Shown here: positions 1 through 64,000 of the stretch, piece by piece
Numbering within the stretch: position 1 is the stretch's first letter
Layout of the letters: each line of letters opens with the position of its first letter
Assembly: GCA_035541055.1 (NCBI GenBank)
Contig: DATKNZ010000401.1
Location: 3,743-67,742 of the forward strand
Reading direction: 5' to 3'
DNA length: 64,000 bases
Source: Candidatus Acidiferrum sp.
Lineage (GTDB): Bacteria; Verrucomicrobiota; Verrucomicrobiia; Limisphaerales; UBA8199
Translations under genes and position numbers: made by a program
Notes under the pieces: generated by a model
Databases searched by the model: none
What the model saw: the letters and a program-made list of their open reading frames with translations, nothing else
What the model was told of the DNA's origin: nothing

Positions 1-582
1 AATGTTGATGCTATACGTGGCAGCGTTGGCCCCGCTGATGCGCGTGACCGTGGTCAGCGCGTAAGGGAATCCGAGCGTGATGGGCGTGCTGGAAACAAGG
101 TTGCTGTAGCCGGCAGCCCCGGGATAAACGTCGCCGGAGTCCGTCAGTTCCGAGGTCATGGCCTCCGCTACGTCGTTCGTGTCGTAGTAGGTGGTGAAAG
201 ACACAGCGCCGCCTGCGCCACTCGCCGCCTGCCCGGTCATGAGGCTCCAGAACTGGCCCGTCGTAGGGCCAAAGTCGGTATCCGAGAAGTAGATGTATAG
301 ATCATTCACGGGCGTGGCCCCGAGCGAGGTTGCCTGGATGACGACCTCAAGGTTTGGACTCACGGCGTTCCCGAAAACGGGCTTGCTGAAGCCGGAGGTG
401 ATGACAACGCTCCATGAATCATTGAAGCTGGTGTTGACGTAAGTGACCTTGCCGGAGGCATCCGTGATTGGACCGCTGGAGACCACTCCGTCGGTGACGA
501 TGAGTGTGGGGGTGGCGTAAGCCGCCAGACAAGTAGTCAAGGCGGCACCCGCTATGCAGGTTTTGATTTGAGTAAGTTTCAT
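1..582 (-). CDS. Secreted hypothetical protein, N-terminal part only (ORF runs off the left edge)
   Basis: Hand translation of the minus strand from ATG at 582..580 gives 194 sense codons to position 1 with no stop: MKLTQIKTCIAGAALTTCLAAYATPTLIVTDGVV... It has a signal-peptide-like N-terminus. It is absent from the ORF track because no stop lies in the window. Confidence 0.55.
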   Translation of the reverse strand, partial: MKLTQIKTCIAGAALTTCLAAYATPTLIVTDGVVSSGPITDASGKVTYVNTSFNDSWSVVITSGFSKPVFGNAVSPNLEVVIQATSLGATPVNDLYIYFSDTDFGPTTGQFWSLMTGQAASGAGGAVSFTTYYDTNDVAEAMTSELTDSGDVYPGAAGYSNLVSSTPITLGFPYALTTVTRISGANAATYSINI

Positions 583-1460
583 TCGTGCTATCGTGTATTG
601 GTTACTTCTTACCTATGCGTTGTTAGGAGGCGTTCCGCAGATTCGCCGGGAACTGACCGGCCGAGCCTACCCCCGATGCGGATGCAGCCTACGCCCGCGC
701 ACTCCCAACGAGAGCATTTCACCAGCCCTCATGTAAAACCCCGTGCCGACCTTCTTCCAATGAAGGCCCACGTACCTGCTGCGCTTTGATTAGCGCTATT
801 TGCATCGTGTTCTGACCGCTACTAGCTCTGCTCTTAGCGGGCTCAATGCCAAGTACGGCTGACTGGCCTATGCTATGCGATAAGCATTTGATTAGCAGGT
901 ACTTGAGAGGCATCCCAACAAGTACGGATGGGGGTTCTTGCGCGGGCGGAAGGGAGACGAGTGGCAAGTTTCCCGACGTCAGAGCAGTCGCTCCGTATTG
1001 CGTTTATATGTGTATATGGCTGTGGGACAGGGCTTTAAGTGTAGGGCGTGTGGTAGATGGCAGATGTGTAAGGAATCCCGACGCTCCTCGGCCGCACAAG
1101 CGGAGCGTGCCCGTCCGGGGGCGCCGCAATCTCGTTCGCCAGCAGCACATCGCTGCTTCTTGAGCCTCGGGGCGTCCCTGCAATGCTTCGCCCGAGGACG
1201 GGCGCGCTGCGCGTGATCTTGACGCTTTACGCGTGCGCGCAGCGCGGGTCTTCGGCAGGCGCCGGAAGCGGATAGGCGGTTTTTCGGCCTAAACGCGGAC
1301 TGGCATTCGCGGTGCTTAGCATTGCACATAGCCTGGCGGCATGGCAGTAATGGTCCGGGTTTTGCCGCGCCAGGTGTGCACTCAGACGCACATTGCAGCC
1401 GGAGCGCGCTTGAGTTAGACCGGGAGCAAGTTCGGTCAAGTATCCGTCAATCAGAGAGCT

Positions 1461-4400
1461 ATGAAAACAAACCTTATGCCTCACCATCATTCCTCGTTCA
1501 TCCGTTACGCCCTCGGCTGCCTGGCGCTGTTGCTGCCGGGCCTGGCCATGGCCGCGGTCACGTTCACCAATAACACGGCCATTAACGCCCTCAACACGAA
1601 CTACGATGGCATGGACATCGTGGTTACCAACTGCACGCTGACCGTGGATGGCGCGCACTCGTTCGCGAGCCTCCAAGTGCTCGACGGGGCCAACCTCACG
1701 CACACCGCCGCGCCGGCGGGGACCGTGGACGTCTGGGCGAGCGTCAGCAATGAGCTGCAGGTGCTGAGCGCTACCAACGCCGCCACGCTCTCGAATGCCT
1801 ACGTGCTCCCGGGCAGCATCGTGGTCCAGGACCCGACCGGGCAGACGAACTACGGGCTGGCAGTGGATTACACCCTTGACGTGGACTCGAACGGCATGAC
1901 GACGCTGCTGCTCCTGCCCAACTCGAACATCCCCGAGGGGAGCACGAACCTGGTCAGCTACTCGTATCGCGCGTCCGAAGTAACGGGCGGGCTTAGCCTC
2001 ACGGTCACCGGCGACGTGACGGTGGCCCAAGGGGGAACGATCAACACGGACGGCAGAGGCTACAGCGGCGGAATAGGGCCGGGGGCAGGCAGCCAGGCCG
2101 GCTCGCCGCTCAGCGGCAGCGGGGGAGGACAGGGTGGGACGGGCGGGCAAAGCGCTTCATTGGCGTCAGGGGGGTTCGCCAACGACTCGCTCCAGCAGCC
2201 TACGTATCTTGGGAGCGGCGGCGGTTCCGGCAGCGGCGGACTTGGCGGCACCGGTGGCGGGAGCATCAAGCTGGTGGTCGGCGGCACCCTGCGGGTGGAT
2301 GGAACGGTTTCGGCCAACGGCAGCACTGGCCTTAACGAGCGCTCCGGCGGCGGTTCCGGCGGCAGCGTATGGCTCAGTGCCCAGACCTTCGCCGGCAATG
2401 GGTTGATTCTGGCCAACGGCGGCGCAGGCGAGCCGGCCCAGGGCGGCGGCGGCGGCGGGGGGCGGGTGGCGGTCTGGTATGGCGTCAGCTCGTTCGGCGG
2501 CACGATGGCCACGCGTGGCGGCAGCGGCTACCAGCGTGGCGGCGCAGGCACGATCTACACCCGTGTGAACAGCCAGCCTGCGGGGCAGGTGCTGGTGGAT
2601 AACGGCGGGAAGGCGGGGGCCGCTACCATGTGGCTAACCACACCCGAGTTCTTTGACGTTACTGTGCAGGGCGGGGCCATGGTTTCGCTTGTCGGTGCTC
2701 CGGCTTGGGGCAACCTGTTGGTCGCCTCGAATGCGTCGGTCAGTGTCCCCTACAGCATAGCTGGGGCAATCAGCCTTACTGTTACGAACAATGTCACGGT
2801 CCAGGCAGGCGGCAGCATCAACGCCGATGGGTTGGGCAATGCCTCGGGTGCCGGCTCGGGCGAGGGCCACGCCGTCACAAGCGCTGGCAGTTACGCTGCG
2901 AGCGGCGGGGGCTATGGCGGGTATGGAGGCACGGCGAGTGCGTCAGCAATCCTGTCGGCGCTGGGCGGCGGCACATACGGCTCAGTGACCGCTCCCAATG
3001 AGCTGGGCAGTGGCGGCGGCCAGTACCTGCCCCAGTGCGTCAGCGGTGCGGGCGGAGGTCTTGTCATTCTAACCGTCAACGGCATGTTGCTCCTCGATGG
3101 CCAACTGTCGGCCAACGGCCTCGCCGGGGTGACCGAAGGCGGCGGCGGCGGCTCGGGCGGCGGGATACGCCTCACGGTCGGCACGCTGGCCGGGGCAGGC
3201 ACGATTTCGGCCAATGGCGGCGCGGGTTACGGCGCCGGCCTTGGAGGCGGGGGCGGGGGCGGCGGTGGACGCATCGCCCTGCAGTACGGCATGAACCTGT
3301 TCTTCGGCAGAATGACTGCCTGGGGCGGCGTGGGGACCTTCACCGGCGGCGCGGGCACGATCTACACCAAGGCCAACAGCCAGCCCTCGGGCCTGGTGCT
3401 GGCCGACAATGGGGGGCAGGCGGGAACGAACACGACCTTTGGCAGCGGAAGCGTGGGCACCGTTGACCTCACCGTCAGGAATGGAGCGGTGCTCGTCCCG
3501 CTAGTGTCGCAGACTGTCGGCACGTTGCTGGTCGGAACAAACGGCTGGCTGCTTATGAGCAATCAGTGGGTCACGGTGGCGGGCAATGCCACGGTTCAGC
3601 CGGGCGGGGGCATCATTGCCGACGCAACGGGCTACGGCGCGGGCTTGGGCACCGGTCGTGGCGGCTATCTCGTGATCAGCGCCGGGAGCGTTGCAGGTGG
3701 CGGCGGCTATGGAGGTTGTGGCGGCAGCAGCGGCTCGCTTCCGTCGCCGTCCGACGGTCCGGCTGCCGGAGGGACGACTTACGGATACCTGGCCGCACCT
3801 ACAGACATGGGCAGCGGGGGAGGCTCACCGGCAGGAACCGTTGCCCAGGGAGGTGTGGGCGGCGGCGCAATTCGGCTCAGCGTCACCGGCGTGCTGGAGG
3901 TGGACGGTAGGATTTCGGCGCTGGGCGGCGCGGCGCCGACCTCGAGCGGCGGCGGCGGTTCCGGCGGAAGCATTTTCCTGACGGTGGGCACACTGACCGG
4001 CGCGGGGACCATCGCCGCGAATGGCGGCATGGGCAACTACCTGGGCGGCGGGGGCGGCGGCGGGCGCATCGCCATCCTGTACGGAGGGTATGATTTCACG
4101 GGGCTGGTCTCGGCCTACGGCGGGGCCGGGTACATGAACGGCGGCGCGGGCACTATCTTTACGATGGCCAACAACTCGCCCTGGGGGCAGGTGGTTGCGG
4201 ACAACGGCGGCCAGGCGGGCACCAATACGAGCTGGCTCCAGACCAGCACAGTTGACCTGACGGTCAGGGGCGGAGCGGTGGTTTCGCCCCCGACATCACA
4301 ATCCCTCGGCTCGGTGGTGGTATCCTCGAATGGGACGCTTACCCTCAGCAGCCAAATCCTAACCGTAAGTGGGAGCATGACGGTTCAGGCCGGCGGCGCC

Positions 4401-7400
4401 GTGAGCGCGGATGGCACAGGGTATGGCAGCGGCCAAGGGACGGGCGCCGGCAGGTCTTATTCCATGAACGGTTATGTCGGCGGTGGCGGTGGTTACGGCG
4501 GCTACGGCGGGTCGGGCGCCAGCAACACCATCTCCTATTTAGCACCCGGCGGCACTACGTACGGGTCCTTCACATCGCCGATTGACCTCGGCAGCGGCGG
4601 CGGCGGATACGGACTGGCTTATGCCGGCTACGCCAACGGTGGCGCCGGCGGCGGGGCCGTGCGCCTGACGGTGAACGGCACGCTGCAAGTGGATGGACGA
4701 CTCTCCGCGCGCGGTTTGCCGGCCTCCGCCCCGAGCGCGGGCGGCGGCTCCGGGGGGACGATCAACCTGAGCGTGGGCTCGCTAGCCGGCTCGGGCGTGA
4801 TCTCGGCCAATGGCGGCGCGGGCCTCGGCCTGGGCGGCGGCGGCGGGGGTGGGCGCATTGCGATCACCCTGTCCGGCAACGCAAACACCTTCTCGGGGCA
4901 GATGACCGCTTACGGCGGCGACGGCTATGCGGTGGGCGGGGCCGGCAGCATCTATGTCAAGCCCTACAACGGGTCGGCCCCGATTGTCTTCGACAACGGC
5001 GGGCAAACGGGCACCAACTCCGGGTGGCCCACCGGCGGCACGTTCGACGTTACGATCAAGAATGGCGCGTCCCTGGCCCTGGTGGCTGCGACTTCGGTCG
5101 GCAACCTGGTGGTAGGCTCGAACGGTTGGATCTACGTCAGCGGCCAAAGCGCGCTCAGCGGGCAGACATTCTCGGTTAACGGGAATGCCACGATCCAGGC
5201 GGGCGGGGGCATCATCGCCGATGCCGGCGGCTACTCATATTACAATGGAGGGGTTGGACCGGGCGGCGGCACTTACCTTTCGCAAAGCAGCGGCTACGTC
5301 AGCAGCGGCGGCGGCTTTGGCGGGTTAGGTGGGGCAAGTGGCGGCACGACAAGCCTTGCGGGGGGCAAAACCTCCGGCCTGGTAACGGCCGGGGGGGCCG
5401 GCAGCGCGGGGGGTACCTACGCCAACTACTTCCTGGGGGGCGCCGGCGGCGGCGCGATTATCCTCAATGTCACCGGCACGCTCGAAGTGGATGGCCGCAT
5501 TTCATCGGCCGGCCAGGCAGGGCTCAGCCCCAATGCAGGCGGCGGCGCCGGCGGCGGGATCATGCTGACCGTCGGCACGCTGGCCGGCTCCGGTGTGATC
5601 GCGGCCAATGGCGGCGCCGGCAACGGCCTCGGCGGGGGCGGCGGCGGCGGACGGATTGTCGTCAATTACACTAAGCTGGCTTTCGACGGCCTGATGACCG
5701 CTTACGGCGGCAACGGCTACAACCGGGGAGGCGCGGGCACCATTTACACCAAGCCCAACAGCGCCGCCTGGGGGCAGGTGCTCGTGGATAATGGCGGCCA
5801 GGCCGGCGCCATCACAAGCTGGACGAGCGGCGGAACGCTTGACCTGACAATCAGCGGCGGCGGCAACGTCGGCCCGCAAGCCTCGAGCACTTACGGCAAC
5901 CTGCTGGTGACCTCGAACGCCTGGCTCAGCCTGACCAATCAGACGATCACGGTGGTGAGCAATGCGACGGTGCTGGCGGGCGGCGGCATCATCGCTGATT
6001 CCGCGGGCTATGGCGGCGGCTCAGGCCTGGGCTCCGGGAAGTATGTCTCTACCCCGATCGGTTACGTTGGCGGCGGCGGCGCTTACGGCGGCTACGGCGC
6101 AGCGGGGGGCGCGCCCTCGGGCTACTCGGCCTGGGGCGGGTTCCCCTATCCCATTGTCACCTCGCCCACGGGCCTGGGGAGCGGCGGCGGCACCATGGTC
6201 ACGGCTGGTCCGGCCACCGGGAGCGCAGGCGGCGGGGTCGTTCGCCTGAACGTCACGGGCCTGCTGCTGGTCAATGGCCGGGTCTCGGCTAATGGCGGGG
6301 CAGGCATCGCCCAAGGCTCGGGCGGCGGCTCGGGCGGCAGCGTGTGGTTGAACGTCGGCACGCTGGCCGGCGGGGGCACGATCTCCGCCAACGGCGGCGC
6401 CGGGAACGAGTTGGGCGGCGGCGGCGGCGGCGGCTGTGTGTCCGTCCAATACAGCACGAGCGCCTTCGAGGGGCTCATCTCCGCTTACGGCGGGGGCGGT
6501 TACGCGTGGGGCGGCGCCGGCACCGTTTATACGCAGGCCAAGAGCCAGATTACCGGACAGTTGTTTGTGGATAATGGCGGCAACTCCGGCACCAACACCC
6601 CGGTGCCTTACCTGGCGCCCTTTGACCTGACCATTCGTGGCGGGGCCGTAGCTTATCCTTCCGCCTCGCCTCTCTTGCTCAGCAATCTTTATGTGAACTC
6701 GGGCGGCGTCTTCACCAGCCTGAACACGTCGAGCAACCTGGACCTGACGGTGCTCGGCAACGCGACCGTTGACGCCAGCAGCGCGATCAGCGTGGACGCC
6801 AAGGGCTTCTCCGTCATCCGCTGGCCAGGCCCCGGGCCCGGCGCGGGCACGCTCACCAACTACGACGGCAGCGGCGGCGGCTATGGCGGTCAGGGCGGCG
6901 CCTCCGCGTCCGGCCCCGGCGGCGGCACCTACGGCTCGGTGCAGCAGCCGGTGGACCGCGGCAGCTCCGGCGGCGCGAGCGGGGTCGGCGGCGGCTCGGA
7001 AGGCGGCGGCGCAATCAAGCTGACCGTGGGCGGGTTGCTGGCCCTGAACGGCCGGCTCAGCGCCGAAGGCGACGCGGGCCTGCAGGACGATTCCGGCGGC
7101 GGCTCAGGCGGCAGCGTATGGGTCACCGCCGCAGCGCTGGCTGGCACCGGCGCCATCACCGCGGACGGCGGCATGGGGCAACTGTGGGATGGCGGCGGCG
7201 GCGGCGGCGGACGCATCGCCGTCTATGCTCTGGCGAACAGCTTTACCGGCAGCATGTCGGCCACCGGCGCCACGGGGTTCTTCCCTGGCCAGAACGGTTC
7301 CATTTACACCAGTGCCACTCCACCCCCGCCGGTCGTGACGACTTCGCCCACAGGCACCCTCAATAGCGCGGTCGGCATTCTGGGCATTACTTTCAGCACG

Positions 7401-8090
7401 CCGGTCAACGCGGCTTCGGTCAACCCGACGACGGTGGGCCTCATCGCCCCGGGCGGCTTAACGGTCAGCAACCTTGTGGTGCAATCGATCAATCCCTACG
7501 CGTTCCAGGTCGTTGCCCCGCTGCAATCCGCCCAGGGCACTTATCTCATCACGGTGGGGCCGGGCGTGCAAAACTTCCTCGGACTGCCTGTGTCGCAGGT
7601 CTATACTGGTTCCTTCGCCATCGCCTGGAGCACCGTGCAGGGCACCGTCACGGACACCAACGGCCTGCCCGTAGCCGGCGTCGTCATCCAGCCCGACAGC
7701 GGCACTCCCTCCACCACCACGGACACGAATGGCCAGTATGTGCTCAGCGTACCCCCGGGGGTGACCTTCCACGTGACGCCCTCCGCCCCGGGCCTGTCCT
7801 TCATCCCCAGCTATCGCACCTACAGCAGCGTCAGCAGCCCGATCTCCGGCGAGAACTACACTGCGGTAAGCGCCGTCGTGCCCACCCTCGCGACGCAGGT
7901 CCAGAGCAATGGCCTGTCGCTGACCTGGTATGGCTTGTCCAACGTCACGTACCAGCCGCTCTACTCGACGAACCTGGTGGACTGGTATCCCTATAACAGC
8001 ACCATCCCCGGCACCAACGGGCCGCTGGAGTTGGATGTCCCGCTGGACACCGGCCCCATCATGTTCTTCAGGATGGGCGTGACTTACTAA
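1461..8090 (+). CDS. Giant secreted glycine-rich repeat protein (2209 aa), function unknown
   Basis: Longest ORF in the window. Signal-peptide-like 'ALGCLALLLPGLAMAAV'. Seven internal ~263-aa units, each with 'TVQAGG.I.ADG.GY', 'GGAGGGA(I/V)RL.V.G.L.VDGR(I/L)SA', 'GGGGGGGRIA' and 'GGAGTIYT...GQV(L/V)(V/A)DNGG.AGTNT'. The tail has a carboxypeptidase-regulatory-like segment 'GTVTDTNGLPVAGVVIQPD...TDTNGQYVLSVPPG' and ends 'MFFRMGVTY'. Confidence 0.85.
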   Translation: MKTNLMPHHHSSFIRYALGCLALLLPGLAMAAVTFTNNTAINALNTNYDGMDIVVTNCTLTVDGAHSFASLQVLDGANLTHTAAPAGTVDVWASVSNELQVLSATNAATLSNAYVLPGSIVVQDPTGQTNYGLAVDYTLDVDSNGMTTLLLLPNSNIPEGSTNLVSYSYRASEVTGGLSLTVTGDVTVAQGGTINTDGRGYSGGIGPGAGSQAGSPLSGSGGGQGGTGGQSASLASGGFANDSLQQPTYLGSGGGSGSGGLGGTGGGSIKLVVGGTLRVDGTVSANGSTGLNERSGGGSGGSVWLSAQTFAGNGLILANGGAGEPAQGGGGGGGRVAVWYGVSSFGGTMATRGGSGYQRGGAGTIYTRVNSQPAGQVLVDNGGKAGAATMWLTTPEFFDVTVQGGAMVSLVGAPAWGNLLVASNASVSVPYSIAGAISLTVTNNVTVQAGGSINADGLGNASGAGSGEGHAVTSAGSYAASGGGYGGYGGTASASAILSALGGGTYGSVTAPNELGSGGGQYLPQCVSGAGGGLVILTVNGMLLLDGQLSANGLAGVTEGGGGGSGGGIRLTVGTLAGAGTISANGGAGYGAGLGGGGGGGGGRIALQYGMNLFFGRMTAWGGVGTFTGGAGTIYTKANSQPSGLVLADNGGQAGTNTTFGSGSVGTVDLTVRNGAVLVPLVSQTVGTLLVGTNGWLLMSNQWVTVAGNATVQPGGGIIADATGYGAGLGTGRGGYLVISAGSVAGGGGYGGCGGSSGSLPSPSDGPAAGGTTYGYLAAPTDMGSGGGSPAGTVAQGGVGGGAIRLSVTGVLEVDGRISALGGAAPTSSGGGGSGGSIFLTVGTLTGAGTIAANGGMGNYLGGGGGGGRIAILYGGYDFTGLVSAYGGAGYMNGGAGTIFTMANNSPWGQVVADNGGQAGTNTSWLQTSTVDLTVRGGAVVSPPTSQSLGSVVVSSNGTLTLSSQILTVSGSMTVQAGGAVSADGTGYGSGQGTGAGRSYSMNGYVGGGGGYGGYGGSGASNTISYLAPGGTTYGSFTSPIDLGSGGGGYGLAYAGYANGGAGGGAVRLTVNGTLQVDGRLSARGLPASAPSAGGGSGGTINLSVGSLAGSGVISANGGAGLGLGGGGGGGRIAITLSGNANTFSGQMTAYGGDGYAVGGAGSIYVKPYNGSAPIVFDNGGQTGTNSGWPTGGTFDVTIKNGASLALVAATSVGNLVVGSNGWIYVSGQSALSGQTFSVNGNATIQAGGGIIADAGGYSYYNGGVGPGGGTYLSQSSGYVSSGGGFGGLGGASGGTTSLAGGKTSGLVTAGGAGSAGGTYANYFLGGAGGGAIILNVTGTLEVDGRISSAGQAGLSPNAGGGAGGGIMLTVGTLAGSGVIAANGGAGNGLGGGGGGGRIVVNYTKLAFDGLMTAYGGNGYNRGGAGTIYTKPNSAAWGQVLVDNGGQAGAITSWTSGGTLDLTISGGGNVGPQASSTYGNLLVTSNAWLSLTNQTITVVSNATVLAGGGIIADSAGYGGGSGLGSGKYVSTPIGYVGGGGAYGGYGAAGGAPSGYSAWGGFPYPIVTSPTGLGSGGGTMVTAGPATGSAGGGVVRLNVTGLLLVNGRVSANGGAGIAQGSGGGSGGSVWLNVGTLAGGGTISANGGAGNELGGGGGGGCVSVQYSTSAFEGLISAYGGGGYAWGGAGTVYTQAKSQITGQLFVDNGGNSGTNTPVPYLAPFDLTIRGGAVAYPSASPLLLSNLYVNSGGVFTSLNTSSNLDLTVLGNATVDASSAISVDAKGFSVIRWPGPGPGAGTLTNYDGSGGGYGGQGGASASGPGGGTYGSVQQPVDRGSSGGASGVGGGSEGGGAIKLTVGGLLALNGRLSAEGDAGLQDDSGGGSGGSVWVTAAALAGTGAITADGGMGQLWDGGGGGGGRIAVYALANSFTGSMSATGATGFFPGQNGSIYTSATPPPPVVTTSPTGTLNSAVGILGITFSTPVNAASVNPTTVGLIAPGGLTVSNLVVQSINPYAFQVVAPLQSAQGTYLITVGPGVQNFLGLPVSQVYTGSFAIAWSTVQGTVTDTNGLPVAGVVIQPDSGTPSTTTDTNGQYVLSVPPGVTFHVTPSAPGLSFIPSYRTYSSVSSPISGENYTAVSAVVPTLATQVQSNGLSLTWYGLSNVTYQPLYSTNLVDWYPYNSTIPGTNGPLELDVPLDTGPIMFFRMGVTY
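1960..7320 (+). repeat. Seven tandem in-frame repeat units of roughly 780-810 bp inside the giant ORF
   Basis: Codons for the landmark GGAGTIYT / GGAGSIYV / QNGSIYT recur near 2545, 3352, 4142, 4936, 5730, 6512 and 7290. Each unit also carries a (GGC)n-rich run coding poly-Gly followed by R(I/V)A. Confidence 0.8.
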
Positions 8091-8126
8091 CAACGAGCAA
8101 CCCGGCGGCTCTGGGTCTGGCTCTGA

Positions 8127-8339
8127 AGGCCCGCGGAATGGACGCCCGAAGCGGTTGCTTCGAGCGGCACCAGCGGAGCGCTGGGCCATGACGGCCTCAA
8201 GGCATGGTTGCGTGACGGCACTGTCGTGCCGGAGCCCCCGTCGGGAGTGCTAAGGGTGGTCGGCGCGGCGGGAGTCCGGATTAGTGGGCGCACGGGCGAG
8301 GGGACGAAGCTGTTGAAGCTTGATCGCAGCCGTGTTTAG
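8127..8339 (+). pseudogene. Decayed 3' remnant of a PEP-CTERM protein gene (no start codon)
   Basis: The frame-0 reading between TGA 8124-8126 and TAG 8337-8339 gives '...GLKAWLRDGTVVPEPPSGVLRVVGAAGVRISGRTG...'. It parallels '...DAFNAWFREGTFVPEPASGLLMLLGAASLFFTRRLGRS' of the next gene at protein level. It is also visibly similar at nucleotide level (8199-8275 versus 8856-8935). The hydrophobic stretch is interrupted by Arg and there is no ATG. Confidence 0.5.
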
Positions 8340-8363
8340 TATCTATAATCCTCCCAGCTTACT

Positions 8364-10766
8364 ATGAAGACGTATCTACTTGTCATCCCCACCATCCTCC
8401 TCCTGTCCGCTTTGGCCGCACCCGGCCAGGGCACGATGGTTTATGACCAACAGAGTGCCACGAACAGAAGCTTCTACGCGGGTTATCCGTTTCAGGCGGA
8501 GCAACCTGCGGGCCAGTCCTTTACGCCCGCACTTAACACCGTCGGGTTCGTTCAGTTCGAGTTCATTGCCCCCTCTCCAGGGGCTGGGCTGGGGGCGACT
8601 GTTTTCGTGAACTTGCGTTCTGATTCGCTGACCGGGACGATCCTGGACTCGACGGCGCCCGTGTTTATGCCAAACGGCTTTAACGGTATCACGAACTTCC
8701 TATTCAGCGCACCGGTCGCTGTTACCTCGGGAATAACCTATTACCTCCAGCCGGTGCTCCAGTCAGGCGACAGTTCTTGGGGCTTGGTCGCTGGCCCATT
8801 CAATTACTTAGGCGGAACGTTCTTCTTCAACGGAGCACCTAATCCCGACGCCTTTAATGCATGGTTTCGCGAGGGCACCTTCGTGCCCGAGCCAGCCTCG
8901 GGGCTGCTGATGCTGCTCGGTGCCGCCAGCCTCTTTTTTACTCGGCGGTTGGGGCGCTCGTGTTGCTTGGTGTCGCTTGTCGTTGGAGGCTCTCTGGCCG
9001 TCTGCACTACTAGGGCGGACACCGCCCAGACGGCGGCAGCCCCGAGCTATTATTCGGCCCAGCACCCGGAGTGGCCACCAGTGCCTACTCCGACCCCAGG
9101 CTGCGCCGCGGCGCCAATACACGGTAGGCCCGGGGACTGGCTAATGGCAGACCAAACTTATGACTACGCTGTCTCGGATGTGGCCCTGAGCATAGCCAGC
9201 CCGATGGGTTTAACGCCGAACGGCCCGTCGCCGCTGGACCACGGCACAGCGTTGTGGCTTGAGATCGAACAGCCGGTCTCGGGGAATGTTCCGGTTACAG
9301 CCCACAACGTGGATGGCTCACAATGGTTCCAGCTACTCAGCACGACCAACATCATGGCACACCCAGATTGGTCGGTAGAGGAGCAGGTCCAGCAACCTGC
9401 CAGTACCGACCTGCCTTTGATCGTCCCGGAGAATGGTCGGCCTAACGTGTCCTTTCGGGCGGCGCAGTCCGATACGCTGATGTCCGTAAGCAGCGTGGGT
9501 AATGTCCTAAGGCCCAACGATTGCTACTCAAGCCAGCCGAGCTATTTCAACATCCAGCGCAGTTACGCTTCGTCAGGTTCCTATCCGCCCTTACAGGTCT
9601 GGTATTGCGTTGGCGGCACAGCTACTAATGGCGTGGATTACACGTATCTGGATGGCTCTGCCACGTTGCCGAGCGGTGCGAGCTCATACCAGATCAAAGT
9701 TGATGCCCTCCCGAGTCTCGTAACTTCAAACCTCACCCTCGTCCTGACACTGGTGGCCACCAACGGCTACCTTGTGGACTCGAATGGGCCTTCGGCGACG
9801 ATGATCATTGGGGCGAATCGGTTCGGGGCAGTGGCCGAGCTTGATTGGCAGGCCAATGGGCTGGATTACGATCCTCAAAGCCAGTCACTGGTAGTATCCG
9901 AGGAAACCCAATATCCCCCTTACCATAATTTCCTGCGGATTGATGCCAGCGGGGTGAATCCGTGGCTGGACGTGTCGGGCCTATGGGAAGAGGTCTCGCT
10001 GGCCATCGTGAAGACGAGCGCCAATGGCTTCACCCTGGGGGACATGTACTTTGATAGTTCCAGTTGGCCGAATAACCAGCCTACCAACCCACGCATCGGC
10101 TGGGCATCCGGGGGCAATGTGGTGCCCGACTGGGTGACCCTCCCTCCGCCAGCCTCGCCGCTGGGAGGGCTGTATGTGGACCAGACCGGCGTGTTCGGCG
10201 GGGACCTGATTGCGACGGCAGGAGGCGACGAGGACGCTTCCGGCACCGACGGGCGGGTGTGGCGGATTAACTCGTCAGGCCAGGTCACGCTGGTGACTAA
10301 CACGGGGACGCCTTTGGGCGGCGTGATCACGGTCACGAACGACGCGGCGCCATGGGGGCCATGGGCAGGCAAGATTCTCACCGGCCAGGGGCAGGAGTGG
10401 CCCTGGCCCAGCGACCCGGAGATTTACGCCATAGATACCAACGGGCAGGCGACAACGTATTACCTGGGGATTGAACCCGAGCACTTCAATTTCATTCCTG
10501 CCAACCAGTCCTTCTACTGCGTCGGTCCTGATACTTGGAACCGATGGCAGGTTTGGAAGGTGCCGGCCTCCGTGTTCACCGGGCATGTCGGCGATCTGCT
10601 CATCACGGGCATAGGGGACCCGGCGAGTGGGCGGCTGGGGCTGTTTATGGTGCATTGGGACGCCGGGACGACTAACTTTGTTATCCAGCAGATTGCCGCG
10701 CCGCTCGGCCTTGTGATGGACCTGGAGGAGGGCACGTTCGCGCCCATTGAGCTTCCGTGTCTCTGA
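8364..10766 (+). CDS. Secreted protein with an internal PEP-CTERM sorting motif, followed by a Calx-beta-like module and a beta-propeller-like C-terminal region
   Basis: 800-aa ORF. Signal peptide 'MKTYLLVIPTILLLSALAAPGQG'. A PEP-CTERM tag (VPEP + hydrophobic helix + RR) lies at aa 174-195 instead of the C-terminus. Calx-beta-like 'VGGTATNGVDYTYLDGSATLPSGASSYQIKV'. Confidence 0.8.
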   Translation: MKTYLLVIPTILLLSALAAPGQGTMVYDQQSATNRSFYAGYPFQAEQPAGQSFTPALNTVGFVQFEFIAPSPGAGLGATVFVNLRSDSLTGTILDSTAPVFMPNGFNGITNFLFSAPVAVTSGITYYLQPVLQSGDSSWGLVAGPFNYLGGTFFFNGAPNPDAFNAWFREGTFVPEPASGLLMLLGAASLFFTRRLGRSCCLVSLVVGGSLAVCTTRADTAQTAAAPSYYSAQHPEWPPVPTPTPGCAAAPIHGRPGDWLMADQTYDYAVSDVALSIASPMGLTPNGPSPLDHGTALWLEIEQPVSGNVPVTAHNVDGSQWFQLLSTTNIMAHPDWSVEEQVQQPASTDLPLIVPENGRPNVSFRAAQSDTLMSVSSVGNVLRPNDCYSSQPSYFNIQRSYASSGSYPPLQVWYCVGGTATNGVDYTYLDGSATLPSGASSYQIKVDALPSLVTSNLTLVLTLVATNGYLVDSNGPSATMIIGANRFGAVAELDWQANGLDYDPQSQSLVVSEETQYPPYHNFLRIDASGVNPWLDVSGLWEEVSLAIVKTSANGFTLGDMYFDSSSWPNNQPTNPRIGWASGGNVVPDWVTLPPPASPLGGLYVDQTGVFGGDLIATAGGDEDASGTDGRVWRINSSGQVTLVTNTGTPLGGVITVTNDAAPWGPWAGKILTGQGQEWPWPSDPEIYAIDTNGQATTYYLGIEPEHFNFIPANQSFYCVGPDTWNRWQVWKVPASVFTGHVGDLLITGIGDPASGRLGLFMVHWDAGTTNFVIQQIAAPLGLVMDLEEGTFAPIELPCL
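8883..8960 (+). other. PEP-CTERM (exosortase-type) sorting signal located internally in the ORF
   Basis: Encodes 'VPEPASGLLMLLGAASLFFTRRLGRS'. This is the canonical VPEP motif, transmembrane helix and basic cluster. No stop codon follows and the reading frame continues for about 600 more codons. Confidence 0.8.
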
Positions 10767-10786
10767 GTTAGGGCGCCTTGCCGCAG

Positions 10787-12409
10787 CTATAGTCCGAGGT
10801 CGTGCTGTTCGTGGCCTTTGGTTTTGGCCTTGGGGGCTTTCTTGAAGGTCTCGTCCAGGGCGGCGACGGTGCTCGGGCGTTCCAGGCCTTTGCCCTCCAT
10901 CAGCTCTTTGACCGTCCGCAGTTGGAGGCGGGGGTAGCGCTGGCCGTTGGTCTTGTGCTCGTAAAAGCCGGCGCTGACGGCTTCGGCCGTCATGTCCCGG
11001 GTCGGCGGCTGGAGCGAGATCAGTAGGCCCATGCCGGCTTTCTCCCGGTCAAGCACGCCGCGCAGATCGCGCACGTCTTTGACGCCGGTCTTGCCGCCTT
11101 TGACCTGGATGATGATCTGCTCGGGCCTGGTGGCGCGGGGGTCATCGCGGAAGAGGATTTTGCCGTCTATGCCGTGGTCGGCTCCCTTCTTCTGCTCGAC
11201 GGGCCGGGCGCCGACGAGGCCCAGCGCCCACCATTGGAATTGGAATTTATCCTGCTCGGCCAGGACGTAGGCTTCGTTGGGAGTCGTGGGCTCGCCGATG
11301 GTGTTGATTTCCACCTTCTCGCCATAAGTGTCACGCAGGCGGTTTTTGATGAGGGAGGTGGCGAGCTGGGTAATGTCTATGCCTATCCATTGGCGGCCCA
11401 GTTTCTCAGCCGCGTCAATCGTCGTGCCGCAGCCGCAGAACGGGTCGAGCACCAAGTCGCCGGGGTTGCTGCTGGCGTTAATGATACGCTCAAGAAGCGC
11501 CACGGGCTTCTGAGTAGGGTACCCAAGACGCTCCGAACCGACGGGGTTAATCCGATTGATGTCGTCCCAAATATCCGTGGCCAGTTTGCCTTTCAGTTCC
11601 TCTCGGTAACGCTTGTACTGTGGCATCGTGCCCTTTGGAGGCCAGTAGATCCGTCCCTCTGCGTCCAGTTGGTCGAGTCTTTGGACTGTGAACTTCCAGT
11701 GCATTCCCTTTGAGCCGGGATCAATTCCCCTCCAAGCCTTTCCCGAGTCGCCTTTGCGGGTTCCGGCAGCACAGAGGTCTGCACGCCAGTAGAGCCTGCC
11801 ATCCCCATCATCGAATTTGTAGTATTTGTCCAAGTATTCCTCCGCATAATCACTCCGCGGGGAGTTCCACGTGGGATTCTCGCCGACCGCGTAGTAGAGG
11901 ATGACATCGTGGACGGGACCGTACTTCCTTGAAGCGCTGTGGGCGCTCGTTCTCTTCCAGATAATCTCGTTACGAAAGTTCTGCCCGCCAAATACAGCGT
12001 CACATAGCAGCTTGAGGTAATGCGAGGCAGTAGGGTCGCAGTGTAGATACAGCGATCCGGTAGGCTTGAGCACGCGGCGTAGTTCGATGAGGCGCGGGGC
12101 CATCATGGCGAGGTAGGCCATCATATCGTTCTGGCCGAGGAAGGTGCGGAAGGCCTGCATGACTTCGCTGACCTTGCCGGGCTGGGTGACGAGGTCCTGG
12201 TAGGCTTTCTCGCTTTCAACGTTCCAGTGCCAGGTGTCTTCGAAAGCCTGGATTTGGCTGGCAGCGTCAGTGCCATCCTTTTCGTGGAAGAAGGCGTTGT
12301 AGTTCTGGGCGGAGTTGAAAGGCGGGTCCAGATAGACGAGATCAACGACCTCGTCCTTGATGTAGCGGCGGAGGATGTCGAGGTTATCGCCGTAGTACAG
12401 CGTGCCCAT
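10787..12409 (-). CDS. Beta-class N6-adenine/N4-cytosine DNA methyltransferase fused to a C-terminal Mrr-like (restriction endonuclease fold) domain
   Basis: Motif IV 'VYLDPPFNS' near the N-terminus and motif I 'VLDPFCGCGTTIDAA' near aa 325 give the beta-class order, with a variable region between them. The C-terminal 'GADHGIDGKILFRDD...IIIQVKGGKTGVKDVRDLRGVL' fits the D...(Q/E)xK pattern of Mrr-type nuclease folds. Confidence 0.85.
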   Translation of the reverse strand: MGTLYYGDNLDILRRYIKDEVVDLVYLDPPFNSAQNYNAFFHEKDGTDAASQIQAFEDTWHWNVESEKAYQDLVTQPGKVSEVMQAFRTFLGQNDMMAYLAMMAPRLIELRRVLKPTGSLYLHCDPTASHYLKLLCDAVFGGQNFRNEIIWKRTSAHSASRKYGPVHDVILYYAVGENPTWNSPRSDYAEEYLDKYYKFDDGDGRLYWRADLCAAGTRKGDSGKAWRGIDPGSKGMHWKFTVQRLDQLDAEGRIYWPPKGTMPQYKRYREELKGKLATDIWDDINRINPVGSERLGYPTQKPVALLERIINASSNPGDLVLDPFCGCGTTIDAAEKLGRQWIGIDITQLATSLIKNRLRDTYGEKVEINTIGEPTTPNEAYVLAEQDKFQFQWWALGLVGARPVEQKKGADHGIDGKILFRDDPRATRPEQIIIQVKGGKTGVKDVRDLRGVLDREKAGMGLLISLQPPTRDMTAEAVSAGFYEHKTNGQRYPRLQLRTVKELMEGKGLERPSTVAALDETFKKAPKAKTKGHEQHDLGL

Positions 12410-12544
12410 GCGGCGAGCGTAGGAAAGACGCAGCCCAATGTGAACCTATTTCTGGCGGGTGGATTGGGATCGTCAGCTCGCGCCGCGGGCGCGGATTAAG
12501 GGCGAGTGCAGGCGTATCAGGCCGGTCTGGCATCATCCCAGCCG

Positions 12545-12667
12545 CCCCACCCTCACCTGTCCGTGACCACACCGTATCCTCCTCGTGACCACACCGTATA
12601 TTCAATTTGAATACACGATGTGGTCACGAGGAGGATACGGCGTGGTCACGGACAGGTGAGGGTGGAG
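12545..12667. repeat. 123-bp near-perfect palindrome containing four phased 15-mers
   Basis: Arms 12545-12605 and 12607-12667 are reverse complements with 3 mismatches, centred on T 12606. Each arm carries GTGACCACACCGTAT twice at 22-bp spacing (12563, 12585; inverted copies at 12613, 12635). The element sits in the divergent spacer between the methyltransferase and the ATP-grasp operon. Confidence 0.9.
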
Positions 12668-13018
12668 GGGCGGTATCGAGGTGTGCCAATGCCGTCGATT
12701 TGCTGAGACCTATGCTGCCAAACCACAAATCGGGCTCCTGGTTACTCCGCCAGCCACAGCGTGCGCAGGCGTCTTTCACCCACCCTGATCATTCCTCACC
12801 ACATTATTCGTCTGCTCACAGCGCATCAGGCTTTCCTTGAGAGGCAGCATCATTGGCAGCAATCCAAGCAAATTGCGGCCAGGCTCGGCCGTTTCGAAGG
12901 GGTCGGATGCTAATTCCAGCCGGCAGAAAGCCGCGTTTGCTCTGCTGGCACACCCATTGCTCTGCAGCGTTCGAACGCCGTGGGCCGGATTGCCTGTCGC
13001 GGCCAAGCACGTCGAGCG

Positions 13019-14518
13019 ATGCTTTTTAACCACTACGACTCCGAAGGCTTTTTCGACGAGATGATCGCCGAGAACGGAGGTCCACGCTCATCCGTCGCGG
13101 CGCTCTCCCGCGCCATCGAGGCCCTTCCGGCTGGCGAACTGACTTCCCGCCAAGCCGGCGCCGAGCGTGCCTTGTTGCAGATGGGCATCACGTTCAATGT
13201 CTATGGCGAGCAGGCCGGCGTGGAGAAGATATTCCCTTTCGACATTGTGCCTCGGGTCGTCTCGGCCGCTGAATGGACCCGACTGGAAAAGGGCCTCAAG
13301 CAGCGGATCCATGCCCTGAATCTGTTTATTGACGACCTGTACCACGGGCAGAAGATCCTCAAAGACGGCATCGTGCCGCGGGAGATCATTCTCTCCGCCA
13401 GGTCGTTTCGCCAGCAATGTGTGGGCTGGAATCCGCCCCGTGGCATCTGGTGCCATATCACCGGAACGGACCTGGTCCGTCACAGCGACGGCGAGTTCTA
13501 TGTGCTGGAAGATAACCTGCGCTGTCCGTCGGGCGTGTCCTACGTGCTGCAGAACCGGGAAGTGATGAAGGGCCTGTTCCCGAGGGTGGTCGCCTCGCTC
13601 AGGGTGCGGCCCGTGCTGGATTACCCGCTGAAGCTGCGCGACATGCTGGAGTACCTGACGCCCGACACCGTGGTGCGACCGCGTGTGGTGCTGCTCACGC
13701 CCGGCGTCTACAACTCCGCCTACTTCGAGCACAGCTTCCTGGCGCAGCAGATGGGGATCGAACTGGTCGAGGGTCGCGACCTCGTGGTCGAGGACGGCGT
13801 GGTTCTCATGCGCACGACGCGCGGCTTTGAGCGCGTGGACGTGATCTACCGCCGGGTGGATGATGATTTCCTCGACCCGCGCTGCTTCCGACCCGACTCG
13901 ATGCTGGGCGTGCCCGGCCTGATGGAAGCTTACAAGGCCGGCAATGTCGCCCTCGCCAATGCTCCCGGCACGGGTGTGGCGGACGACAAGGTGGTTTATG
14001 CCTACGTGCCTCGGATCGTGAAGTACTACCTGGGGGAGGAGATCATCCTGCCCAACGTGCCGACGCATATCTGCGCCGAAGAACAGGACCTGCAGCACAC
14101 GCTCGCCAACCTGGACAAGCTGGTGGTCAAGGCAGCCAACGAGTCCGGCGGCTACGGCATGCTGGTCGGCCCGCACTCGACCAAGGAGCAGCGGGCGGAG
14201 TTCGCGGAGAAGGTGAAGGCCAATCCAAGGAATTACATCGCCCAGCCGACGCTCGCACTCTCGCGGGTGCCAACCATCTGCGGCGATCACCTGGAGGGGC
14301 GCCACGTGGATCTGCGTCCCTACATCCTGCACGGCAAGGACATCTTCGTCCTCCCCGGGGGCCTGACGCGCGTGGCGCTAAAGAAAGGCTCGCTGGTGGT
14401 GAACTCCTCACAGGGCGGAGGCAGCAAGGACACCTGGGTGTTGGCGGACCAGGCGAATGGCGAGTTGGAGCGGGTCAACGGCCACACGCCCTCGTGGCAA
14501 AAGCCTCATGAAGGCTGA
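13019..14518 (+). CDS. Circularly permuted type-2 ATP-grasp protein (COG2308-type amidoligase)
   Basis: '[16 protein letters not shown]', '[15 protein letters not shown]', '[15 protein letters not shown]' and '[17 protein letters not shown]' match this family. I chose the start at the internal ATG ([15 protein letters not shown]...) rather than the track start at 12980. Confidence 0.85.
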
Positions 14519-14530
14519 GGTCCTAAGGGC

Positions 14531-14746
14531 GAACGCCGAAGCCCGAAGACCGAGAGAAGGCCGAAGACCGAAACCCGAAGCAGTCAGCCGGCAGACCAGC
14601 GATGCGGGGCCGTCGGGAGTCTCCACGATAGCGAGACAGGTTAAGGCACAGTGTTCTCCAACGCTTCGGCTGGCCATGTGGACGGTGGCGGCTCCGGGCT
14701 TCGGACTTCGGGCCTCGGTCTTCGGGTTTCCCCCGACCTTCGGACT
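14531..14746. repeat. CCGAAGG-heptamer inverted-repeat element, copy A
   Basis: The left arm (14531-14580) is made of degenerate CCGAAG(G/C/A) heptamers. The right arm (14693-14746) is the complementary CTTCGG array. It shares 'AACCCGAAGCAGTCAGCC' with copy B. It fills the spacer between the ATP-grasp and alpha-E genes. Confidence 0.85.
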
Positions 14747-14752
14747 GCCGCC

Positions 14753-15739
14753 ATGCTGAGCCGGGTCGCAGATTCGGTCTATTGGATGAGCCGCTACGTC
14801 GAGCGCGCGGAGAACGTAGCCCGCTTCGTGGACGTGAACTACCAGCTCATGCTGGACGCTCCCGAGGGGCACGACCAGCAGTGGGAGCCGCTCGTCGCCA
14901 CGACGGGCGATCACGCGCAGTTCGCCAAACGGCATGGAGGGGCGACCGAGGAAAGCGTCACCAGGTTCCTCACATTCGAGAGCGAGAATCCCAACTCCAT
15001 TCTCTCCTGCCTGCGGGCGGCGCGCGAGAACGCCCGCAGCGTGCGCGAAATCATCTCCTCAGAGATGTGGCTGCAGCTAAACCGCTTTTACCTGATCGTG
15101 AAATCCGCCGCCGAATCCAGCGATGGGCTGGAGGACGCTCAGGCCTTCTTCGACGCAGTGAGGCAGGCCAGCCATCTCTTTAGCGGCATCACCGAAGCCA
15201 CCATGACGCAGGGCGAGGCGTGGCATTTCTCGCGGCTGGGCCGCATGCTGGAGCGCGCCGACAAGACCTCGCGCATCCTGGACGTGAAGTATTTCCTCCT
15301 GCTCCGTTCCGCCGAGGAGGTGGGCACTCCGTACGACGCTATCCAGTGGGCGGCGGTGCTTCGCTCGGCCTCAGCCTTCGAGATGTACCGCAAACGGCAC
15401 GGGCGCATCTCGCCCAAGGGCGTGGCGGACTTCCTCATGCTGGACCGGGAGTTCCCGCGCGCCATCCAGTACTGCCTGGTGGCGGCGCGCGACTCCTTGC
15501 ACGCGATCAGCGGCACACCCTTGGGCACCTTCCGGCACCCGCCGGAGAAGCTCCTTGGCCAGCTTTGCTCGGACCTTTCCTTCACGACGGTGGATGAAAT
15601 AGTGAAGCAAGGCCTGCATGAATACGTGGACGATCTCCAGACGAAGATGAACCAGGTAAGCGACGGCGTTTACGAGACCTTCTTTGCCCAGAAGAACCCC
15701 GAACCCATGCGCAAGGGCTCGTGGTCTGCAGCCCAATGA
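14753..15739 (+). CDS. Alpha-E domain protein (COG2307)
   Basis: 'MLSRVADSVYWMSRYVERAENVARF' and 'GEAWHFSRLGRMLERADKTSRILDVKY' are typical alpha-E signatures. The upstream part of the track ORF (from 14651) is translated repeat element. Confidence 0.85.
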   Translation: MLSRVADSVYWMSRYVERAENVARFVDVNYQLMLDAPEGHDQQWEPLVATTGDHAQFAKRHGGATEESVTRFLTFESENPNSILSCLRAARENARSVREIISSEMWLQLNRFYLIVKSAAESSDGLEDAQAFFDAVRQASHLFSGITEATMTQGEAWHFSRLGRMLERADKTSRILDVKYFLLLRSAEEVGTPYDAIQWAAVLRSASAFEMYRKRHGRISPKGVADFLMLDREFPRAIQYCLVAARDSLHAISGTPLGTFRHPPEKLLGQLCSDLSFTTVDEIVKQGLHEYVDDLQTKMNQVSDGVYETFFAQKNPEPMRKGSWSAAQ

Positions 15740-15777
15740 CTGATTGTGCGCCAAAACCGGGAAGCCCGACCGCGGTT

Positions 15778-15840
15778 GGTAGCGATGCCTCGCCAAGGCG
15801 TCCGTTCTCACCACGGACGCCTCGGCGAAGCGTCCCTACC
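15778..15840. repeat. GGTAGGGACGCCTCGCCGAGGCGTCC nested-hairpin element, copy 1
   Basis: GGTAGCGATGCCTCGCCAAGGCGTCCGT / ACGGACGCCTCGGCGAAGCGTCCCTACC. Each arm is itself palindromic. A second copy lies at 28861-28928. Confidence 0.85.
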
Positions 15841-15864
15841 TGCCTCTTCCGAATGTAGGCCTGC

Positions 15865-18800
15865 ATGTCCATCCACATCGCCCTACACCACCGGACGCAC
15901 TATCGCTATGACCGGCCCGTTACGCTCGGGCCGCAGATCGTGCGTCTCCGCCCCGCGCCGCACTGCCGCACGCGCTTGCTGAGCTACTCGCTCCGCGTTG
16001 CGCCGGACAAGCACTTCATTAACTGGCAGCAGGACCCGCAGTCCAACTACCTCGCCCGGCTTGTCTTCCACGAGCCGACGCGCGAGTTCCTGGTGGAGGT
16101 GGACCTGGTCGCCGAAATGGCGGTGCTCAATCCGTTCGACTTCTTCCTGGAGGCCCAGGCGGAGCGGTTCCCGTTCAAGTACGACACGGCCCTCGACCAC
16201 GAGCTTGCGCCCTTCCTGCTGCGCTTGCCGCCTACGGCGGAGTTCACGAAGTACCTGGGCGTCCTGAAACGCGAGCTGTTGCACAACGGTAACGGCCGAC
16301 ATGAGGCTCAGAGTGAGCGGGGCAAGGGACTGAACTTCCTCACGTCGGCTGTGATAGCGGCGGATGGGCGCCCCCGAACGATTGACTTCCTGGTGGCCTT
16401 GAATCAGCGCCTCTGGCGCGACATCCGCTACCTTATCCGGCTCGAACCCGGCGTGCAAACGCCCGAGGAGACTCTGCAGCTTGCCAGCGGCTCATGCCGT
16501 GACTCGGCCTGGCTGCTCTGCCAGTTGCTCCGCCATCTTGGCCTCGCCTCGCGCTTCGTCAGCGGCTACCTGGTTCAGCTCACGGCCGACGTGAAATCAC
16601 TCGAAGGTCCGAGGGGACCGGAGAAGGACTTCACCGACCTGCACGCATGGTGCGAGGTTTACCTGCCCGGCGCAGGGTGGATCGGGCTTGATCCCACCAG
16701 CGGCCTGCTCGCCGGTGAGGGCCACATCCCGCTGGCCTGTGCGCCTGATCCCAGCAGCGCCGCGCCCATCACCGGGTTGGTGGATGAATGCACCTGCGAC
16801 TTCAGCCACGACATGAAGGTTACCCGGGCCTTCGAGTCCTCGCGCGTCACCAAGCCCTACACCCAGGAGCAGTGGCGCGAGATCGAGTCCCTTGGCCAGC
16901 AGCTCGACGCCGAACTCCGGCTCCACGATTGCCGGCTCACGATGGGTGGCGAGCCGACGTTCGTCAGCATGGACGATATGGATGGCGAGGAATGGAATAC
17001 GAGCGCCCTCGGTCCAACCAAGCGCCGCCTGGCTGATGGCTTGATGAAACGCCTTAAGCGCCGCTTCAGCACTGGGGCTTTTCTGCATTATGGGCAGGGC
17101 AAATGGTATCCGGGCGAATCGTTGCCGCGGTGGGCCCTTGCGTGCTATTGGCGTAGAGATGGCCAGCCCATCTGGCTCAACGACGCGCTGTTTGCCGACG
17201 AATCCAAGAGCTACGGCTTCGATGAGCGACGGGCAGAGGAGTTCATCTACGCGCTGGCTGAGCGCCTCGCCTGCGGTGCCGATTGGATTATGCCCGCGTT
17301 CGAAGACACCTGGTATTACCTCTGGAAGGAGCGCCGCCTGCCGACGAACACGGACCCGTTCAAGTCGAACCTGAGGAACGAGGAAGACCGCGTGCGCCTG
17401 GCGAAGATATTCGAGCAGGGCCTTGATAAGATCGTCGGGTACGCGCTGCCTTTGGAGCGGCACTGGGGTCCTGGCCGGCCATACTGGTTCAGCGGGCCAT
17501 GGTTCTTGCGGTCGGAGCGCTGCTACCTGCTTCCCGGCGATTCGCCCATGGGTCTTCGGCTGCCGCTCGATTCGCTGCCGCACGTCAGCGCCGCGGATTT
17601 CCCGTACGTCCACGAGCAGGAGCCATTCGAGGACCGGCGCCCATTGCCGCCGCGCCCGCAGAAGGACTTACAGAGATACTTCTCCCCGGAGTGGTTCGAA
17701 GGACGCGGCTTGCCTCCGGGCGAGGCAGGCGGGCTCGCGCAAAGCATGCGCCAGCAAAGGGCTTCGACGCAGGAGCCGTCGCCCGATCTCTTTCGCCAGC
17801 CTGTCCGCGGCGAGTCGGCCGCGTGGATTGTCCGCACGGCGCTCTGTGTAGAGCCGCGCCAGGGAAGGCTTCACGTTTTCATGCCCCCAGCCAGGACGCT
17901 GGAGGACTACCTCGGCATCGTCGCCGCCGTCGAGGACACCGCCGAACTGCTCGACACACCGGTCATTATTGAGGGCTACACGCCGCCCTTTGATCCGCGC
18001 CTCAACGTCATCAAGGTCACGCCTGACCCGGGCGTCATCGAGGTGAATATCCATCCGGCGCAATCCTGGGACGAGATGGTGCGGAATACGGAGGTGCTCT
18101 ATGAAGAAGCGCGACAGGCGCGGCTGGGAACGGAGAAGTTCATGCTCGATGGCCGGCACACCGGCACGGGCGGGGGCAATCACATTGTCATTGGCGGCTC
18201 GACGCCTGCCGGTAGCCCGCTGCTGCGACGGCCCGATCTGCTGCGCAGCCTGGTCGCCTACTGGCAAAACCATCCATCATTGTCCTTCCTCTTCAGCGGC
18301 CTGTTCATCGGCCCCACTAGCCAAAGCCCCCGCATTGACGAGGCGCGAAACGATTCGCTGTATGAGCTGGAAGTGGCTTTCCACGAGCTCGACCGGCAGC
18401 TAGCCCCCCACTGCAAGCCCTCGGCCTCGGGCGCAAGCCCGATGATCCCGCCCTGGCTCGCCGACCGTTTGTTCCGCAACCTTCTCATAGACGCGACCGG
18501 CAACACTCACCGCGCCGAGTTTTGCATTGATAAGCTCTACTCGCCAGACAGCGCCAGCGGCCGGCTCGGCTTGCTGGAGATGCGCGCTTTCGAGATGCCA
18601 CCGCACGCCCGCATGAGCCTCGCCCAGCAACTCCTGCTGCGCACGCTTATCGTCAAATTCTGGCGCCAGCCCTACACCAACGGCCTTGTCCGCTGGGGCA
18701 CTGACATCCACGACCGCTGGATGCTGCCGCACTTCGTCTGGAGCGACTTCGCCGATGTCATTGAAGACCTGCAAGCCGGCGGCTACGCGATGAAGCCCGA

Positions 18801-19368
18801 GTGGTTCGCGCCCCATTTCGAGTTCCGCTTCCCCCCATTCGGCGACCTGGAAGTGAAGAATCTCCTCGTGGAGATCCGCCAGGCGTTGGAGCCCTGGCAC
18901 GTCCTGGGCGAAGAGCAAGGGGCGGGCGGCGCTGTGCGCTACGTGGATTCCAGCGTCGAGCGCGTCCAGGTGAAGGCGCGCGGACTCACTGACACGCGGC
19001 ACGTGATCAGCGTCGGGGGCATCGCTATCCCACTTCATCCGACCGGCACCAACGGTGAATACGTGGCTGGCGTCCGTTACCGCGCCTGGCAGCCGCCGAG
19101 TTGCTTGCAACCGACCATCGGCGTTCACTCGCCGCTGGTCTTCGACATAGTGGATACTTGGAACGGTCGCAGCGTCGGCGGTTGCACCTACCACGTCGCG
19201 CATCCCGGCGGCCGGAGCCATTCGACTTTCCCCGTAAATGCCTGGGAAGCGGAGAGTCGCCGGCTCGCGCGCTTCTTCCGCTCCGGCCACACACCCGGCC
19301 CGATGCAGCCCCGGGTTGTCGAACGCAACCCTGATTTCCCCTTCACGTTGGACCTGCGCGCGGTGTGA
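15865..19368 (+). CDS. Large transglutaminase-family protein with a DUF2126-type putative amidoligase region
   Basis: N-terminal '[30 protein letters not shown]' (bacterial transglutaminase N-domain). Cys/His/Asp core '[14 protein letters not shown]...FVSGY' and '[21 protein letters not shown]'. A conserved extension of about 800 aa follows, as in ~1100-aa COG4196-type proteins. Confidence 0.85.
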   Translation: [1167 protein letters not shown]

Positions 19369-19411
19369 GTGGCACGCAGCGTGTACCCAGCGGGGACGAG
19401 AGGGGGCCGCT

Positions 19412-19607
19412 AAATCCGAACGCCGAAGCCCAAAGTCCGCAAGAAGGCCGAAGGCCAAAACCCGAAGCAGTCAGCCCGCTGACATCCATTGTGAGGCGCT
19501 CGGGGATTAACTTCTTAGTGGGACAGCCTGGCTGCAGCTTTCCTCAACGCCTCGCCCTGGCACAGGCGGGAGCGACTTCGTCCTTCGGGGTTCGGCCTTC
19601 GGATCTC
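19412..19607. repeat. CCGAAGG-heptamer inverted-repeat element, copy B
   Basis: Left arm 19412-19467 (AATCCGAACGCCGAAGCCCAAAG...GAAGGCCGAAGGCCAAAACCCGAAGCAGTCAGCC). Right arm 19574-19607 (CTTCGTCCTTCGGGGTTCGGCCTTCGGAT). Confidence 0.8.
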
Positions 19608-19644
19608 CGCAACGGAATTCAAGCGGGCGATCATCAAACACAGG

Positions 19645-22161
19645 TTGCACCCTGCCTCGGGGCCTGCGACTTTGCCCCGCGTGATCGCTGCTGACACAGA
19701 CAAAATGCCAGCCTCGCCGGGCACTCATAGCGAGGCGGGCGTCCCCGCTTGGGATGAGACGCGCGCAGCTTCCGGCGAGGTCCGTCCGCACTGGAAGACG
19801 TTGATGGGCTCGCTGGAAGCGTTAGGCCGGGAGGAGCTTGCGCTGCGGGTCGAGAACGGCCGCCGGATCCTGCGCGAGCACGGCGTCAGTGCCTTCTCGG
19901 CCGGCCCCAGCGGCGAGCGGGACGAGCCGTGGGAGTTAGACCTCATCCCGCTCCTCCTTCCCGCCGAGGAGTGGCGCGGACTGGCCGCCGGCCTGGTCCA
20001 GAGGGCGCGCCTGCTGAACCTGGTCCTGGGCGATCTCCACGGCGTGCAGCGGCTGATTCGCGACGGCTTCATCCCGGCTCCGCTGATTTACGCCAACCCG
20101 GGCTATCTGCGGGCTTGCCAGGCCGTGCGTGTTCCCGGCAATACCTACCTGCAAAGCTACGCCGCGGATCTCGCACGCGGGCCCGACGGCGTCTGGCGCG
20201 TCCTGGCCGATCGCACGCAAGCGCCCGCCGGCCTGGGCTTCATTCTGGAGAACCGCGGCGTGCTCTCGCGTGTTCTGCCGGAAGCAGTTCAGGCTTTGCG
20301 CCCAAGGGCGCTCTCGGAAGCCTTGCGCATCTGCCACGACGGCCTGCGTCGCCTCGCCCCCGCGGGCACCGAAAACCCAGCCCTCGCGCTCCTCACGCCG
20401 GGTCCGCGCAACGAAGCGTATTTCGAGCACGCCTACCTGGCCCGACTCCTCGGCCTCACGCTGGTTGAAGGCGCCGACCTGACAGTGCGCGATCGCCGTG
20501 TATGGCTCAAGACGCTGGAAGGGCTGCGACCCGTGGACGTGATCGTGCGCCGGGTCCGGGATGCCTTGTGCGATCCGCTCTCGTTGCGCGGCGATTCCTT
20601 GCTCGGCGTACCCGGGCTGGTGGAGGCCACACGCGCTGGCCGAGTGTCGGTAGCCAACGCGCTGGGATGCGGACTCGTGGAAAGCCCGGCGTTTATGCCC
20701 TTCCTGCCGGCGCTGGCGCCGCATCTCCTGGGCGAGGATCTCAAGCTTCAAGCCGTGGACACCTGGTGGTGCGGCCAGGCGCGAGAACGGCGCTATGTGG
20801 AGGCGCACCTCGATGAAATGCTTCTGCGCCCGGCCCTTGCTGCCGCGGGCCCCCAGGCGCGACCCGGGAGTCTGAGCAAGGCCGCACGCGAGGAGGCGCT
20901 GGCCCGGCTGCGCGAACGGCCTCACGAATTCGTTGGGCAGCATGAGATTGCTCTCTCACGGGCCCAAACTGACGATGAGAGCCTCCAGCCGATAGTCCTC
21001 AGGCTCTTTGTGCTGTTCGGCGGGACTGATTACTGCGTGCTGCCGGGCGGGATTGCCAGGCTGATGGACCAGGATGCACTGGGCACCTTCGCCCTGGCGC
21101 TCACCGGCGGCAGCAAAGATGTCTGGGTGCTCCCGGAAGTCGGGCAGGAGACGGAGTTGCCCCACGCGGTCGCCACACCCTCGGCGGTGCTGGAACGAAT
21201 GGCGTCCGACCTGCCGAGCCGCACGGCGGAGAACCTGTTCTGGTTGGGGCGCTATGCCGAGCGACTGGAGCATCTGGTGCGGGTTTGCCGTTCCACGGCG
21301 CACTGCCTGGGCAACGAGTCGGCCAATGGGCGGCCTGCGGCGATGGCGGAGTTGCTTCTACGGCTCAAGTTCACGACCAGGCCTGCTAACGCCCCGGCCG
21401 CGCCCGAAGCTCTGCAGGCCAACCTGTTGGCACTGCTCTTCGACGAAGCCCACACCGCCGGAGCCCGCCAGCTACTCAAGCGCATCCACACCACCAGCTT
21501 TAGCGTGCGCGACCGCCTTTCCGCCGACACCTGGCGCATTCTGAACCGCCTCGGGGCTGACGCCTGCCAGCCATCCGGTCGGCTGCCGCTCGTGTTCGCA
21601 AGCGCGGCCCTGCACACCCTGGTGCTCGACCTGGCTGCCTTCAGCGGAATGGAGATGGAGAACATGACGCGCGGCCACGGCTGGATCTTCCTCAACCTCG
21701 GCCGGCGGCTTGAGCGGGGCATCGGCATGGCCCGGCTGGTTGAAGGCGCGCTTCGATGCGCCGCACCGCGCGAGCTGCTGTTGGAGCCGTTGCTGGAAAT
21801 GGCTGATAGCACCATGACCTACCGTCGGCGCTATTTCGCCGAGCCGCGTCTGGCCGGGGTGCTCGACTTGTTGCTGCTCGACCCGGCTAACCCGCGCGCG
21901 CTGGCCTTCCAGCTCGCTATCCTGGAGCGGCACTTGGCAGGGCTGCCGGAGGGACCGAATCCGGAAGGACTGGCGGAGTTGAAGCGCCAACTGGGCCTGC
22001 TCGTCCAGAAGCTCGACCGCGTGCGCGCCGAAAAGCTCATCCGGGACGACAGCACTGACGAGACCGCTGATTGGCTGGGTGGCCTGGCCGCCGAATTGGG
22101 CAGCCTTTCCGATCTCCTCACCCATCTCTACTTCAGCCAGGTCGCGCCCAGGGCGAGTTGA
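19645..22161 (+). CDS. Fusion protein: circularly permuted ATP-grasp domain + alpha-E domain
   Basis: The N-terminal half parallels the 13019 gene ('VANALGCGLVESPAFMPFLP', 'WRVLADRTQAPAGLGF'). The C-terminal half has alpha-E signatures ('NLFWLGRYAERLEHLVR', 'GWIFLNLGRRLERGIGMARL'). The start is uncertain, and ATG 19705 is an alternative. Confidence 0.8.
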   Translation: MHPASGPATLPRVIAADTDKMPASPGTHSEAGVPAWDETRAASGEVRPHWKTLMGSLEALGREELALRVENGRRILREHGVSAFSAGPSGERDEPWELDLIPLLLPAEEWRGLAAGLVQRARLLNLVLGDLHGVQRLIRDGFIPAPLIYANPGYLRACQAVRVPGNTYLQSYAADLARGPDGVWRVLADRTQAPAGLGFILENRGVLSRVLPEAVQALRPRALSEALRICHDGLRRLAPAGTENPALALLTPGPRNEAYFEHAYLARLLGLTLVEGADLTVRDRRVWLKTLEGLRPVDVIVRRVRDALCDPLSLRGDSLLGVPGLVEATRAGRVSVANALGCGLVESPAFMPFLPALAPHLLGEDLKLQAVDTWWCGQARERRYVEAHLDEMLLRPALAAAGPQARPGSLSKAAREEALARLRERPHEFVGQHEIALSRAQTDDESLQPIVLRLFVLFGGTDYCVLPGGIARLMDQDALGTFALALTGGSKDVWVLPEVGQETELPHAVATPSAVLERMASDLPSRTAENLFWLGRYAERLEHLVRVCRSTAHCLGNESANGRPAAMAELLLRLKFTTRPANAPAAPEALQANLLALLFDEAHTAGARQLLKRIHTTSFSVRDRLSADTWRILNRLGADACQPSGRLPLVFASAALHTLVLDLAAFSGMEMENMTRGHGWIFLNLGRRLERGIGMARLVEGALRCAAPRELLLEPLLEMADSTMTYRRRYFAEPRLAGVLDLLLLDPANPRALAFQLAILERHLAGLPEGPNPEGLAELKRQLGLLVQKLDRVRAEKLIRDDSTDETADWLGGLAAELGSLSDLLTHLYFSQVAPRAS

Positions 22162-22316
22162 AATGAAACTGCCTTTGGAGACCGCCACCTATTCGCCCCC
22201 TCACTCCGGCCCTGTCCCCCTCCGAAGGGGACAGGGAGAAAAACTCGGCAATGCCGGCCTGGCTCCGTCTCCCCACTGGATGGGGAGAGGGCCGGGGTGA
22301 GGGGTCTTGAAATGAA
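22158..22316. repeat. Inverted-repeat insertion bounded by a 10-bp direct repeat TTGAAATGAA
   Basis: TTGAAATGAA occurs at 22158-22167 and 22307-22316. Internal inverted repeats are CCCCTCACTCCGGCCCTGTCCCC (22197-22219) and GGGGAGAGGGCCGGGGTGAGGGG (22282-22304). There is an inner hairpin CCCTGTCCCC/GGGGACAGGG. The left direct-repeat copy holds the upstream stop codon and the right copy holds the downstream ATG. Confidence 0.8.
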
Positions 22317-23238
22317 GGCCCTGCGCTTCCACATCACGCACACCACCACTTACGATTACCTTTCGCCGGTAACCGTCTCGCACCACATGTTACGCCTGGC
22401 CCCGCGGCGGTTAGCGCGCCAATTCGTAATGGCGCATTCACTCGAGATCACTCCCGCAGCCGCGGCGACACACCGGTACATAGACTACTTTGGCAACGAG
22501 GTCGCCTTTACCGCGATCGAGGGGGCCCATCGCCGTCTCAGTGTTACGGCACGCAGCCAGGCCGCCGTCGCGCCCTCCTTTATCCCCGATGCTTCGGAAA
22601 CCCCTGCCTGGGAGAAGGTCCGCTACCTGTGCCACACAGACCTCTCGGAACCAGTGCTGGAGGCCAGCGAATTCATGTTTGCCTCGCCGCTCGTGCCCAC
22701 AGAAGCGCAGTTTCGCGCTTATGCCGCACCAAGCTTCCCTGCCCGGCGCCCCGTCCTCGAAGGCGTGCTTGACCTTGCTGCGCGCATCCATGGCGAGTTC
22801 AAATTCGATGCCGCGGCGACGGCAGTCTCGACGCCGCTGACCCAAGTGCTCGAGCGCCGCCACGGGGTGTGCCAGGACTTCGCGCACTTGATGATTGCGT
22901 GCCTGCGCGCGCTCGGATTGCCCGCGCGTTACGTGAGTGGTTACCTGGAAACGCTTCCTCCCCCGGGCCAGAGCAAGCTCCTGGGTGCCGATGCCTCGCA
23001 CGCCTGGGTCGCCTTCTTCTGCCCCGGCGTGGGCTGGATTGACGTGGACCCGACCAACAACGTTCTGCCCTCGCTGCAGCACATCACGCTCGGCTGGGGC
23101 AGGGACTATGGCGATGTCAGCCCCATTCGAGGCGTCCTGGTCGGAGGCGACGAACACACGCTGACCGTTGCCGTTGACGTGGTCGCTTTGGGCGAGGTCG
23201 AAGCTAACGAAGGCAGCGGCACCAATAATGCGCCTTGA
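22312..23238 (+). CDS. Transglutaminase-family protein (N-domain + Cys-His-Asp core)
   Basis: 'MKALRFHITHTTTYDYLSPV', 'GVCQDFAHLMIACLRALGLPARYVSGY' and 'HAWVAFFCPGVGWIDVDPTN'. Confidence 0.85.
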   Translation: MKALRFHITHTTTYDYLSPVTVSHHMLRLAPRRLARQFVMAHSLEITPAAAATHRYIDYFGNEVAFTAIEGAHRRLSVTARSQAAVAPSFIPDASETPAWEKVRYLCHTDLSEPVLEASEFMFASPLVPTEAQFRAYAAPSFPARRPVLEGVLDLAARIHGEFKFDAAATAVSTPLTQVLERRHGVCQDFAHLMIACLRALGLPARYVSGYLETLPPPGQSKLLGADASHAWVAFFCPGVGWIDVDPTNNVLPSLQHITLGWGRDYGDVSPIRGVLVGGDEHTLTVAVDVVALGEVEANEGSGTNNAP

Positions 23239-23456
23239 ACTATTTCTTCCCGGTGCCATTCACATCGCTGGGCGGAGACCCATCCCCAAGCACAACCGTT
23301 GCAATCTGAGGCCCCTTCCGCCAAAAGCACCCTACCCCTGGTGGTTCTTCTCCTGCCAAAACCACTATGCGTGCTGTACTTTGGTCTGCCCTATCGCCCA
23401 TGCTCCGAACAACCGGTCCACACGCAGCCTGCCTGATGGCGGGGACGGCACCGGGC

Positions 23457-24377
23457 TCACCTCGCCATCGGCACACGCCTCCGGGGCTTTTCGAACCGTT
23501 CGGCGTCGGTTTGGTGACGGTGGCCGAAGGCCAGTTGCACGGAGCGCTGCTGAGAAAAGACCGGGCTGTCCAGGCGGCTGGAAGGCTTACCCGTTTCTAT
23601 TTCCTCCACCAGGTCAGCTACGCTATTCAGCACGCGCGTGGGCTGGTACACGTATTCGCACAGGTCCTCCAGGCGCGTTGACCCGGAGAGGACCAGGTAA
23701 GACTGCAGGCCTGCCTCCACCGCACCACGGATATCGGTCTCCATCGTGTCCCCGATCACGATGACTTTCTCGATCGGGGACCCGCCTGCCATCTCGGCCA
23801 GTTTATGGCGGGCCCGGTGGATCATATATCCGTTGGGCTTGCCCAGGTAGTAAGCGCGCCGGCCAGTGCTCGCTTCGAGAAAGGCCGCTGTCGCCCCGGT
23901 ACCCGGCCGTGACCCGGTACTGCTGATGGGACACCAATTGTCCGGGTTGGTCGCCAGCAGCCGGGCCCCGTGCTCAATGCACGAATGGGCCTTCGCGAGC
24001 CGCTCCATGGAGGCGGCGCCTTCACCCACGACTACATAGCTGGGCCGGATCGTATCGTGGGCGATCTTGCGCTCCTGCAAGGCAACCAGCAAGCCGCCCT
24101 CCCCGATGACGAAAGCCGTGCAGGCCGGGTGCGTTTCACTCAGAAAGTCCGCTGTGTTCAAGGCGGAAGTGTAGAAGTGGCGGGCCGATAACCCCGCGAT
24201 GCCCAAACGCCCCAGGCGGACTGACAGATCTTCGGGCGTAGGCGCCGAATTGTTCGTGAGGAAGATGAAGGGTGCGCCATTGGAGATGAGGGCGCGGACA
24301 AAGTCCTTGGCCCCGGGAATTAACTGATTCTCCCGGTATACCACGCCATCCATATCAATCAGGTAACCCGTACTCAC
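23457..24377 (-). CDS. HAD-superfamily subfamily IIA hydrolase (NagD-like sugar/nucleotide phosphatase)
   Basis: 'GYLIDMDGVVYRENQLIPGAKDFV', 'FIFLTNNS' and 'VIVIGDTMETDIRGAVEAG' are the HAD motifs I-IV in the NagD arrangement. Confidence 0.8.
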   Translation of the reverse strand: MSTGYLIDMDGVVYRENQLIPGAKDFVRALISNGAPFIFLTNNSAPTPEDLSVRLGRLGIAGLSARHFYTSALNTADFLSETHPACTAFVIGEGGLLVALQERKIAHDTIRPSYVVVGEGAASMERLAKAHSCIEHGARLLATNPDNWCPISSTGSRPGTGATAAFLEASTGRRAYYLGKPNGYMIHRARHKLAEMAGGSPIEKVIVIGDTMETDIRGAVEAGLQSYLVLSGSTRLEDLCEYVYQPTRVLNSVADLVEEIETGKPSSRLDSPVFSQQRSVQLAFGHRHQTDAERFEKPRRRVPMAR

Positions 24378-24966
24378 TTGAAACCGTCCTTGTTCATGAT
24401 CTCACAAGTCCTCATGCGGGCGCTCCTGAGCAGGGTTGGGGCCAGACAGGCGCTTGCGGCATACGGGGTTCAGGAACCAAGGGTGCAAAGTGCGCCTTTA
24501 CAATGGGTTCGGGGACCAGGTGGGCGGAGGTTACATTTATGTGCCGGGTGGCAGCCATCTGCCTTGCTTCCCCGGCTGACCCGCTTTGGTCTGCCTGGCT
24601 AAATCAATGCAGCAGTTCTGTGGCTCCCGCGCCTGACGCTGCTTCAATCGGCTGCCGAGGATTCTGTTGCCGCCCAGTGACTTACATCCTAAGCCGTATC
24701 CATGCAGTTGGTTTCGGGGAGCACGCGCGCCCTCGCGTGTCCCGGCCGGCGCCCTCGCCGGCCGGAGCCGGGCTGGCATCGGTCACCAAACGGTTAGCCG
24801 CGTAAGCCCTGCCTGTTTTCCGCGGGGGCGCGGAAAACCGCACGCGGCGGCGCGTGCGCTCCCCTTCACCAACTGCATCGTTACGGCTAAGGCCTCGGCG
24901 GGTTCTCCAGGTGAGAGACCGCCCCTCAACCGTCAGCCACGCATTTGGCCTGGGTGGGCCTTGGGC

Positions 24967-25042
24967 GGCCCTGCCGAGTCCCCGGTGTGTCTCCCATGTG
25001 GTCCGGGCCCCATGGGAGACACACCGGGGACTCGGCAGGGCC
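24967..25042. repeat. CCGGTGTGTCTCCCATG hairpin element, copy 1 (immediately 3' of the GAF kinase gene)
   Basis: GGCCCTGCCGAGTCCCCGGTGTGTCTCCCATG (24967-24998) pairs with CATGGGAGACACACCGGGGACTCGGCAGGGCC (25011-25042). No U-tract follows on the transcribed strand. Confidence 0.85.
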
Positions 25043-25089
25043 GCGCAAGGCGCACGCCAGGAAGTCCAGGTTTTCGGGGGAATCTGCCC

Positions 25090-26817
25090 TCAGACCGGCA
25101 GCACGAGGCTGACGGTGGTCCCCTGCCCTGGCTTCGACTTGATCCGCACGTCGCCCCGGTGCGTTTCCACAACCCGGGCCACGATGGCCAGGCCCAGGCC
25201 AGTGCCGCCGGGCTTGCTGCTGCTGAGGACGGAGTTGAAGGCGCGGCGGCGTTGCTCCTCGCTCATGCCGGGGCCGGTGTCTTTGAACTCGAGCAGCACG
25301 TGGGTCGGCTGGACAGCCTGGCGCGGCCGGTGGAGAGCGCGGGAGGTGATCGTGAGGGTCCCGCCGTGGGGCATGGCCTCGGCGGCATTGAGTATCAGGT
25401 TAAGGAAAGCCTGCTCGAGCTGGGTGGCCGCCCCGGGGACGGCGGGCAGGTCCGGCTGAAGCTGCTGCACGAGCTGCACATTCTGCTGCTTCAGCTTGTG
25501 CCGCACCAGCAGCCCCAGCTCGTCTATCAACTGGTTCAGCCGCACGGGCTTCATCTCCGGCTCCGTCTTGCGGGCAAAGCCCAGAATCTGCTCCACGATG
25601 CGGTTTAAGTGCTCGATCTTCTCATCAATCATCCGCGCATCGCGGGCGCGCGGGTCGCCCGCAGGGAACTTCAGGTCCAGCGAATGGTAGAGCATCTTGA
25701 GCACGGTGAGGGGGTTGCGGATTTCGTGGGCCACCTCGGCGGCCAGCAGGCCCAGGGCAGAGAGCTTCTCGTTCTGGCGCAGTTGTTCCTCGACGTCCAC
25801 TACGCGCTCGTAGAGGCGGGCTTTCTGGATGGCCGTGGCGGACAGCTCGGCCAGCGCCGAGAGGATGCGAATCTCCTCGTTCGAGAAGCTGTAGGGCTGG
25901 CCGGTGTAAACGCTGAGCGTGCCCATCGCGTGGCCTTCGTAGAGGAGCGGCACGCTGAGAAGCGCCACCAGTCCCTCGGTGCGCGCGACCTCGACGCTCT
26001 GGTAGCGGCTGGACACCTGCACATTCTCGACTTGCAGGGGCTTCTTGCGGCGCACCACCACGCCCAGCAGGCTGTCGGTCACGCTGAGCGGGGGCCGCTT
26101 GACGTAGCGCTCGCCCGCGCCGTAGCTGGCGCGCAGTTCGAGCCACTCGCGCGTGGGGTCCAGCAACATGAGCGCGCCCACCTTGGCGCGCATCAGGACA
26201 CAGGCCTCGCGCGTGATGGCGCGCAGGGCGTCGTCCAGGTTGAGCGTGGAGTTGATGGTCTGGCTGACGCCGGCCAGCGATTCCAGCAGGCGCGCCTTGA
26301 GCCGCAGTTGCTCGTAAAGCCAGGTATTGTGAATGACGCGCGCCGCGGCCGCTGCCAGCGCTTCGAGCAGCTCCTGGTCTTGCCCGGTGAAGGCGTCGGC
26401 GCGGTCCGAGTCCACGTTCAGCACGCCGCGCACCTCGCCGTTGACCTCGAGCGGCACGGCCAGTTCGGAGCGGACCTCGGGCCGGAGCATGACGTAGCGT
26501 GCGTCTTTGGCCACATCGCCCAGGCGCGCCGGTTTGCCCGTTCGCGCCACCCAGCCGGTGATGCCTTCGCCCACGCGCAGCTTCAGGTCCGCCGCGCTGC
26601 CCGGCAGCCCGCTGGCGGCATGGATTTCGAGCCGGCCCGTCGTAGGATTGATCAGGATGGCGGAGCCGCTGGAGGCGCGCATGAGCCGGACCGCCTGGTC
26701 GAGAATCAGCCGGAGCGCCTCCTGCGGATCGAGCGTGGAATGGATGACATTGCCCACCTCGTAGAGCAGCTTGAGCCGCTCCAGGCGCGCCTGCAGCTCG
26801 GCCAGCTCGTCGCTCAT
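25090..26817 (-). CDS. Sensor histidine kinase with tandem GAF domains
   Basis: Two GAF-like segments. H-box 'AAEVAHEIRNPLTVLKM'. HATPase boxes 'LNLILNAAEAM', 'KDTGPGM' and 'GTGLGLAIV'. I chose the start at MSDELAEL (ATG 26817-26815), which overlaps the upstream stop by ATGA. Confidence 0.85.
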   Translation of the reverse strand: MSDELAELQARLERLKLLYEVGNVIHSTLDPQEALRLILDQAVRLMRASSGSAILINPTTGRLEIHAASGLPGSAADLKLRVGEGITGWVARTGKPARLGDVAKDARYVMLRPEVRSELAVPLEVNGEVRGVLNVDSDRADAFTGQDQELLEALAAAAARVIHNTWLYEQLRLKARLLESLAGVSQTINSTLNLDDALRAITREACVLMRAKVGALMLLDPTREWLELRASYGAGERYVKRPPLSVTDSLLGVVVRRKKPLQVENVQVSSRYQSVEVARTEGLVALLSVPLLYEGHAMGTLSVYTGQPYSFSNEEIRILSALAELSATAIQKARLYERVVDVEEQLRQNEKLSALGLLAAEVAHEIRNPLTVLKMLYHSLDLKFPAGDPRARDARMIDEKIEHLNRIVEQILGFARKTEPEMKPVRLNQLIDELGLLVRHKLKQQNVQLVQQLQPDLPAVPGAATQLEQAFLNLILNAAEAMPHGGTLTITSRALHRPRQAVQPTHVLLEFKDTGPGMSEEQRRRAFNSVLSSSKPGGTGLGLAIVARVVETHRGDVRIKSKPGQGTTVSLVLPV

Positions 26818-27941
26818 GGGACGCGGGCGGTCATCCACAAGCCCGCCAGGCCGAACGACAGGTTGGGGAACCACGCAGCCAGCCAGGGCGGCAAGGCGCC
26901 GCTGGTGCCCAGGGCCAGGCCCACCTGGAGCAGGATGAAATACACGAAGCAAATCACGATGCTGCTCGCGACTCCCACATAGACGTTTCGCCGCCCAGCC
27001 GCCGCGCCGAAGGGAATGGCGATCACCACCACCACCAGGCAGGTCCAGGGCGACGCGAGCCGCCCTTCCAGCTTAGTATAGAGCCAGCAGGCGTCCGTCC
27101 GCCCCGGATGCGGGTGCAGCCGCAGGTAATGCAACAGCTCCAGGATCGGCACGTCTGCCCGCCGCGCCGCGTGCACCGACAAGCTGCTGCTGATGCTGAT
27201 TTCGCTGTTGATCTCCTCGATCGTCTCCGTCAACTCGGGCAGGGCGAGCACGTTCGTCTGGAGTGAAGGCACGGGCGGCAGGTCGCTCTGCGGCGTCTCG
27301 CGGAATTCGCGCACGTTGTAGAAGGTCCAAACACCGTTCACGAGCGCGGCGCGGTCGGCCCGCAACTGCCAGGGCCGGGCGCCGCCGTGGCCGGTCCAGG
27401 AGACAATGGGCTCGTGCATCTCGCCGGTCAGGGAGTTGTAAACGCCGATGCGCCAGATACGGCCATCGCGCGTGTTGTCGAAGCACAGGTTATGCACGTC
27501 CGTCTTGCCGGCGGTGTGGAACACATTCGGCAGATGCCGCTCCTTGATGACTTCGGCCTTCTCCATGCTGTCCGGCGCCCAAAGCTCGTTGATCGCCAGC
27601 AACACCAGGCTCCCCACCAGCCCCACGAGAAGGTAGGGCACCGACAGCCGCCACACGCCAACACCCGCCGCGCGAATGGCGGTGATCTCGTTATGCCGCG
27701 CGTGGTTGGTCAGGCAGTAGAGCAAGGACAGCAGCAAGGCCACGGGCAGCACGATCACCAGGATGCCCGGCGTGAGCACCAGGTAATATTGGGCGAGGTC
27801 GCCCGCCGTCATTCCCCGCTTCTGGAAGTCGCCCAGCGACAGGCAGAGATCGAACGCCGCCCACAGCATGAGGAACCCGCACAGGCAGTAGCCAAGCGGG
27901 ACAAGCAACTCGCGCAGCAGGTAACGATCGAGCAGGCGCAT
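26814..27941 (-). CDS. LptF/LptG-family permease (YjgP/YjgQ)
   Basis: 'MRLLDRYLLRELLVPLGYCLCGFLMLW' is the family-typical N-terminus. The layout is multiple transmembrane helices flanking a periplasmic beta-jellyroll-sized insert. Confidence 0.75.
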   Translation of the reverse strand: MRLLDRYLLRELLVPLGYCLCGFLMLWAAFDLCLSLGDFQKRGMTAGDLAQYYLVLTPGILVIVLPVALLLSLLYCLTNHARHNEITAIRAAGVGVWRLSVPYLLVGLVGSLVLLAINELWAPDSMEKAEVIKERHLPNVFHTAGKTDVHNLCFDNTRDGRIWRIGVYNSLTGEMHEPIVSWTGHGGARPWQLRADRAALVNGVWTFYNVREFRETPQSDLPPVPSLQTNVLALPELTETIEEINSEISISSSLSVHAARRADVPILELLHYLRLHPHPGRTDACWLYTKLEGRLASPWTCLVVVVIAIPFGAAAGRRNVYVGVASSIVICFVYFILLQVGLALGTSGALPPWLAAWFPNLSFGLAGLWMTARVP

Positions 27942-28030
27942 CTGCCCGCAGCCTAGTCGCCGAGACGCTTGGAGGCAAGTGGCGCGCCGGGATCGCGGCC
28001 TGAATGGGCGTATCTCCGCACGGCCGCCAA

Positions 28031-28158
28031 ATAGTAGCGTAAGCCTCCGGCTTGCGCCCGTCCCGGCAAGCTTTCAGCTTGCCGCGTGCATGCCCGCGCC
28101 GCGCCAACCTGGAAGGTCGGCGGGACTAAAGCAAGCCGGAGGCTTGCTCTACTACGCA
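28031..28158. repeat. GTAGCGTAAGCCTCCGGCTTGCG terminal-inverted-repeat element, copy 1
   Basis: The left end AATAGTAGCGTAAGCCTCCGGCTTGCG pairs with the right end GCAAGCCGGAGGCTTGCTCTACTACGC. It is ~128 bp long with an inner hairpin CGGCAAGCTTTCAGCTTGCCG. Confidence 0.85.
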
Positions 28159-28212
28159 AGGGCCGCAGGGACGAGATGCGGCTGTGCCGAGCGCCAGGAA
28201 CCGTGGCCCGGA

Positions 28213-28575
28213 TCACTCCGCCATCTTGTGCGTGGCGGGCTTCCGTTGACAGGTGGGCGCCGCCTCCACGGTAGTGACCGTGTAACTGTCCTCGAAGCTC
28301 GTGCCACCGGCAGGGCAGACGAGCGAGCCTCGCAGGTAAGAGCGGATGTCGCTGTAGGTAACCGGCTGCTGGTCGTACTTCCTGTTATCCAGTGCCCAGA
28401 CGTGGATCGCGCCGTCAATCTTCTGCAGGTTCTCTACACAGGTTGCCAAATAAGCCCGCTCTCTCGTCTTCACGTAGTTCGGTATGGCAACCGCCGCCAA
28501 CAGCCCCATGATCGCCACTACGATCATGATCTCCACGAGCGTGAAACCGCCCTTGCCGCAAGTGTCGTTCTTCAT
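28213..28575 (-). CDS. Prepilin-type N-terminal cleavage/methylation domain protein (type IV pilin / pseudopilin-like)
   Basis: 'GKGGFTLVEIMIVVAIMGLLAAVAIPNY' is the class III signal (G|FTLVE). It is a small 120-aa protein with Cys residues in the C-terminal half. Confidence 0.85.
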   Translation of the reverse strand: MKNDTCGKGGFTLVEIMIVVAIMGLLAAVAIPNYVKTRERAYLATCVENLQKIDGAIHVWALDNRKYDQQPVTYSDIRSYLRGSLVCPAGGTSFEDSYTVTTVEAAPTCQRKPATHKMAE

Positions 28576-28729
28576 AACTGACCTTTCTCCTGTAGCGGCG
28601 TGAACCAGGCGACCGGCGGGTTAATATAATTACGATGGTGTTCACGTATTGCCGGTTGCCAACCGCCAAGGGAATGAACAGCGCAGCGCGGCTTTGGTTG
28701 CGCCAGAAAGCCACTGTCGTGATCATTCA

Positions 28730-28853
28730 GGTAGCGTAAGCCTCCGGCTTGCGATCGTCCTAACAGTCCTTTGGATTGTTCGGGTGGCGCCTTGGGCGCG
28801 CCAACGCAGAGGGTTGCCGAGACAGGCGCAAGCCGGAGGCTTACGCTACTACC
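28730..28853. repeat. GTAGCGTAAGCCTCCGGCTTGCG terminal-inverted-repeat element, copy 2
   Basis: GGTAGCGTAAGCCTCCGGCTTGCG (28730-28753) pairs with CGCAAGCCGGAGGCTTACGCTACTACC (28827-28853). It shares a central 'GCGCGCCAAC' with copy 1. Confidence 0.85.
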
Positions 28854-28860
28854 TTACACC

Positions 28861-28928
28861 GGTAGGGACGCCTCGCCGAGGCGTCCGTGCTGGAACGGCG
28901 GCGGACGCCTCGGCGAGGCGTCCCTACC
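28861..28928. repeat. GGTAGGGACGCCTCGCCGAGGCGTCC nested-hairpin element, copy 2
   Basis: GGTAGGGACGCCTCGCCGAGGCGTCCGT pairs with GCGGACGCCTCGGCGAGGCGTCCCTACC. It is of the same family as 15778-15840. Confidence 0.85.
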
Positions 28929-28951
28929 TTGCAGCCGCTCCGACGCGTGTC

Positions 28952-29722
28952 CTAAACCGGGACCGCCTCTTCCTTGGCAATCCAGTCGTAGCCCTTCTCT
29001 TCGAGCTCCAGGGCAAGCTGCTTGTCGCCAGTGCGGACGATGCGGCCATCCACCAGCACGTGGACGAAATCCGGCACGATGTAGTTCAGCAGCCGCTGGT
29101 AATGCGTGATGACCAGTTGCGCGTTGTCCTCACGCCGCAGCTTGTTGACGCCGTTGGAGACGACCTTGAGCGCGTCGATGTCCAGGCCGGAATCGGTCTC
29201 GTCCAGGATCGCCAGGCGCGGCTCCAGCACGGCCATTTGGAAAATCTCGTTGCGCTTCTTCTCGCCGCCGGAGAAGCCTTCGTTGACCGAGCGCCGGAGC
29301 AGGTCTTCGTTCAGCTCAAGCAATTGGATTTTGTCCTTTACCAGCGTGATGAACTCCATGGCGTCCAGCTCGCTCTGGCCCTTGGACTTGCGGATTTCGT
29401 TCAAGGCGGCCTTGAGGAACACCGTGCTGTTCACGCCGGGAATCTCGACCGGGTATTGGAAGGCCAGGAACAGACCCTCGCGCGCGCGATCTTCGGGGTC
29501 CATCTCCAGCAGGTCTTTGCCATCGTAGAACACCTGCCCGCCGGTGACCTCGTAGCCCTCGCGGCCGGCCAGGATGGCGGCCAGCGTGCTCTTGCCGCTG
29601 CCGTTCGGGCCCATGACGGCGTGCACCTCGCCCGGGTGAACCGTGAGGTTGATCCCCTTGAGGATCTGCTTGCCCTCAACGCCGGCGCTTAGGTCTTTAA
29701 CGTCCAGTATCGCTTGCTTCAT
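28952..29722 (-). CDS. sufC: Fe-S cluster assembly ATPase SufC
   Basis: Walker A 'GPNGSGKSTL', ABC signature and Walker B 'FSGGEKKRNEIFQMAVLEPRLAILDETDSGLDIDAL', and the SufC-typical N-terminus 'LDVKDLSAGVEGKQILKGINL'. Confidence 0.93.
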   Translation of the reverse strand: MKQAILDVKDLSAGVEGKQILKGINLTVHPGEVHAVMGPNGSGKSTLAAILAGREGYEVTGGQVFYDGKDLLEMDPEDRAREGLFLAFQYPVEIPGVNSTVFLKAALNEIRKSKGQSELDAMEFITLVKDKIQLLELNEDLLRRSVNEGFSGGEKKRNEIFQMAVLEPRLAILDETDSGLDIDALKVVSNGVNKLRREDNAQLVITHYQRLLNYIVPDFVHVLVDGRIVRTGDKQLALELEEKGYDWIAKEEAVPV

Positions 29723-29728
29723 GGTTGC

Positions 29729-31177
29729 TCACCCTACGCTGCCTTCCAGGCTGACGCCAAGGAGCTTCTGCGCCTCGACGGCGAACTCCATCGGCAGCTC
29801 GCGGAACACCTCTTTGCAGAAGCCGTTCACGATCAGGTTCACGGCATCCTGCGTGGCCAGCCCACGCTGATTGCAGTAGAAGATTTGGTCTTCGCCGATC
29901 TTGGAGGTCGAAGCCTCATGCTCGACGCGCGCGGTGGTGTTCTTCACCTCGATGTAAGGGAAAGTATGGGCGCCGCACTTGTCGCCCAGCAGCAGGGAGT
30001 CGCATTGCGAGAAATTCCGCGCCCGGGTCGCGCCCTTCTGGATCTTCACCAGGCCGCGGTAGCTGTTCTGGCCGTGGCCGGCGGCGATGCCCTTGGATAC
30101 AATCGTGCTGCGGGTGTTCTTGCCGATGTGCACCATCTTCGTGCCGGTGTCGGCCTGCTGGTAGTTGTTCGTCACCGCGACCGAGTAGAATTCGCCCACG
30201 GAGTTGTCACCGAGCAGCACGCAACTCGGGTATTTCCACGTGATGGCGGAGCCGGTCTCCACCTGCGTCCAGCAGATCTTCGCGTTGCGCCCCTTGCACA
30301 GCCCACGTTTGGTCACGAAGTTGTAGATGCCTCCCCTGCCCTGCTCGTCGCCCGGATACCAGTTCTGGACGGTCGAGTATTTGATCTGCGCGTTATCCAG
30401 CGCGATCAACTCCACGACGGCGGCGTGCAACTGGTGCTCGTCGCGCATGGGGGCGGTGCAGCCCTCCAGGTAGCTGACCGAGGCGCCTTCCTCGGCCACG
30501 ATCAGGGTGCGCTCGAACTGGCCTGTGTTGGCCGCGTTGATGCGGAAGTAGGTGGACAGCTCCATCGGGCAGCGCACGCCCTTGGGGATGAAGCAGAACG
30601 AGCCGTCGCTGAACACGGCCGAGTTGAGGGCGGCGTAGAAGTTGTCGGTGTAGGGCACGACCATGCCCAGGTACTTCTTCACCAAGTCCGGGTGCTCCTG
30701 CACCGCCTCGGTGAACGAGCAGAAGATGATGCCTTTCTCGGCCAACTGCCGCTTGAACGTGGTGCCCACGGAGACGCTATCGAACACCGCGTCCACAGCC
30801 ACGCCGGCCAGCCGCTCGCGCTCCTTGAGAGGGATGCCCAGCTTCTCGTAGGTCTCCAGCAGCTTGGGGTCCACCTCTTCGAGGCTGCGCGGCCCCTCGC
30901 CCTTTTTCTTGGGGGCGGAGTAATAGACGGAGTCCTGGTAATCAATGGGCGGGTAGTGCACGTGCGGCCACTTCGGCTCGGTCATCGTGAGCCAATGCCG
31001 GTAAGCCTTGAGCCGCCAGTCCAGCATGAACCTCGGCTCCTGCTTTTTGGCCGAAATGAACCGGATGATGTCTTCGTTCAACCCCGGCGGCGCTGAGTCC
31101 GCCTCCACGTCCGTGTAAAAGCCATACTTGTATTCCTTCCGAACCAGGCCCTCAATTGTCTCGGTCGCTGTACTCAT
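29729..31177 (-). CDS. sufB: Fe-S cluster assembly scaffold protein SufB
   Basis: '[13 protein letters not shown]', '[33 protein letters not shown]' and '[21 protein letters not shown]' are highly conserved SufB segments. Confidence 0.93.
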
Positions 31178-31183
31178 TTCAAA

Positions 31184-31618
31184 TCACCGTCTTCCATTTC
31201 CGCAGGCGGGGCACCGCCCATGAATGGCAATATCGTATCGCTCCGCCCGGTAGCCGCGCGGCAACGCCAGCGCGGGGGCGGCCGGCAGCGGGACGTCAAA
31301 GACGTTTTTGCAGCCGTCGCAGTAAAAGTGCCCGTGCTCGCGCATATTCGGGCAGAAGCGCGTCGCGCCGCGCTCCAGCGTCACCTGCCGCGCCAGCCCG
31401 CACTTCACCAGGGCATCCAGGCAGTTGTAAACCGTGGCCATGGAGATGTCCGGCATCTCGCGCTTGGCCCGAATGAACACTTCCTCGGCCGTCGGATGAT
31501 CGCGTTTGCGCAGCAGCACAGCATAGACCTGCTCGCGCTGCGGCGTGAAGCGAAAACCGCCCGTCTCCAGCCGTTCCTGCAGCCGGGGATCGAGGTCAAT
31601 CGGCGCTCTCTTACGCAT
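31184..31618 (-). CDS. Fur-family transcriptional regulator (Fur/PerR/Zur type not resolved)
   Basis: 'FRFTPQREQVYAVLL', 'HPTAEEVF', 'MATVYNCLDALVKCGL' and the Cys pairs 'YCDGC' and 'GRCPAC'. I chose the start at ATG 31618 (MRKRAPIDL...). The track ORF extends to 31705. Confidence 0.8.
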   Translation of the reverse strand: MRKRAPIDLDPRLQERLETGGFRFTPQREQVYAVLLRKRDHPTAEEVFIRAKREMPDISMATVYNCLDALVKCGLARQVTLERGATRFCPNMREHGHFYCDGCKNVFDVPLPAAPALALPRGYRAERYDIAIHGRCPACGNGRR

Positions 31619-31627
31619 CAAGACGGC

Positions 31628-31684
31628 AACGTAGCCCCGGGCTGAGGGGCTGTCAATATTTGGAATTATTCTAAGTTGAATTCG
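31628..31684 (-). promoter_or_regulatory. Candidate promoter and AT-rich dyad upstream of the Fur-sufBC operon
   Basis: The minus strand reads AATTCAACTTAGAATAATTCCAAATA-TTGACA-(17 nt)-TACGTT, about 9 nt before the ATG. The dyad GAATAATTC resembles half of a Fur box. This rests on pattern only. Confidence 0.25.
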
Positions 31685-31785
31685 AGCCACCGCCGGCGCC
31701 CGCATAGGAGCGCAGGCCTTAGCCGGCAGGATGCGTAATAAGGATGGTCCTCATCGCGTAGCGATGGCCTGAAGCTAGCCGTGCG

Positions 31786-31920
31786 GCTTCAGCCCACGGG
31801 AGCAGGGCCAAACAGGTCTTTGCGTCGCGTAGCGACGCCTGAGCTTCCCCTGCGCGCACCGGTTCGGGCGTCGCTGCGCGACGCAGCCGTTCTGTGGGCC
31901 CGGGTCCCGTGGGCTAAAGC
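31786..31920. repeat. Nested inverted-repeat element (~135 bp) in the Fur / lipid-cluster spacer
   Basis: The outer stem is GCTTCAGCCCACGGG (31786-31800) with CCCGTGGGCTAAAGC (31906-31920). The inner stem is TGCGTCGCGTAGCGACGCC (31821-31839) with GGCGTCGCTGCGCGACGCA (31867-31885). A related small palindrome CATCGCGTAGCGATG lies at 31753-31767. Confidence 0.8.
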
Positions 31921-32075
31921 TCCATGGCTACCTTCAAAACGCCGCTACGCGGTGCCGAACGTCACTTGTACGAACAATTCGGTCGCGTGCCCGGCTACGT
32001 TGCCCGCCCCAGTTCCATCTGGCCTGGCCCACGGTTACGGGCTAAGCTGACGCCCTTGAGTTCCTAGTCCACCGT

Positions 32076-33371
32076 ATGCGAGGCCGGCTGAACACATTTC
32101 AACTGAGCATGTTGGAGTGGAACGACCTGCACCCGTATAACGCCGTCCATGTGGTGCGCGTCCGGGAGGTGCTGGATCGGCCACGCCTGGAAGCGGCCAT
32201 CGCGCGCACCCTCGAACGGCGCGGCCTGATGGGCCTCGTGCTGGACCGCCACGCAAGGACCTACCAGTACCAAGGCGGGCCGGCTTCCGTTGAACTCCGG
32301 GTTTGCGACGCCGGGCCAGGCTGGTCGCCGGCGTTTGCGCAGGAGATCGAGCGCGAGCTGAATCAGCCTTTCGCGCACGCCGGCTCTTGCAACCCGTTCC
32401 GGTGCGTCGTGCTACCCGAAGGGGACGCCTTCTCCCTGGCGCTGGCCTACTTCCACCCGGTGGCGGACGCGCACAGCATAGTTTTCCTGCTAAAGGACAT
32501 CGTGGACGAATACCGGGGCGGTGCGGACGCCGCTCCGGAGGCAGTGCCCCGAAGCGACCCCGGGTGCGGCGATTCCCTGCTGCGCTCCCATCCCAGCGTG
32601 GTGGCCCGGAAGCTGGCCTCGCTCCCGGCGTCCGTGGCGCAGATGCGCCATTCATGCCGGCCCAATTACCGGGACCCCGCCGACTTCCATAATGGGCTCA
32701 CTCTGTTCACTCTCGGCGCGGAGGCTCTGCGGCGGGTCGTGAGGACGGCCAAGGCCCTTGAAGTCACAGTCAACGACCTGTTCCTGGCCCTGCTGATGCA
32801 GGCGGTATCGCAGATCGCGCCCAAGCGGACGCGCGCCGACCGGCGCAGAAACCTTACGCTGGGCTGCATCGTGAACACGCGCAAAGATCTCGGACGCGAC
32901 AGCGGCGGGGACTTCGGCCTGCACCTGGGCTCGTTCTTCGTGCACCACGAGGCACCGGCCGGCATCGCGCTGGCCGACCTTGCGCGGGACATTGGCGGGC
33001 AGACGCGCCGGATAAAGCAAAGCCGGCTTTACTTAGGGGCCGGCGTCGAACTAACGTTGGGGCGGCTGCTGATGTCCTTGTTCGCGGAGCACCGCAGGAA
33101 GAAGCTCTATCAGAAGCATTACCCGTTATGGGGCGGATTGACCAATATGAACCTGAACGCGCTCTGGCCACAGCCCGAGGGCGCCCGGGCCGTGGACTAC
33201 GTGAGGGCGGTCTCGACCGGTCCGGTAACCCCGCTGGTGGTTTCCGTAACCACGATAGGCGCGGTGGCCAATGTCACTGTGACCTACCGCTCGACGGTGT
33301 TCGCGGCGCCCGAGATCGAGCGCCTGAAGGCGTGCTTTCTCGAACCGGCGGGACTCCTGGCCACCGCGTGA
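32076..33371 (+). CDS. Stand-alone condensation-domain-like (HxxxD) acyltransferase
   Basis: The ~430-aa size and 'LALAYFHPVADAHSIVFLL' (HxxxD catalytic-type motif) fit the condensation / PapA5 / WS-DGAT superfamily. The assignment is tentative. Confidence 0.55.
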   Translation: MRGRLNTFQLSMLEWNDLHPYNAVHVVRVREVLDRPRLEAAIARTLERRGLMGLVLDRHARTYQYQGGPASVELRVCDAGPGWSPAFAQEIERELNQPFAHAGSCNPFRCVVLPEGDAFSLALAYFHPVADAHSIVFLLKDIVDEYRGGADAAPEAVPRSDPGCGDSLLRSHPSVVARKLASLPASVAQMRHSCRPNYRDPADFHNGLTLFTLGAEALRRVVRTAKALEVTVNDLFLALLMQAVSQIAPKRTRADRRRNLTLGCIVNTRKDLGRDSGGDFGLHLGSFFVHHEAPAGIALADLARDIGGQTRRIKQSRLYLGAGVELTLGRLLMSLFAEHRRKKLYQKHYPLWGGLTNMNLNALWPQPEGARAVDYVRAVSTGPVTPLVVSVTTIGAVANVTVTYRSTVFAAPEIERLKACFLEPAGLLATA

Positions 33372-33415
33372 GCGCGGGCGGCCTACAGGGGCAGCCGTTT
33401 GCGCTTGTAGGCCGC

Positions 33416-34501
33416 GTGCCCTCACGCGGCGCACGGAGCGCGCACGCTTTGCCACTCCTCGCGCTGGCTTCCGCCCTGCTGCTCTCGGGCTGCGGCAAAT
33501 TCCACCGCCAGGGCCTCGAGGCCGCCCGGCTGCAACAGGCCGAGCACGACTATGCAGGCCGGACCCTGCGCCTTTCTCCGGAACTGGAGGACAAGATCCT
33601 GGCCCTGAACCCCGCCCAAGTCACCACGCAAGACGTGCGGGAGGTGCTCTCGCACGCCCCGGCGCCGCGGATCATCAGCATTCATGGCGGCGTGGCGCGG
33701 GTCATTCCGCACATGATCTCGTTTGCGGACCTGCTCATTGGCCTGGGCTATCCGGCCGGCAGCCTCACCAATCCCAATGATGGCACCTACAGCTTTAGCT
33801 GCTATGAGAGCAGCGAGCGCATCGCGGGCATGGTCGCCTGGTTTTACGAGAAAGAGGGTCTGCGGCCCATGCTGATCGGGCACAGCCAGGGCGGCATGCA
33901 GGTGGTGAAGGTGCTGGACAAGCTCGCCCGCAACCCCGATCACCCGCTGCATGTATGGAGTCCGCTGACCTGGAAACCCGAGGAGCGCACCGAGATTGTG
34001 GACCCGGTGACCGGCCAGCGCCGGCCGGTAGTGGGCCTGACGCTTCCCTACGCCTCGTCGGTTGGCGCCGGGGGAGCCACCCGCATTCTGCCGAACCAGT
34101 GGGATATGAGCTTCCGCCTGCACACGATTCCCAACACGGTGGAGGAATTCACAGGCTACTGCAAAGGCTGGGACTTCACAGGCGGCGACTTGCTGGGCTA
34201 CGGCTCGATCAACCTTTACCGCGCCAGCGGCACGGCGGTGGTCCGCAACGTCTGGCTGCCGTCCGCCTACCGGCACGGCTACGTGCCCGAGACGAAACAC
34301 CTGCTGGCGGACCCGCGCCTGGTGGATTGGATCAACAATTACCGCCCGAGCCCGGCGGCGGTGTCCCGCCCAACGTTCGATCTCAAAGTTGATTCGAATA
34401 CCAGGAACATCATCTGGGCGGCGGATGTGTGGTACAGCATCAAGAAGCATTGGGTGCTGGAACTGCAGCGCCTCATACGGGCGCAGCGCGCGGGCAGATG
34501 A
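33416..34501 (+). CDS. Lipoprotein alpha/beta-hydrolase (lipase/esterase-type)
   Basis: An in-frame GTG at 33416 gives a signal peptide with the lipobox 'LLALASALLLSGC'. Nucleophile elbow 'MLIGHSQGGMQVV'. The track ORF start (33128) overlaps the previous gene and is unlikely. Confidence 0.65.
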   Translation: MPSRGARSAHALPLLALASALLLSGCGKFHRQGLEAARLQQAEHDYAGRTLRLSPELEDKILALNPAQVTTQDVREVLSHAPAPRIISIHGGVARVIPHMISFADLLIGLGYPAGSLTNPNDGTYSFSCYESSERIAGMVAWFYEKEGLRPMLIGHSQGGMQVVKVLDKLARNPDHPLHVWSPLTWKPEERTEIVDPVTGQRRPVVGLTLPYASSVGAGGATRILPNQWDMSFRLHTIPNTVEEFTGYCKGWDFTGGDLLGYGSINLYRASGTAVVRNVWLPSAYRHGYVPETKHLLADPRLVDWINNYRPSPAAVSRPTFDLKVDSNTRNIIWAADVWYSIKKHWVLELQRLIRAQRAGR

Positions 34502-35154
34502 CACTCGGGCTCAACAGGGCGGTCGTATTCGGCTCGGGCGCGGTCTATTGGGCGGGCGTTGTCGTGCAGGCGCGCCGCGTGCGCCGGCATACTGGCAAGT
34601 CCACCAACACGCGTCCACGCAACACGAAAGAGCGCCTGCTATGGGCGGGATGGTTCTGCGTCGTGGTGTGCTGGCTGGCCCTGCCCTTCCTTAGCATGGT
34701 GAAGCCCGCTTTGCCCGGCGTCGCGGTGCTCGCGAACCTGGCGCAACCCGTCGGGCTGGCGGTCGGGACCCTCCTCATGGTCGCCGGTTACCTGGGCACG
34801 CTCTGGTGCTATGCCGCTATGGGCAACGCCTGGCGGATGGGAATCAACCGGGCCGAGACACCTGACCTCGTGACGCGCGGCCCCTATCGCCTGGTGCGTC
34901 ACCCGATCTACTTCTTCCAGGTCCTCATGGTTGCGGCCATTGCGTTGCTGCTGCCTTCACTGCTGGCCTGTGTCGTTCTCGTCGTCCATCTCGTCTGCGT
35001 GCGCGTTAAGGCGGCAGACGAGGAGAGCCATCTGCGGGCCCTTCTCGGAAAGACCTACGAGAGCTATTGCGCGCAGACCGGGGCCTGGCTTCCCCGGCTG
35101 CGGCGCCATGCGCCTCCGGAGGCGCTTCCCTCACCTGAGCATTCCCTCAAATGA
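34498..35154 (+). CDS. ICMT/PEMT-type integral-membrane methyltransferase
   Basis: It is a multi-transmembrane protein with 'TRGPYRLVRHPIYFFQVLMVAAIALL', the signature region of isoprenylcysteine carboxyl / phospholipid methyltransferase-like families. ATG 34498 overlaps the upstream stop (ATGA). Confidence 0.7.
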   Translation: MTLGLNRAVVFGSGAVYWAGVVVQARRVRRHTGKSTNTRPRNTKERLLWAGWFCVVVCWLALPFLSMVKPALPGVAVLANLAQPVGLAVGTLLMVAGYLGTLWCYAAMGNAWRMGINRAETPDLVTRGPYRLVRHPIYFFQVLMVAAIALLLPSLLACVVLVVHLVCVRVKAADEESHLRALLGKTYESYCAQTGAWLPRLRRHAPPEALPSPEHSLK

Positions 35155-35942
35155 ACGACCCAGCTACAGCGGCACCCCAGCAGACAAGCGGCCAGCCCCT
35201 GGCGGGCAAAATCGCGCTGGTCACCGGCGGCTCGCGCGGCATCGGGCGAGCCATCGCGTTGAAACTGGCGGGCGCCGGCAGCGACGCCGTCATTATCTAC
35301 CATAACAGCCATGAGGAAGCCGAAGCTGTGTGCACCACGATCCACGAGCTGGGCCGGCGGGCGCAGGCGTTCCAAGCGGACGTCAGTGAACCGGAGCTGG
35401 TCTCTGAAGTCGTCGGCTCAGTGCGCGAGCAGTTTGGTCGCGTGGACATCCTCGTCAGCAATGCGGCGGTCGGCGTGCTGCGGCCGGTGCTCGAACTCTC
35501 GCTCAAGCACTGGCGCCGCTGCCTCGAAACCAACGCGCTCGCACTGAACCTCCTGGCGCAGCAGGTCGTGCCGATCATGCCCCCCGGCGGACGCATCATT
35601 GCCATCTCCAGCCTCGGCGCCTGGCGGGCGATCCCGCAATACGCCTTCATCGGCGCCTCAAAGGCGGCCCTGGAAAGCCTGGCCCGCAGCCTGGCGCAGG
35701 AACTCGGCCCGCGCGGCATCCGCGTCAACGTGATCAGCGCCGGGGTGGTGGACACCGATGCGCTGAAGTATTTCCCCAACCGCGAGCAACTGCTGGCCGA
35801 ATTCGGGCGCCGCGCCCCGGCCGGGCCGACGCTCACCGCCGAGGACGTCGCCGGAGCCGTTTACTTGCTTTGTCTGCCCGAAGCGGGCATGATAACAGGT
35901 CAAACCCTGGTAGTTGACGCAGGGTACTGTATATCCGGATGA
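35151..35942 (+). CDS. SDR-family reductase, FabL-like enoyl-ACP reductase candidate
   Basis: 'IALVTGGSRGIGRAIA' (cofactor motif), 'ISSLGAWRAIPQYAFIGASKAALE' (S...YxxxK), and 'NAAVGVLRPVLELSLKHW' and 'DTDALKYFPNRE', which resemble FabL as I recall it. ATGA overlap with the upstream gene. Confidence 0.65.
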   Translation: MNDPATAAPQQTSGQPLAGKIALVTGGSRGIGRAIALKLAGAGSDAVIIYHNSHEEAEAVCTTIHELGRRAQAFQADVSEPELVSEVVGSVREQFGRVDILVSNAAVGVLRPVLELSLKHWRRCLETNALALNLLAQQVVPIMPPGGRIIAISSLGAWRAIPQYAFIGASKAALESLARSLAQELGPRGIRVNVISAGVVDTDALKYFPNREQLLAEFGRRAPAGPTLTAEDVAGAVYLLCLPEAGMITGQTLVVDAGYCISG

Positions 35943-36697
35943 CCAGCCCGAATGTATCGGACGCCGGCCTGAGTGGCGGGGTTGCAATCGTCACCGGCGG
36001 CAGCCGCGGCATTGGGCGGGCCATCGTTAAGTTGCTCGCCGCGTCGGGCATGGAAGTGGTGCTGACATTCCGGGAGAACTCGACCGCGGCGGCAGAAGTG
36101 GCCGCATCCGGCCCGAAGATCACCGCCGAAGCGCTAGACGTCCGGGAAGCCGCGGCCTGTTCCGCGCTGGTCGAGAAAGTGGCGGACCGGGCGGGGCGGA
36201 TTGACCTGCTGGTCAACAACGCCGGGGTGATCCGGGACAACCCGCTGACGGCGCTGGAAGATGACGACCTGCGCGTGGTACTGGAAACGAACGCGCTCGG
36301 CGCGATGAACATGGCCCGCGCCGTCGCGCCGCACATGGTGGCGGCCCGCAAAGGCAAGATTATTAACATCAGCTCGGTGTCCGGTGAGAAAGGCGGCCGC
36401 GGGCAGACCAACTACGCCGCGAGCAAGGGCGCCGTGAACGCGTTCACACGCGCGCTGGCCGTCGAGCTGGCCCCCCGCGGCATCACGGTCAATGCCGTGG
36501 CGCCGGGTGTGGTTGACACCGAGATGTCGCGCGAGGTGCGCGAGCGGGCCGGCGACGCGGTGCTGTCGCGCGTCCTGCTGCGGCGCATCGGCACGCCAGC
36601 GGACGTGGCGTACGCGGTCTGGTTCCTGGCCTCGCGGTATGCCGATTACATCACGGGCGAAATCGTGCACGTGGATGGCGGATTTAAAATGGAATAG
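35939..36697 (+). CDS. 3-oxoacyl-ACP reductase (FabG-like SDR)
   Basis: 'VAIVTGGSRGIGRAI', 'NNAGVIRDN', 'ISSVSGEKGGRGQTNYAASKGAV' and 'ITVNAVAPGVVDTEM'. ATGA overlap with the upstream gene. Confidence 0.85.
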   Translation: MTSPNVSDAGLSGGVAIVTGGSRGIGRAIVKLLAASGMEVVLTFRENSTAAAEVAASGPKITAEALDVREAAACSALVEKVADRAGRIDLLVNNAGVIRDNPLTALEDDDLRVVLETNALGAMNMARAVAPHMVAARKGKIINISSVSGEKGGRGQTNYAASKGAVNAFTRALAVELAPRGITVNAVAPGVVDTEMSREVRERAGDAVLSRVLLRRIGTPADVAYAVWFLASRYADYITGEIVHVDGGFKME

Positions 36698-36698
36698 C

Positions 36699-37142
36699 AT
36701 GAACAACTCAGAGATCACGAAAGATGAGATCATGGCAGTGTATCCGAAGATTGCGGAGATCATCGCCGCGGCGCTGCCGTGCGAAGTGGAGAAGGTCAAG
36801 CTGGAAGCCTCGCTCATAGACACGCTGGGCGCCCAATCCATTGACTTCCTGGACATCGTCTTCCGCCTGGAGCGGGCGTTCAAGGTGAAGATCCCGCGCG
36901 GCAAGATCGTCGAGGAGGCCCGGGGCAGCCTCTCGCAAGCCGAGTTCGAGCAGGCCGGCGTGGTGACCCCCGCCGGGCTGGCGCGGTTGAAGGAGTTTCT
37001 CAGGGAAGTGCCGGCCGAGCGGTTCCCTTCACCGCTCAAGGTGGCCGACATCCCGCGCCTGTTCACGACCGAGACCTTCTGCAAGATCGTTGTGAGGCAG
37101 CAGCGGACCGGCGCCGCCACCCCCGCGCCCGCAACCGCCTGA
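36699..37142 (+). CDS. Acyl carrier protein with a ~60-aa C-terminal extension
   Basis: 'LEASLIDTLGAQSIDFLDIVFRLERAF' is a phosphopantetheine-attachment helix II (Ser in GAQSID). The ATG lies 1 nt after the FabG-like stop. At 147 aa it is longer than typical ACPs of about 80-90 aa. Confidence 0.75.
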   Translation: MNNSEITKDEIMAVYPKIAEIIAAALPCEVEKVKLEASLIDTLGAQSIDFLDIVFRLERAFKVKIPRGKIVEEARGSLSQAEFEQAGVVTPAGLARLKEFLREVPAERFPSPLKVADIPRLFTTETFCKIVVRQQRTGAATPAPATA

Positions 37143-37160
37143 GCGAGCGCGGCAGCTCCG

Positions 37161-38009
37161 ATGGGCCGCATGGACGCACACTTCCGCGCCTTCTCCTTCG
37201 TGGATCGGCTTACCTGCGTTGAGCCGGGCCGGCGCGTCCGGGGCCGCTATGCCATTCCGGCGGGCCTGGGCCATTTTCCGCTGTCGCTCGTTGGCGAGGC
37301 CGTGGGCCAGTTGGCGGCGTGGGCGGCCATGGCGGCGGCGGATTTCAAGCATCGGCCCGTAGCCGGCCTGGCGGGCCGCATCGAACTGCTCCAAGACACT
37401 GCTCCCGGGCAGGTGGTCGAACTGGCAGCCGATGTCGAAAGCGTGGACGCCGAAAGCGTGCAGTATAGCGGCGAGGCGCACGCCAATGGCACCCCGGTCA
37501 TCCGGCTGACGGATTGTGTGGGGCCGATGATGCCGGTGAGCGACTTTGATGACCCCGAGGCTCTGCGAGCGCGGTTCGGGGCCCTGCAAGGCCAACCCGC
37601 CGCTAACGGCAGCTTTCCCGGGCTGCCTGAGCTGGCGTTCCAGCGTACCGGCGGGGAGCGCGGGCAACGTGTCACGGCGAGTTTCCGGGTCCCATCCCAG
37701 GCACCTTTCTTCGCGGACCACTTTCCGCGCCGTCCCGTCTTTCCGGGCAGCTTGTTGATGCATATCAACTTGCAGCTTGGCGCGGCGCTGGCTGCCGAAC
37801 TCCCGCCGCCCGCTCACCGGCGCTGGCTGCCGGCGACCATACAGGACATGAAGCTGCGCTCGTTCATAGCGCCAGGCACCAGCCTGCTGCTGGAAGCGCG
37901 GCTGAAGCAGCACGCGCAAGACTCTGTCTGCCTGGCGCTGGAGACCCGGGCGGGCAATGACCTGATTGCGACCGCGCGGCTGCTGCTGCGGGCGGGAGGC
38001 GAACGGTGA
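37161..38009 (+). CDS. Double-hotdog 3-hydroxyacyl-ACP dehydratase (FabZ/FabA-like C-terminal half)
   Basis: 'FFADHFPRRPVFPGSLLMHINLQL' matches the HFPxxPxxPG active-site region of FabZ/FabA. The N-terminal ~140 aa look like a second, degenerate hotdog fold. Confidence 0.75.
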   Translation: MGRMDAHFRAFSFVDRLTCVEPGRRVRGRYAIPAGLGHFPLSLVGEAVGQLAAWAAMAAADFKHRPVAGLAGRIELLQDTAPGQVVELAADVESVDAESVQYSGEAHANGTPVIRLTDCVGPMMPVSDFDDPEALRARFGALQGQPAANGSFPGLPELAFQRTGGERGQRVTASFRVPSQAPFFADHFPRRPVFPGSLLMHINLQLGAALAAELPPPAHRRWLPATIQDMKLRSFIAPGTSLLLEARLKQHAQDSVCLALETRAGNDLIATARLLLRAGGER

Positions 38010-38043
38010 GGCAACCCGACCGTGACCGTGGAATCCCGCAGCA

Positions 38044-38270
38044 AAATCCGAAGGCCCAAACCCGAAGGCCGAAAGAAGGCCGAAGGCCGAAGCCCGAAGG
38101 CCCCGGTGTCATTGCCATGGTGAGCGCCGATCGCTTGGGAGTGCAGTGTTCACGCAGCCTGGCCCTGGGGTCAGTTTCCGCCCGTACCAAGTGCGCGGGT
38201 AGCCGCCCAGCGGGTTCGGGCTTCGGATTTCGGCCTTCTTTCGGGCTTCGGCCTTCGGGCTTCGGATTTC
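38044..38270. repeat. CCGAAGG-heptamer inverted-repeat element, copy C (inside the lipid operon)
   Basis: Left arm 38044-38102 (AATCCGAAGGCCCAAACCCGAAGGCCGAAAGAAGGCCGAAGGCCGAAGCCCGAAGG). Right arm 38212-38270 (GGTTCGGGCTTCGGATTTCGGCCTTCTTTCGGGCTTCGGCCTTCGGGCTTCGGATT). Confidence 0.9.
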
Positions 38271-38313
38271 AGCCGCTACTCTCGCGGCCACCGAAAACAC
38301 GGAGGGACATCGC

Positions 38314-39612
38314 GTGAGCGCGCGTCGCAGGGTTGGCATCACCGGCATCGGCATGGTCACGCCGGTAGGCGGAGATGCGCCGACAACCTGGTCGAGCCTC
38401 CTGGCCGGGCATAGCGGCATTGCGCCCATTGGCCAGTTCGATGCCGGCGGGTTCCCCGTGCGGATTGGGGCCGAGGTCAAACACGTGCCCGACGATCCGG
38501 AGCTGTGCGACCCCAAGCTGCGCAAGTTCACGTCCCGCTCGCACCGGTTTGCCCTGGCTGCCGCCCGGGAGGCGCTTGCCGACGCGGGCATCGGCCCCAC
38601 TCCGGCCACCAGCCACCGGTGGGGCCTGAGCGTCGGCGCCGGCATGCTGGGCGTCACGTTTGACGAATTGCAGACCGTCCACTCCTTCTGCGCGCGCGAT
38701 GGCGAGTTCCATGCGGACGGCTTGTTGGACCCCGGCTTCCCTGCCGACCCGGTGGCGTTCTGCCGTGGGCAGACCAACGCCGGCCTGGGCTTGCTGGCAC
38801 GGCAATTCGGCATCACCGGCTATGCGACTTCCGTTCACACCGCCTGCGCTTCGGGAGGGCAAGCCGTCGGCACTGCCCTCAAGGTGATGCGTCGCGGGGC
38901 GGCGGACTTCATGCTCGCGGGCGGCTACGATTCCATGCTGCACCCGATTGGCTTGTCGGGCTTTTGTCTGCTCGGCGCGCTGTCCACGGACAACGAGACA
39001 CCGGAACGGGCGAGCCGCCCGTTTGACCTCACCCGAAACGGTTTCGTGTTGGGCGAAGGCGCCGGGTTCCTGGTGTTGGAGGAATGGCAGGCCGCGCGGG
39101 CCCGCGGCGCGCGCATTTATGCCGAACTGGCCGGCGAAGGCAACTCCCTAAGCAGCTACCGCATAACGGATTCACACCCTTCGGGCGATGGACCGATCCA
39201 GGCCATGCAGCAGGCGCTGGCTGATGCCGGCCTGACGCCCGAGTCGGTGGATTACGTCAACGCGCACGGCACCTCGACCGCGATGAACGACCGCAGTGAA
39301 TGTGCCGCCCTCCGCGCGGTCATGGGGGCACACGCCGGAAAGGTGGCGGTCAGCTCGACCAAGGGCTGCATGGGCCACCTGATTTCGGCGGCGGGCGCCG
39401 TCGAGGCGGGCATTTGCGCGCTGGCCATCCGCAACAGCGTGGCCCCTGTGAACGCCAACCTGGTCCAGGTTGACCCGGAGTGCAATTTGAACATCGTGCG
39501 GTGCGAATCGCGACCGGTGCGCATTGGCGTGGCCATATCGAACTGCTTCGGCTTCGGCGGCTCGAACAACTGCCTGGTGTTCCGGAGCCCGGATGGGGCC
39601 CGAGGGACCTGA
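38314..39612 (+). CDS. Beta-ketoacyl-ACP synthase (FabF/KAS II-like), copy 1
   Basis: GTG start preceded by GGAGGG. Cys-His-His triad contexts 'VHTACASGGQAVG', 'VNAHGTSTAMND' and 'KGCMGHLISAAGAVE'. Confidence 0.9.
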   Translation: MSARRRVGITGIGMVTPVGGDAPTTWSSLLAGHSGIAPIGQFDAGGFPVRIGAEVKHVPDDPELCDPKLRKFTSRSHRFALAAAREALADAGIGPTPATSHRWGLSVGAGMLGVTFDELQTVHSFCARDGEFHADGLLDPGFPADPVAFCRGQTNAGLGLLARQFGITGYATSVHTACASGGQAVGTALKVMRRGAADFMLAGGYDSMLHPIGLSGFCLLGALSTDNETPERASRPFDLTRNGFVLGEGAGFLVLEEWQAARARGARIYAELAGEGNSLSSYRITDSHPSGDGPIQAMQQALADAGLTPESVDYVNAHGTSTAMNDRSECAALRAVMGAHAGKVAVSSTKGCMGHLISAAGAVEAGICALAIRNSVAPVNANLVQVDPECNLNIVRCESRPVRIGVAISNCFGFGGSNNCLVFRSPDGARGT

Positions 39613-39629
39613 GCCATAGCCACTCGGTT

Positions 39630-39789
39630 CAAACCACAGATGGACACAGATAGACACAGATTCGAAAGGCCGGAATCGGATGCTCGTGAGGCGGTGTCGC
39701 CTTCAGCGGGCAGCGGGCTGGGCCCGATCCTAGCCGCGCCAGGATTGAGCGCCCTGCATCTGTGTTCATCTGTGTCCATCTGTGGTTTT
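39630..39789. repeat. AAACCACAGATGGACACAGAT terminal-inverted-repeat element (~160 bp)
   Basis: CAAACCACAGATGGACACAGATAGACACAGATT (39630-39662) pairs with GCATCTGTGTTCATCTGTGTCCATCTGTGGTTTT (39756-39789). It is translated on both strands in the track as '...ICVHLWF...' and '...HRWTQMNTD...'. Confidence 0.9.
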
Positions 39790-39829
39790 CGTCCGCATGG
39801 ATTGGGTTAACCCGCCTCCACTCGCCTTC

Positions 39830-41110
39830 ATGGAACCCACACCGCGCATCGCCATCACCGGGCTGGGAGCGGTCTGCGGTGCCGGGCTGGGCGTCGAGGC
39901 CATTTGGAACCGCGTCCTGAGCGGCAAGTCGGCCGTGGCCCCGATCACGCAATGGGATGCCAGCCGCTGGCCGGTGAAGCAGGCCGCCGAGATCACGGGA
40001 ATCTCCAACAGCACGCTCTTGCCGGACCGCAAGTACCACAAGTTCCTCTCGCGGACCGACCTGTTCGGACTGTATGCCGCGGACGCCGCGATCCAGCGGT
40101 CGGGCCTGCTCGCGTATCGTGATGGCTTGGAGCCGGATGCGACAGCGGCCTTCAACGACCGCAGCGCGGTCTACGTCGGCTCGGGTGGTTGCGCCTACTA
40201 TTACAACTATGACTTTTTCCCGGCCTACTCTGCCGCCGGGGGCGATCTCAGGGCCTTTGGGCGCGAGTTCGAGTCATGCGTGAACCCGATGTGGCTGCTG
40301 ACCCGCCTGCCCAACAATGTCCTTTGCTACATCGGCATCCGCTATTCGTTCAAGGGGACCAACGCCTGCATCACTAACCAGTGCGTGGGCGGGTCGGTGG
40401 CCCTTGCCGAGGCCGCGGCGGCTATCCGCGTTGGCGATGCCGACCGCGCCGTCGCTACGGGGCACGACGCCGCCATCGAGCCGGAGACAGTGCTCCGCTA
40501 CCACCAGCTCGGGCTGCTGTCGCAGAACGGGCTGCGGCCGTTTGATCGCGCGCGCAGCGGCACGGTCTTCGGCGAAGGCGCCGCCAGCCTTGTGCTCGAG
40601 CGCGAGGCGGACGCACGGGCGCGGCGGGCGCAGTTGATCGGCGAGTTCCTGGGTTCCGGCTGCACCACGGAAGCGAGCGGCATTACCTCGGTGCGCCCGG
40701 ACGGCGACGGGCTGAGCCGGGCGATTGGACTCGCGCTGGCCGACGCCGGCGTTTCACCCGGCCAGGTGGGCCTCGTCGTGGCGCACGGGAATGGGACCCT
40801 GACGTCCGATGCCTCGGAGGCCGTCGCCATCCGGCGCGTGTTTGGAGATTCGCCTCCGCCGATCACCGCTTTCAAGTGGGCGGTGGGCCATACGATCGCT
40901 GCTTCCGGCGTGCTCGATGTAGCTCTCGCCCTCACCGCACTGAGACAGGGGATTGTGCCTGGCATCGCCACGTTGGAATGCCTGGACCCCCAGCTCGCGC
41001 CGCTGCCGGTTTCGGCGGCGCCGCAACCGCCGCGCAGCGACATCGCCCTGGTGCTGAGCCGCGGCTTCGCGGGCATGAATGTGGCGCTGCTGGTCCGGGC
41101 CGTGCGATGA
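39830..41110 (+). CDS. Beta-ketoacyl-ACP synthase-like, copy 2 (divergent partner KS)
   Basis: 'RIAITGLGAVCGAG', 'ITNQCVGGSVALAEA' (Cys retained in an atypical context), 'VVAHGNGTLTSD' and 'KWAVGHTIAASGVLD'. I chose the start at ATG 39830. The track start 39782 lies inside the repeat element. Confidence 0.8.
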   Translation: MEPTPRIAITGLGAVCGAGLGVEAIWNRVLSGKSAVAPITQWDASRWPVKQAAEITGISNSTLLPDRKYHKFLSRTDLFGLYAADAAIQRSGLLAYRDGLEPDATAAFNDRSAVYVGSGGCAYYYNYDFFPAYSAAGGDLRAFGREFESCVNPMWLLTRLPNNVLCYIGIRYSFKGTNACITNQCVGGSVALAEAAAAIRVGDADRAVATGHDAAIEPETVLRYHQLGLLSQNGLRPFDRARSGTVFGEGAASLVLEREADARARRAQLIGEFLGSGCTTEASGITSVRPDGDGLSRAIGLALADAGVSPGQVGLVVAHGNGTLTSDASEAVAIRRVFGDSPPPITAFKWAVGHTIAASGVLDVALALTALRQGIVPGIATLECLDPQLAPLPVSAAPQPPRSDIALVLSRGFAGMNVALLVRAVR

Positions 41111-42351
41111 GCCGGGGCTCCAGGGAGCTGCCCGGGCCGGGCCTGGATACGGTCGAGCTGGGCCGCATCGAACGGCTGCTGGCCGAGAGCGACTCGCAGG
41201 ACGTCGGGCGCCTCTTTACGGAGGCCGAGCTGAAAGACGCCGGCGAGGGGCCGCAACGCGTTCCCCGGCTCGCAGCTCGCTTCGCCGCCAAGGAAGCCTG
41301 CTGCAAGCTCTTCCCGCGGGAATTGGCCCTCGGCATGATCGGCCCCGCCGATTTCTCGGTTCGGCGCGACGCCTACGGCGCGCCCCGCGTCGAGGTAAGC
41401 CGTGACGCGCAATACGTGCTCGACCGCCGCTGCCTCGCAGGCATCAGCGTTTCACTGACGCACACCGATGCCAGCGCGTCGGCAATTGCGACGGCTCAGC
41501 CGCGGATGATTGACGTCCCGTGGTTTGGCCGGATGCTGTATCATCTGGCGCCCTTTCGCCGGCGAGTCGTGCTGGACAACCTGCGCCGCGTGTTCGGCGA
41601 CGTGCTCGGGGAGGAGGACATCCAGCGGCTGGCCCAGGCTTACTGCGCCCATTTCGCCCGGTTCCTGGTCGAGTTTGCGCGGATGCCCTTCATGTCCGAT
41701 GCGCGGCGAAAGGCCTGGGTCCGGGTCGAGAACGCGGAGTCCGCCATCCGCGCACAGGCGCAAGGCAAGGGCCTGTTGCTGCTGACCGGGCACTTTGGCA
41801 ACTGGGAAGTCGCTACGGTTATCGGCATGCGCCAGTTCCCGCAGTATCGTGGCGCGCTTCACGTCGTGCGCCGCCCGCTCAAGCCCGCGTTGCTTAACGC
41901 TTTTGTCAACCGCAGGTTCCAGCGGTCGGGCTTCGGCACCCTGCCCAAGCGTGGCTCGCTCCAAGTTATCCTGGACCTGCTCGCCGAAGGCGCGGTCCTG
42001 GTCTATGTGCTCGACCAGCACGCGGGTGGCAACGACGGGGTCGTCGTGGACTTCCTGGGCCAACCTGCCGGCACGTTCAAGAGCCTGGCAGTGCTCGCCC
42101 TTCATACCGGGGCGCCGGTCGTTCCAGTCTGCGGCTGGCGAGAGCCCGATGGCCGGCATGTCCTGCGGTTCGAGGACCCGGTGCCGCTGATCGAGTGCGA
42201 CGATCCCGGCGAGGCCATCCGCCGCAACACTCAGAGCTACAGTACGGCCCTGGAACGCATGCTCCTGCGCCACCCCGAGCAGTGGATCTGGATGCACCGC
42301 CGCTGGAAGGCCGCCGCCGCCAGCCAAGTCACCCCTGCTCCAGCTAGCTAG
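41107..42351 (+). CDS. Fusion: AcpS-type 4'-phosphopantetheinyl transferase + LpxL/HtrB-type (lipid A biosynthesis / lysophospholipid) acyltransferase
   Basis: The N-terminal ~125 aa carry 'LDTVELGRIERLL', 'RLAARFAAKEACCKL' and 'ISVSLTHTDASASAIA' (AcpS hallmarks). The remainder carries 'VVLDNLRRVFG' and 'LLLTGHFGNWE' (HX4-acidic acyltransferase motif). ATG 41107 overlaps the KS2 stop (ATGA). Confidence 0.75.
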   Translation: MSRGSRELPGPGLDTVELGRIERLLAESDSQDVGRLFTEAELKDAGEGPQRVPRLAARFAAKEACCKLFPRELALGMIGPADFSVRRDAYGAPRVEVSRDAQYVLDRRCLAGISVSLTHTDASASAIATAQPRMIDVPWFGRMLYHLAPFRRRVVLDNLRRVFGDVLGEEDIQRLAQAYCAHFARFLVEFARMPFMSDARRKAWVRVENAESAIRAQAQGKGLLLLTGHFGNWEVATVIGMRQFPQYRGALHVVRRPLKPALLNAFVNRRFQRSGFGTLPKRGSLQVILDLLAEGAVLVYVLDQHAGGNDGVVVDFLGQPAGTFKSLAVLALHTGAPVVPVCGWREPDGRHVLRFEDPVPLIECDDPGEAIRRNTQSYSTALERMLLRHPEQWIWMHRRWKAAAASQVTPAPAS

Positions 42352-42405
42352 CTAAGCCGGAGCGGGGATGGCTGTTAAGTGGCGGGTGTTTCCGGAGGCC
42401 CTCCC

Positions 42406-45400
42406 CTACGGCACAAAAACTCGGAAGTAGCAGACCGGGTTCGTGGCGGGCTGCGGGTCCGTGAATCGATATTCGCCTGGTGTGGCCTCCGTCGTGGTCC
42501 CCACCACCGCCCAGTTGCTCAGCGGCAAAGCAAGGTTCGTGGAGCAAATGACGGTGAGAGTCATACCCGGAGTGCCTGCCGCCGACAGCACCATGTTGCC
42601 CCCGGCAGAACTCAAAATGCCGGTGAGTTGAATGGGGCCAGGACTCAATGTGGTCATGGTCGCGTCCTGCCCAAAGGCGACGCCGCCCGAATTTGAAGCC
42701 GTAACCCGGTAATGATAAAGCGTGCCCGGTGCCAGGGACGCGATTGGCAGAGACAGGGCCACCGGCGTGCTGCCGGAGGCGAGGAAGTTAGTGGCGGACG
42801 AGAGGCCATACGCGGTGGTCAGGCCGTATTGGAAGCAGCAAGCGGTTGCGCTGCCTTGCGGGGTGACGGTGGCGTTGAGCGTGCCGGAGCGGGCAGTAAT
42901 GTTGGACGCGCTTAAGGTGCAGACCGCAGGCAGGGCCAGGTCCACCACCACCAAGACGGCTGGTGAACTGGTCACGGCGCCCGCAAGGTTGGTCAGGACA
43001 ACGCTGTAGGTGCCCGAGTTGTTGGTTTGGACGTTTGTCAAAGTCAACGTGGCACTGGTTGCCAGGGGGATATTCGCGCCGTTGTAGGCCCATTGGTAAC
43101 TGATGGGCGCCGCGCTCGTGGCGGCGACGGAGAATGTCGCCGTCACGCCATCAGGATTAGTGCCCACACCAAGGGTCTGGCTCGTGGGCTGGAGCGTGAT
43201 GACCGGGGGGACGACCGCGACCAGCGTGGCCACGGCACTGGTTGTTGAACCGGCGATATCAGTTACCACCGCCGTATAGTCGCCGGCATTGGCCACTTGA
43301 ACGTTCGTCAGCGTCAGGGTTGAAAGAGTGCTTCCGGCGAGGTTAGCTCCGTTGAACTGCCATTGATAGCTGAGGGGGGCGTAACCATCAGCGCCAACAA
43401 AGAAGACCGCCGTCTGGCCGGTTAGCACCAGCGAGCTTTGCGGCTGCGTGGTGATGGCGGGGGGCGCGAGGAGGGTGATAAACACGGTAGCTGGGTCAGA
43501 GGTTTGAGAGCCGTTGTCCGCCACGAACCTGAAGCTGTCCGCGCCGCTGTAGTTGGGTGTCGGCTGATAGAGCAGGTTAGGCCCGGTGCCGCTGAAGGTG
43601 CCGTGGGCCGGGGAGGTGACCACAGTATAGTTAGTGACGGGAGGGACGGCGAAAGCGGTGCTCAGCGTAATGGGCAACGCGGCATTCATTGCGTTGGTCA
43701 GGTTCTGGCTTAAGGCAACGGGGACGGGGATGAAGTAGAGGAGGCTGGTGTTGGTGGTGCAGAGGTGGAGGTCGCCGGCGAGGGTGGCGATCTCGTTGGT
43801 GGCTAGCGCACGGGTGTAAATCCGGGCTTCGTCCAACATGCCGGTGAAATGGTTGGCGTTGGCGAGGGCGTTGACGCCGATATAGCTGTCGGAGCCCAGC
43901 GTGTAGGAGATTTGCTGTCCTCCCACCCACTGGGAGGCTACCTTGGCCCCATCCAGGTAGAGGGACTGGTATTTGGCAACGGTGTCGAACGTGTATGCCA
44001 CATGGTGCCAGCCCGCACCGGCCAGGGTGGCACTGTAGGGGACGATTTTGACAGTGTTTCCGTTGTAGAAGTATCCGGCGAGATAGCCGGAGGCATCGAG
44101 GATCAGGGCGGCGCTCTCTCCCAGCGAGATAACTTCCGAGCCACCGTTAGCGGGCGTGGTGAGATTCACCCACGCCGCCAGTGTGACACTCGCCGGCTGG
44201 CCGAGCAGCCCGGTGATCTTCATGTATGAGTTGGAGTTCGTTCCATTCAGCCGGAGCACGTTGCCGCGCATCGGGTCTGCCACAGCCTGAAAGCTGCCGT
44301 TTAGTTGGCCATTGTTTCCGGCCGTTGGACTATTGTTCTGCGCCAGGGTAGCCGCGGTGTTGGTAACATCGAAGGTGTAGTGTCCGGCCAGGTTGGTATC
44401 GTAATTCAGGGCGGTCAGCGTGTCATCTACGGCTTTGATGGTGAGCGTGGCATTCCCATTGAAATGCGTACCGGTGGCAAAGGAGAGGCCACTCAACGCG
44501 GCGTTGAGGTTCATCAGCGATCCGCGGAACGTCATGTTGGTGTCGGCCACTCCATCGCCCGCGGTAAACGCCAGGCCGCCAGTTCCGTTCAATGTGGCCA
44601 CGCCGTTGGTGGCCCATAGTGTGAGCTCGATCGGATTTGCCCCCGAATCGGGCGCACTAATCGAGATGGCGTTCCCGTTGGCAGTCGAGAATACACGCGC
44701 TATGTCTTGGGTCGCCGTCACTGTCGCCGGCATCCAGGCGACGGGGACCTGGTGCACGTGTGTGATGGTGACGGCAACCAGTCCTGTGGCGTACAGGCTG
44801 CCATCAAAGGCGGTGAAGGTGAAACTATCGCTGCCGAAAGCGTTGGTCGCCGGCAGGTAGGTGACCGCGCCGCTCTGAGAGTTGAGGGTGCCTAGTGCGC
44901 CGTTGGTGGGCCGGGCCAGGATTGCATAGACCAGGTTGCTGCTGTCCACATCGGTGGCGGTTAACACCAGGTTGGTCGCGGTGTTCTCCAGGACGGTTAC
45001 GGTCTGGTTGCTCGCTACCGGCGGGCGGTCCACATACGTGACCGTCAGGCTCACCGTTGCCGCGCTGGACGTCGTCGTGCCGTCGTTGGCCTTGTAGGTG
45101 AAGCTGTCGCCGCCGTAGTAGTTGGTCGCCGGCTTGTAGGTGAAGCCGCCAGTGGAGTTCAAGGTCAGGGTGCCGTGACTGACGGAGGTCATCAACACGG
45201 CAGTCAACGTGTCACCGTCTTGGTCAGTGTCGTTCGCAAGGACACCGGGAGCCGCGATGGTCAGGGTCACGTTTTCGGCGGTGGTATAGCTGTCGTTGTT
45301 GGCGACCGGGGCGTGGTCAAGAACGGTCAACGTGGCGGGGGCGCTGGGGACGGTGCCGCCGGCATTTGTGACTTTTACGTAATACGTGCCCGCATTGGCG

Positions 45401-45669
45401 GTGGAGACATTAGGGATGGTTAGTGTGCTATCGGTGCCGCCGCTAACTGAGCCGCCGTTGAAATACCACTGATAGCTTAAGGAAGTGCCGCTGGAGGCAA
45501 CCACGGCGAAGCTGGCAGTGTCCTTTTTGTAGACACTCGTGCTCGAAGGTTGGACAGTGATGACGGGCGGGGGGCTGCCCAGGCAGGTCGTTGCCAGCAG
45601 GGTACAGCCCAGCCACAGGCCCATAAAAGCCCTTTTCCGCATGGGCTGTGCGCGCGCCCTGTCTTGCAT
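42406..45669 (-). CDS. Large secreted adhesin-like protein (Ig I-set, cadherin-like, LamG/concanavalin-like, FN3-like modules)
   Basis: Signal peptide 'MGLWLGCTLLATTCLG'. Ig-like 'SYQWYFNG...ANAGTYYVKVTNAGG' occurs several times. Cadherin-like 'DRPPVASNQTVTVLENTATNLVLTATDVDS'. LamG-like 'FTGMLDEARIYTRALATNEIATL'. The protein ends 'CYFRVFVP'. The start could be the second Met (45642). Confidence 0.85.
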   Translation of the reverse strand: MQDRARAQPMRKRAFMGLWLGCTLLATTCLGSPPPVITVQPSSTSVYKKDTASFAVVASSGTSLSYQWYFNGGSVSGGTDSTLTIPNVSTANAGTYYVKVTNAGGTVPSAPATLTVLDHAPVANNDSYTTAENVTLTIAAPGVLANDTDQDGDTLTAVLMTSVSHGTLTLNSTGGFTYKPATNYYGGDSFTYKANDGTTTSSAATVSLTVTYVDRPPVASNQTVTVLENTATNLVLTATDVDSSNLVYAILARPTNGALGTLNSQSGAVTYLPATNAFGSDSFTFTAFDGSLYATGLVAVTITHVHQVPVAWMPATVTATQDIARVFSTANGNAISISAPDSGANPIELTLWATNGVATLNGTGGLAFTAGDGVADTNMTFRGSLMNLNAALSGLSFATGTHFNGNATLTIKAVDDTLTALNYDTNLAGHYTFDVTNTAATLAQNNSPTAGNNGQLNGSFQAVADPMRGNVLRLNGTNSNSYMKITGLLGQPASVTLAAWVNLTTPANGGSEVISLGESAALILDASGYLAGYFYNGNTVKIVPYSATLAGAGWHHVAYTFDTVAKYQSLYLDGAKVASQWVGGQQISYTLGSDSYIGVNALANANHFTGMLDEARIYTRALATNEIATLAGDLHLCTTNTSLLYFIPVPVALSQNLTNAMNAALPITLSTAFAVPPVTNYTVVTSPAHGTFSGTGPNLLYQPTPNYSGADSFRFVADNGSQTSDPATVFITLLAPPAITTQPQSSLVLTGQTAVFFVGADGYAPLSYQWQFNGANLAGSTLSTLTLTNVQVANAGDYTAVVTDIAGSTTSAVATLVAVVPPVITLQPTSQTLGVGTNPDGVTATFSVAATSAAPISYQWAYNGANIPLATSATLTLTNVQTNNSGTYSVVLTNLAGAVTSSPAVLVVVDLALPAVCTLSASNITARSGTLNATVTPQGSATACCFQYGLTTAYGLSSATNFLASGSTPVALSLPIASLAPGTLYHYRVTASNSGGVAFGQDATMTTLSPGPIQLTGILSSAGGNMVLSAAGTPGMTLTVICSTNLALPLSNWAVVGTTTEATPGEYRFTDPQPATNPVCYFRVFVP

Positions 45670-45701
45670 CAGTCCAAAAAGCAGCCAATCCTGTGCCGTT
45701 C

Positions 45702-47756
45702 TTAGAATCGATAGGTCAGCTTGACGCGGAACGTGCGGCCGTTCTGCGGAATGGTGTCCTGCAGGTGGAACCGGGTTGCCGGATCGGCGTATTGCTGGTC
45801 CAGCAGGTTGTAAACGCTGGCTGAGACTTCCAGGTTCTTGATCAGGTTCTGGCTGAACAGGGTGAAGTTCAGAACGCCAAAGCCGTCCACGTCCTCGCCG
45901 GCCACCGTTTCACCGCTGGTGGTCGTGTAGAAGCTGTGGCGGCTGCTGGTGTACTGGAATTCCAGGCTGGCGAAGATCTTGTCCCTGAAGACCGGCACGC
46001 TGAGGTTGAATTTCACCAGGTGTTCCGGCGAGTCCGGCAGGTTTTGGCTGCCGGACAGGTCGGCGGTGTGCTGAAGACTATAGCTCATGCGCCCCCTGAT
46101 TCCCGAGGGCCAGATGCCTTCCAAGGCCAACTCCACCCCTTTTCCTTCGGCATTGATGTTGCCGAAGCTGCCGTTCTGGAAAACGATCAAATCGTTCATC
46201 CGGTTGTAGTAGCCGGAGACCGAGGACCGCAGGTGGTTACCGATGCCCTGCTCGTAGATCAGCTCGTAGGTCGTAATGTGCTCCGGCGAAATGTTCTGGA
46301 ACCGCGGGTCGCTGAGTTCCAGGAAGTTGGGGGCCCGGAAGGCGGTGCCATAAATGGCCTTGAAGGTGGACTTCTCCAAGGGGCTGTAGATCAAGGCCAG
46401 GCGCGGATCCCACGCGGGCTCGAAATCGCCGTACTGATCATAGCGGATGCCCGCGTTGAAGTGGAGATTGGTGCGGATGGCGATGTCAGCCTGGCCGAAG
46501 ATGCCATAGCTTTGACGGTTGGTATGCACCGAGGAGAAGGTCTGCTGCGTAGCGGGGTCGTACACGCGATCGCTCTGCCAGAAATCATCGCGGTATTCGG
46601 CGCCAAAGGTGAGGACATGGACGTCCCACAGGCGCTTGTTGAGCGCCAGGTCGGTGCCCCACCACTGGCCGTTCTGAGTTTCCTTGTAGAGGAGATTGTT
46701 CGGCGCCGTCCCGTAGGGATAGCCGAAATCAATGTCGTTCTGGTCATAATAGACCTGTGCGGTCACATCCACGACGTCGGTGAAATCGTGGGCGTATTTC
46801 AGATTGAGAAAGCTTTGCTCGTTTTCCGTGTTGAGGCCCGAGGCATTGAACGTGGTGAAGTACTGAGCCGTTGGATTCTCCTTCTTGCGCCAGTTGAAAG
46901 CGCCCTCCAGGGTCAAATCGTGATACCCCAGCGAGCCGAAGCAGTTGGCGTATTCCTCACCGTCCAGGCCATTGACAACGCCGAAGTTCTGCGCCGGGGT
47001 GTCGAACTGCTTGTAAAAGAGGTGGTCGGGGCCGGCGCTGTCGTAGAACGAACCCGAGAGGAGAAGTTCAATGCCGTTGGTGAAGGCTTTCCCGAACGTC
47101 GCGCGGGCCTTGTAAGCGTCGAACGAGCCGTATTCGCCGGAGACTTCGAAACCGTTCACTTGGGCGGGCTTGCGCGTGACAACGTTGATGACGCCGAAGA
47201 AGGCGTTGTTGCCGTAAAGTACGGCGAACGGGCCGCGAATCACCTCGACCCGGTCCACCAGGTCTATGTCCAGGATGAAATCGTTGCCGATGGCGGCGCC
47301 GTCGGTCAGGTCGTTGTTCACGCGGTGACCGTCCACGAGCAGGAGGACCCGGCTGTTGAAGTCGCCCAGGTTGACGCCGCGCGTTCCCAGAAACGAATAG
47401 TCCCGGTCATAGGAGACCTGGAATCCCTGTACGCTCTCCAGCACGTCGGCCAGCGTCCGGTAGCCGTAGCGCTTGATCTCGTCCGAATACACGACCGTGA
47501 TGGAGGAGGGCGCCTGGGTAATCTTCTGCTCGAACTTGGAGGCGCCATAGACGGAGGGCACCTCGATGTTCATCAGACTCTCCAGCGGGAGAGCCGTCAG
47601 GTCATTCGTGCCGAGGTCGCTGACGGTCTCGCTCGCCTGAAGGCAGGCTGCCAGGCCAAGCACCAGACCCGCGCACGCTCCCTGGAGAGCCCGGGACGGC
47701 CCGAAACGGGCCATGGTACGGCTCAGGAGGCAGCGCTCAGGTCTGCTAAGCTTCAT
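45702..47756 (-). CDS. TonB-dependent outer-membrane receptor
   Basis: Plug region 'ITVVYSDEIKRYGYRTLADVLESVQGFQV...GTRGVNLGDFNSRVLLLVDGHRVNN'. Beta-barrel-length body. Terminal 'FRVKLTYRF' with a C-terminal Phe. Confidence 0.9.
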   Translation of the reverse strand: MKLSRPERCLLSRTMARFGPSRALQGACAGLVLGLAACLQASETVSDLGTNDLTALPLESLMNIEVPSVYGASKFEQKITQAPSSITVVYSDEIKRYGYRTLADVLESVQGFQVSYDRDYSFLGTRGVNLGDFNSRVLLLVDGHRVNNDLTDGAAIGNDFILDIDLVDRVEVIRGPFAVLYGNNAFFGVINVVTRKPAQVNGFEVSGEYGSFDAYKARATFGKAFTNGIELLLSGSFYDSAGPDHLFYKQFDTPAQNFGVVNGLDGEEYANCFGSLGYHDLTLEGAFNWRKKENPTAQYFTTFNASGLNTENEQSFLNLKYAHDFTDVVDVTAQVYYDQNDIDFGYPYGTAPNNLLYKETQNGQWWGTDLALNKRLWDVHVLTFGAEYRDDFWQSDRVYDPATQQTFSSVHTNRQSYGIFGQADIAIRTNLHFNAGIRYDQYGDFEPAWDPRLALIYSPLEKSTFKAIYGTAFRAPNFLELSDPRFQNISPEHITTYELIYEQGIGNHLRSSVSGYYNRMNDLIVFQNGSFGNINAEGKGVELALEGIWPSGIRGRMSYSLQHTADLSGSQNLPDSPEHLVKFNLSVPVFRDKIFASLEFQYTSSRHSFYTTTSGETVAGEDVDGFGVLNFTLFSQNLIKNLEVSASVYNLLDQQYADPATRFHLQDTIPQNGRTFRVKLTYRF

Positions 47757-47870
47757 GATATGAGCGGAGAGATCGACCCCGCTTGACGCCCTTTAAGCAG
47801 ATCCTGTTCCAATCTGAGGCTTGACAATCCCAGCCAAATCGCCGGTGATGGCGGGAAAGTTGTCCGACTC

Positions 47871-48416
47871 ATGCGTCACGCAGCGATAGGGGTCCTGGGG
47901 CTGGTCGTGGCCGCGCTGCTGCTCAGCTATGACGGCAGCGGGCAGACGCCGGCTACGCCCTATCAGCTCAAGGCCGCCTTCCTGTTCCATTTCGCGGAGT
48001 TTGTTGAGTGGCCGCCGCAGACGTTTACAGATCCATCCTCACCCCTGGTGATCGGCATCCTGGGGGAGAGCTCCGTGCGCGAGGATTTGGAGCGGACACT
48101 GAGGGGCAAGACGGTGCGAAATCATCCTTTGGAGGTTAAGGAGATCCGCACCCCGGTGGACGCGGCCCACACCTGTCACGTCCTGTTCATCACGGCAGCA
48201 GAGAGGAAGCGTGTGGCTGAGTTTCTTGCGGGTTTGCGGGGCGCCAGCGTGCTCACCGTGAGCGAAACTGAGCGGTTTACGGAGAACGGCGGGATGATCA
48301 ACTTCGTATCCGAGGGAACTAAAATCCGCTTCCAGATCAATGATCAGGCGGCGAAAGATGCCGGGTTGAAGGTCAGCTCAAAGCTGCTGAGCCTGGCTTC
48401 GCGTCCGGCACATTAA
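47871..48416 (+). CDS. YfiR-family (DUF4154) periplasmic protein
   Basis: 'YQLKAAFLFHFAEFVEWP', 'LVIGILGE', 'CHVLFI' and 'GASVLTVSE...GGMINF'. It is divergent from the TonB-dependent receptor gene. Confidence 0.8.
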   Translation: MRHAAIGVLGLVVAALLLSYDGSGQTPATPYQLKAAFLFHFAEFVEWPPQTFTDPSSPLVIGILGESSVREDLERTLRGKTVRNHPLEVKEIRTPVDAAHTCHVLFITAAERKRVAEFLAGLRGASVLTVSETERFTENGGMINFVSEGTKIRFQINDQAAKDAGLKVSSKLLSLASRPAH

Positions 48417-48844
48417 CCTCCGTAAAGCTAGATTACATCGGGGCGGTTTGCTCTCGGCACTGCTTGGCAAACCACCAACGCGAGACCCGAACGGATTACA
48501 GTTGGCTGCAGAAGGTGCTCTGAATACGAAAGATAGCCGCGACCGCAGCGGGATATGATGCTCAGGCGGTTACGCCAAGACTCGTTTTTGTGCTGTTACG
48601 GTGTGTGTAGGCAGGGTATCCGGCAGATCCCAGGAGCGACGCTTATTTGCGAACACAGAGGTTTAAGTCACATTAAATCGCTTACATGCCTGAACCGGCT
48701 CTGTCTCATTCTCGTCTTTGGCATGCTGCTTGCGGCTATGCCGGCGACGGTGAAAGCAAGCTCGAACAGACTAACCCCTGAACAATTTCGGCCAGGATTG
48801 GGACAGCCTCGGGCCGTAAGGCCTTTCGGCCAGCTCGCTGTCAC

Positions 48845-50830
48845 ATGAAGGCCTTCAGGGACCTGGGGATCCAGCACAAGATGCAGGTTTTGAACCTGCT
48901 GATCGGCGGGACGCTTCTTCTGGTCGGCCTGGCCGCACTCTTTGCGTTTCAGGTTCTGTCCTTCCGTTCCAACTTTCAGCGCGACACAGCGACTCTGGCC
49001 GGGGTCATCGCTAATAACAGCACCGCAGCCTTGCGCTTCAAAGACGACCAAGCGGCGACGGAGGTGGTAGACTCCTTGCGCGCAAAGCCGACCGTCATCG
49101 CCGCCAGCCTGGCACTGCCCGATGGCAGTTTATTGGCTAGCTTCGGAAAGGCTGAGAGTGCGGCGGGGCAGGCACAGTTTCCACCCCCCGGCGAATCGCG
49201 CTTCGTGGGACGCCAGTTGCTTACCACGCAGCCGGTCATGCTCAACCGGGAGCAGGTCGGCACGCTGTACCTTCGTTCGGACTACCGCCGGACGTTAATG
49301 GAACTGCTGCGTTTCTACGCTAAAGTCCTGGCGGGAGTTGTCCTCTCCTCCACGGCTCTGGGAGTATTCCTATCGAGCCGGCTGGGGCGGACGATTACTG
49401 GGCCAGTCCTCCAGTTGGCGAACACGGCCAGAATCATAGGCGAGAAGAAGGATTACGCGATGCGTGCCGTTGTGGGTTGCCGGGGGGACGAGGTCGGGCG
49501 CCTGGCGGAGTCCTTCAACGAGATGCTGGGCCGGATTCAGAGCCAGGACGCCGCGCTGAGCCTTTCGCAGAAGAAGATGGAGGCGTTGATCAACTCCATT
49601 GATGGGATTGTCTGGGAACGCTCAGCGGACAACCTGCGGTTTACTTTCATCAGCCGCCAGTGTGAAACCATCCTGGGATATTCGCCCGAGACGTGGCTGG
49701 CGCAGCCGAACTTCTGGTCGGAGCGTCTTGACCCGCAGGATGCGGCCAAGGCGCTCCGGAACTGCCAGGAGCTAACTGCGAAAGGTCATCCCTACACCTG
49801 CGAGTACCGCATGATCGCCGCGGATGGCAGGACAGTATGGATCCGGGAGAGCGGAACGGTGCTGGCCGGCGATGGCCATGCTGCGGCGGTGCGCGGCATC
49901 CTGCTGGACATTACGCGCCAGAAGAAGGATGCCGAGGAACTCGACAAGCTCAATCGCAAGCTGATGGACACCTCGCGCCAGGCCGGCATGGCGGAAGTTG
50001 CCACCGGCGTGCTCCACAATGTCGGCAATGTTTTGAATAGCGTGAGCGTGGCCGCCACGGTGGTCGGGGACCGGTTGCGGCATTCCAAGCTGGACAACCT
50101 GCGGCGCGCTACCTCCCTGCTGCGCGAGCAGGACGGCCACCTAGCGGAATTCCTGACGTCCGACCCCAAAGGCAAAGTCCTGCCGGCTTACCTCTGCACG
50201 GTGACGGACCAATTGGCCGAGGAGCAGAAAAAGCTGCTGACTCGAACGGACACCATGGGGCAGCACATCGAGCACATGAAGGAGATCGTCGCGATGCAGC
50301 AGAGCTACGCCAAGGTTTCCGGCGCATACGAGAGGACGGCTGCCCCCGCTCTGGTGGAAGACGCCCTGCGCATCAACCTGGCAGCGTTCGACCGACATCG
50401 CATCGAGGTGGTGCGGGAGTTCGATCCCAACCTGCCTGACGTCTGCGTGGACCGGCACAAGGTGCTCCAGATCCTGATTAACGTGTTCCGTAACGCGAAG
50501 TATGCGATGGCGGGACTGGAGGGAGCAGGCAAACGGCTGACCATCAGGGTCGGAAAGGGCTCGCCGGGCAAGGTAAATATCCGCGTGCAGGATAACGGGA
50601 TCGGCATTCCCGCAGAGAACCTCACCCGGATCTTCAACCACGGCTTCACCACTAAGCGGGACGGACACGGCTTCGGCCTCCATAGCGGCGCCAACGCCGC
50701 CCGGGAAATGGGTGGCAGCCTGACCGCCCGGAGTGACGGCCCTGGCAAGGGCGCCGAGTTCATCCTGGAACTCCCCACTGCCTCTGCACGCCGCCAGGAG
50801 GAACCGGCCGCCTTGCAAGCAACCTCATGA
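48845..50830 (+). CDS. Sensor histidine kinase (CHASE8-like periplasmic loop, HAMP, PAS, kinase core)
   Basis: Two transmembrane helices flank 'ANNSTAALRFKDDQAATEVVDSLRAKPTVIAASLALPDGSLLASFG'. HAMP 'VGRLAESFNEMLGRI'. PAS 'IDGIVWERS...YRMIAADGRTVWIRE'. 'GVLHNVGNVLNSV', 'DNGIGIP' and 'GHGFGLH'. Confidence 0.85.
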   Translation: MKAFRDLGIQHKMQVLNLLIGGTLLLVGLAALFAFQVLSFRSNFQRDTATLAGVIANNSTAALRFKDDQAATEVVDSLRAKPTVIAASLALPDGSLLASFGKAESAAGQAQFPPPGESRFVGRQLLTTQPVMLNREQVGTLYLRSDYRRTLMELLRFYAKVLAGVVLSSTALGVFLSSRLGRTITGPVLQLANTARIIGEKKDYAMRAVVGCRGDEVGRLAESFNEMLGRIQSQDAALSLSQKKMEALINSIDGIVWERSADNLRFTFISRQCETILGYSPETWLAQPNFWSERLDPQDAAKALRNCQELTAKGHPYTCEYRMIAADGRTVWIRESGTVLAGDGHAAAVRGILLDITRQKKDAEELDKLNRKLMDTSRQAGMAEVATGVLHNVGNVLNSVSVAATVVGDRLRHSKLDNLRRATSLLREQDGHLAEFLTSDPKGKVLPAYLCTVTDQLAEEQKKLLTRTDTMGQHIEHMKEIVAMQQSYAKVSGAYERTAAPALVEDALRINLAAFDRHRIEVVREFDPNLPDVCVDRHKVLQILINVFRNAKYAMAGLEGAGKRLTIRVGKGSPGKVNIRVQDNGIGIPAENLTRIFNHGFTTKRDGHGFGLHSGANAAREMGGSLTARSDGPGKGAEFILELPTASARRQEEPAALQATS

Positions 50831-52896
50831 AGACCACAGACACCGAACGTAACCTGCGCGTCCTCATTGTGGACGACAATACCAGCATCCACGCCGATTT
50901 CCGGGAAATCCTTTGCCCGGACACCATAGGAGACTCGGCCGCCAACGAAATGGAAGCGGTGCTCTTCGGCAATGGGCATTCCACGCCGGCGCTGAAGCCA
51001 TTTGAGCTGGATTCTGCCTACCAGGGGGAAGAGGCGCTGGAAATGGTGAAGCACGCGCTGACGCAGCAACGGCCTTATGCCTTGGCATTTGTGGACGTTC
51101 GGATGCCGCCGGGGTGGGACGGCGTGGAAACGATTGCGCGCATGTGGGAGGTGTACCCGGCGCTCCAAGTGGTCGTCTGCACGGCCTACGCCGATTACTC
51201 GTGGGAGCAGATGCGAGCCAAAGTCGGGCAGCCCGACAGTCTGGTCATTCTCAAAAAGCCATTCGACAACATCGAAGTGCAGCAGCTCGCACACGCGCTT
51301 ACCACGAAATGGTGGCTCAATCTCCAGTCCGAGAGGCAAATGGCTGAATTGGCTCGCGCCAACGCGTCGCTGTCCCTGTCGGAAGAGCGCTTCTCCAAGG
51401 CCTTTCACGAGAGCCCGGTTCCCAGTGCCATCCAGAGCTTCCCTGACCAGCGGTTTGTGGACGTGAACGAGCGTCTGGTCAGGGTGACCGGGCGTGCCCG
51501 AGGTCAACTGATCGGGCATAGTCCCGCTGAGCTCGCGATTTGGGAGCAGCCTGCCCTGACCGAAGCCTGGTACGAGGCATTGGCCCGCCAGGAGAATGTC
51601 CGCGAGCAGCCCGCTAAAATCCGTAGCGGGGACGGCGCGTTGCGCGAAATGCTCGTTTCCTTGTCTCCGATCTCCCTGGGCGGCCAGCCGCACGCGTTGC
51701 TGCTGGCGCAGGACATTTCCGAGCGCGTCTTCCTGGAGCGCCAGCTCCGCCAGGCCCAGAAGATGGAGGCGATCGGCCAGCTCGCCGCAGGCGTCGCGCA
51801 CGATTTTAACAACGTGCTGACGATCATCCAGGGGCACGCCGGCCTGCTGCACAACCGCATCAACGGCGGCGGCCCGGAAAGCCGGTCCATCGAGCAAATC
51901 ACCCAGGCCTCGGCGCGGGCAGCAACCCTCATTCGCCAGCTCCTGATGTTCAGCCGCAAGCAGGTCATGCAATTCCACGCCGTGGATCTGAACCTGGCCT
52001 TGCGCAGCACCATCAAGATGCTGGAACGGCTCGTCGGAGAGCAGGTCGAGGTGGAGTTTTTTCCCCAGGAGCCTTTGCCGGCCATTCACGCCGATACCAG
52101 CATGCTGGAGCAAATTGCGATGAACCTGGCGGTTAATGCGCGCGATGCGATGCCCCAGGGCGGGCGCGTGATGATCGTCACCTCGCTGCACACCATCCGT
52201 CGTCCCGCCACGCCGATGGACCCGGAGCCGCGGGATGGCGATTTCGTCTGCCTCACCTTCCGCGACACCGGCACGGGAATGGATACAGAGATTCTGCCCC
52301 GGATCTTCGAGCCCTTCTTTACCACCAAGCCGGCCGGCAAGGGCACGGGCCTGGGGTTGTCCACCGTCTTTGGTATCGTCCGGCAGCACCACGGTTGGGT
52401 GGAGGTGAACAGCAAGAGGAATCAGGGCACGACCTTCCGGATTTTCTTCCCGGCGACCCCGCAGCCGGCGGAAAAGGCCGAGGTCGTGGTGCAGACTGCC
52501 CTGCGCAAAGGCCATGAAACGGTCCTGGTGGCCGAAGACGAGGATGCCCTGCGCCAGATGGTTGTTCATGTCCTCGCGATCCAGGGCTACCATGTGCTCG
52601 AGGCGGCTTCCGGCCCGCAGGCCCTCGAGATCTGGGATCGAGCCGAGCATCCCATTGACCTGCTGCTGACCGACATGGTCATGCCCGGTGGCATCATGGG
52701 CAGCGAGCTGGCCAAACGGCTGACAGAGCGATCCCCCACGCTGAAGGTCATCTACACCAGCGGTTACAGCCCCGGCATGGCAGGCAAGGACTTGTCCGTG
52801 CTGAAAGAACGGAACTTCCTGCCTAAGCCATACTCGATCGGCAAGTTAGCCCAGTTCGTCCGCGAGTGCCTGGATGCTCCGGTGAAGCAAAACTGA
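50827..52896 (+). CDS. Hybrid histidine kinase with receiver domains at both ends (REC-PAS-HisKA-HATPase-REC)
   Basis: 'RVLIVDDN' and 'FVDVRMP' (N-terminal REC). '[15 protein letters not shown]' (H-box). 'DTGTGMD' and 'GTGLGLSTV' (ATPase). '[11 protein letters not shown]' and '[10 protein letters not shown]' (C-terminal REC). ATGA overlap with the upstream kinase. Confidence 0.9.
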
Positions 52897-52987
52897 GCCA
52901 GTCGAGTGCGGAGCGTTGGCTGCGGTGTGCGCGCCCCGCCAGACCAGCGGGACCCCGCCCCTAACGTCATCCTGCCTCAAGAACCCG

Positions 52988-53093
52988 GCTTGTGGGTGGC
53001 TATTGACCCTTGCGATTGCCCGGTGTGTCTCCCATGTGGGTCGACCCACATGGGAGACACACCGGGCAATCGCCAGGACCCCACAAGTGCCAG
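52988..53093. repeat. CCGGTGTGTCTCCCATG hairpin element, copy 2 (immediately 3' of the hybrid kinase gene)
   Basis: CTTGCGATTGCCCGGTGTGTCTCCCATGTGGGTCG pairs with CGACCCACATGGGAGACACACCGGGCAATCGCCAGG. An outer pairing GGCTTGTGGGT/CCCCACAAGTGCC extends it. It has the same core as 24967-25042. Confidence 0.85.
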
Positions 53094-53357
53094 AGGCGGG
53101 AATCGCGCATTAGGTGCCATGCTCACAATTGTGATAGATCTCTAAGTCGCTAATACTACGTGACTTACGTAAAATGGCGCCTGCGGGCTCAGGCCGTGCC
53201 GGCCCGCCGTAACCTTCATGGCCTTTTCCTTAAGAACACGTGGGCGGGGAGGCTCCGCCTGAAATGCGGGCAGGGCGGGCCAAAACAGGCCGAAACGAGT
53301 CGCCCGCAGGGGTGTCAGACATAAACGAGCGAGTCCGACCCGCTAACCACGATTGAC

Positions 53358-56162
53358 ATGAGAACAAAACTGACCTGGCTCCTGGCCTGCCTTCTGCCCG
53401 GAGCACCTCTAATGGCTGCCGACATCGAGGCGACGGTCTATCCTGGCCAGCCCACCACCAGCACCGCCAACGTATCCATCCCGTCGCTGCCGCCGGCGGC
53501 GGACGTGCTGTTCTCTTTCGACTGCACGGCCAGCATGGATACGGTTTTAGACACAACGAAGGCCAATGCCGTGAGCCTCATGGGCCAACTCGAAGGCACC
53601 GGCGTGAGCTTCCATTTTGCCGTGGCCTCGTTCATGGATTATCCGGGCACCTATACTTCGTGCGGCTACTCGTCCACCTACGGCGACGCCTCGAGCGGCG
53701 ACTACCCTTATAAGCTCAACCAGGCAATGACCACCAACATGAGCGCCGTCACCACGGCCGTCAGCGGCTTGAAGATCGGCTATGGCGTGGATTCGCCCGA
53801 GGCCTACACCCGCCAAATGTACGAGAGTTACGCCGATACCAACGTCCTGTGGCGTACCGGCGCCAAGCGGGTCATGGTGATCTTCGGGGACGATGTGCCG
53901 CACGACTGCAACCTCAACCGCGGGATACCGGGCACGGGCACCAATGTCTGGTCCACCGGCGGCGACCCGGGCCGCGACGGAATCATGGGCACCAGCGACG
54001 ACCTCGACCTGCAAGCCGTCCTGTCGGGCATGGTTTCGAACCATGTCGTCATGCTGGCGGCCCGCATTGATAATTACGGGGGCTCCAGCTACGCGTTTAA
54101 CTACTGGACCGCCTGGACGCGAGAGACGGGCGGCAAAGCGTTCCAGAGCTCCGGCACCACGTTGATCAATGATCTCATGCACGCAATCACCAACAGCCTG
54201 ACGATCATGTGCGTCCAGAATCTGCAAGTGCTGGTCACCCCGACCAACTTCAGCTCGTGGCTGACAGCCAACCCGCCCGTCTATGCCCAGGCCTGCTCCG
54301 GAGACACGCCGGCCTTCCACCTCGCCTTCACACCGCCCCCCGGCACACCCGGGGGCGATTACTCATTCAGCATCTCGGTGCAGGATAACCAGGGCGTGCA
54401 ATACCTGTCCGAATCAGTACTGCTTCATGTCATTCCACCGGTGCCCCTGCCCGTGGCGCTCAACAACGCAACCCTGACCTGGATGACGGCATCGAATATT
54501 CCCTGGTTCGGGCAAACGAACGTGTCGCACGACGGCGTGTCTGCCGGGCGCAGTTGTTTCGTTGGCGACGGCGGGCAGACCAGCATGAGCACCACCACCA
54601 ACGGCCCGGGCACGCTATCCTTCTGGTGGGAAGTGTCCTCTCAAACCAATGCCGACCTGCTGAGCTTCATCTGCTACGGCGGCGGCACGACCAGCATCAC
54701 GGCGCAAATCTCGGGCGAAGTGGGTTGGCAGCAGTTCAGCGCCTACCTGCCCGGCGGCCCGCAGACGCTGGTCTGGACGTATAGCAAAGACGCCTCCCAA
54801 AGCGCCGGGCTCGATGCCGGCTTCGTGGACCAGGTCAGCTACGCCTTCGGCCCGACGCTGCCCTTCATCATTGCCGACCCACAGAGCCAGCAGGTCTCGG
54901 CCACCACGCCGGTGACCTTCTCGGTCCTGGCCAACGGCACGCCCACCTTGGCCTACCAGTGGCGCGTGAACGGCAAAGATATTCTCGGGGCCACCTCGAA
55001 CGTGCTCGCCTTGCCCAGCGCGACCTGGCTCGATGCCGGCACCTACGCCGTGCGCGTCTCGAATCCTTACGGCGTCACCAACAGCGCGAACGCGGCCCTG
55101 AGCATTCTACCGATCATGCTGCGCGGGGACGACTCGATGGGGCAGATCCAGCCGTCTCTCCTGGAGACCAACCCGGCGGCCATTGCGGCCGGCTCGTATC
55201 ATACGCTCGCCCTGCTCCAGGACGGCACGGTCGCCGCCTGGGGCGAAGATGACGATGGGCAATGCGATCCCCCGCCGGGCCTCACGAACGTAGTGCAGGT
55301 TGCCGGCGGCGGCTATCACAGCCTGGCCTTGAGCGCCGACGGATCGGTTACCGCCTGGGGCGGCAATGAAGATCAGCAATGCAACGTCCCAGCCGGCCTG
55401 ACCAACGTGCTGGCCGTGGCCGCCGGCTTTTGGCACAGCCTGGCATTGCGCGCGGATGGCACGGTCGTCGCCTGGGGCGATAACAGCTACGGGCAGACCT
55501 CTATACCGGCCGGCCTCAATAATGTGGTGGCAATCGCGGCCGGCGGGAACCACAGCCTCGCCCTGCGCGCGGACGGCACCGTCGCAGCCTGGGGCGATAA
55601 CCTGGATGCCTACGGCAGCTACGTAGGGCAATCAGCGGTGCCGGCCGGCCTGAACGGCGTGCAAGGCATCGGCGCCGGCGAATACCACAGCCTCGCGGTC
55701 CGTACTAACGGCGCGGTGGCCGCCTGGGGCGACGATTCCCAGGGCCAATGCGACCTTCCCCCCAACCTGACCAACGCCGTAGCCGTGACCGGGGGAGGCG
55801 GACACAGCCTGGCCATTAAAGCCGATAGCTCGATGGCGGCCTGGGGCGCCAACTGGAACGGGCAGTGCAACCTCCCGACCAACCTGCTAGGCGTGGCCTG
55901 CGTCGCGGCCGGCGACATGCACAGCGTAGTGCTCTTTGGCCTCACGCCGCCCAAGCTGATCCGCACCCGGCGCGGCCACGGGCAATTCACCCTGATGCTG
56001 CCGACCTACGCCGGAATGAACTACGCGCTCGAATACGAGACCGCTTTGCAGTCCGGCGTCTGGACCCCCAGCGCCTCCGCTTTCGGCCACGGCGGCCTGC
56101 AGATGCTGACCGACCTCACCGCGACCAACTCCGCCCGCTATTACCGCGTGCGGGTGTGGTAG
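53358..56162 (+). CDS. Secreted vWA-like / Ig-like / RCC1-repeat (beta-propeller) protein
   Basis: Signal peptide 'LTWLLACLLPGAPLMAA'. vWA-like 'DVLFSFDCTASMD...VMVIFGDDVPHD'. Ig-like 'AYQWRVNGKDI...DAGTYAVRVSNPYG'. At least seven RCC1 blades follow the pattern 'G.YHSLAL.ADG.V.AWG.N..GQ...P.GL.NV'. The protein ends 'RYYRVRVW'. Confidence 0.85.
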   Translation: MRTKLTWLLACLLPGAPLMAADIEATVYPGQPTTSTANVSIPSLPPAADVLFSFDCTASMDTVLDTTKANAVSLMGQLEGTGVSFHFAVASFMDYPGTYTSCGYSSTYGDASSGDYPYKLNQAMTTNMSAVTTAVSGLKIGYGVDSPEAYTRQMYESYADTNVLWRTGAKRVMVIFGDDVPHDCNLNRGIPGTGTNVWSTGGDPGRDGIMGTSDDLDLQAVLSGMVSNHVVMLAARIDNYGGSSYAFNYWTAWTRETGGKAFQSSGTTLINDLMHAITNSLTIMCVQNLQVLVTPTNFSSWLTANPPVYAQACSGDTPAFHLAFTPPPGTPGGDYSFSISVQDNQGVQYLSESVLLHVIPPVPLPVALNNATLTWMTASNIPWFGQTNVSHDGVSAGRSCFVGDGGQTSMSTTTNGPGTLSFWWEVSSQTNADLLSFICYGGGTTSITAQISGEVGWQQFSAYLPGGPQTLVWTYSKDASQSAGLDAGFVDQVSYAFGPTLPFIIADPQSQQVSATTPVTFSVLANGTPTLAYQWRVNGKDILGATSNVLALPSATWLDAGTYAVRVSNPYGVTNSANAALSILPIMLRGDDSMGQIQPSLLETNPAAIAAGSYHTLALLQDGTVAAWGEDDDGQCDPPPGLTNVVQVAGGGYHSLALSADGSVTAWGGNEDQQCNVPAGLTNVLAVAAGFWHSLALRADGTVVAWGDNSYGQTSIPAGLNNVVAIAAGGNHSLALRADGTVAAWGDNLDAYGSYVGQSAVPAGLNGVQGIGAGEYHSLAVRTNGAVAAWGDDSQGQCDLPPNLTNAVAVTGGGGHSLAIKADSSMAAWGANWNGQCNLPTNLLGVACVAAGDMHSVVLFGLTPPKLIRTRRGHGQFTLMLPTYAGMNYALEYETALQSGVWTPSASAFGHGGLQMLTDLTATNSARYYRVRVW

Positions 56163-56254
56163 GCGGGCGCCGCAGCGTCTTGGAGTGCGCCAGCCCTCTG
56201 GCGCTCCCGTGCACACCGGCCCGTCTTCGGTCAGAGCTCTTGGCATAATTCCAC

Positions 56255-56387
56255 CCAAATCCGAAGGCCGAAGGCCGAAGCCCGAAAGAAGGCCGAACTA
56301 CGCAATCCGAGGGCGCCAGTGTGGTGCGTTCGAGCCTCGGATTTCGGCCTTCCTTCGGCCTTCGGATTTCGGCCTTCGGATTTGGGC
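56255..56387. repeat. CCGAAGG-heptamer inverted-repeat element, copy D
   Basis: CCCAAATCCGAAGGCCGAAGGCCGAAGCCCGAAAGAAGGCCGAA (56255-56298) pairs with CCTCGGATTTCGGCCTTCCTTCGGCCTTCGGATTTCGGCCTTCGGATTTGGG (56335-56387). Confidence 0.9.
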
Positions 56388-56455
56388 AGAGTCAGGCGAA
56401 CAAACCTCTTTTCCATTGAACTGCGCGCCCGTGTCCGCAAGATTGTGCATCCTCG

Positions 56456-58981
56456 ATGGACCGCACCAACAAGGCGCGCGATGCTCTCCGGGTAGGCCTG
56501 CTCCTGGCTGCGCTCACGCTGGTGGCCTACTGGCCCATGTGGCAGAACGGCTTCGTCAGCTATGACGACCGGAGCTACGTGACCGAAAACCCGCACGTCC
56601 TGGGCGGACTCAGCCTCAACAGCATTAAATGGGCCCTCACGACCGGGCACGCCGGGAACTGGCACCCGCTCACCTGGCTCTCGCATATCCTGGACGCCCA
56701 AATCTACGGGCTGTGGGCCGCAGGGCACCATGCGACCAACCTGCTCCTGCATATCGCCAACACCCTGCTGCTCTTCGCCTGGCTGCGGCGGGTGACTGGC
56801 GCGCTTTGGCGCAGCGCCCTTGTGGCGGCGCTCTTCGCCGTCCACCCGCTGCACGTGGAATCGGTCGCCTGGGTGGCCGAGCGCAAGGACGTGCTGAGCA
56901 TGTTCTTCTTCATGCTCACACTGTGGACCTACACGCGATGGGTGGAGGAAGGAGAACATCCAACATCCAACACCGCAGTGCGTGGTGCGTGTTCCGTGTC
57001 CACGCAACACGCAACACGCAACACGTTCCACGCTCCGCGCTTCGCGCTCTACGTCCTTTCCCTGCTCTCCTTCGCCCTGGGTCTCATGAGCAAGCCCATG
57101 CTGGTGACCGTGCCCTTCGTCCTCGTGCTCCTGGACTACTGGCCACTCGGCCGCTTCGCAGGTCTTGAGTCTAAAGTCTCAAGTCTCGAGTCCAAGGAAG
57201 ACTTAGCACGCAACACGCAATACGCACCACGTTTCAGCCTTGAGCCTCTAGCCCTTAGCCTTTGGGACAAACTGCCCTTCTTCGCCCTCAGCCTGGCTTC
57301 CAGCGCCGCCACCTTCCTTATTCAGCGCAACGCCGGCGCGGTGAGTTCACTCGACACGCTGCCGCTGGAGTTCCGAATTTCCAACGCGTTCGTCTCCTGC
57401 CTGCGCTATGCCGCCAAGCTGTTTTGGCCCGTGCGGCTGGCGGCTTTCTACCCTGCCCCAAGCCATTGGCCGGATGCCTGGGTCGCTGGTGCCATTGTGT
57501 TCCTGGTAGGCGTAACCGCGCTGGTCGTCTGGCGGGCACCCCGGGCGCCATACCTGCCCGTCGGGTGGTTCTGGTACCTGGGCACGCTGGTGCCGGTCAT
57601 TGGCATCGTCCAGGTCGGCCAGCAATCCATGGCCGACCGCTACAGCTACATCCCGCTCATCGGGCTGTTCATCATGCTCGTCTGGGGCGCAGCGGCCGTC
57701 TGCTCGCGGTGGCCGGCGGCGAGAGGCGCACTGGCAGCTTGTGGGGTGGCCGCGGTCTGCGCCTGCGCCGTGCTGACCTGGCGACAGGTCGAGTATTGGC
57801 ATGACAGCGCCAGCCTTTTTCAACACGCCCTCGCGGTTACGGAGGACAATGCCGTCGCCCAGAACAACCTCGGCGCGTGCTCCTTGGACGCCGGAAACCT
57901 CGCCGAAGCCGAAGCGCACTTCGCCGAGGCGGTGCGCATCCATCCCAATTACCCCGAAGCGCTGGCCAACCTGGGCCTCTGCCGCCAGCAGGCGGGACAG
58001 GAGCAAGAAGCGATAGACCTGCTGCTAAAGTCGGTCCGCGTCCAGAGCAGTCCCGCGGTCGAATACAACCTGGGCGAACTGCTCTCCCGGCGTGGTGAAC
58101 TGGCGCCGGCCGAGTCGCACTACCGCACCGCCCTGAAGGAAAACCCCGAGTTCGCCGAGGCGTGGTGCGGCCTCGGCCAACTCAAAGCCAGGCAAGGCCA
58201 GGTGGCCGAGGCAGTGCAGTGCTATACCACTGCGCTACGATTTAAGCCGGGCCTGGTCGCCGCCCACGAGGCCCTCGGAGGCATGTTGGAGGCGCAGAAG
58301 AAACTCGACCAAGCCATCCCGCATTTCGAGGCCGCCGTGCGGTCCGCTCCCACGGATCCCAATGCCCATTACAACCTCGCCGCTGCGCTGAACGCCAAAG
58401 GCGACTTCGCCGGCGCCGCGGCGCAATACGCCGAGACCTGCCGCTTGCGACCCGACGACCTCGAAGCGCGCCGCAACCTCGCGCTGGCCCTGCTCGGACA
58501 AGGCAAGCTGGCTGAAGCAGCCTCACAGCTAGAGCAGGTCCTGCGCGTCCGGCCCGACGCTGCGACCGAGCACTACCTGGCGCTCGCCCTCGACTCTCAG
58601 GGGCAAACCGCCGCCGCGCTGCCGCATTACCGCGAAGCAGTGCGCCTGGCGCCGGACACCGCCCTCTACCTGAATGACCTGGCGTGGATCCTCGCGACCA
58701 GTCCCCAGGCCGAGCTGCGCAACGGCGCAGAGGCGGTGCAATTGGCGGAGACGGCCTGCAAGCTAAGCGGCGGCAAGGAGGCGCGCTGCTACGGTACACT
58801 GGACGCCGCTTATGCGGAGGTGGGCCGCTTCGACGACGCCGTGGCTACCGCCACCAAAGCCCGCGACCTCGCCCTCGCCGCCGGGCAGAAGGAGTTGGCC
58901 GGCGCAGCCGAGGCTCGGCTCGCGCTTTACCAACAGCGCAAGCCCTTCCGCCAGCCCGTTGTGACCGCCCCGCCGCCTTGA
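56456..58981 (+). CDS. TMTC/PMT/ArnT-like GT-C membrane glycosyltransferase fused to a C-terminal TPR array, paralogue 1
   Basis: First-loop acidic motif 'GFVSYDDRSYVTENPHV'. 'NWHPLTWLSH' and 'HPLHVESVAWVAERKDVLS' (DUF1736/TMTC-like). Multiple transmembrane helices are followed by about 10 TPR units ('AEAHFAEAVRIHPNYPEALANLG...'). Confidence 0.8.
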   Translation: MDRTNKARDALRVGLLLAALTLVAYWPMWQNGFVSYDDRSYVTENPHVLGGLSLNSIKWALTTGHAGNWHPLTWLSHILDAQIYGLWAAGHHATNLLLHIANTLLLFAWLRRVTGALWRSALVAALFAVHPLHVESVAWVAERKDVLSMFFFMLTLWTYTRWVEEGEHPTSNTAVRGACSVSTQHATRNTFHAPRFALYVLSLLSFALGLMSKPMLVTVPFVLVLLDYWPLGRFAGLESKVSSLESKEDLARNTQYAPRFSLEPLALSLWDKLPFFALSLASSAATFLIQRNAGAVSSLDTLPLEFRISNAFVSCLRYAAKLFWPVRLAAFYPAPSHWPDAWVAGAIVFLVGVTALVVWRAPRAPYLPVGWFWYLGTLVPVIGIVQVGQQSMADRYSYIPLIGLFIMLVWGAAAVCSRWPAARGALAACGVAAVCACAVLTWRQVEYWHDSASLFQHALAVTEDNAVAQNNLGACSLDAGNLAEAEAHFAEAVRIHPNYPEALANLGLCRQQAGQEQEAIDLLLKSVRVQSSPAVEYNLGELLSRRGELAPAESHYRTALKENPEFAEAWCGLGQLKARQGQVAEAVQCYTTALRFKPGLVAAHEALGGMLEAQKKLDQAIPHFEAAVRSAPTDPNAHYNLAAALNAKGDFAGAAAQYAETCRLRPDDLEARRNLALALLGQGKLAEAASQLEQVLRVRPDAATEHYLALALDSQGQTAAALPHYREAVRLAPDTALYLNDLAWILATSPQAELRNGAEAVQLAETACKLSGGKEARCYGTLDAAYAEVGRFDDAVATATKARDLALAAGQKELAGAAEARLALYQQRKPFRQPVVTAPPP

Positions 58982-59031
58982 GTGCCATCGAACTTGCGGA
59001 CAGCGCGCGCCGCGCCCCATCATCCTCGCGT

Positions 59032-61581
59032 ATGCCGGAACGACGGAAGTGGGAACCCGCCGCAGTTTGCTATTGCCTGCTGGCGTTGATCACGCTCGCC
59101 GTGTATCTGCCGGTCCTCGAGGCGCGCTTCGTCACCTTCGACGACACCTACTACGTCACGGACAATCAGCACGTGCAGGCCGGCCTGACCTGGGAAGGCA
59201 CGCGCTGGGCGTTCACGCATTACCATGCGGCGAACTGGCATCCGGTGACCTGGCTCTCGCACATGCTGGACTGCCAGCTTTACGGCTTGAATCCGCTGGG
59301 CCCTCACCTGACCAACCTCCTGTTCCACACGGCGAACACGTTGCTGCTGTTCGGGTTGCTCCGCTACCTGACCGGCGCGTTCTGGCGCAGCGCATTCGTG
59401 GCGGCGCTCTTCGCCCTGCACCCGCTGCACGTCGAGTCGGTCGCCTGGGTCGCCGAGCGCAAAGACGTGCTGAGCACGTTCTTCTTCCTGCTCACGCTAT
59501 GGACCTACGTCCGCTACGCGGAAGCCCGAACGCCGAAGGTCGAAGGCCGAATTGGGAAACATCCAACAGCCAACATCCAACATCCAACATCCAGTGATCA
59601 GCCCCAGGCAGGTTCCACACGCCACGCTCCTCGCTTCTACCTTCTGTCCTTGCTCTTCTTTGCCCTGGGCCTCATGAGCAAGCCCATGCTGGTGACCGTG
59701 CCGTTCGTGTTGCTGCTCCTGGACTACTGGCCGGTGCGGCGGTTCGCCGGTCTCGAGTCTCAAGTCTCAAATCTCAAGCCCACGCAACTCGCAACACGCA
59801 CCACGCCTCAGGCCCACGGCTGGCGCCAAGCTCGTAAATCCCAGATCGTAAATCGTATATTGCTGGACAAGCTCCCCTTCCTCGCGCTCTCTGCCGCGTC
59901 CTGCATCGTGACCGTCATCGCGCAGCACAAGGGCGGCGCCCTGGCCTCGCTCGAAGGCGGGAGCGCCGTAAGCATAGCCTGCCGCATCGTCAACACCCCC
60001 GTCGCGTACGCATCCTACCTGGCGAAGCTGCTGTGGCCGGCGGACCTGGCAGTCATCTACCCATTCGTCCGGGAATGGCCGGCGGACATCGTTGTGCTGG
60101 CGACCGCGGTCGTCGTTGCCCTTACTGGCGCTGCCGTGTGGCTGGGGCTTCGCCGGCGGCCCTACCTGCTTGTGGGCTGGCTCTGGTACTTGGGCACTCT
60201 GGTGCCGGTCATCGGCCTCGTGAAGGTGGGCGCCCAATCCATCGCCGACCGCTACATGTATATCCCTTCAATCGGCCTGTTTGTTATGCTGGCATGGGGC
60301 GTGGCCGACCTGACCGCGGGATGGGCGCAACGCACGGTTCCGCTGGCCCTGGCCGCGGCGGCAGTCCTGGCCGCATGCGGCATAGTCACCGGCGCCCAAC
60401 TGCTCTACTGGCAAAACACCGAGACGCTGTTCCGCCACGCGCTGGCCGTAACCAAAGACAATTATATGGCCTGCAACAATCTCGGCTACTACTTCGCCGA
60501 ACTGGGCGAGCACGAGCAGGCGAAGACCTGCTACCGCCAGGCAATACAAATTGCCCCGACCTATCCCGCCCCGCGCAGCAACCTGGGGGCGACCCTCATA
60601 CATCAGCAGAAGTACAGCGAAGCCGTCGCCGCGCTGGAGGAGGCGCTGGCCCTGAACCCCGCGTCGGCCGACATCGAGAGCAACCTGGGCGGCGCCCTGT
60701 ATTGCGAGGGCAAAACCGCCGACGCCATTACGCATCTGCGCCGGGCCATCCAGCTCAATCCCGAATACGCCATGGCTCGCTACAACCTGGGCAACGCCTT
60801 GCTGCAACAGGACAAACCGACCGAGGCAGCGGCGGCGTTCCGCCAGGCGACGAAGCTCGATCCGCGTTACGCCGACGCGTATAGCAACCTTGGGCTCATT
60901 CTGGCCAAGGAAGGCAAGTCGGCTGAAGCGGAGGCCCAGTTCCGGCACGCACTGAACCTGCAGCCGGGCCTGGCGCCGGCGCTTTACAGCCTCGGACAAA
61001 CGCTCCTGGAGCAAGGAAAAGCTGACGAGGCCGCGGCGCAGTTCACCGAGTTGCTCCGGCTGCATCCCCGGCATCAGCCGGCCTGGATGCAACTCGGCCT
61101 CGCCCGCGTTAAGCAGGGTAACCCGGACGAAGCAGCGGCCGCCTTCTCCTCGGCGCTGCGGATCAGTCCTGACGACCTCGAAGCCCACTGCCAACTAGGC
61201 GCCGTCCTCGCGAGCCAACACCGATCGCGTGAGGCGGTCCAGCATTACCGCGAAGCGCTCAAGCTGGCGCCCGACTCACCCGAAATCCTTAACAACCTGG
61301 CTTGGATTCTCGCCGCCGGTCCCAACGCCCAGGTCCGCAATGGCAAGGACGCGGTCGCCCTGGCTGAGCGCGCCTGCAAACTGACCGATTACAAGCGCCC
61401 GGTCATGGTGGGCACCTTGGCGGCGGCTTATGCCGAAGCGGGACGCTTCCAGGATGCAGTGGCCACGGCGGAAAAAGCGGGAGCACTGGCCGAGCAGTCC
61501 AACCAACCCGCCCTGGCCGCCCGGAACCGCGAGCTGGCGGCGCTCTATCGCTCCGGGCAGCCTGCCCGGGACACGCAATGA
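59032..61581 (+). CDS. TMTC-like GT-C glycosyltransferase + TPR, paralogue 2
   Basis: 'RFVTFDDTYYVTDNQHV', 'NWHPVTWLSH' and 'HPLHVESVAWVAERKDVLS', then a TPR array. I chose the start at ATG 59032 (MPERRKWEPAAV...). The track ORF start 58684 would overlap paralogue 1. Confidence 0.8.
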   Translation: MPERRKWEPAAVCYCLLALITLAVYLPVLEARFVTFDDTYYVTDNQHVQAGLTWEGTRWAFTHYHAANWHPVTWLSHMLDCQLYGLNPLGPHLTNLLFHTANTLLLFGLLRYLTGAFWRSAFVAALFALHPLHVESVAWVAERKDVLSTFFFLLTLWTYVRYAEARTPKVEGRIGKHPTANIQHPTSSDQPQAGSTRHAPRFYLLSLLFFALGLMSKPMLVTVPFVLLLLDYWPVRRFAGLESQVSNLKPTQLATRTTPQAHGWRQARKSQIVNRILLDKLPFLALSAASCIVTVIAQHKGGALASLEGGSAVSIACRIVNTPVAYASYLAKLLWPADLAVIYPFVREWPADIVVLATAVVVALTGAAVWLGLRRRPYLLVGWLWYLGTLVPVIGLVKVGAQSIADRYMYIPSIGLFVMLAWGVADLTAGWAQRTVPLALAAAAVLAACGIVTGAQLLYWQNTETLFRHALAVTKDNYMACNNLGYYFAELGEHEQAKTCYRQAIQIAPTYPAPRSNLGATLIHQQKYSEAVAALEEALALNPASADIESNLGGALYCEGKTADAITHLRRAIQLNPEYAMARYNLGNALLQQDKPTEAAAAFRQATKLDPRYADAYSNLGLILAKEGKSAEAEAQFRHALNLQPGLAPALYSLGQTLLEQGKADEAAAQFTELLRLHPRHQPAWMQLGLARVKQGNPDEAAAAFSSALRISPDDLEAHCQLGAVLASQHRSREAVQHYREALKLAPDSPEILNNLAWILAAGPNAQVRNGKDAVALAERACKLTDYKRPVMVGTLAAAYAEAGRFQDAVATAEKAGALAEQSNQPALAARNRELAALYRSGQPARDTQ

Positions 61582-64000
61582 TAGATACGGCCCAACCCCA
61601 GGCACTGCCGCCAGTGACGGGCAAGAGCACGCCCAAGGCGCCGACGCTTGTCGTCTGCCTGCTGCTCGCCCTCGCCACTGCCGCCGTCTATTGGCCGGTA
61701 AGCAGGATGGGATTCATCAACTTCGACGACCCGGACTACGTGAGCGGCAACCCGCGAGTGCAGGCCGGCCTCACCGCCGAAACCGTCCGCTGGGCCTTCA
61801 CGAGCGGTTATGCCAGCAACTGGCATCCCGTGACCTGGCTCTCCCACCTGCTCGATTGCCAGCTTTATCACCTCAAGCCGGCAGGACATCACGTTACCAA
61901 CCTCTTGTTCCACGTGGTCAACACGCTGCTGCTGTTCGGCCTGCTGAGACGCCTGACCGGCGCGTTCTGGCGCTGCGCCCTGGTCGCGGCGCTCTTTGCC
62001 TTGCACCCCCTGCACGTGGAATCGGTTGCCTGGATATCCGAGCGCAAGGACGTGCTCAGCGCGTTCTTCTTCATGCTTACGCTCTGGGCCTACACCTGCT
62101 ACGCAGAAGCCCGAAGGCCCAGCGTCGAAGACCGAATTGGGGAACATCCAACATCCAACATCCAACATCCAACATCCAATGCTCAGCCTCCGGCACCCAC
62201 CACGCACCACGCTCCACGCTTCTACCTCCTCTCCTTGCTCTGCTTCGCCCTGGGCCTCATGAGCAAGCCCATGCTGGTGACCGTGCCCTTCGTGCTTATG
62301 CTGTTGGACTACTGGCCGCTGCGGCGCTTCGCCAGTCTTGAGTCCAAACTCCCAAGTCTCAAGTCCACGCCAGACGCAACACGCTCCACGCAACACGCTC
62401 CACGTTTCACCCTTCAGCCCCTAGCGGTCAGCCTCCTCGAAAAGCTCCCCTTCTTCGCCCTGTGCGCCGCCTCTTGCGTCGTCACTTTCCTCGTGCAGCG
62501 TGCTTCCGGCGCCGTGACCCCGCTGGACAAAGGGCCGCTCGAATCGCGCGTGGCTAACGCGCTGTTGGCGTATGTGCGTTACCTGGGCAAGACGCTCTGG
62601 CCATCGAAGCTCGCCGTCTTCTATCCCAACTTCCAGGTCAGCTTCGACGACTGGCAGGTCGTGGCAGCAGGCCTATTGCTGATCGCCATCACCGCCGGCG
62701 TGTGGCTTCTGCGCAGGCGCCAGCCGTGGCTGCTCGTAGGCTGGTTCTGGTTCGCCGGTATGCTGGTGCCGGTGATCGGGCTGGTGCAGGTGGGCAAGCA
62801 ATCCATGGCTGACCGTTACACCTACCTGCCCCATATTGGCCTGTTCGTAGCTCTGGTCTGGGGCGGCGCGGCGCTTCTCGGGCGGTTGCCGCGCCCCCGC
62901 CTGGTGGCTGCTCCCGTGGCCGCCTGCGCCCTGGCGGCCTGCATGCTGCTCACGGCGCGGCAGCTTTCGCACTGGGCAAACACCCTCACGTTGTTCCAGC
63001 ACGCGGCGGCGGTCACCTCGCAGAACTTTGTGGCCTACACTGTCGTGGGCAACGACTTCGCCGAGCACCGCAAATTCGCCGAGGCCGTCGCCGAGTGCGA
63101 GAAGGCGTTGCGCATTTCACCGGATTACCCCGAGGCGCACAACACCCTGGGCAACGTCTATGCCCAGGAGGAGAAATATGACGACGCCATCGCGCAGTAT
63201 CGCCGGGCGGAGGAGGACGCTTCGTATGCCGACCCACGTAACGGCATGGCCAACGTGCTCATCAAGCAGCAGAAGTATGCTGAAGCTGAAACCCAGGCGC
63301 GCGACGCCTTGCGCCTGGCGCCCATGCATCTTCCCGCGATGTTCTCCCTCGCCATCGCCCTCCACAGCCAGGGCAAGCCGGCCGAGGCCGCCGAAGTCTA
63401 TCGGCGCATGATCGCCCTGAATCCCTCAATTTCCACCCCGCACCGCAACCTGGGCAGAATTCTCGTCGCGCAGGGCAAGCCGGACCAGGGCATTGCCGAG
63501 TTGGCTCTCGCCGCCCGGCTCGATCCAAAGGATGGGGAAACCCGCACGCTTCTGGGCATGACCCTCATGAGTCAAAACCGGCCCAACGACGCCTTTCCAC
63601 ACCTGTCCGAAGCCGCCCGGCTGCAACCGACGAATGCGCTTGCCCAATACAACCTGGGCCTCATTTACCAATCACGGAAGCAGGCGCCCGAGGCTGTGCA
63701 GCACCTGCGCCTCGCGCTGAAGGCGCAGCCGGATTGGCCTGAGACGCTGAACAACCTTGCCTGGCTGCTGGCCGCCAACCCCGACCCTGCGGTGCGCAAC
63801 GGCCCCGAGGCCGTCTCGCTCGCCGAGCGCGCCTGCAAGCTCACCGGCTACCAGGAACCGCTGCTCGTTGGCACCCTGGCCGCCGCTTACGCCGAGGCCG
63901 GCCGCTTCTCCCAAGCCATAACCACCGCTGAGCAGGCCCGCACGCTGGCGCTCGCCGCGGGGCAAACCGCCATCGCGCAGAAGAACGAGGAACTGCTCGC
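61578..64000 (+). CDS. TMTC-like GT-C glycosyltransferase + TPR, paralogue 3 (3' end beyond the window)
   Basis: Hand translation from ATG 61578 (ATGA overlap with the paralogue 2 stop) gives MIDTAQPQALPPV...GFINFDDPDYVSGNPRV...HPLHVESVAWISERKDVLS...TPR units. The frame stays open to position 64000. It is not in the ORF track because no stop lies in the window. Confidence 0.8.
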   Translation, partial: MIDTAQPQALPPVTGKSTPKAPTLVVCLLLALATAAVYWPVSRMGFINFDDPDYVSGNPRVQAGLTAETVRWAFTSGYASNWHPVTWLSHLLDCQLYHLKPAGHHVTNLLFHVVNTLLLFGLLRRLTGAFWRCALVAALFALHPLHVESVAWISERKDVLSAFFFMLTLWAYTCYAEARRPSVEDRIGEHPTSNIQHPTSNAQPPAPTTHHAPRFYLLSLLCFALGLMSKPMLVTVPFVLMLLDYWPLRRFASLESKLPSLKSTPDATRSTQHAPRFTLQPLAVSLLEKLPFFALCAASCVVTFLVQRASGAVTPLDKGPLESRVANALLAYVRYLGKTLWPSKLAVFYPNFQVSFDDWQVVAAGLLLIAITAGVWLLRRRQPWLLVGWFWFAGMLVPVIGLVQVGKQSMADRYTYLPHIGLFVALVWGGAALLGRLPRPRLVAAPVAACALAACMLLTARQLSHWANTLTLFQHAAAVTSQNFVAYTVVGNDFAEHRKFAEAVAECEKALRISPDYPEAHNTLGNVYAQEEKYDDAIAQYRRAEEDASYADPRNGMANVLIKQQKYAEAETQARDALRLAPMHLPAMFSLAIALHSQGKPAEAAEVYRRMIALNPSISTPHRNLGRILVAQGKPDQGIAELALAARLDPKDGETRTLLGMTLMSQNRPNDAFPHLSEAARLQPTNALAQYNLGLIYQSRKQAPEAVQHLRLALKAQPDWPETLNNLAWLLAANPDPAVRNGPEAVSLAERACKLTGYQEPLLVGTLAAAYAEAGRFSQAITTAEQARTLALAAGQTAIAQKNEELL

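Follow-up and report, generated by a model that had tools for sequence, protein, structure and literature searches.

The PEP-CTERM/exosortase sorting system occurs widely among environmental bacteria, yet little is understood of how it works, and both its definition and its annotation place the signal strictly at the C-terminus. In the window (the whole 64-kb stretch of DNA analyzed here) a sequence of this type lies in the middle of an 800-codon ORF, and the question that it raises is whether the ORF encodes one protein, encodes two proteins, or is simply a mistake. The features on which the answer rests are collected in Table 1.

Table 1. Features of the ORF and its surroundings (window coordinates; aa, residue numbers in the 800-aa product)
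Feature	Position (bp)	Strand	Evidence or remark
Promoter-like site, TTGATC-18 nt-TATAAT	8320–8349	+	Consensus scan, 10/12 matches; weak evidence
Single 800-aa ORF, putative fused precursor	8364–10,766	+	No in-frame stop; NCBI HVM50115.1
Predicted N-terminal Sec-type signal peptide MKTYLLVIPTILLLSALAAPGQG, aa 1–23	8364–8432	+	Inspection
N-domain, jelly-roll-like beta-sandwich, aa 24–173	8433–8882	+	Model, pLDDT 80.9
Internal PEP-CTERM signal, aa 174–199	8883–8960	+	TIGR02595 score, PEP conservation, modeled helix 179–195
VPEP motif of internal signal	PEP at 8886–8894	+	
Hydrophobic helix ASGLLMLLGAASLFFT of internal signal	8895–8942	+	
Basic cluster RRLGRS of internal signal	8943–8960	+	
Internal signal-peptide-like segment, aa 200–218	8961–9017	+	Modeled helix 201–214, conserved small-x-small, alignment
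Start of predicted mature C-part, aa 219–297	9018–9254	+	Low model confidence, conserved motif
Two beta-sandwich modules, aa ~298–377 and ~393–483	9255–9812	+	Model; second module Calx-beta-like
Six-bladed beta-propeller-like C-terminal domain, aa ~488–800	9825–10,763	+	Foldseek against PDB

The product is annotated by NCBI as a "PEP-CTERM sorting domain-containing protein," and the preliminary description of this locus was correct in placing such a tag inside the ORF. The tag VPEPASGLLMLLGAASLFFTRRLGRS is the exact translation of its nucleotides; the NCBIfam model TIGR02595 (PEP_CTERM) scores 18.2 bits against the whole ORF and 20.6 bits against the first 199 aa (curated cut-off 16), and Pfam PF07589 gives 16.8–19.2 bits, just under its cut-off of 20.7. 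A PEP-CTERM signal was taken to be Pro-Glu-Pro, then at least about 13 hydrophobic residues, then an Arg-rich basic cluster, and the tag has VPEP, ASGLLMLLGAASLFFT, and RRLGRS in that order, with a signal peptide at the N-terminus of the same protein (by inspection and alignment with paralogs). In a six-frame scan of the window, the combination of PEP and a hydrophobic stretch occurs once, at this tag. The three PEP residues (P175, E176, and P177) as well as L182 and L184 do not vary in any of the 21 aligned N-modules, whose mean column identity is 52%, so the conservation of the PEP signal is far beyond chance. Its position is another matter: 601 residues follow the basic cluster, beginning with the second hydrophobic segment that had also been noted (CCLVSLVVGGSLAVC, aa 200–214), with no stop codon between them, and the signal thus does not lie at the extreme C-terminus. 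Among canonical PEP-CTERM proteins 87% have fewer than 10 residues after the signal, and the rare long-tailed copies have been suspected to be nonfunctional (Haft et al. 2006, PMC1569441). The only promoter-like site on the + strand around the gene start ends 14 nt 5′ of the ATG.

The N-terminal half resembles a complete small PEP-CTERM protein. Its signal peptide aligns with those of ~200-aa standalone paralogs and is modeled by AlphaFold as a helix at residues 7–18, and the modeled N-domain gives weak fold matches to PHR, TNF-like, and CBM6/35 domains (TM ≤ 0.5). The N-domain family has 2041 representatives at E ≤ 1e-3, which are mostly ~200-aa standalone PEP-CTERM proteins, and in 91 of the 143 occurrences of the motif 21–45 aa separate PEP from the end of the protein (mode 27); for most of the family the norm is a standalone protein of this size with its PEP-CTERM at the true C-terminus. 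Pfam and NCBIfam searches with both halves returned only the PEP-CTERM match and sub-threshold matches (E 0.04 and above).

The two halves are linked by a hairpin composed of the exosortase tag, a shared basic loop and a Sec signal peptide; in the AlphaFold model the beta-sandwich is followed by two helices at residues 179–195 and 201–214. Signal peptidase I signals were recognized by a positively charged n-region, an h-region of 10–15 residues and small residues at −3 and −1, and by these rules residues 194–218 have all three parts: the PEP-CTERM basic cluster RRLGRS serves as the n-region, CCLVSLVVGGSLAVC is the h-region, and TTRA is the c-region. The predicted signal peptidase I site, placed by the −3/−1 rule and by alignment, lies between A218 and D219 (T-R-A/D, where the slash marks the start of the mature protein). 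The segment begins at residue 194 rather than at an N-terminus, and the same n-, h-, and c-region pattern is present in nearly all the fused homologs listed. Small residues at −3 and −1 are kept before the conserved mature start, for example TRA/D, SASA/G, TSA/Q, AGA/Q, ASA/Q, ANA/Q, VHA/S, and VQA/A.

Residues 219–297, at the beginning of the predicted mature C-part, are probably disordered in view of the model (pLDDT < 50 for model residues 1–75), and they include a motif, YYSAQHPEWPPVP (aa 229–241), that is conserved in fused and unfused homologs. A Calx-beta-like module had been proposed for this half, and the proposal survives by homology rather than by direct score: the second beta-sandwich module, which contains GTATNGVDYTY, gives only 13 bits with Calx-beta PF03160 (E=0.11, aa 417–449; gathering cut-off 27 bits) and is thus weakly detectable in this protein, whereas homologs at the aligned region pass the cut-off (P0188 with 31 bits, P0187 with 49 bits, and P0179 with 69 bits). 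The predicted structure of the C-terminal domain resembles strictosidine synthase, gluconolactonase (SGL), and DFPase in a Foldseek search of the PDB (6s5u, 2qe8, 3e5z, and 2iat; E 1e-7 to 1e-5; target-normalized TM 0.47–0.59, and 0.56–0.59 for 6s5u; model pLDDT 76.7), and Pfam gave no family match for this propeller-like region.

Relatives in which the halves are separate indicate where the arrangement came from. Unfused C-part homologs of ~580–690 aa (P0208, P0199, P0202, P0204, P0194, P0198, and others) begin with an ordinary signal peptide that aligns exactly with the second hydrophobic segment of the window protein, so that its internal segment is positionally equivalent to their N-terminal signal peptides, and about 20 residues after that signal they share the motif FYS.Q..PEWPP.P. 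All six of the unfused loci examined carry, directly 3′ of the C-part gene, a separate PEP-CTERM gene for the N-domain; the spacing between the two is −59 to +38 nt, so that they are apparently co-translated. These N-domain genes encode ~200-aa proteins with a normal terminal PEP-CTERM that are 40–65% identical to the N-module of the window protein. The alignment of the signal peptides and the pairing of the genes in all six loci indicate that a two-gene cassette was fused long ago and that the window carries this conserved fusion. In the unfused cassette the C-part gene comes first and the N-domain gene second, and the fused protein has the reverse order, so the fusion is not the product of a simple loss of a stop codon within the cassette.

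The reading that we favor, with some reservation, is that the ORF encodes a dual-signal secretory precursor that arose by an ancient in-frame fusion of partner genes which are kept adjacent in related Verrucomicrobiota. One gene would then probably yield two exported partner proteins that other relatives make from two adjacent genes. Most likely exosortase would process one product, the jelly-roll domain, and signal peptidase I would release the other, a protein with beta-sandwich, Calx-beta-like, and six-bladed propeller parts. The N-terminal signal peptide would direct Sec export of the ~150-aa jelly-roll N-domain, and the PEP-CTERM helix (aa 178–193) would halt transfer and leave RRLGRS in the cytoplasm. 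There the basic cluster would double as n-region for the next hydrophobic segment (aa 200–214), which would restart translocation as an internal signal peptide and carry the ~580-aa C-part across the membrane. Signal peptidase I would free the C-part by cutting after TRA218, exosortase would read the PEP motif and remove or transfer the N-domain as it would for the standalone paralogs, and the remaining helical hairpin would be discarded. The outcome would be two exported proteins in equimolar amount, probably with a joint function; the N-domain, once sorted by exosortase, may for instance tether an otherwise anchorless propeller protein to the cell surface. After the signal peptidase cut, the N-terminal fragment would keep ~20 extra residues, including the second membrane helix. 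A genuine two-part precursor had been among the explanations first put forward, and it is the best supported functional reading since both the PEP motif and the small-x-small site are conserved; we infer from sequence how the protein would sit in the membrane, that it would be cut at both sites, and that its two products would be partners. Whether this is, in full, a natural bacterial two-in-one secretory polyprotein, in which one basic loop serves both the non-terminal exosortase signal and the internal Sec signal of a cleavable hairpin, so that a single ORF supplies a surface-sorted anchor domain and its propeller partner 1:1, seems to us a question with the two answers about evenly balanced.

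The hairpin could instead be an uncleaved or partly cleaved anchor, in which case the product would sit in the inner membrane in one piece or cut only once, its two domains would lie in the periplasm, and the PEP-CTERM would be a mere transmembrane helix. Two neighboring helices with a basic loop between them are a classical helical hairpin, exosortase is not known to process a signal in a non-terminal position, and the possibility that long-tailed copies do not function (Haft et al. 2006, PMC1569441) points the same way. An anchor, however, would need neither an invariant PEP nor a conserved −3/−1 site, and in these proteins it is the hydrophobic cores that vary freely while the PEP does not vary in the 21 modules; moreover, in the unfused relatives each half is a secreted protein that is released on its own. 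We consider such an anchor unlikely, though it deserves to be kept in mind.

The fused ORF might also be two genes in effect, with the C-part made mainly from an internal start and read-through contributing a minor product. If translation began at, for example, the TTG codon of L196, the product would open with a plausible signal peptide (MGRSCCLVSLVVGGSLAVCTTRA, beginning MGRSCC...), and the standalone C-part homologs begin in like manner. Yet the intact orthologs have no stop codon that would end an upstream protein; neither a Met nor a conserved start-capable codon is found at the junction (in the protein alignment and in the DNA of the type-B loci); the consensus scan found no promoter-like site ahead of the internal signal peptide; and a start within the hydrophobic run would forfeit the basic n-region. 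An internal start codon or promoter was rejected on the second and third of these grounds, and the two-gene interpretation as a whole appears improbable.

A preliminary explanation in terms of a small PEP-CTERM gene fused to its downstream neighbor by loss of a stop codon is right as history, in that standalone versions of both halves exist, and wrong as to a recent event. About 10 full-length homologs (773–822 aa, 46–60% identical) have the same architecture and an open frame. In AT-rich relatives no stop interrupts the frame for 800–910 codons past the PEP, while stops abound in the other two, and the downstream frame agrees with the conserved orthologs residue for residue over 600 aa. A tree built from the C-terminal region groups the fused proteins into a single clade within the unfused homologs; the tree leaves out the type-B relatives (P0015–19), since these have no shared propeller region of at least 300 aa. 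Pairwise identities of the N-part and the C-part correlate (r = 0.60). Judged from these alignments and the tree, the fusion is old, conserved in a Verrucomicrobia clade, and, for the fused proteins in the tree, of single origin, and a recent loss of a stop codon was ruled out because the fused clade is monophyletic and has diverged to 46–60% identity. The junction also recurs with other cargo, ahead of a second N-domain in P0014, P0025, and P0026 and ahead of Big_9/Cadherin_5 proteins in P0015–22.

Nor does the frame owe its openness to a sequencing or assembly error, a cause that the preliminary description had allowed. A run of six T residues (bp 8934–8939) does lie in the tag, where a −1 shift would end at bp 9009–9011, some relatives are visibly broken, and P0013/L010 reads raw through an intergenic spacer into the next gene. 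The ORF is, however, identical in three assembly records (ENA, Logan, and NCBI), the P0002 ortholog was found on six contigs, and the T run is missing from orthologs that are nevertheless fused. On alignment the intact orthologs are all fused in a single frame, and a stop right after the Arg-rich cluster occurs in none of them and only in damaged copies (L010 and L007). The agreement of the downstream frame with its orthologs over 600 aa and the age of the fused clade likewise speak against recent loss of the stop and against a functionless pseudogene, so that artefact or decay is very improbable as an account of this ORF. The broken copies in relatives, which have two nonsense codons (L007), a 5-nt duplication (L010), or truncated forms (L006, L008, and L009), indicate that the arrangement is dispensable in some genomes. 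Finally, a programmed −1 frameshift on the same TTTTTT, which would give a short N-domain protein with a C-terminal tag (...LFFYSAVGALVLLGVACRWRLSGRLHY before the stop) beside the full-length product, is hardly credible, since, even with a −1 frame that supplies a hydrophobic stretch, a basic RWRLSGR, and a stop 24 codons on, the base before the run is C, which makes the heptamer imperfect, and the orthologs L003 and L004 and the type-B loci lack both the slippery run and any comparable −1 product.

No exosortase gene was found among the 30 larger ORFs of the window (by Pfam) or in the precomputed flank annotations, nor in the flanks of related loci; the many paralogs with terminal PEP-CTERM signals in the lineage suggest that the genome encodes one. 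A search of the available literature turned up no earlier account of an internal PEP-CTERM or an exosortase polyprotein. If the dual-signal reading is true, exosortase can do without a free C-terminus for its signal. The clade offers a natural test of that need; if the hairpin goes unprocessed, it is simply an unusual two-helix membrane anchor. Recurrence with different cargoes in Limisphaerales and other Verrucomicrobiia would, if the reading is true, make the junction a reusable module and not a one-off. Fusion and adjacency both tie an uncharacterized PEP-CTERM family of ~200-aa proteins, with about 2000 cluster representatives, to a specific partner protein, and the locus illustrates how two exported proteins can be fused while both targeting signals are kept. 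It also warns annotators against treating ORFs of this kind as frameshift artefacts or as ordinary "PEP-CTERM proteins."

Comparison with known systems brings out what is ordinary and what is unusual here. Like canonical substrates of exosortase (EpsH, Xrt), the window protein has a signal peptide, an invariant PEP, a helix of ~16 residues, and an Arg-rich cluster, and the typical members of its N-domain family are ordinary ~200-aa PEP-CTERM proteins; unlike them, it continues for 601 residues beyond its signal, with a second translocation signal and then a large folded protein. The nearest known analog is the N-terminal LPXTG layout of the pneumococcal Zmp/IgA1 proteases, in which the non-terminal sorting motif is required for the localization of a Zmp enzyme (PMC3518915). 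The window protein would, if it is processed as proposed, be the diderm/exosortase counterpart of that arrangement. The two differ in that PEP-CTERM and exosortase in a diderm take the place of LPXTG and sortase in Gram-positive cell walls, and in that a short stretch precedes the motif in Zmp, whereas here a complete 150-aa folded domain does, one that is also a separate product beside the C-part gene in relatives. In bunyavirus Gn/Gc, HCV core-E1, and the flavivirus structural polyproteins, internal signal peptides are cut (PMC7926653, PMC5402940), and a transmembrane segment plus an internal signal similarly turns one translation product into two translocated proteins after a signal peptidase cut. 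A bacterial polyprotein, the FbcH cytochrome b-c1 precursor of Bradyrhizobium japonicum (Thony-Meyer et al. 1991), is reportedly cut at an internal signal peptide. Unlike the window protein, these polyproteins have no sortase- or exosortase-type signal, and most of them are viral and depend on the eukaryotic ER machinery. As in Rosetta-stone fusions, operon partners that are adjacent in some genomes form one polypeptide in others; in contrast to those fusions, the gene order is inverted relative to the unfused cassette, and because each partner is exported, two targeting signals had to survive back to back in the fusion.

The PEP-CTERM tag of HVM50115.1, the 800-aa window protein, lies exactly where the preliminary description had placed it (see the table), and no other PEP motif with a hydrophobic stretch occurs in the six frames of the 64-kb window. 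It passes NCBIfam model TIGR02595 (18.2 bits; cut-off 16) and falls slightly under the Pfam PF07589 cut-off (16.8–19.2 bits; cut-off 20.7). A second hydrophobic run, CCLVSLVVGGSLAVC, follows the tag and precedes ∼585 more residues. The AlphaFold model of aa 1–223 (mean pLDDT 80.9) consists of a beta-sandwich (aa 23–175; its jelly-roll matches are weak) and two helices (179–195 and 201–214). Alignment with orthologues, one of the checks first proposed, finds one gene: about ten full-length homologues (P0002–P0010; protein search) are 773–822 aa long and 46–60% identical over ∼100% of the query, and the frame through the tag is open in all of them. In an alignment of 21 N-modules (the part before the tag) with a mean column identity of 52%, P175, E176, P177, L182 and L184 do not vary. 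More distant AT-rich relatives (P0015–P0022, “type B”; ∼1000–1100 aa, with Big_9/Cadherin_5 domains) have the same internal tag; in six genomic loci of this type (L017, L020–L022, L024, L027) 800–910 open codons follow the PEP, and stops are abundant in the other two frames.

Features of the fused gene and its surroundings in the window
Feature	Position (nt)	Strand	Remarks
Gly-rich ORF, 2209 aa	1461–8090	+	directly upstream of fused ORF; about six long internal repeats (GGGGSGG... / “GGAGTIYT” blocks); CarboxypepD_reg the sole precomputed Pfam match; no PEP-CTERM
Fused ORF, 800 codons	8364–10766	+	single ORF
Internal PEP-CTERM, VPEPASGLLMLLGAASLFFTRRLGRS	8883–8960	+	aa 174–199, within the 800-codon ORF
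T6 run (TTTTTT)	8934–8939		within PEP-CTERM helix; -1 shift gives ...LFFYSAVGALVLLGVACRWRLSGRLHY, stop at 9009–9011, resembling a terminal tag
[FY][YW]S.Q.PEWPP.P	9051–9089		aa 229–241; strongly conserved within low-confidence mature C-part leader, in fused and unfused homologues
C-part region 1		+	leader of ∼75 aa, low model confidence
C-part region 2		+	two beta-sandwiches, second Calx-beta-like (model)
C-part region 3		+	six-bladed propeller resembling strictosidine synthase / SGL / DFPase (model)
N6_N4 DNA methyltransferase fused to Mrr_cat/NA-iREase1 nuclease-like domain, 540 aa	10787–12409	-	directly downstream, convergent with fused ORF
CP_ATPgrasp / Alpha-E / transglutaminase genes	12980–23238	+	two successive sets; second ATP-grasp and Alpha-E in one fused 838-aa ORF
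Lipid or polyketide-like cluster	32076–42351	+	condensation-domain protein, PEMT/ICMT methyltransferase, two SDRs, FabA-like dehydratase, two ketoacyl synthases, ACPS + lipid A acyltransferase fusion
Big_9/Cadherin/Ig/Laminin_G surface protein, 1087 aa	42406–45669	-	adjoins TonB-dependent receptor; Big_9/Cadherin_5 also in type-B proteins
TonB-dependent receptor	45702–47756	-	

The C-part, downstream of the second hydrophobic segment, has many unfused homologues of ∼580–690 aa that lack the N-module and begin with an ordinary signal peptide, for example P0208 (MATMKLLLRSSCQLTLAALLLSSLPAPA↓QTTPP...FWSAAHPEWPPFP; the arrow marks the signal-peptide junction). This peptide aligns to the window protein's basic cluster, second hydrophobic segment and TRA↓D, and ∼20 residues further on the window protein and the unfused homologues share the motif YYSAQHPEWPP; the second hydrophobic segment is thus the C-part family's signal peptide. 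Its original Met and n-region are gone, and the PEP-CTERM Arg cluster now occupies the n-region's place. The C-part model has a pLDDT of 76.7. The Calx-beta-like module of the preliminary description scores only 13 bits in the window protein itself; the aligned region of its homologues scores above the cut-off. A conserved Cys lies two residues before the C-terminus (...APIELPCL) in the window protein and its homologues.

These elements would form an ordered set of topogenic signals: a signal peptide, a stop-transfer PEP-CTERM helix, a cytoplasmic basic loop and a re-initiating signal peptide. The order is self-consistent under the positive-inside rule, and both folded parts are predicted to end up beyond the cytoplasmic membrane. 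The invariant PEP motif and the -3/-1 site are retained while the intervening hydrophobic cores vary freely. A two-protein precursor is favored because this retention is expected if both cuts persist, and a plain membrane anchor needs neither site. We therefore regard a two-part precursor as the best supported of the readings first put forward; that it is cut twice to yield two mature proteins is reasonably probable. Pfam scans of 30 larger ORFs, together with the precomputed flank annotations, show no exosortase gene within the 64-kb window.

A gene fusion, also proposed initially, holds as the historical origin of this precursor and fails as a recent event, since the fused clade is old. A profile search of 1.84 billion cluster representatives gave 2041 N-module relatives at E ≤ 1e-3 (304 at E ≤ 1e-30). 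The best matches are mostly proteins of 190–215 aa with a signal peptide, the N-domain and a PEP-CTERM at the true C-terminus; the PEP lies 21–45 aa from the protein end in 91 of 143 motif occurrences (mode 27), and in 48 of the 143 more than 60 aa follow it. Two standalone N-module paralogues lie immediately upstream of the P0002 gene. In all six unfused loci examined (L031, L032, L034–L037), a ∼200-aa gene for an N-domain with a terminal PEP-CTERM (40–65% identical to the window N-module) comes next after the C-part gene on the same strand, the gap being -59 to +38 nt. Members of the two families are therefore neighboring genes in some genomes and fused in others. The unfused C-part is itself anchorless, and tethering of the propeller protein to the cell surface is a plausible role for the N-domain. 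Near the L036 pair there is also a PEMT/ICMT gene.

In a neighbor-joining tree of the propeller region the fused proteins form a single clade among signal-peptide-only homologues, and within it N- and C-part pairwise identities are correlated (r = 0.60); this fits one ancient fusion whose product was then inherited vertically. Synteny lends some support to orthology: an N6_N4_Mtase/Mrr_cat gene is the downstream neighbor of the fused gene in the window and of orthologue P0004 in L003. The same junction (PEP, helix, basic loop, hydrophobic segment and small-x-small site) connects two N-domains in P0014, P0025 and P0026, where the internal segment terminates in the family's usual ...AQG↓(T/L)xYDQQS signal-peptide junction. 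In P0013 (three tandem N-domain modules; locus L010, 1509–3640), no stop codon ends the first module, and its frame continues across a ∼50-aa translated spacer to the start and signal peptide that belong to the second module; this looks like a cruder, early stage of the fusion process.

A sequencing error, the remaining early suggestion, is rejected, as the identical ORF is present in the ENA assembly, the Logan assembly of SRR8879131 and NCBI record HVM50115.1, the homologues are likewise open, and P0002 is present on six contigs from several samples. Conservation of the T6 run or its -1 frame product was sought in the orthologues and not found.

Some relatives are damaged. Two codons of the otherwise intact orthologue in L007 (Limisphaerales MAG palsa_1440) have become in-frame stops, CAG>TAG at precisely the first mature residue (1897–1899) and TGG>TGA farther along (3277–3279); this copy is probably a fresh pseudogene. 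In L010 (GenBank MAG SPRUCE_325) a 5-nt tandem duplication, CCTGC, within the second hydrophobic segment (3632–3642) splits the gene; every other aligned base over the ∼200-nt junction stretch is identical to JGI contig L038, where the gene (for P0005) is intact. The duplication may reflect true gene fission, pseudogene formation or faulty assembly. The L006, L008 and L009 copies are truncated. All are broken copies or assembly faults and none is a clean two-gene version; they show that this layout can disappear.

Except for a few MAGs with other record labels, the family occurs only in Verrucomicrobiota MAGs (Limisphaerales, Verrucomicrobiia, subdivision 3). The source MAG of HVM50115.1 is labeled “Candidatus Acidoferrum sp.”, and its relatives lie in genomes that are nearly all Verrucomicrobiota MAGs, several of which carry odd labels themselves (Bifidobacteriaceae, Haliangiales); the taxonomic label of the window contig is doubtful.

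PEP-CTERM was defined as a C-terminal signal, with fewer than 10 further residues in 87% of cases, and rare long-tailed cases were suggested to be non-functional (Haft et al. 2006; PMC1569441). The literature searched gave no earlier description of a conserved internal PEP-CTERM; we class the window protein as a variant among PEP-CTERM/exosortase substrates, with an internal tag. Of the known systems, the pneumococcal Zmp/IgA1-protease family comes closest; there the atypical motif position is needed for enzyme localization (PMC3518915). Internal signal peptides cut by signal peptidase are otherwise best known in viral glycoprotein polyproteins (PMC7926653, PMC5402940).

Follow-up and report, generated by a model that had tools for sequence, protein, structure and literature searches.

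The last gene of an operon in the window (the whole stretch of DNA analysed, 64,000 nucleotides) was found to encode an AcpS-type phosphopantetheinyl transferase (PPTase) domain joined to an acyltransferase domain of the Lip_A_acyltrans family. The fusion is genuine and not an assembly artefact. With a probability of roughly 0.6, we read the protein as bifunctional, in that it would prime the acyl carrier protein (ACP) of the cassette encoded beside it and then deliver the completed long acyl chain, with lipid A as the most probable recipient. [quoted passage not shown]

The fusion gene and its two domains

The gene and its parts are positioned as follows:

41107..42351, + strand: fusion gene of 414 aa (414 codons and TAG), AcpS-type PPTase plus Lip_A_acyltrans-family acyltransferase, last gene of the operon
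41140..41502, + strand: AcpS domain, aa 12-132, supported by Pfam, NCBIfam, alignments with solved AcpS proteins, Foldseek and residue invariance
41503..41520, + strand: short junction, aa 133-138, leading into a conserved PWFGxxLYHLxPFRR helix
41521..42315, + strand: acyltransferase domain, aa 139-403, supported by PF03279, structure alignments, Foldseek and hydropathy

The ORF coordinates and the Pfam matches bear out the earlier claim of a single 414-codon frame with both domains, and the motifs quoted for it were located at aa 13-25 (LDTVELGRIERLL), 54-68 (RLAARFAAKEACCKL) and 113-128 (ISVSLTHTDASASAIA) of the AcpS part and at aa 224-234 (LLLTGHFGNWE) of the acyltransferase part. The ATG shares bases with the TGA that ends the preceding ketosynthase 2 (KS2) gene (ATGA at 41107-41110). 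A longer in-frame ORF starting at GTG 40876 (491 aa) overlaps this ketosynthase (KS) gene by 235 nt, and homologues of the fusion begin within about 10 residues of G12; position 41107 is thus the best start. Database searches recovered both domains in one uninterrupted ORF in all 120 top protein clusters and covered both in 78 of the 80 best genome loci; relatives occur in at least 566 species-level genomes, with two-domain coverage judged on those best 80 loci. The identical protein is also present on two separately assembled contigs (an ENA ERZ27256510 k141 contig and Logan SRR8879131). That a missed stop or a frameshift has merged two genes has, in our estimate, next to no chance of being true, since the same continuous ORF is found across hundreds of independent assemblies and in two assemblies of the identical protein, and genuinely split versions look different, with a TAA followed by a fresh ATG and just 38% identity; this reading was dropped. 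Automatic names in the databases cover one half only, as either "4'-phosphopantetheinyl transferase superfamily protein" or "KDO2-lipid IV(A) lauroyltransferase".

The N-terminal domain is confirmed by profiles and a predicted model as an AcpS-type (group I) PPTase domain, for which catalysis is predicted. Its match to PF01648 (ACPS; aa 12-101) scored 35.7 bits against a gathering threshold of 25 (E 9.9e-9), so the N-terminal segment does match AcpS profiles. Among NCBIfam models it passed TIGR00556 at the borderline (45.9 versus 45.35) and missed the cutoff of the acpS equivalog TIGR00516 (47.9 versus 59.8). Residues D14 (41146-41148), E63 (41293-41295) and K67 (41305-41307) align with D9, E58 and K62 of Escherichia coli AcpS. 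Together with R20, K62 and H119 (41461-41463) of the same domain and H229 and E234 of the acyltransferase domain, they did not vary across 51 sequences and were conserved to at least 98% in a set of 195. In the AlphaFold2 (AF2) model of the fusion, aa 12-132 were predicted with a pLDDT of about 90 as one alpha/beta domain, about 120 aa in size and folded like AcpS, giving Foldseek target-normalised TM-scores of 0.80-0.85 to the AcpS proteins of V. cholerae, E. coli and N. meningitidis (0.85 for V. cholerae and E. coli). Enzymes of the AcpS group bind ACP and are homotrimers whose active sites lie between the subunits, and the AcpS-ACP complexes 1F80 and 5VCB were among the Foldseek matches of the fusion.

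The acyltransferase domain matched PF03279 (Lip_A_acyltrans) over aa 140-401 at 155.8 bits (gathering threshold 22.3, E 1.8e-45), and its HX4E motif, H229 (41791-41793) and E234 (41806-41808), aligns with H122 and E127 of LpxM; the position mutated in the LpxM E127A structure (5KNK) falls on E234. The earlier assignments of both halves are thus upheld by profiles, sequence matches to solved structures and predicted fold, with the label LpxL/HtrB-type holding at the family level only. None of the NCBIfam equivalog cutoffs for LpxL, LpxM, LpxP or PatA was passed (best NF006270, 136.9 versus 248; TIGR02207, 100.5 versus 297.8; TIGR02208, 47.7 versus 336). Hydropathy analysis detected no N-terminal transmembrane helix in the domain; its highest 19-residue value was 1.83, within a predicted core beta-strand and helix, and the PF03279 match begins at profile position 41. 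Unfused relatives also have no membrane anchor, and the PWFGxxLYHLxPFRR helix forms their N-terminus. The phmmer E-value and the target-normalised TM-score (PatA 0.78, LpxM 0.62) place this half nearer PatA than LpxM among solved structures, while the query-normalised TM-scores are near equal (0.48 and 0.49). PatA takes acyl-CoA as donor and acylates a mannolipid. The acyltransferase half belongs to a helix-less clade within the Lip_A_acyltrans family.

The probable elongation cassette and its distribution

Upstream of the fusion lie the other genes of the operon:

32109..35154, + strand: three accessory genes at the operon head
32109-33371, + strand: accessory gene, condensation-domain-like protein
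33449-34501, + strand: accessory gene, 350-aa protein without family
34498-35154, + strand: accessory gene, ICMT/PEMT-type membrane methyltransferase
35151..35942, + strand: FabL-type enoyl-ACP reductase-related SDR (ER), NF005975 323.6 bits versus cutoff 328
35939..36697, + strand: FabG-type 3-oxoacyl-ACP reductase (KR), NF009466 235 versus cutoff 222, TIGR01830 253 bits
36699..37142, + strand: dedicated ACP, 147 aa, PF00550, presumed substrate of both fusion domains
37161..38009, + strand: double-hotdog dehydratase (DH), N-terminal half ApeI-like (PF22818), C-terminal half FabZ-like
38314..39612, + strand: FabF-like ketosynthase 1, Cys-His-His triad intact
39797..41110, + strand: KS2, divergent, FabF-like, Cys-His-His kept

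The ACP that had been placed at 36699 is a real gene. Its product has a predicted phosphopantetheine site at Ser47 (36837-36839; motif LGAQSIDFLD) and a conserved C-terminal extension of about 60 aa. Among solved structures its best relative was the AcpXL orthologue 2KW2 of R. palustris (E 1.7e-8; next ACP 2.8e-6). The ACP scored 43.8 against a cutoff of 83 with NF005079, and window proteins match the NCBIfam models that we take to be rhizobial families below their cutoffs only. The single-sequence AF2 model of the 147-aa ACP had a pLDDT of 43.7 and was unusable for a fold comparison with AcpXL. Since KS2 keeps Cys-His-His, it is not of the chain-length-factor type. An ORF at 38006..38317 (103 aa) was rejected as a gene, being unconserved in related loci and lying on a palindromic repeat. 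Among 51 related loci whose flanks were long enough, 31-33 carried each of the three accessory genes, in varying order, and PDB sequence searches with the condensation-like and 350-aa proteins gave no significant match. A promoter and terminator scan of the operon performed no better than on shuffled sequence. When ORFs of 80 loci were clustered, no gene 3' of the fusion that could name the acceptor was conserved, any one being shared by 9 loci at most; this all-against-all clustering was cluttered by antisense shadow ORFs in the high-GC DNA.

Of the 60 loci with sufficient flanking sequence, 52 had the ordered core ER-KR-ACP-DH-KS-KS-fusion complete, with the fusion last. The carriers are distributed patchily over several unrelated phyla, namely Verrucomicrobiota, Burkholderiales (including Casimicrobiaceae), NC10, Binatia and Margulisiibacteriota; the fusion is common in uncultured bacteria, and its public records are machine-annotated. 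Related loci were found to differ in the state of AcpS: (i) locus L093, a more distant relative, has the same cassette order, but its ACPS gene (125 aa) stands by itself, flanked by KS2 and the gene for a 292-aa acyltransferase; (ii) in L092 and L081, also more distant, an AcpS gene adjoins the acyltransferase gene, unfused; and (iii) in a close relative, L076, the AcpS domain is missing, which means that some genomes can do without the fused primer. The stand-alone AcpS proteins of the unfused cassettes are full-length, carry the same catalytic residues and are 42-43% identical to the fused domain, compared with about 30% for solved housekeeping AcpS. At L048 and L090 the fusion gene sits apart from any cassette. 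The unfused helix-less relatives P0131, P0141 and P0148 lie in unrelated contexts and are uninformative on the cassette. A search of PLSDB plasmid proteins yielded no record spanning both domains; an LpxL-like match on Rhizobium tropici pRtrCIAT899c was considered as lpxXL and dropped, as ACP and KS genes are absent nearby.

Proposed mechanism and alternative readings

We propose that the operon specifies a self-contained type II fatty-acid elongation cassette, made up of two reductases (the FabL-like ER and the FabG KR), the long dedicated ACP, the dehydratase and the pair of ketosynthases, and ended by the fusion. With CoA and Mg2+, the AcpS domain would attach phosphopantetheine to Ser47 of this ACP. 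The acyl chain would then be lengthened on the carrier by the cassette enzymes, and once complete it would be passed from the ACP to a membrane glycolipid by the HX4E acyltransferase domain. The likeliest acceptor would be lipid A or a precursor, which would gain a very long secondary acyl chain, much as with LpxXL. We infer the ACP to be the substrate of both halves, and likewise the chain length and the acceptor; acyl-ACP as donor and Kdo2-lipid IVA or lipid A as acceptor would follow from the cassette context. With its own reductases and primer the cassette may be independent of the FAS II and AcpS of the host, which would fit the patchy spread over several phyla. The link between priming and unloading of the same ACP, already put forward in the initial annotation, is consistent with the cassette linkage in 52 of 60 loci, the stand-alone AcpS in the same slot and the invariant catalytic residues.

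The acceptor is the part of this proposal with the most substantial rival. The bifunctional protein and cassette may be as described and yet acylate another membrane lipid (a glycolipid, lysophospholipid or aminolipid), as with PatA; we consider this unlikely, though well worth keeping in view. Among solved structures PatA matches best in both sequence and fold, and it likewise has no membrane helix; no LpxL equivalog threshold was reached; and the accessory genes for the condensation-like protein and the methyltransferase are suggestive of a more complex product. Against this, gene order and ACP type agree with those of lipid A VLCFA clusters (PMC5613085), every carrier phylum is diderm, the query-normalised TM-scores do not separate PatA from LpxM, and the HX4E motif agrees with LpxM and not with the HX4D of PatA. 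A reading of the cassette as a reducing type II polyketide system, of the aryl-polyene kind or another, with the acyltransferase anchoring the polyene to a lipid, can draw on the ApeI-like half of the dehydratase and the paired ketosynthases. It is very improbable, however, given that the FabL-like ER belongs to the conserved core, that KS2 keeps its active-site Cys and hence is no chain-length factor, and that ammonia lyase, adenylating enzyme, thioesterase, LolA/MMPL and glycosyltransferase are all absent.

The role of the AcpS domain has also been weighed. It could be the general holo-ACP synthase of the cell, fused by chance and not specific to the cassette, as the solitary fusions at L048 and L090 would allow; but the linkage of fusion and cassette, the patchy distribution across unrelated phyla, the score below the acpS equivalog cutoff and the greater similarity to cassette-borne than to housekeeping AcpS make this improbable. 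Somewhat more improbable still is that the domain has lost catalysis and now helps the acyltransferase by docking ACP or by trimerising. The ACP binding and trimer formation of AcpS enzymes would suit such a role, and L076 and all Legionella versions do without the domain, whereas the invariance of the Mg2+/catalytic residues D14, E63 and K67 and of the CoA-site H119 is unexpected for pure docking, and the unfused cassettes retain a full-length AcpS with the same residues. A more elaborate form of the bifunctional reading, to which we give a small chance, is that an AcpS trimer brings three acyltransferase domains together as a "prime-and-deliver" hub at the membrane periphery, holding the ACP from activation to unloading; an acyl-phosphopantetheine starter might then be loaded straight from acyl-CoA. 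If true, the cassette, having its own ER and KR, would be a horizontally mobile module wholly independent of its host, and this would imply membrane-spanning lipid A acyl chains in uncultured Verrucomicrobiota, Burkholderiales, NC10 and others.

Should the bifunctional reading be correct, the protein would provide the first case in a type II system of an AcpS-type PPTase joined to a stand-alone tailoring enzyme, and the cassette would mark very-long-chain lipid A modification of the Legionella and rhizobial style in hardly cultured groups (Verrucomicrobiota, Casimicrobiaceae and other Burkholderiales, NC10, Binatia and Margulisiibacteriota). The series of fused, adjacent and absent AcpS would act as a "Rosetta stone", suggesting that specialised long ACPs can need or benefit from their own primer. 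The idea of a dedicated primer is relevant to expressing such pathways in other hosts and to what primes AcpXL-like carriers.

Comparison with known systems

The known precedent for a fused AcpS-type PPTase is the fungal FAS megasynthase, where such a primer is joined to the machinery whose ACP it primes. The N-terminal domain shares its size, fold and D/E/K set with AcpS (group I PPTase) and with the PPT domain of fungal FAS alpha (PDB 2WAS/2WAT). In contrast to fungal FAS, the window protein pairs the PPTase domain with just one acyltransferase, as part of a dissociated type II system, and has that domain at the N-terminus instead of the C-terminus. The acyltransferase domain has PF03279 membership in common with LpxM of A. 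baumannii (PDB 5KN7) and PatA of M. smegmatis (PDB 5F2T); the HX4(D/E) motif aligns residue by residue and the predicted fold agrees, at an identity of just 22-26%. The motif is HX4E in the window domain, as in LpxM, and HX4D in PatA. LpxL and LpxM have an N-terminal membrane helix that the window domain lacks, and in the window protein the AcpS domain sits where LpxL has its anchor.

A cluster with the order ACP-DH-KS-KS-acyltransferase was found in Legionella donaldsonii and in Legionellaceae MAGs, and orthologues of its acyltransferase occur in many named Legionella species. When the Legionella cluster (for example that of L. donaldsonii, GCA_900452385.1, L099; ACP of 137 aa, acyltransferase of 283 aa) was compared with the window, identities were 54-56% for the ACP (C-terminal extension included), 56% for KS, 41-45% for KS2 and about 40% for the acyltransferase. 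The dehydratase has an ApeI-like plus FabA architecture, as in the window, and a FabL-like SDR lies near the cluster, which differs in having no AcpS gene or domain and no FabG. On these sequence similarities, the two clusters look orthologous. The lipid A of all Legionella species studied carries C27-C30 (omega-1)-oxo, hydroxy and dioic acids (PMC7867332). As a correlation only, this suggests a role for the cluster in VLCFA synthesis; the literature gave no experimental tie of the cluster to lipid A 27-oxo-28:0.

The rhizobial VLCFA-lipid A cluster, acpXL-fabZXL-fabF2XL-fabF1XL-(adhA2XL)-lpxXL, is known from Rhizobium, Sinorhizobium, Bradyrhizobium and Agrobacterium (PMC5613085, PMC11901934, PMC4402001). 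The window matches this definition at 36699-42351, where genes for an ACP, a dehydratase, two FabF-like ketosynthases and a Lip_A_acyltrans acyltransferase are co-oriented (PMC5613085, PMC11901934). The hallmark of such clusters is a cluster-dependent C26-C34 (omega-1)-functionalised fatty acid of lipid A. Content and order are alike, from the specialised ACP to the terminal acyltransferase that unloads it, a likeness of gene content and order in which the only rhizobial-type sequence compared is the AcpXL structure 2KW2; the window ACP shares the S(L/I)DFLD motif with this orthologue and is 147 aa long versus 101 aa in the solved chain. Relative to the rhizobial cluster, the window cassette has a double-hotdog dehydratase with an ApeI-like half, lacks an alcohol dehydrogenase, and adds a FabL-like ER, a FabG KR and the PPTase fused to the acyltransferase.

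The fusion protein and its distribution

The ORF at 41107..42351 (+) comprises 414 codons followed by a TAG stop. Its ATG shares the sequence ATGA (41107-41110) with the TGA of the preceding ketosynthase (KS) gene, a stop/start overlap that is the usual mark of translational coupling within an operon. The initial annotation had proposed that this ORF joins an AcpS-type phosphopantetheinyl transferase (PPTase) to an LpxL/HtrB-type acyltransferase, and the four peptide strings it quoted were all found in the ORF. Pfam PF01648 (ACPS) matched aa 12-101 at 35.7 bits (gathering score 25), which bears out the AcpS-type N-terminus, while PF03279 (Lip_A_acyltrans) matched aa 140-401 at 155.8 bits (gathering score 22.3), placing the second half at the level of the acyltransferase family. 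NCBIfam models of AcpS (aa 10-128) and of lipid A acyltransferases (aa 139-411) also matched the fusion, which passed none of the equivalog cutoffs of either set; the sole NCBIfam model passed, narrowly (45.9 versus 45.35), was the generic PPTase domain model TIGR00556.

An identical protein was present in NCBI, titled 'MAG TPA: 4'-phosphopantetheinyl transferase superfamily protein', and was assembled identically in an ENA contig and a Logan contig. Both Pfam domains were detected in all 120 of the best protein clusters drawn from JGI, ENA, Logan, and NCBI (66-76% identity, 383-439 aa). At least 566 genomes carried a relative of the fusion when one genome per GTDB species was scanned, and 78 of the 80 best loci aligned from residue 14 or earlier to residue 391 or later. 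According to record titles, some of which are plainly untrustworthy (e.g., 'Akkermansia muciniphila' and 'Bifidobacterium' on environmental MAGs), carriers among the best loci included (i) Limisphaerales, Chthoniobacterales, and Verrucomicrobiales/Akkermansiaceae of the Verrucomicrobiota; and (ii) Burkholderiales, notably Casimicrobiaceae, as well as NC10, Binatia, and Margulisiibacteriota. An assembly artefact was excluded by the occurrence of the same two-domain ORF in independent assemblies and across relatives.

When 195 and 51 family members were aligned, residues G12, D14, R20, K62, E63, K67, and H119 of the N-domain and G228, H229, G231, N232, and E234 of the C-domain were either invariant or conserved at 98% or above. 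Alignment to solved AcpS enzymes equated D14, E63, and K67 with E. coli D9 (mutated in 5XUH), E58, and K62, and H119 with S. coelicolor H110. The counterpart of R20 is the ACP-contacting Arg14 of the B. subtilis AcpS-ACP complex. In the C-domain, H229 and E234 corresponded to A. baumannii LpxM H122 and E127, with E234 opposite the alanine of the LpxM E127A mutant entry 5KNK. The fusion is a genuine two-domain protein that is conserved among relatives and whose catalytic sets are intact, and both halves look catalytically alive as judged by these alignments. An AlphaFold2 model built from 51 sequences had a mean pLDDT of 81 (about 90 for the AcpS domain) and a pTM of 0.78. Foldseek paired the N-domain with AcpS (target-normalised TM-score 0.80-0.85) and also with the PPT domain of fungal FAS, and paired the C-domain with PatA (0.78) and LpxM (0.62); no two-domain protein was found among the solved relatives.

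Unlike textbook LpxL, the acyltransferase domain had no N-terminal transmembrane helix by 19-residue hydropathy windows, the most hydrophobic of which (1.83, aa 284-302) lay inside the predicted core. The PF03279 match enters the profile at position 41, and unfused relatives (about 290 aa) likewise have no helix; the acyltransferase half is therefore a member of a clade without the helix, a feature in common with the peripheral membrane enzyme PatA.

Several side observations accompany these searches. The NCBI label on the identical protein is 'Candidatus Acidoferrum sp.' (Acidobacteriota). Verrucomicrobiota supplied all of the closest genome loci (60-87% identity over the whole cassette), and giant Ig/cadherin/LamG proteins in the window are in keeping with that phylum, such that the taxonomic label of the source bin may be wrong. 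Six related proteins of ~585-650 aa (P0136, P0143, P0168, P0174, P0197, and P0217) carried two tandem Lip_A_acyltrans domains, a further unexplored fusion within the same family. Another, P0132 (361 aa), combines an ACPS domain (aa 5-92) with a further segment (aa 211-357) that corresponds to aa 13-162 of the fusion; either a tandem AcpS or an assembly error may account for it.

The elongation cassette closed by the fusion

The fusion is the final gene of an 11-kb operon (32109-42351, + strand). Its upstream neighbours are a Fur-family gene in divergent orientation and sufB; downstream lies a convergent gene for a 1087-aa Ig/cadherin/LamG protein.

Genes of the operon, in order
Gene 1 (+): stand-alone condensation-domain-like protein; Pfam match confined to the N-terminal third
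Gene 2 (+): 350-aa protein without family; no Pfam, NCBIfam, or PDB match
Gene 3 (+): ICMT/PEMT-type membrane methyltransferase; weak match (30 bits) to Leptospira lipid A 1-phosphate methyltransferase LmtA
Gene 4 (+): SDR; enoyl-ACP reductase (FabL) model score 323.6 bits, cutoff 328
Gene 5 (+): FabG
Gene 6, 36699-37142 (+): ACP, 147 aa
Gene 7 (+): double-hotdog dehydratase, 282 aa, ApeI-like plus FabZ-like
Gene 8 (+): FabF-like KS
Gene 9 (+): second, divergent KS (KS2)
Gene 10, 41107-42351 (+): fusion

The Cys-His-His triad was intact in both ketosynthases, and KS2 is therefore not a chain-length factor. By its gene content the core (genes 4 to 10) covers all steps of a saturating elongation cycle together with the carrier, its primer, and an off-loading enzyme. 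The order ER-KR-ACP-DH-KS-KS-fusion was found in 52 of the 60 related loci for which 5.7 kb or more of sequence precedes the fusion, several of the exceptions being long-read assemblies full of frameshifts; at two loci (L048 and L090) the fusion gene occurred without the cassette. Each of the three head genes occurred in 31-33 of the 51 loci whose flanks were long enough, in variable order, and all three were missing where the cassette comes from Verrucomicrobiales, NC10, Binatia, or Margulisiibacteriota. No conserved genes were found downstream of the fusion among the related loci. The cassette ACPs had a median length of 143 aa, all with L-x-A-E/Q-S-I/V-D-F around the predicted attachment serine. 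The fusion stands at the end of an elongation cassette that is both conserved and self-sufficient.

The ACP of the cassette is roughly double the usual length and carries a C-terminal extension of ~60 aa, whose pattern (…ARGxL…EFE…G..T..G…LK..L.E.PAE.F…KV..IP.L.T.ET.CK.VV) is strongly kept from Verrucomicrobiota to Legionella (including loci L093, L095, and L099). At L090 (4084-7396, Verrucomicrobiota) the lone fusion gene adjoins a phage-type integrase and a HigB/HTH toxin-antitoxin pair, which suggests that the gene is able to move or part from its cassette. G+C was 0.66-0.68 across the operon (32001-42000), compared with 0.62-0.63 at 28-32 kb and 0.60-0.63 at 42-50 kb; the excess of the cassette over its immediate flanks, 3-8 points, is weakly compatible with horizontal acquisition. 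The 305-bp dehydratase/KS1 gap (38010-38313) contains a palindromic element of ~226 bp (38044-38269) with 55-nt terminal inverted repeats, 87% complementary and made of CCGAAGGC-like short repeats. Similar repeats were detected near 14522-14590, 19379-19465, and 56221-56383, and a 103-aa ORF across the element was conserved in none of the related loci. The element resembles a small intergenic insertion of the MITE/REP type within the operon.

Unfused and AcpS-less forms of the cassette

Distant helix-less acyltransferases with 37-42% identity to the C-domain were followed back to their contigs. One locus (L093, 37% G+C) encodes SDR-SDR-ACP(136 aa)-DH(FabA + ApeI-like)-KS-KS-ACPS(125 aa)-Lip_A_acyltrans(292 aa); this is the same cassette, in which the primer has a gene of its own at the precise place of the fused domain. 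At L092 the ACPS stop overlaps the acyltransferase start; at L081, where a KS2 homologue precedes, AcpS ends in '...AVAIAE' and TAA, and GAT ATG then opens the acyltransferase. The stand-alone AcpS proteins of the unfused loci were 42-43% identical to the fusion N-domain with all key residues kept. An AcpS-less form, ACP(137)-DH(294-305)-KS-KS-acyltransferase(273-289), was found on two Legionellales MAG contigs and in cultured Legionella donaldsonii (L099), with a FabL-like SDR 2-5 kb upstream at L097 and L099. Identities between the window and these Legionella-type clusters were 54-56% for the ACP (full length, including the C-terminal extension), 56% for KS, 41-45% for KS2, and ~40% for the acyltransferase. 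Orthologues of the Legionellaceae acyltransferase (72-76% identity) were present in many named species: L. tunisiensis, feeleii, jamestowniensis, cardiaca, erythra, birminghamensis, rubrilucens, and hackeliae, and in Tatlockia.

In a rough neighbour-joining tree the adjacent-AcpS forms clustered with the Legionella clade, while a 290-aa acyltransferase without an AcpS domain from a Pedosphaera MAG (L076, protein start 9998) fell among fused Verrucomicrobiota sequences. Its nested position within the fused clade suggests that the AcpS domain was lost secondarily. A palindromic repeat (gtctaaagtccaaagtc ... gactttggactttggac) analogous to the element in the window operon occupies the spacer ahead of this acyltransferase (9893-9997), at the exact site of the missing domain. 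Overall, some lineages have the primer as an integral part of the cassette, either fused or as its own gene, and other lineages lack it.

Proposed role and relationship to VLCFA-lipid A systems

Literature searches found no paper mentioning the AcpS-acyltransferase architecture, which is abundant in sequence databases yet named for one half alone. [quoted passage not shown] The AcpS domain would convert the cassette apo-ACP to holo-ACP, the cassette enzymes would grow a long saturated chain on it, possibly (omega-1)-functionalised, and the HX4E domain would deliver the finished chain to lipid A or one of its precursors. More speculatively, the fusion may secure co-expression and co-location of carrier activation and unloading. 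AcpS enzymes are trimers, so the fusion would probably, if speculatively, render the acyltransferase trimeric too. Possession of its own ER, KR, and primer would, in this speculative view, also make the cassette portable, which fits the patchy cross-phylum spread at 52-60% identity, the unconserved flanks, and, as weak evidence, the G+C excess.

The acceptor may instead be some other membrane lipid, as the PatA-like features of the acyltransferase half would allow. A docking-only role for the AcpS domain is unlikely because its catalytic residues are invariant, and a housekeeping AcpS joined to an acyltransferase by chance is unlikely in view of the linkage between fusion and cassette. An aryl-polyene-type product is likewise unlikely, since an enoyl reductase belongs to the core and polyene-pathway genes are absent. 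Under the self-priming VLCFA-lipid A reading, the fusion is a tidy, testable Rosetta-stone case rather than a new principle, and it would mark an outer-membrane trait of little-known phyla.

In VLCFA-lipid A systems, AcpXL is the specialised carrier from which LpxXL draws the C28 chain (PMC5613085, PMC11901934, PMC4402001). Legionella is listed among VLCFA producers (PMC11901934); its lipid A acids include 28:0(27-OH), 28:0(27-oxo), 30:0(29-oxo), and dioic acids, with 27-oxo-28:0 in every Legionella species studied (PMC7867332). The tie between the cassette and Legionella VLCFA is a correlation. Compared with the rhizobial-type VLCFA cluster, the window core is equal in content and order. The likeness is one of organisation, to which a single modest preference in sequence is added: the best solved relative of the window ACP is the R. 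palustris AcpXL orthologue 2KW2, a 'specialized acyl carrier protein' (E 1.7e-8; next ACP 2.8e-6).

Follow-up and report, generated by a model that had tools for sequence, protein, structure and literature searches.

Tandem arrays of heptanucleotides lie in frame, at two equivalent positions, in each of three neighbouring glycosyltransferase genes at the end of the window (the whole 64,000-nucleotide stretch of DNA analysed), and with a probability of roughly 0.6 they are microsatellite linkers that are driven by slippage, filtered for stop-free hydrophilic peptides, and on rare occasions the source of frameshift knock-outs. In such a process, heptanucleotide microsatellites would have spread into two short turns of the GT-C fold, TM4/TM5 and TM6/TM7, and the heptamers that persist would be those free of stops in three frames and encoding hydrophilic, mildly positive peptides, with a disordered linker tolerated by the GT-C fold as the outcome. 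Arrays would be born and altered in whole units by replication slippage, selection would hold the loop length at a multiple of three bases, so that most surviving changes would amount to plus or minus three units (7 aa), and an occasional out-of-frame change would knock out one member of a large paralogous family. The same process would be at work throughout the genomes of this verrucomicrobial lineage, affecting intergenic hairpins as well as the loops of housekeeping enzymes, and for that reason its primary cause would be a mutational habit combined with tolerance, with no dedicated switch. Slippage as the mechanism and a low rate of switching are both inferred.

The host genes, all intact and on the forward strand, combine an N-terminal GT-C membrane domain with a C-terminal TPR domain, the latter matched in Pfam, and belong to a large paralogous glycosyltransferase family. 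Paralogue 1 (56456–58981, 841 aa), defined by its ORF, its TPR matches and its alignment with paralogues 2 and 3, has an exact protein copy on an ENA contig; paralogue 2 (59032–61581, 849 aa) is defined by its ORF, start codon, AF2 model and fold matches; paralogue 3 (61578–64000), recognised from its ORF and alignment, overlaps the stop of paralogue 2 with its start (ATGA) and runs past the window end, its full length being 820 aa in another assembly (10001–12463 in L001), and it is identical to the protein P0019 at 806 of 807 residues. A PDB sequence search with the family alignment returned TPR proteins only, and the fold was therefore obtained through AF2 and Foldseek. The AF2 model, built for residues 1–470 of paralogue 2, reached a pLDDT of 88.5 and a pTM of 0.90, and its best 25 Foldseek matches in the PDB are all GT-C proteins (Pmt4, AglB, STT3, ArnT, Pmt1/2, DPY19 and PglB), which places the host gene in the GT-C membrane fold. 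The published GT-C topology places an acidic DxD or DD directly behind TM1 and a conserved basic residue in external loop 3 (PMC6801728), and the family matches it with a DD in the first external loop and with K217, which lies within MSKP; among 85 sequences D37, D38 and K217 do not vary. Searched against Pfam at E ≤ 1, the N-domain matches none of PMT, PMT_2 and DUF1736, its sole match being a chance one, and the profile signature of TMTC (GT105; Pfam DUF1736) is absent despite the C-terminal TPR. The name "TMTC-like" given to these genes by the first-pass annotation is therefore valid for their architecture (GT-C + TPR) and not for their sequence profile.

The two modules of each gene, delimited with Tandem Repeats Finder and, for module 2 of paralogues 1 and 3, also with alignments, occupy equivalent alignment columns across the three paralogues. 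Tandem Repeats Finder locates the arrays at the sites named by the first-pass annotation. In paralogue 1, module 1 (56946–57043, TM4/TM5 loop) is composed of (AACATCC)2.6 at 56955–56972, a short hairpin of inverted GTGCGTG/CACGCAA, (CACGCAA)3.6 at 57001–57025 and a HAPRF end, and module 2 (57161–57235, TM6/TM7 loop) of a GTCTCAA-like array, (AGTCTCA)4.3 (57168–57196), of (CACGCAA)3.6 at 57207–57231 and of a YAPRF end. Module 1 of paralogue 2 (59516–59637) holds a CCGAAGG-like array (59516–59551), (AACATCC)5.1 with one mismatch (59558–59593), a CACGCNN tail and HAPRF; its module 2 (59748–59865) holds (GTCTCAA)4.1 at 59750–59778, (CACGCAA)3.7 at 59781–59806 and (TCGTAAA)3.7. Paralogue 3 carries a CCGAAGG-like stretch, a perfect (AACATCC)5.3 (62143–62179, 100%), (CACGCAC)3.7 and HAPRF in module 1 (62106–62222), and a degenerate GTCTCAA array, (CACGCAA/CACGCTC)4.7 at 62366–62398, and HAPRF in module 2 (62334–62408). 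The (H/Y)APRF ending that had been ascribed to every module is present in five of the six, module 2 of paralogue 2 ending in its TCGTAAA array.

The window has six perfect runs of period 7 that reach 18 nt or more, whereas 100 first-order Markov simulations average 0.05 and never exceed 1, and the self-identity of the loops is 0.53–0.62 at lag 7 against 0.26–0.30 at lag 6. These are true 7-nt repeats inside three intact ORFs, a unit length that is not a multiple of three, and the gain or loss of one unit would shift the frame, as had been proposed. As 7 and 3 are coprime, translation of an array passes through all three frames in succession and gives a peptide with a period of seven residues: NIQHPTS from AACATCC, TQHATRN from CACGCAA and PKAEGRR from CCGAAGG. 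An assembly artefact was rejected, since the sequence of the locus agrees among three independent assemblies, and the arrays are far shorter than the reads and k-mers used.

Across the family the loops differ strongly between lineages. ERKDVLS and GLMSKP are always 32 residues apart in the 44 homologues of other phyla (loop "ERPGxxR"), a state that sequence comparison suggests is ancestral, and all Verrucomicrobiota-labelled homologues have 33–84 residues there, 6–52 of them additional and made from about 77 kinds of heptamer. Within 1.5 Mb of related loci, perfect arrays with 2.6 units or more occur 324 times at period 7, 55 times at period 6 and 14 times at period 8. The loops of 244 family genes contain 201 arrays (median 3.1–3.4 units, maximum 5.9). 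Array density per kb is 2.15 in loop 1 and 1.55 in loop 2, against 0.067 elsewhere in the gene and 0.099 outside. The 202 kb outside the family genes still hold 23 period-7 arrays against 4 of period 6 and 0 of period 8, and arrays of the same kind lie in frame in UvrA, PyrD, an RluA-type synthase and a Zn-dehydrogenase (Zn-ADH). No report on heptanucleotide repeats in Verrucomicrobia was found in the literature.

In the AF2 model of paralogue 2 both modules are low-confidence (pLDDT 53–66), module 1 with 56–57 over residues 171–190, between helices H140–166 and H196–216, and module 2 with 53–66 over residues 241–270, between H218–232 and H264–300. The modules are accordingly predicted to be disordered, and the array-filled TM4/TM5 and TM6/TM7 loops are probably cytoplasmic, judged by helix counting alone. 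Seven-residue periodic peptides fill the loops of 120 homologues, and the orientation of the arrays is filtered: read antisense, 74 of the 201 loop arrays would contain stops; the other 127 lack them on either strand, and in 94 of these the sense peptide exceeds the antisense one in hydrophilicity (p = 6e-8). The mean net charge is +0.8 per 7 aa.

Variation in copy number is seen among relatives. Within clusters at 90% identity or more, most internal indels are exactly 7 aa long and lie in array loops, 7-aa indels being present in 5 of 10 clusters at 90% identity. Over 5,463 nt the contigs L085 and L086 differ by nothing but one 21-nt and one 14-nt array indel, the latter (2 units) splitting a 753-aa paralogue into ORFs of 259 and 370 aa; differences are therefore not always multiples of three units, as the refuting condition of the first-pass annotation would have required. 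In the organism of the window itself the arrays are the same in all three assemblies: L001 and L002 differ from the window by 4 SNPs and no indel, L003 is identical to it, and the two assemblies beyond that of the window, which cover 4.6–15 kb of it, show no indel. No other close relative of the region (at least 84% DNA identity) was present among the loci compared. A change of copy number by whole units between close strains is borne out by the relatives, which show whole-unit polymorphism and one frameshifting slip, and was not seen among the three assemblies of the window organism.

In consensus assemblies, which mask minority variants, 91 of 92 species-representative genes and about 122 of 126 genes chosen by a frame-blind DNA pattern are in frame, that is about 97–99%, and broken frames are not common. 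The 14-nt change is the one whole-unit OFF allele, the other breaks being 1-nt indels or unrelated to arrays, and two of the three resolvable array-region breaks are 1-nt indels with no unit slip. Several candidates were rejected as array slips: in L133 and L171 a comparison with relatives reveals 1-nt indels, in L140 and L199 the breaks fall outside arrays, and in L032 the frameshift sits in a lysine-rich loop of a long-read MAG. L047 had been scored as frame-broken through a regex miss. The truncated P0123, which ends exactly at an array, is followed directly by a convergent NAD synthase gene and is for that reason assigned to a rearrangement or chimera and not to a simple slip.

Tolerance alone may not be the whole account of the arrays, because their density in the loops at least equals that in non-coding DNA. 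The GGGG(AACATCC)5AATG block of paralogue 3 module 1 also occurs in the divergent contig L200, and (AACATCC)~5 followed by AATG keeps its length and a near-perfect sequence in divergent genes whose flanks have diverged, which points to constraint, to conversion or to a function of the sequence as such, and not to free drift. It is conceivable, if unlikely, that several processes act jointly: a lineage-wide seeding and expansion of heptamers, through some oddity of replication or repair or through a form of copying not yet recognised, a recruitment of the products as linkers throughout the proteome, and, in the GT-C/TPR family, low-rate on/off and length-tuning switches that would shift the glycosyltransferase repertoire of the population.

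The first-pass annotation had called the arrays classical contingency loci, dedicated to slipped-strand, high-frequency on/off switching of single glycosyltransferase paralogues and diversifying the glycosylated targets in a population, a claim that now looks distinctly doubtful. The arrays, whose 7-nt unit is no multiple of three, lie within ORFs of a large glycosyltransferase family of paralogues, genes that are typical cargo of phase variation; neuO provides a precedent (PMC13001214), whole-unit polymorphism is common, and the 2-unit difference described above splits one paralogue between otherwise identical contigs. Dedicated loci would, however, be expected to have long near-perfect tracts, and the arrays are short, at most 5.3 units in the window and 5.9 across the family, with none of the 201 reaching 6; about 97–99% of the genes are in frame against 34% ON for neuO, resolvable frame breaks are mostly (2/3) 1-nt indels, three assemblies of the window organism have no indel, the length of (AACATCC)5 is conserved across divergent genes, and the same arrays sit in single-copy housekeeping genes, where switching is implausible.

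Slim odds attach to the in-frame insertion of a small mobile or copy-pasted element resembling the palindromic elements of Rickettsia, with intergenic hairpins as the source and gene conversion spreading the modules. The hairpin upstream of paralogue 1 (56261–56387), found with Tandem Repeats Finder, DNA folding and a family alignment, has arms of (CCGAAGG)n/(CCTTCGG)n and a DNA fold of -56.4 kcal/mol (z = -10.3), and belongs to a family of four related intergenic hairpins with CCGAAGG arms in the window; their vocabulary is common to module 1 of paralogues 2 and 3. That the same heptamers build hairpins and modules is correct for the CCGAAGG type, and AACATCC and GTCTCAA are confined in the window to the three genes, although an AACATCC-armed hairpin exists in the related contig L183. 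Module 1 of paralogue 1, itself hairpin-bearing (-23.3 kcal/mol, z = -3.0), shares a 79-nt stretch at 82% identity with a module in a fourth, distantly related gene downstream, whose remaining N-terminal (non-TPR) sequence does not align; this block looks like the transfer of a DNA segment and not like local slippage. An identical 42-nt AACATCC block in divergent genes also speaks for copying. Against an element of this kind, five of the six modules fold no better than shuffled sequence (z about +0.5 to +0.8), folding above shuffles being limited to paralogue 1 module 1 and its fourth-gene copy, and the 40-nt hairpin core is present in those two genes and nowhere else in the 1.5 Mb of related loci. 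A conserved palindrome of defined length, as in an RPE or MITE, is not what the coding modules contain: their about 77 heptamer types share no common core, no terminal repeats or target duplications were seen, and close strains differ by unit-sized changes inside arrays, not by whole elements. Rfam, applied to the whole window at gathering thresholds, gave no match, and the hairpins and modules are therefore not a described RNA family.

Least probable of all is selection of the seven-residue peptides (HPTSNIQ, TRNTQHA, the HAPRF end) as cytoplasmic binding, regulatory or spacing motifs, with the DNA periodicity a mere trace of origin, for although GEHPTSNIQHPTSN and the "(H/Y)APRF + helix" end are conserved in homologues of 52–61% identity, the peptides are strongly biased to hydrophilic and positive sequences and their order is consistent (K/E/R-rich array first, CACGNNN-type array beside the helix), homologues of other phyla without inserts keep every catalytic motif, close homologues have wholly different loop content with dozens of unrelated peptides at one site, the repeats are perfect in DNA, their units never differing by synonymous changes, unrelated enzymes contain the same peptides, and the modules are predicted to be disordered.

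Slippage-driven linkers, the preferred reading, would make these genes a natural case in which coding DNA retains microsatellites whose unit is no multiple of three and uses them as the main material of protein loops, both across thousands of members of one family and in the lineage's housekeeping enzymes. The system is tractable for studying the interplay of slippage-prone DNA, reading-frame constraint and peptide-level filtering. For annotators it carries a warning that low-complexity segments with a seven-residue period in verrucomicrobial proteins are DNA-level products, and the array lengths can serve as natural strain-typing markers in soil and peat metagenomes. Should the rare frameshift alleles be reversible at useful rates, phase variation would extend to free-living soil bacteria and to the machinery of protein O-glycosylation.

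Among known systems, the TMTC and PMT protein O-mannosyltransferases (GT-C with or without TPR) have the layout of the host genes: the N-terminus is a multi-pass GT-C domain with DD in external loop 1 and a conserved Lys in external loop 3, and in the TPR-bearing members a C-terminal TPR domain follows it. We know of no microsatellite loops in eukaryotic TMTC and PMT.

Rickettsia palindromic elements, said to have been described by Ogata and colleagues in 2000, are reportedly inserted in frame into protein-coding genes. They are 100–150 bp long, palindromic and of a conserved consensus. Like the arrays, these elements (reviewed in PMC10969869) are repetitive DNA common to intergenic regions and ORFs and lie in frame at permissive surface sites of conserved proteins, housekeeping ones included; unlike them, the present repeats are 7-nt arrays of many sequences, mostly non-palindromic in genes, that change by unit slippage. 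Intergenic heptamers are known as the cyanobacterial STRR, GGGAATC of Xanthomonas and GGGGA(C/T)T of Nostoc (PMC4692102), and as TAACTGA in Beggiatoaceae (PMC4679880). They resemble the arrays in a lineage-specific over-representation, in forming inverted pairs or hairpins in some cases and in a length that varies among close relatives, but they are reported as intergenic and under-represented in coding DNA, whereas the arrays described here are densest in coding loops.

The contingency loci of Haemophilus, Neisseria and Helicobacter likewise involve slipped-strand mispairing of units that are not a multiple of three, and frameshift. Their tracts are long and near-perfect, with units usually of 1–5 nt, they are restricted to surface and modification genes, and their ON and OFF states are both common, whereas the arrays here are short, draw on about 77 heptamers and extend to housekeeping genes. 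A close parallel in unit length is neuO of E. coli K1, an O-acetyltransferase gene of phage CUS-3 with a coding 5'-AAGACTC-3' VNTR of 3–53 units, which is OFF in 65.6% of genomes and ON in about 34% and switches measurably in culture (PMC13001214). Both are genes of carbohydrate-modifying enzymes in which a 7-nt in-frame unit gives a seven-residue repeat, with the full-length protein made only if the total is in frame. Yet neuO has a single long 5'-terminal tract, taken to tune activity by its length, and is mostly OFF, whereas the genes described here have several short (2–6 unit), mixed, partly degenerate and composite arrays that are internal (residues about 165–200 and 230–270), are about 97–99% ON and show no heterogeneity in three assemblies of the window organism.

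The window carries three tandem genes on the + strand: paralogue 1 (56456-58981, an ORF of 841 aa), paralogue 2 (59032-61581, 849 aa) and paralogue 3, which begins at 61578, its start overlapping the stop of paralogue 2 (ATGA), and runs past the window end. Each is composed of a multi-pass membrane domain at the N-terminus (about 470 residues) and C-terminal TPR repeats; paralogue 1 shares 48% identity with paralogue 2 and 50% with paralogue 3. The 7-nt arrays that a first-pass annotation, made from the sequence alone, had placed in these genes are called at the same sites by Tandem Repeats Finder: AACATCC at 56955-72 (2.6 copies), 59558-93 (5.1 copies) and 62143-79 (5.3 copies, perfect), CACGCAA at 57001-25, 57207-31, 59781-806 and 62366-98, GTCTCAA-like at 57168-96 and 59750-78, and CCGAAGG-like at 59516-51. 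The window has 6 perfect runs of period 7 that reach 18 nt or more, with 0.05 expected, and the arrays share alignment columns at two sites, modules 1 and 2, in the three paralogues, as that annotation held; the (H/Y)APRF ending it ascribed to every module is present in five of the six and absent from one. In two other metagenome assemblies, the locus shows no indel and no more than 4 substitutions relative to the window, so the array sequence is real, an agreement that does not address instability in this organism. The ERZ27256505 contig (L003), assembled independently and identical to the window, stops at window position 59586 inside the paralogue 2 AACATCC array, which could reflect assembly-graph ambiguity at the repeat or a mere coverage drop. 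The upstream 934-aa gene contains a 117-nt tandem repeat (55221-55480, 2.2 copies, 72% matches), which encodes RCC1-type protein repeats and has no relation to the heptamers.

The N-terminal domain is unrecognised by Pfam, and the best 25 PDB matches of its AlphaFold2 model, which was built from 85 homologues (pLDDT 88.5, pTM 0.90), are all GT-C glycosyltransferases (Pmt4, AglB, STT3, ArnT, Pmt1/2, DPY19, PglB). The published GT-C topology (PMC6801728) has an acidic motif in the first external loop and a basic residue in the third; their counterparts here are the invariant D37 and D38, just after TM1, and the invariant K217, within ‘MSKP’, respectively. Modules 1 and 2 are the sole internal low-confidence stretches of the model (pLDDT 53-66) and do fall in loops between predicted helices, module 1 between helices 140-166 and 196-216 and module 2 between helices 218-232 and 264-300. 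If helices are counted from the external DD loop, both would lie on the cytoplasmic side, in keeping with the positively charged peptides they encode.

Homologues of the domain number in the thousands. The loop that separates the motifs ERKDVLS and GLMSKP (loop 1, the site of module 1) is hypervariable in 120 of them and filled with 7-residue periodic peptides, each of which is one heptamer translated in three frames: PKAEGRR from CCGAAGG, HPTSNIQ from AACATCC, TQHATRN from CACGCAA, HVSRFTF from CACGTTT, HASRITH from CACGCAT, VQSPKSK from GTCCAAA, ECRMQNA from GAATGCA and SEIRNPK from TCCGAAA. Among genes from 80 species-representative genomes, 44 from Desulfobacterota, Planctomycetota and other phyla keep a short ‘ERPGxxR’ turn and a constant spacing of 32 residues between these motifs, whereas all Verrucomicrobiota-labelled genes have 33-84, which marks the loop inserts as derived. 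A few arrays occur outside Verrucomicrobiota too (loci L025, L032, L067, L027). In some homologues a third loop (TM2/TM3, after ‘LRR’) carries heptamer arrays (L066 4281-4308; proteins P0078/P0147), examples being (AACATCC)4 with CCTCGAA arrays and the insert ‘GQARQKEECRMENGGT’. The protein HVM50147.1, identical to paralogue 3 at 806/807 residues, bears the NCBI source name ‘Candidatus Acidoferrum sp.’ (Acidobacteriota); since Verrucomicrobiota is indicated both by the window FabF (80% identity to a protein of a ‘Verrucomicrobiota bacterium’, 76% to a Chthoniobacterales protein) and by every named relative of the GT-C genes, this MAG is probably mislabelled and the organism verrucomicrobial.

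Related loci totalling 1.5 Mb contain 324 perfect arrays of 2.6 units or more at period 7, compared with 55 at period 6 and 14 at period 8. Array density per kb is 2.15 in loop 1 and 1.55 in loop 2 (the site of module 2), compared with 0.067 elsewhere in the family genes and 0.099 outside those genes. About 77 heptamer types are in use, with a strong strand bias (188 for the unit, 13 for its complement). The complementary strand would contain a stop codon in 74/201 arrays; of the 127 arrays without a stop on either strand, 94 have the more hydrophilic peptide on the coding strand (p = 6e-8), and array peptides have a mean net charge of +0.8 per seven residues. Overall, the pattern fits microsatellite linkers that are in frame, evolve fast in loops that tolerate them and pass a filter acting on the peptide.

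Related contigs also carry in-frame heptamer inserts, with 7-aa periodic peptides such as STLNPQP, VQSPKSK and EISNRKS, in RluA-type pseudouridine synthase (L155, L152, L177), Zn-dependent dehydrogenase (Zn-ADH; L112, L152, L050), UvrA (L205), dihydroorotate dehydrogenase (PyrD; L144) and a PAP2-PMT_2 linker (L162), and such arrays in conserved housekeeping enzymes argue against a classical contingency switch. So does the period-7 excess outside family genes, where verrucomicrobial loci (202 kb) hold 23 arrays of period 7, 4 of period 6 and 0 of period 8, which fits a lineage-wide heptamer habit that includes the loop arrays and also builds intergenic hairpins. Four related long hairpins (14531-14730, 19443-19602, 38048-38270 and 56261-56387), each just 3' of a + strand ORF and without a match in Rfam, have arms of CCGAAGG/CCTTCGG-type heptamers, a conserved core CCGAAAGAAGGCCGAAGGCCGAA...CTTCGG and variable centres of up to ~110 nt; for the copy at 38 kb the folding energy is -137 kcal/mol (z = -7.4). 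That the hairpins are made of the same heptamers as the arrays holds for the CCGAAGG type, the others not being common to the window's intergenic hairpins. On the related contig L183 (3028-3100), an AACATCC array followed by its imperfect complement (GGATGGCGTTGGAGGTTGG) forms an AACATCC-armed hairpin, so this unit is also able to build such elements. An inverted pair of a 10-nt unit, CACAGATAGA x2.7 and CATCTGTGTC x2.8 with a centre of ~95 nt, is located at 39635-39784, between fabF-like genes (38314-39612 and 39782-41110). A weak instance of the heptamer vocabulary in an unrelated gene is GTCCACGCAACACGC x1.9 (34599-34626), coding KSTNTRPRNTKE in a loop beside a hydrophobic helix of a small membrane protein (ORF 34429-35154).

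A minor rival, that the arrays or modules are a copy-paste element, draws on a fourth GT-C/TPR gene just past the window end on the same contig (12600-15770 of L001, another assembly of the locus; 1056 aa, weak PMT_2 match, C-terminal TPRs). Its equivalent loop holds (CAACAGC)2.9 and GTGCGTG/(CACGCAA)4.9, and paralogue 1 module 1 has an inverted GTGCGTG/CACGCAA pair (fold z = -3.0); the two blocks are 82% identical over 79 nt, a sign of block transfer. The one other significant DNA match between these genes lies in the C-terminal TPR region (70%, 294 nt), their N-terminal domains showing no DNA-level alignment beyond the block, and its 40-nt core has no further occurrence among the related loci compared. 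Downstream of paralogue 3, the spacer before the fourth gene (L001 12528-12572) contains perfect (GGCTATT)3.9 and then (ATCCTCA)2.9. In protein cluster 2, P0021 and P0126 are identical from about residue 150 on and quite different before it, a mosaic structure suggestive of recombination among paralogues, and P0123 is a 219-aa truncated copy that stops exactly at a CACGCAT array, with a convergent gene for NAD synthase directly next to it. Given these mosaics and the truncated gene, the arrays may also act as recombination points, which keeps the copy-paste reading alive.

Copy number does change in relatives. Internal indels in ten 90%-identity protein clusters are mostly exactly 7 aa and lie within the loop 1 or loop 2 repeats, as in HHAS[RITHHAA]RITHHAS and TVHGPQP[TVHGPQS]TVHGPQS. 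Two contigs from two JGI samples (L085, L086) differ across 5,463 aligned bases solely by two indels, both in GTCCACR arrays that directly follow LDYWP in a pair of adjacent paralogues. The first is 21 nt long (3 units; 801 versus 808 aa); the second, of 14 nt (2 units), splits a 753-aa gene into ORFs of 259 and 370 aa. Whole-unit slippage is therefore real and able to switch a paralogue off; all contig pairs of at least 95% identity yield only these two indels and one of 1 nt.

The first-pass annotation had read the arrays as slipped-strand contingency loci, an interpretation that is half right: the arrays are prone to slippage and one frameshifting slip is seen in a relative, but several results speak against the classical switch. 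Among 141 genes collected by a frame-blind DNA pattern, 126 were testable between the two anchors, and the frame is broken there in just 4, one of them outside the arrays; two of the three array-region breaks are 1-nt indels on comparison with relatives. The sequence GGGG(AACATCC)5AATG is of equal length and near-perfect in paralogues 2 and 3 and the divergent L200 and L177, whereas the flanks diverge, a pattern that points to homogenisation or constraint rather than free length variation. A literature search returned no description of these arrays. The one in-frame heptanucleotide switch that is well studied, neuO, has tracts of 3-53 units and is OFF in 65.6% of genomes (PMC13001214), whereas the loop arrays of the related loci have a median of 3.1-3.4 and a maximum of 5.9 units, and a single frame runs across both modules in 91/92 genes of species representatives.
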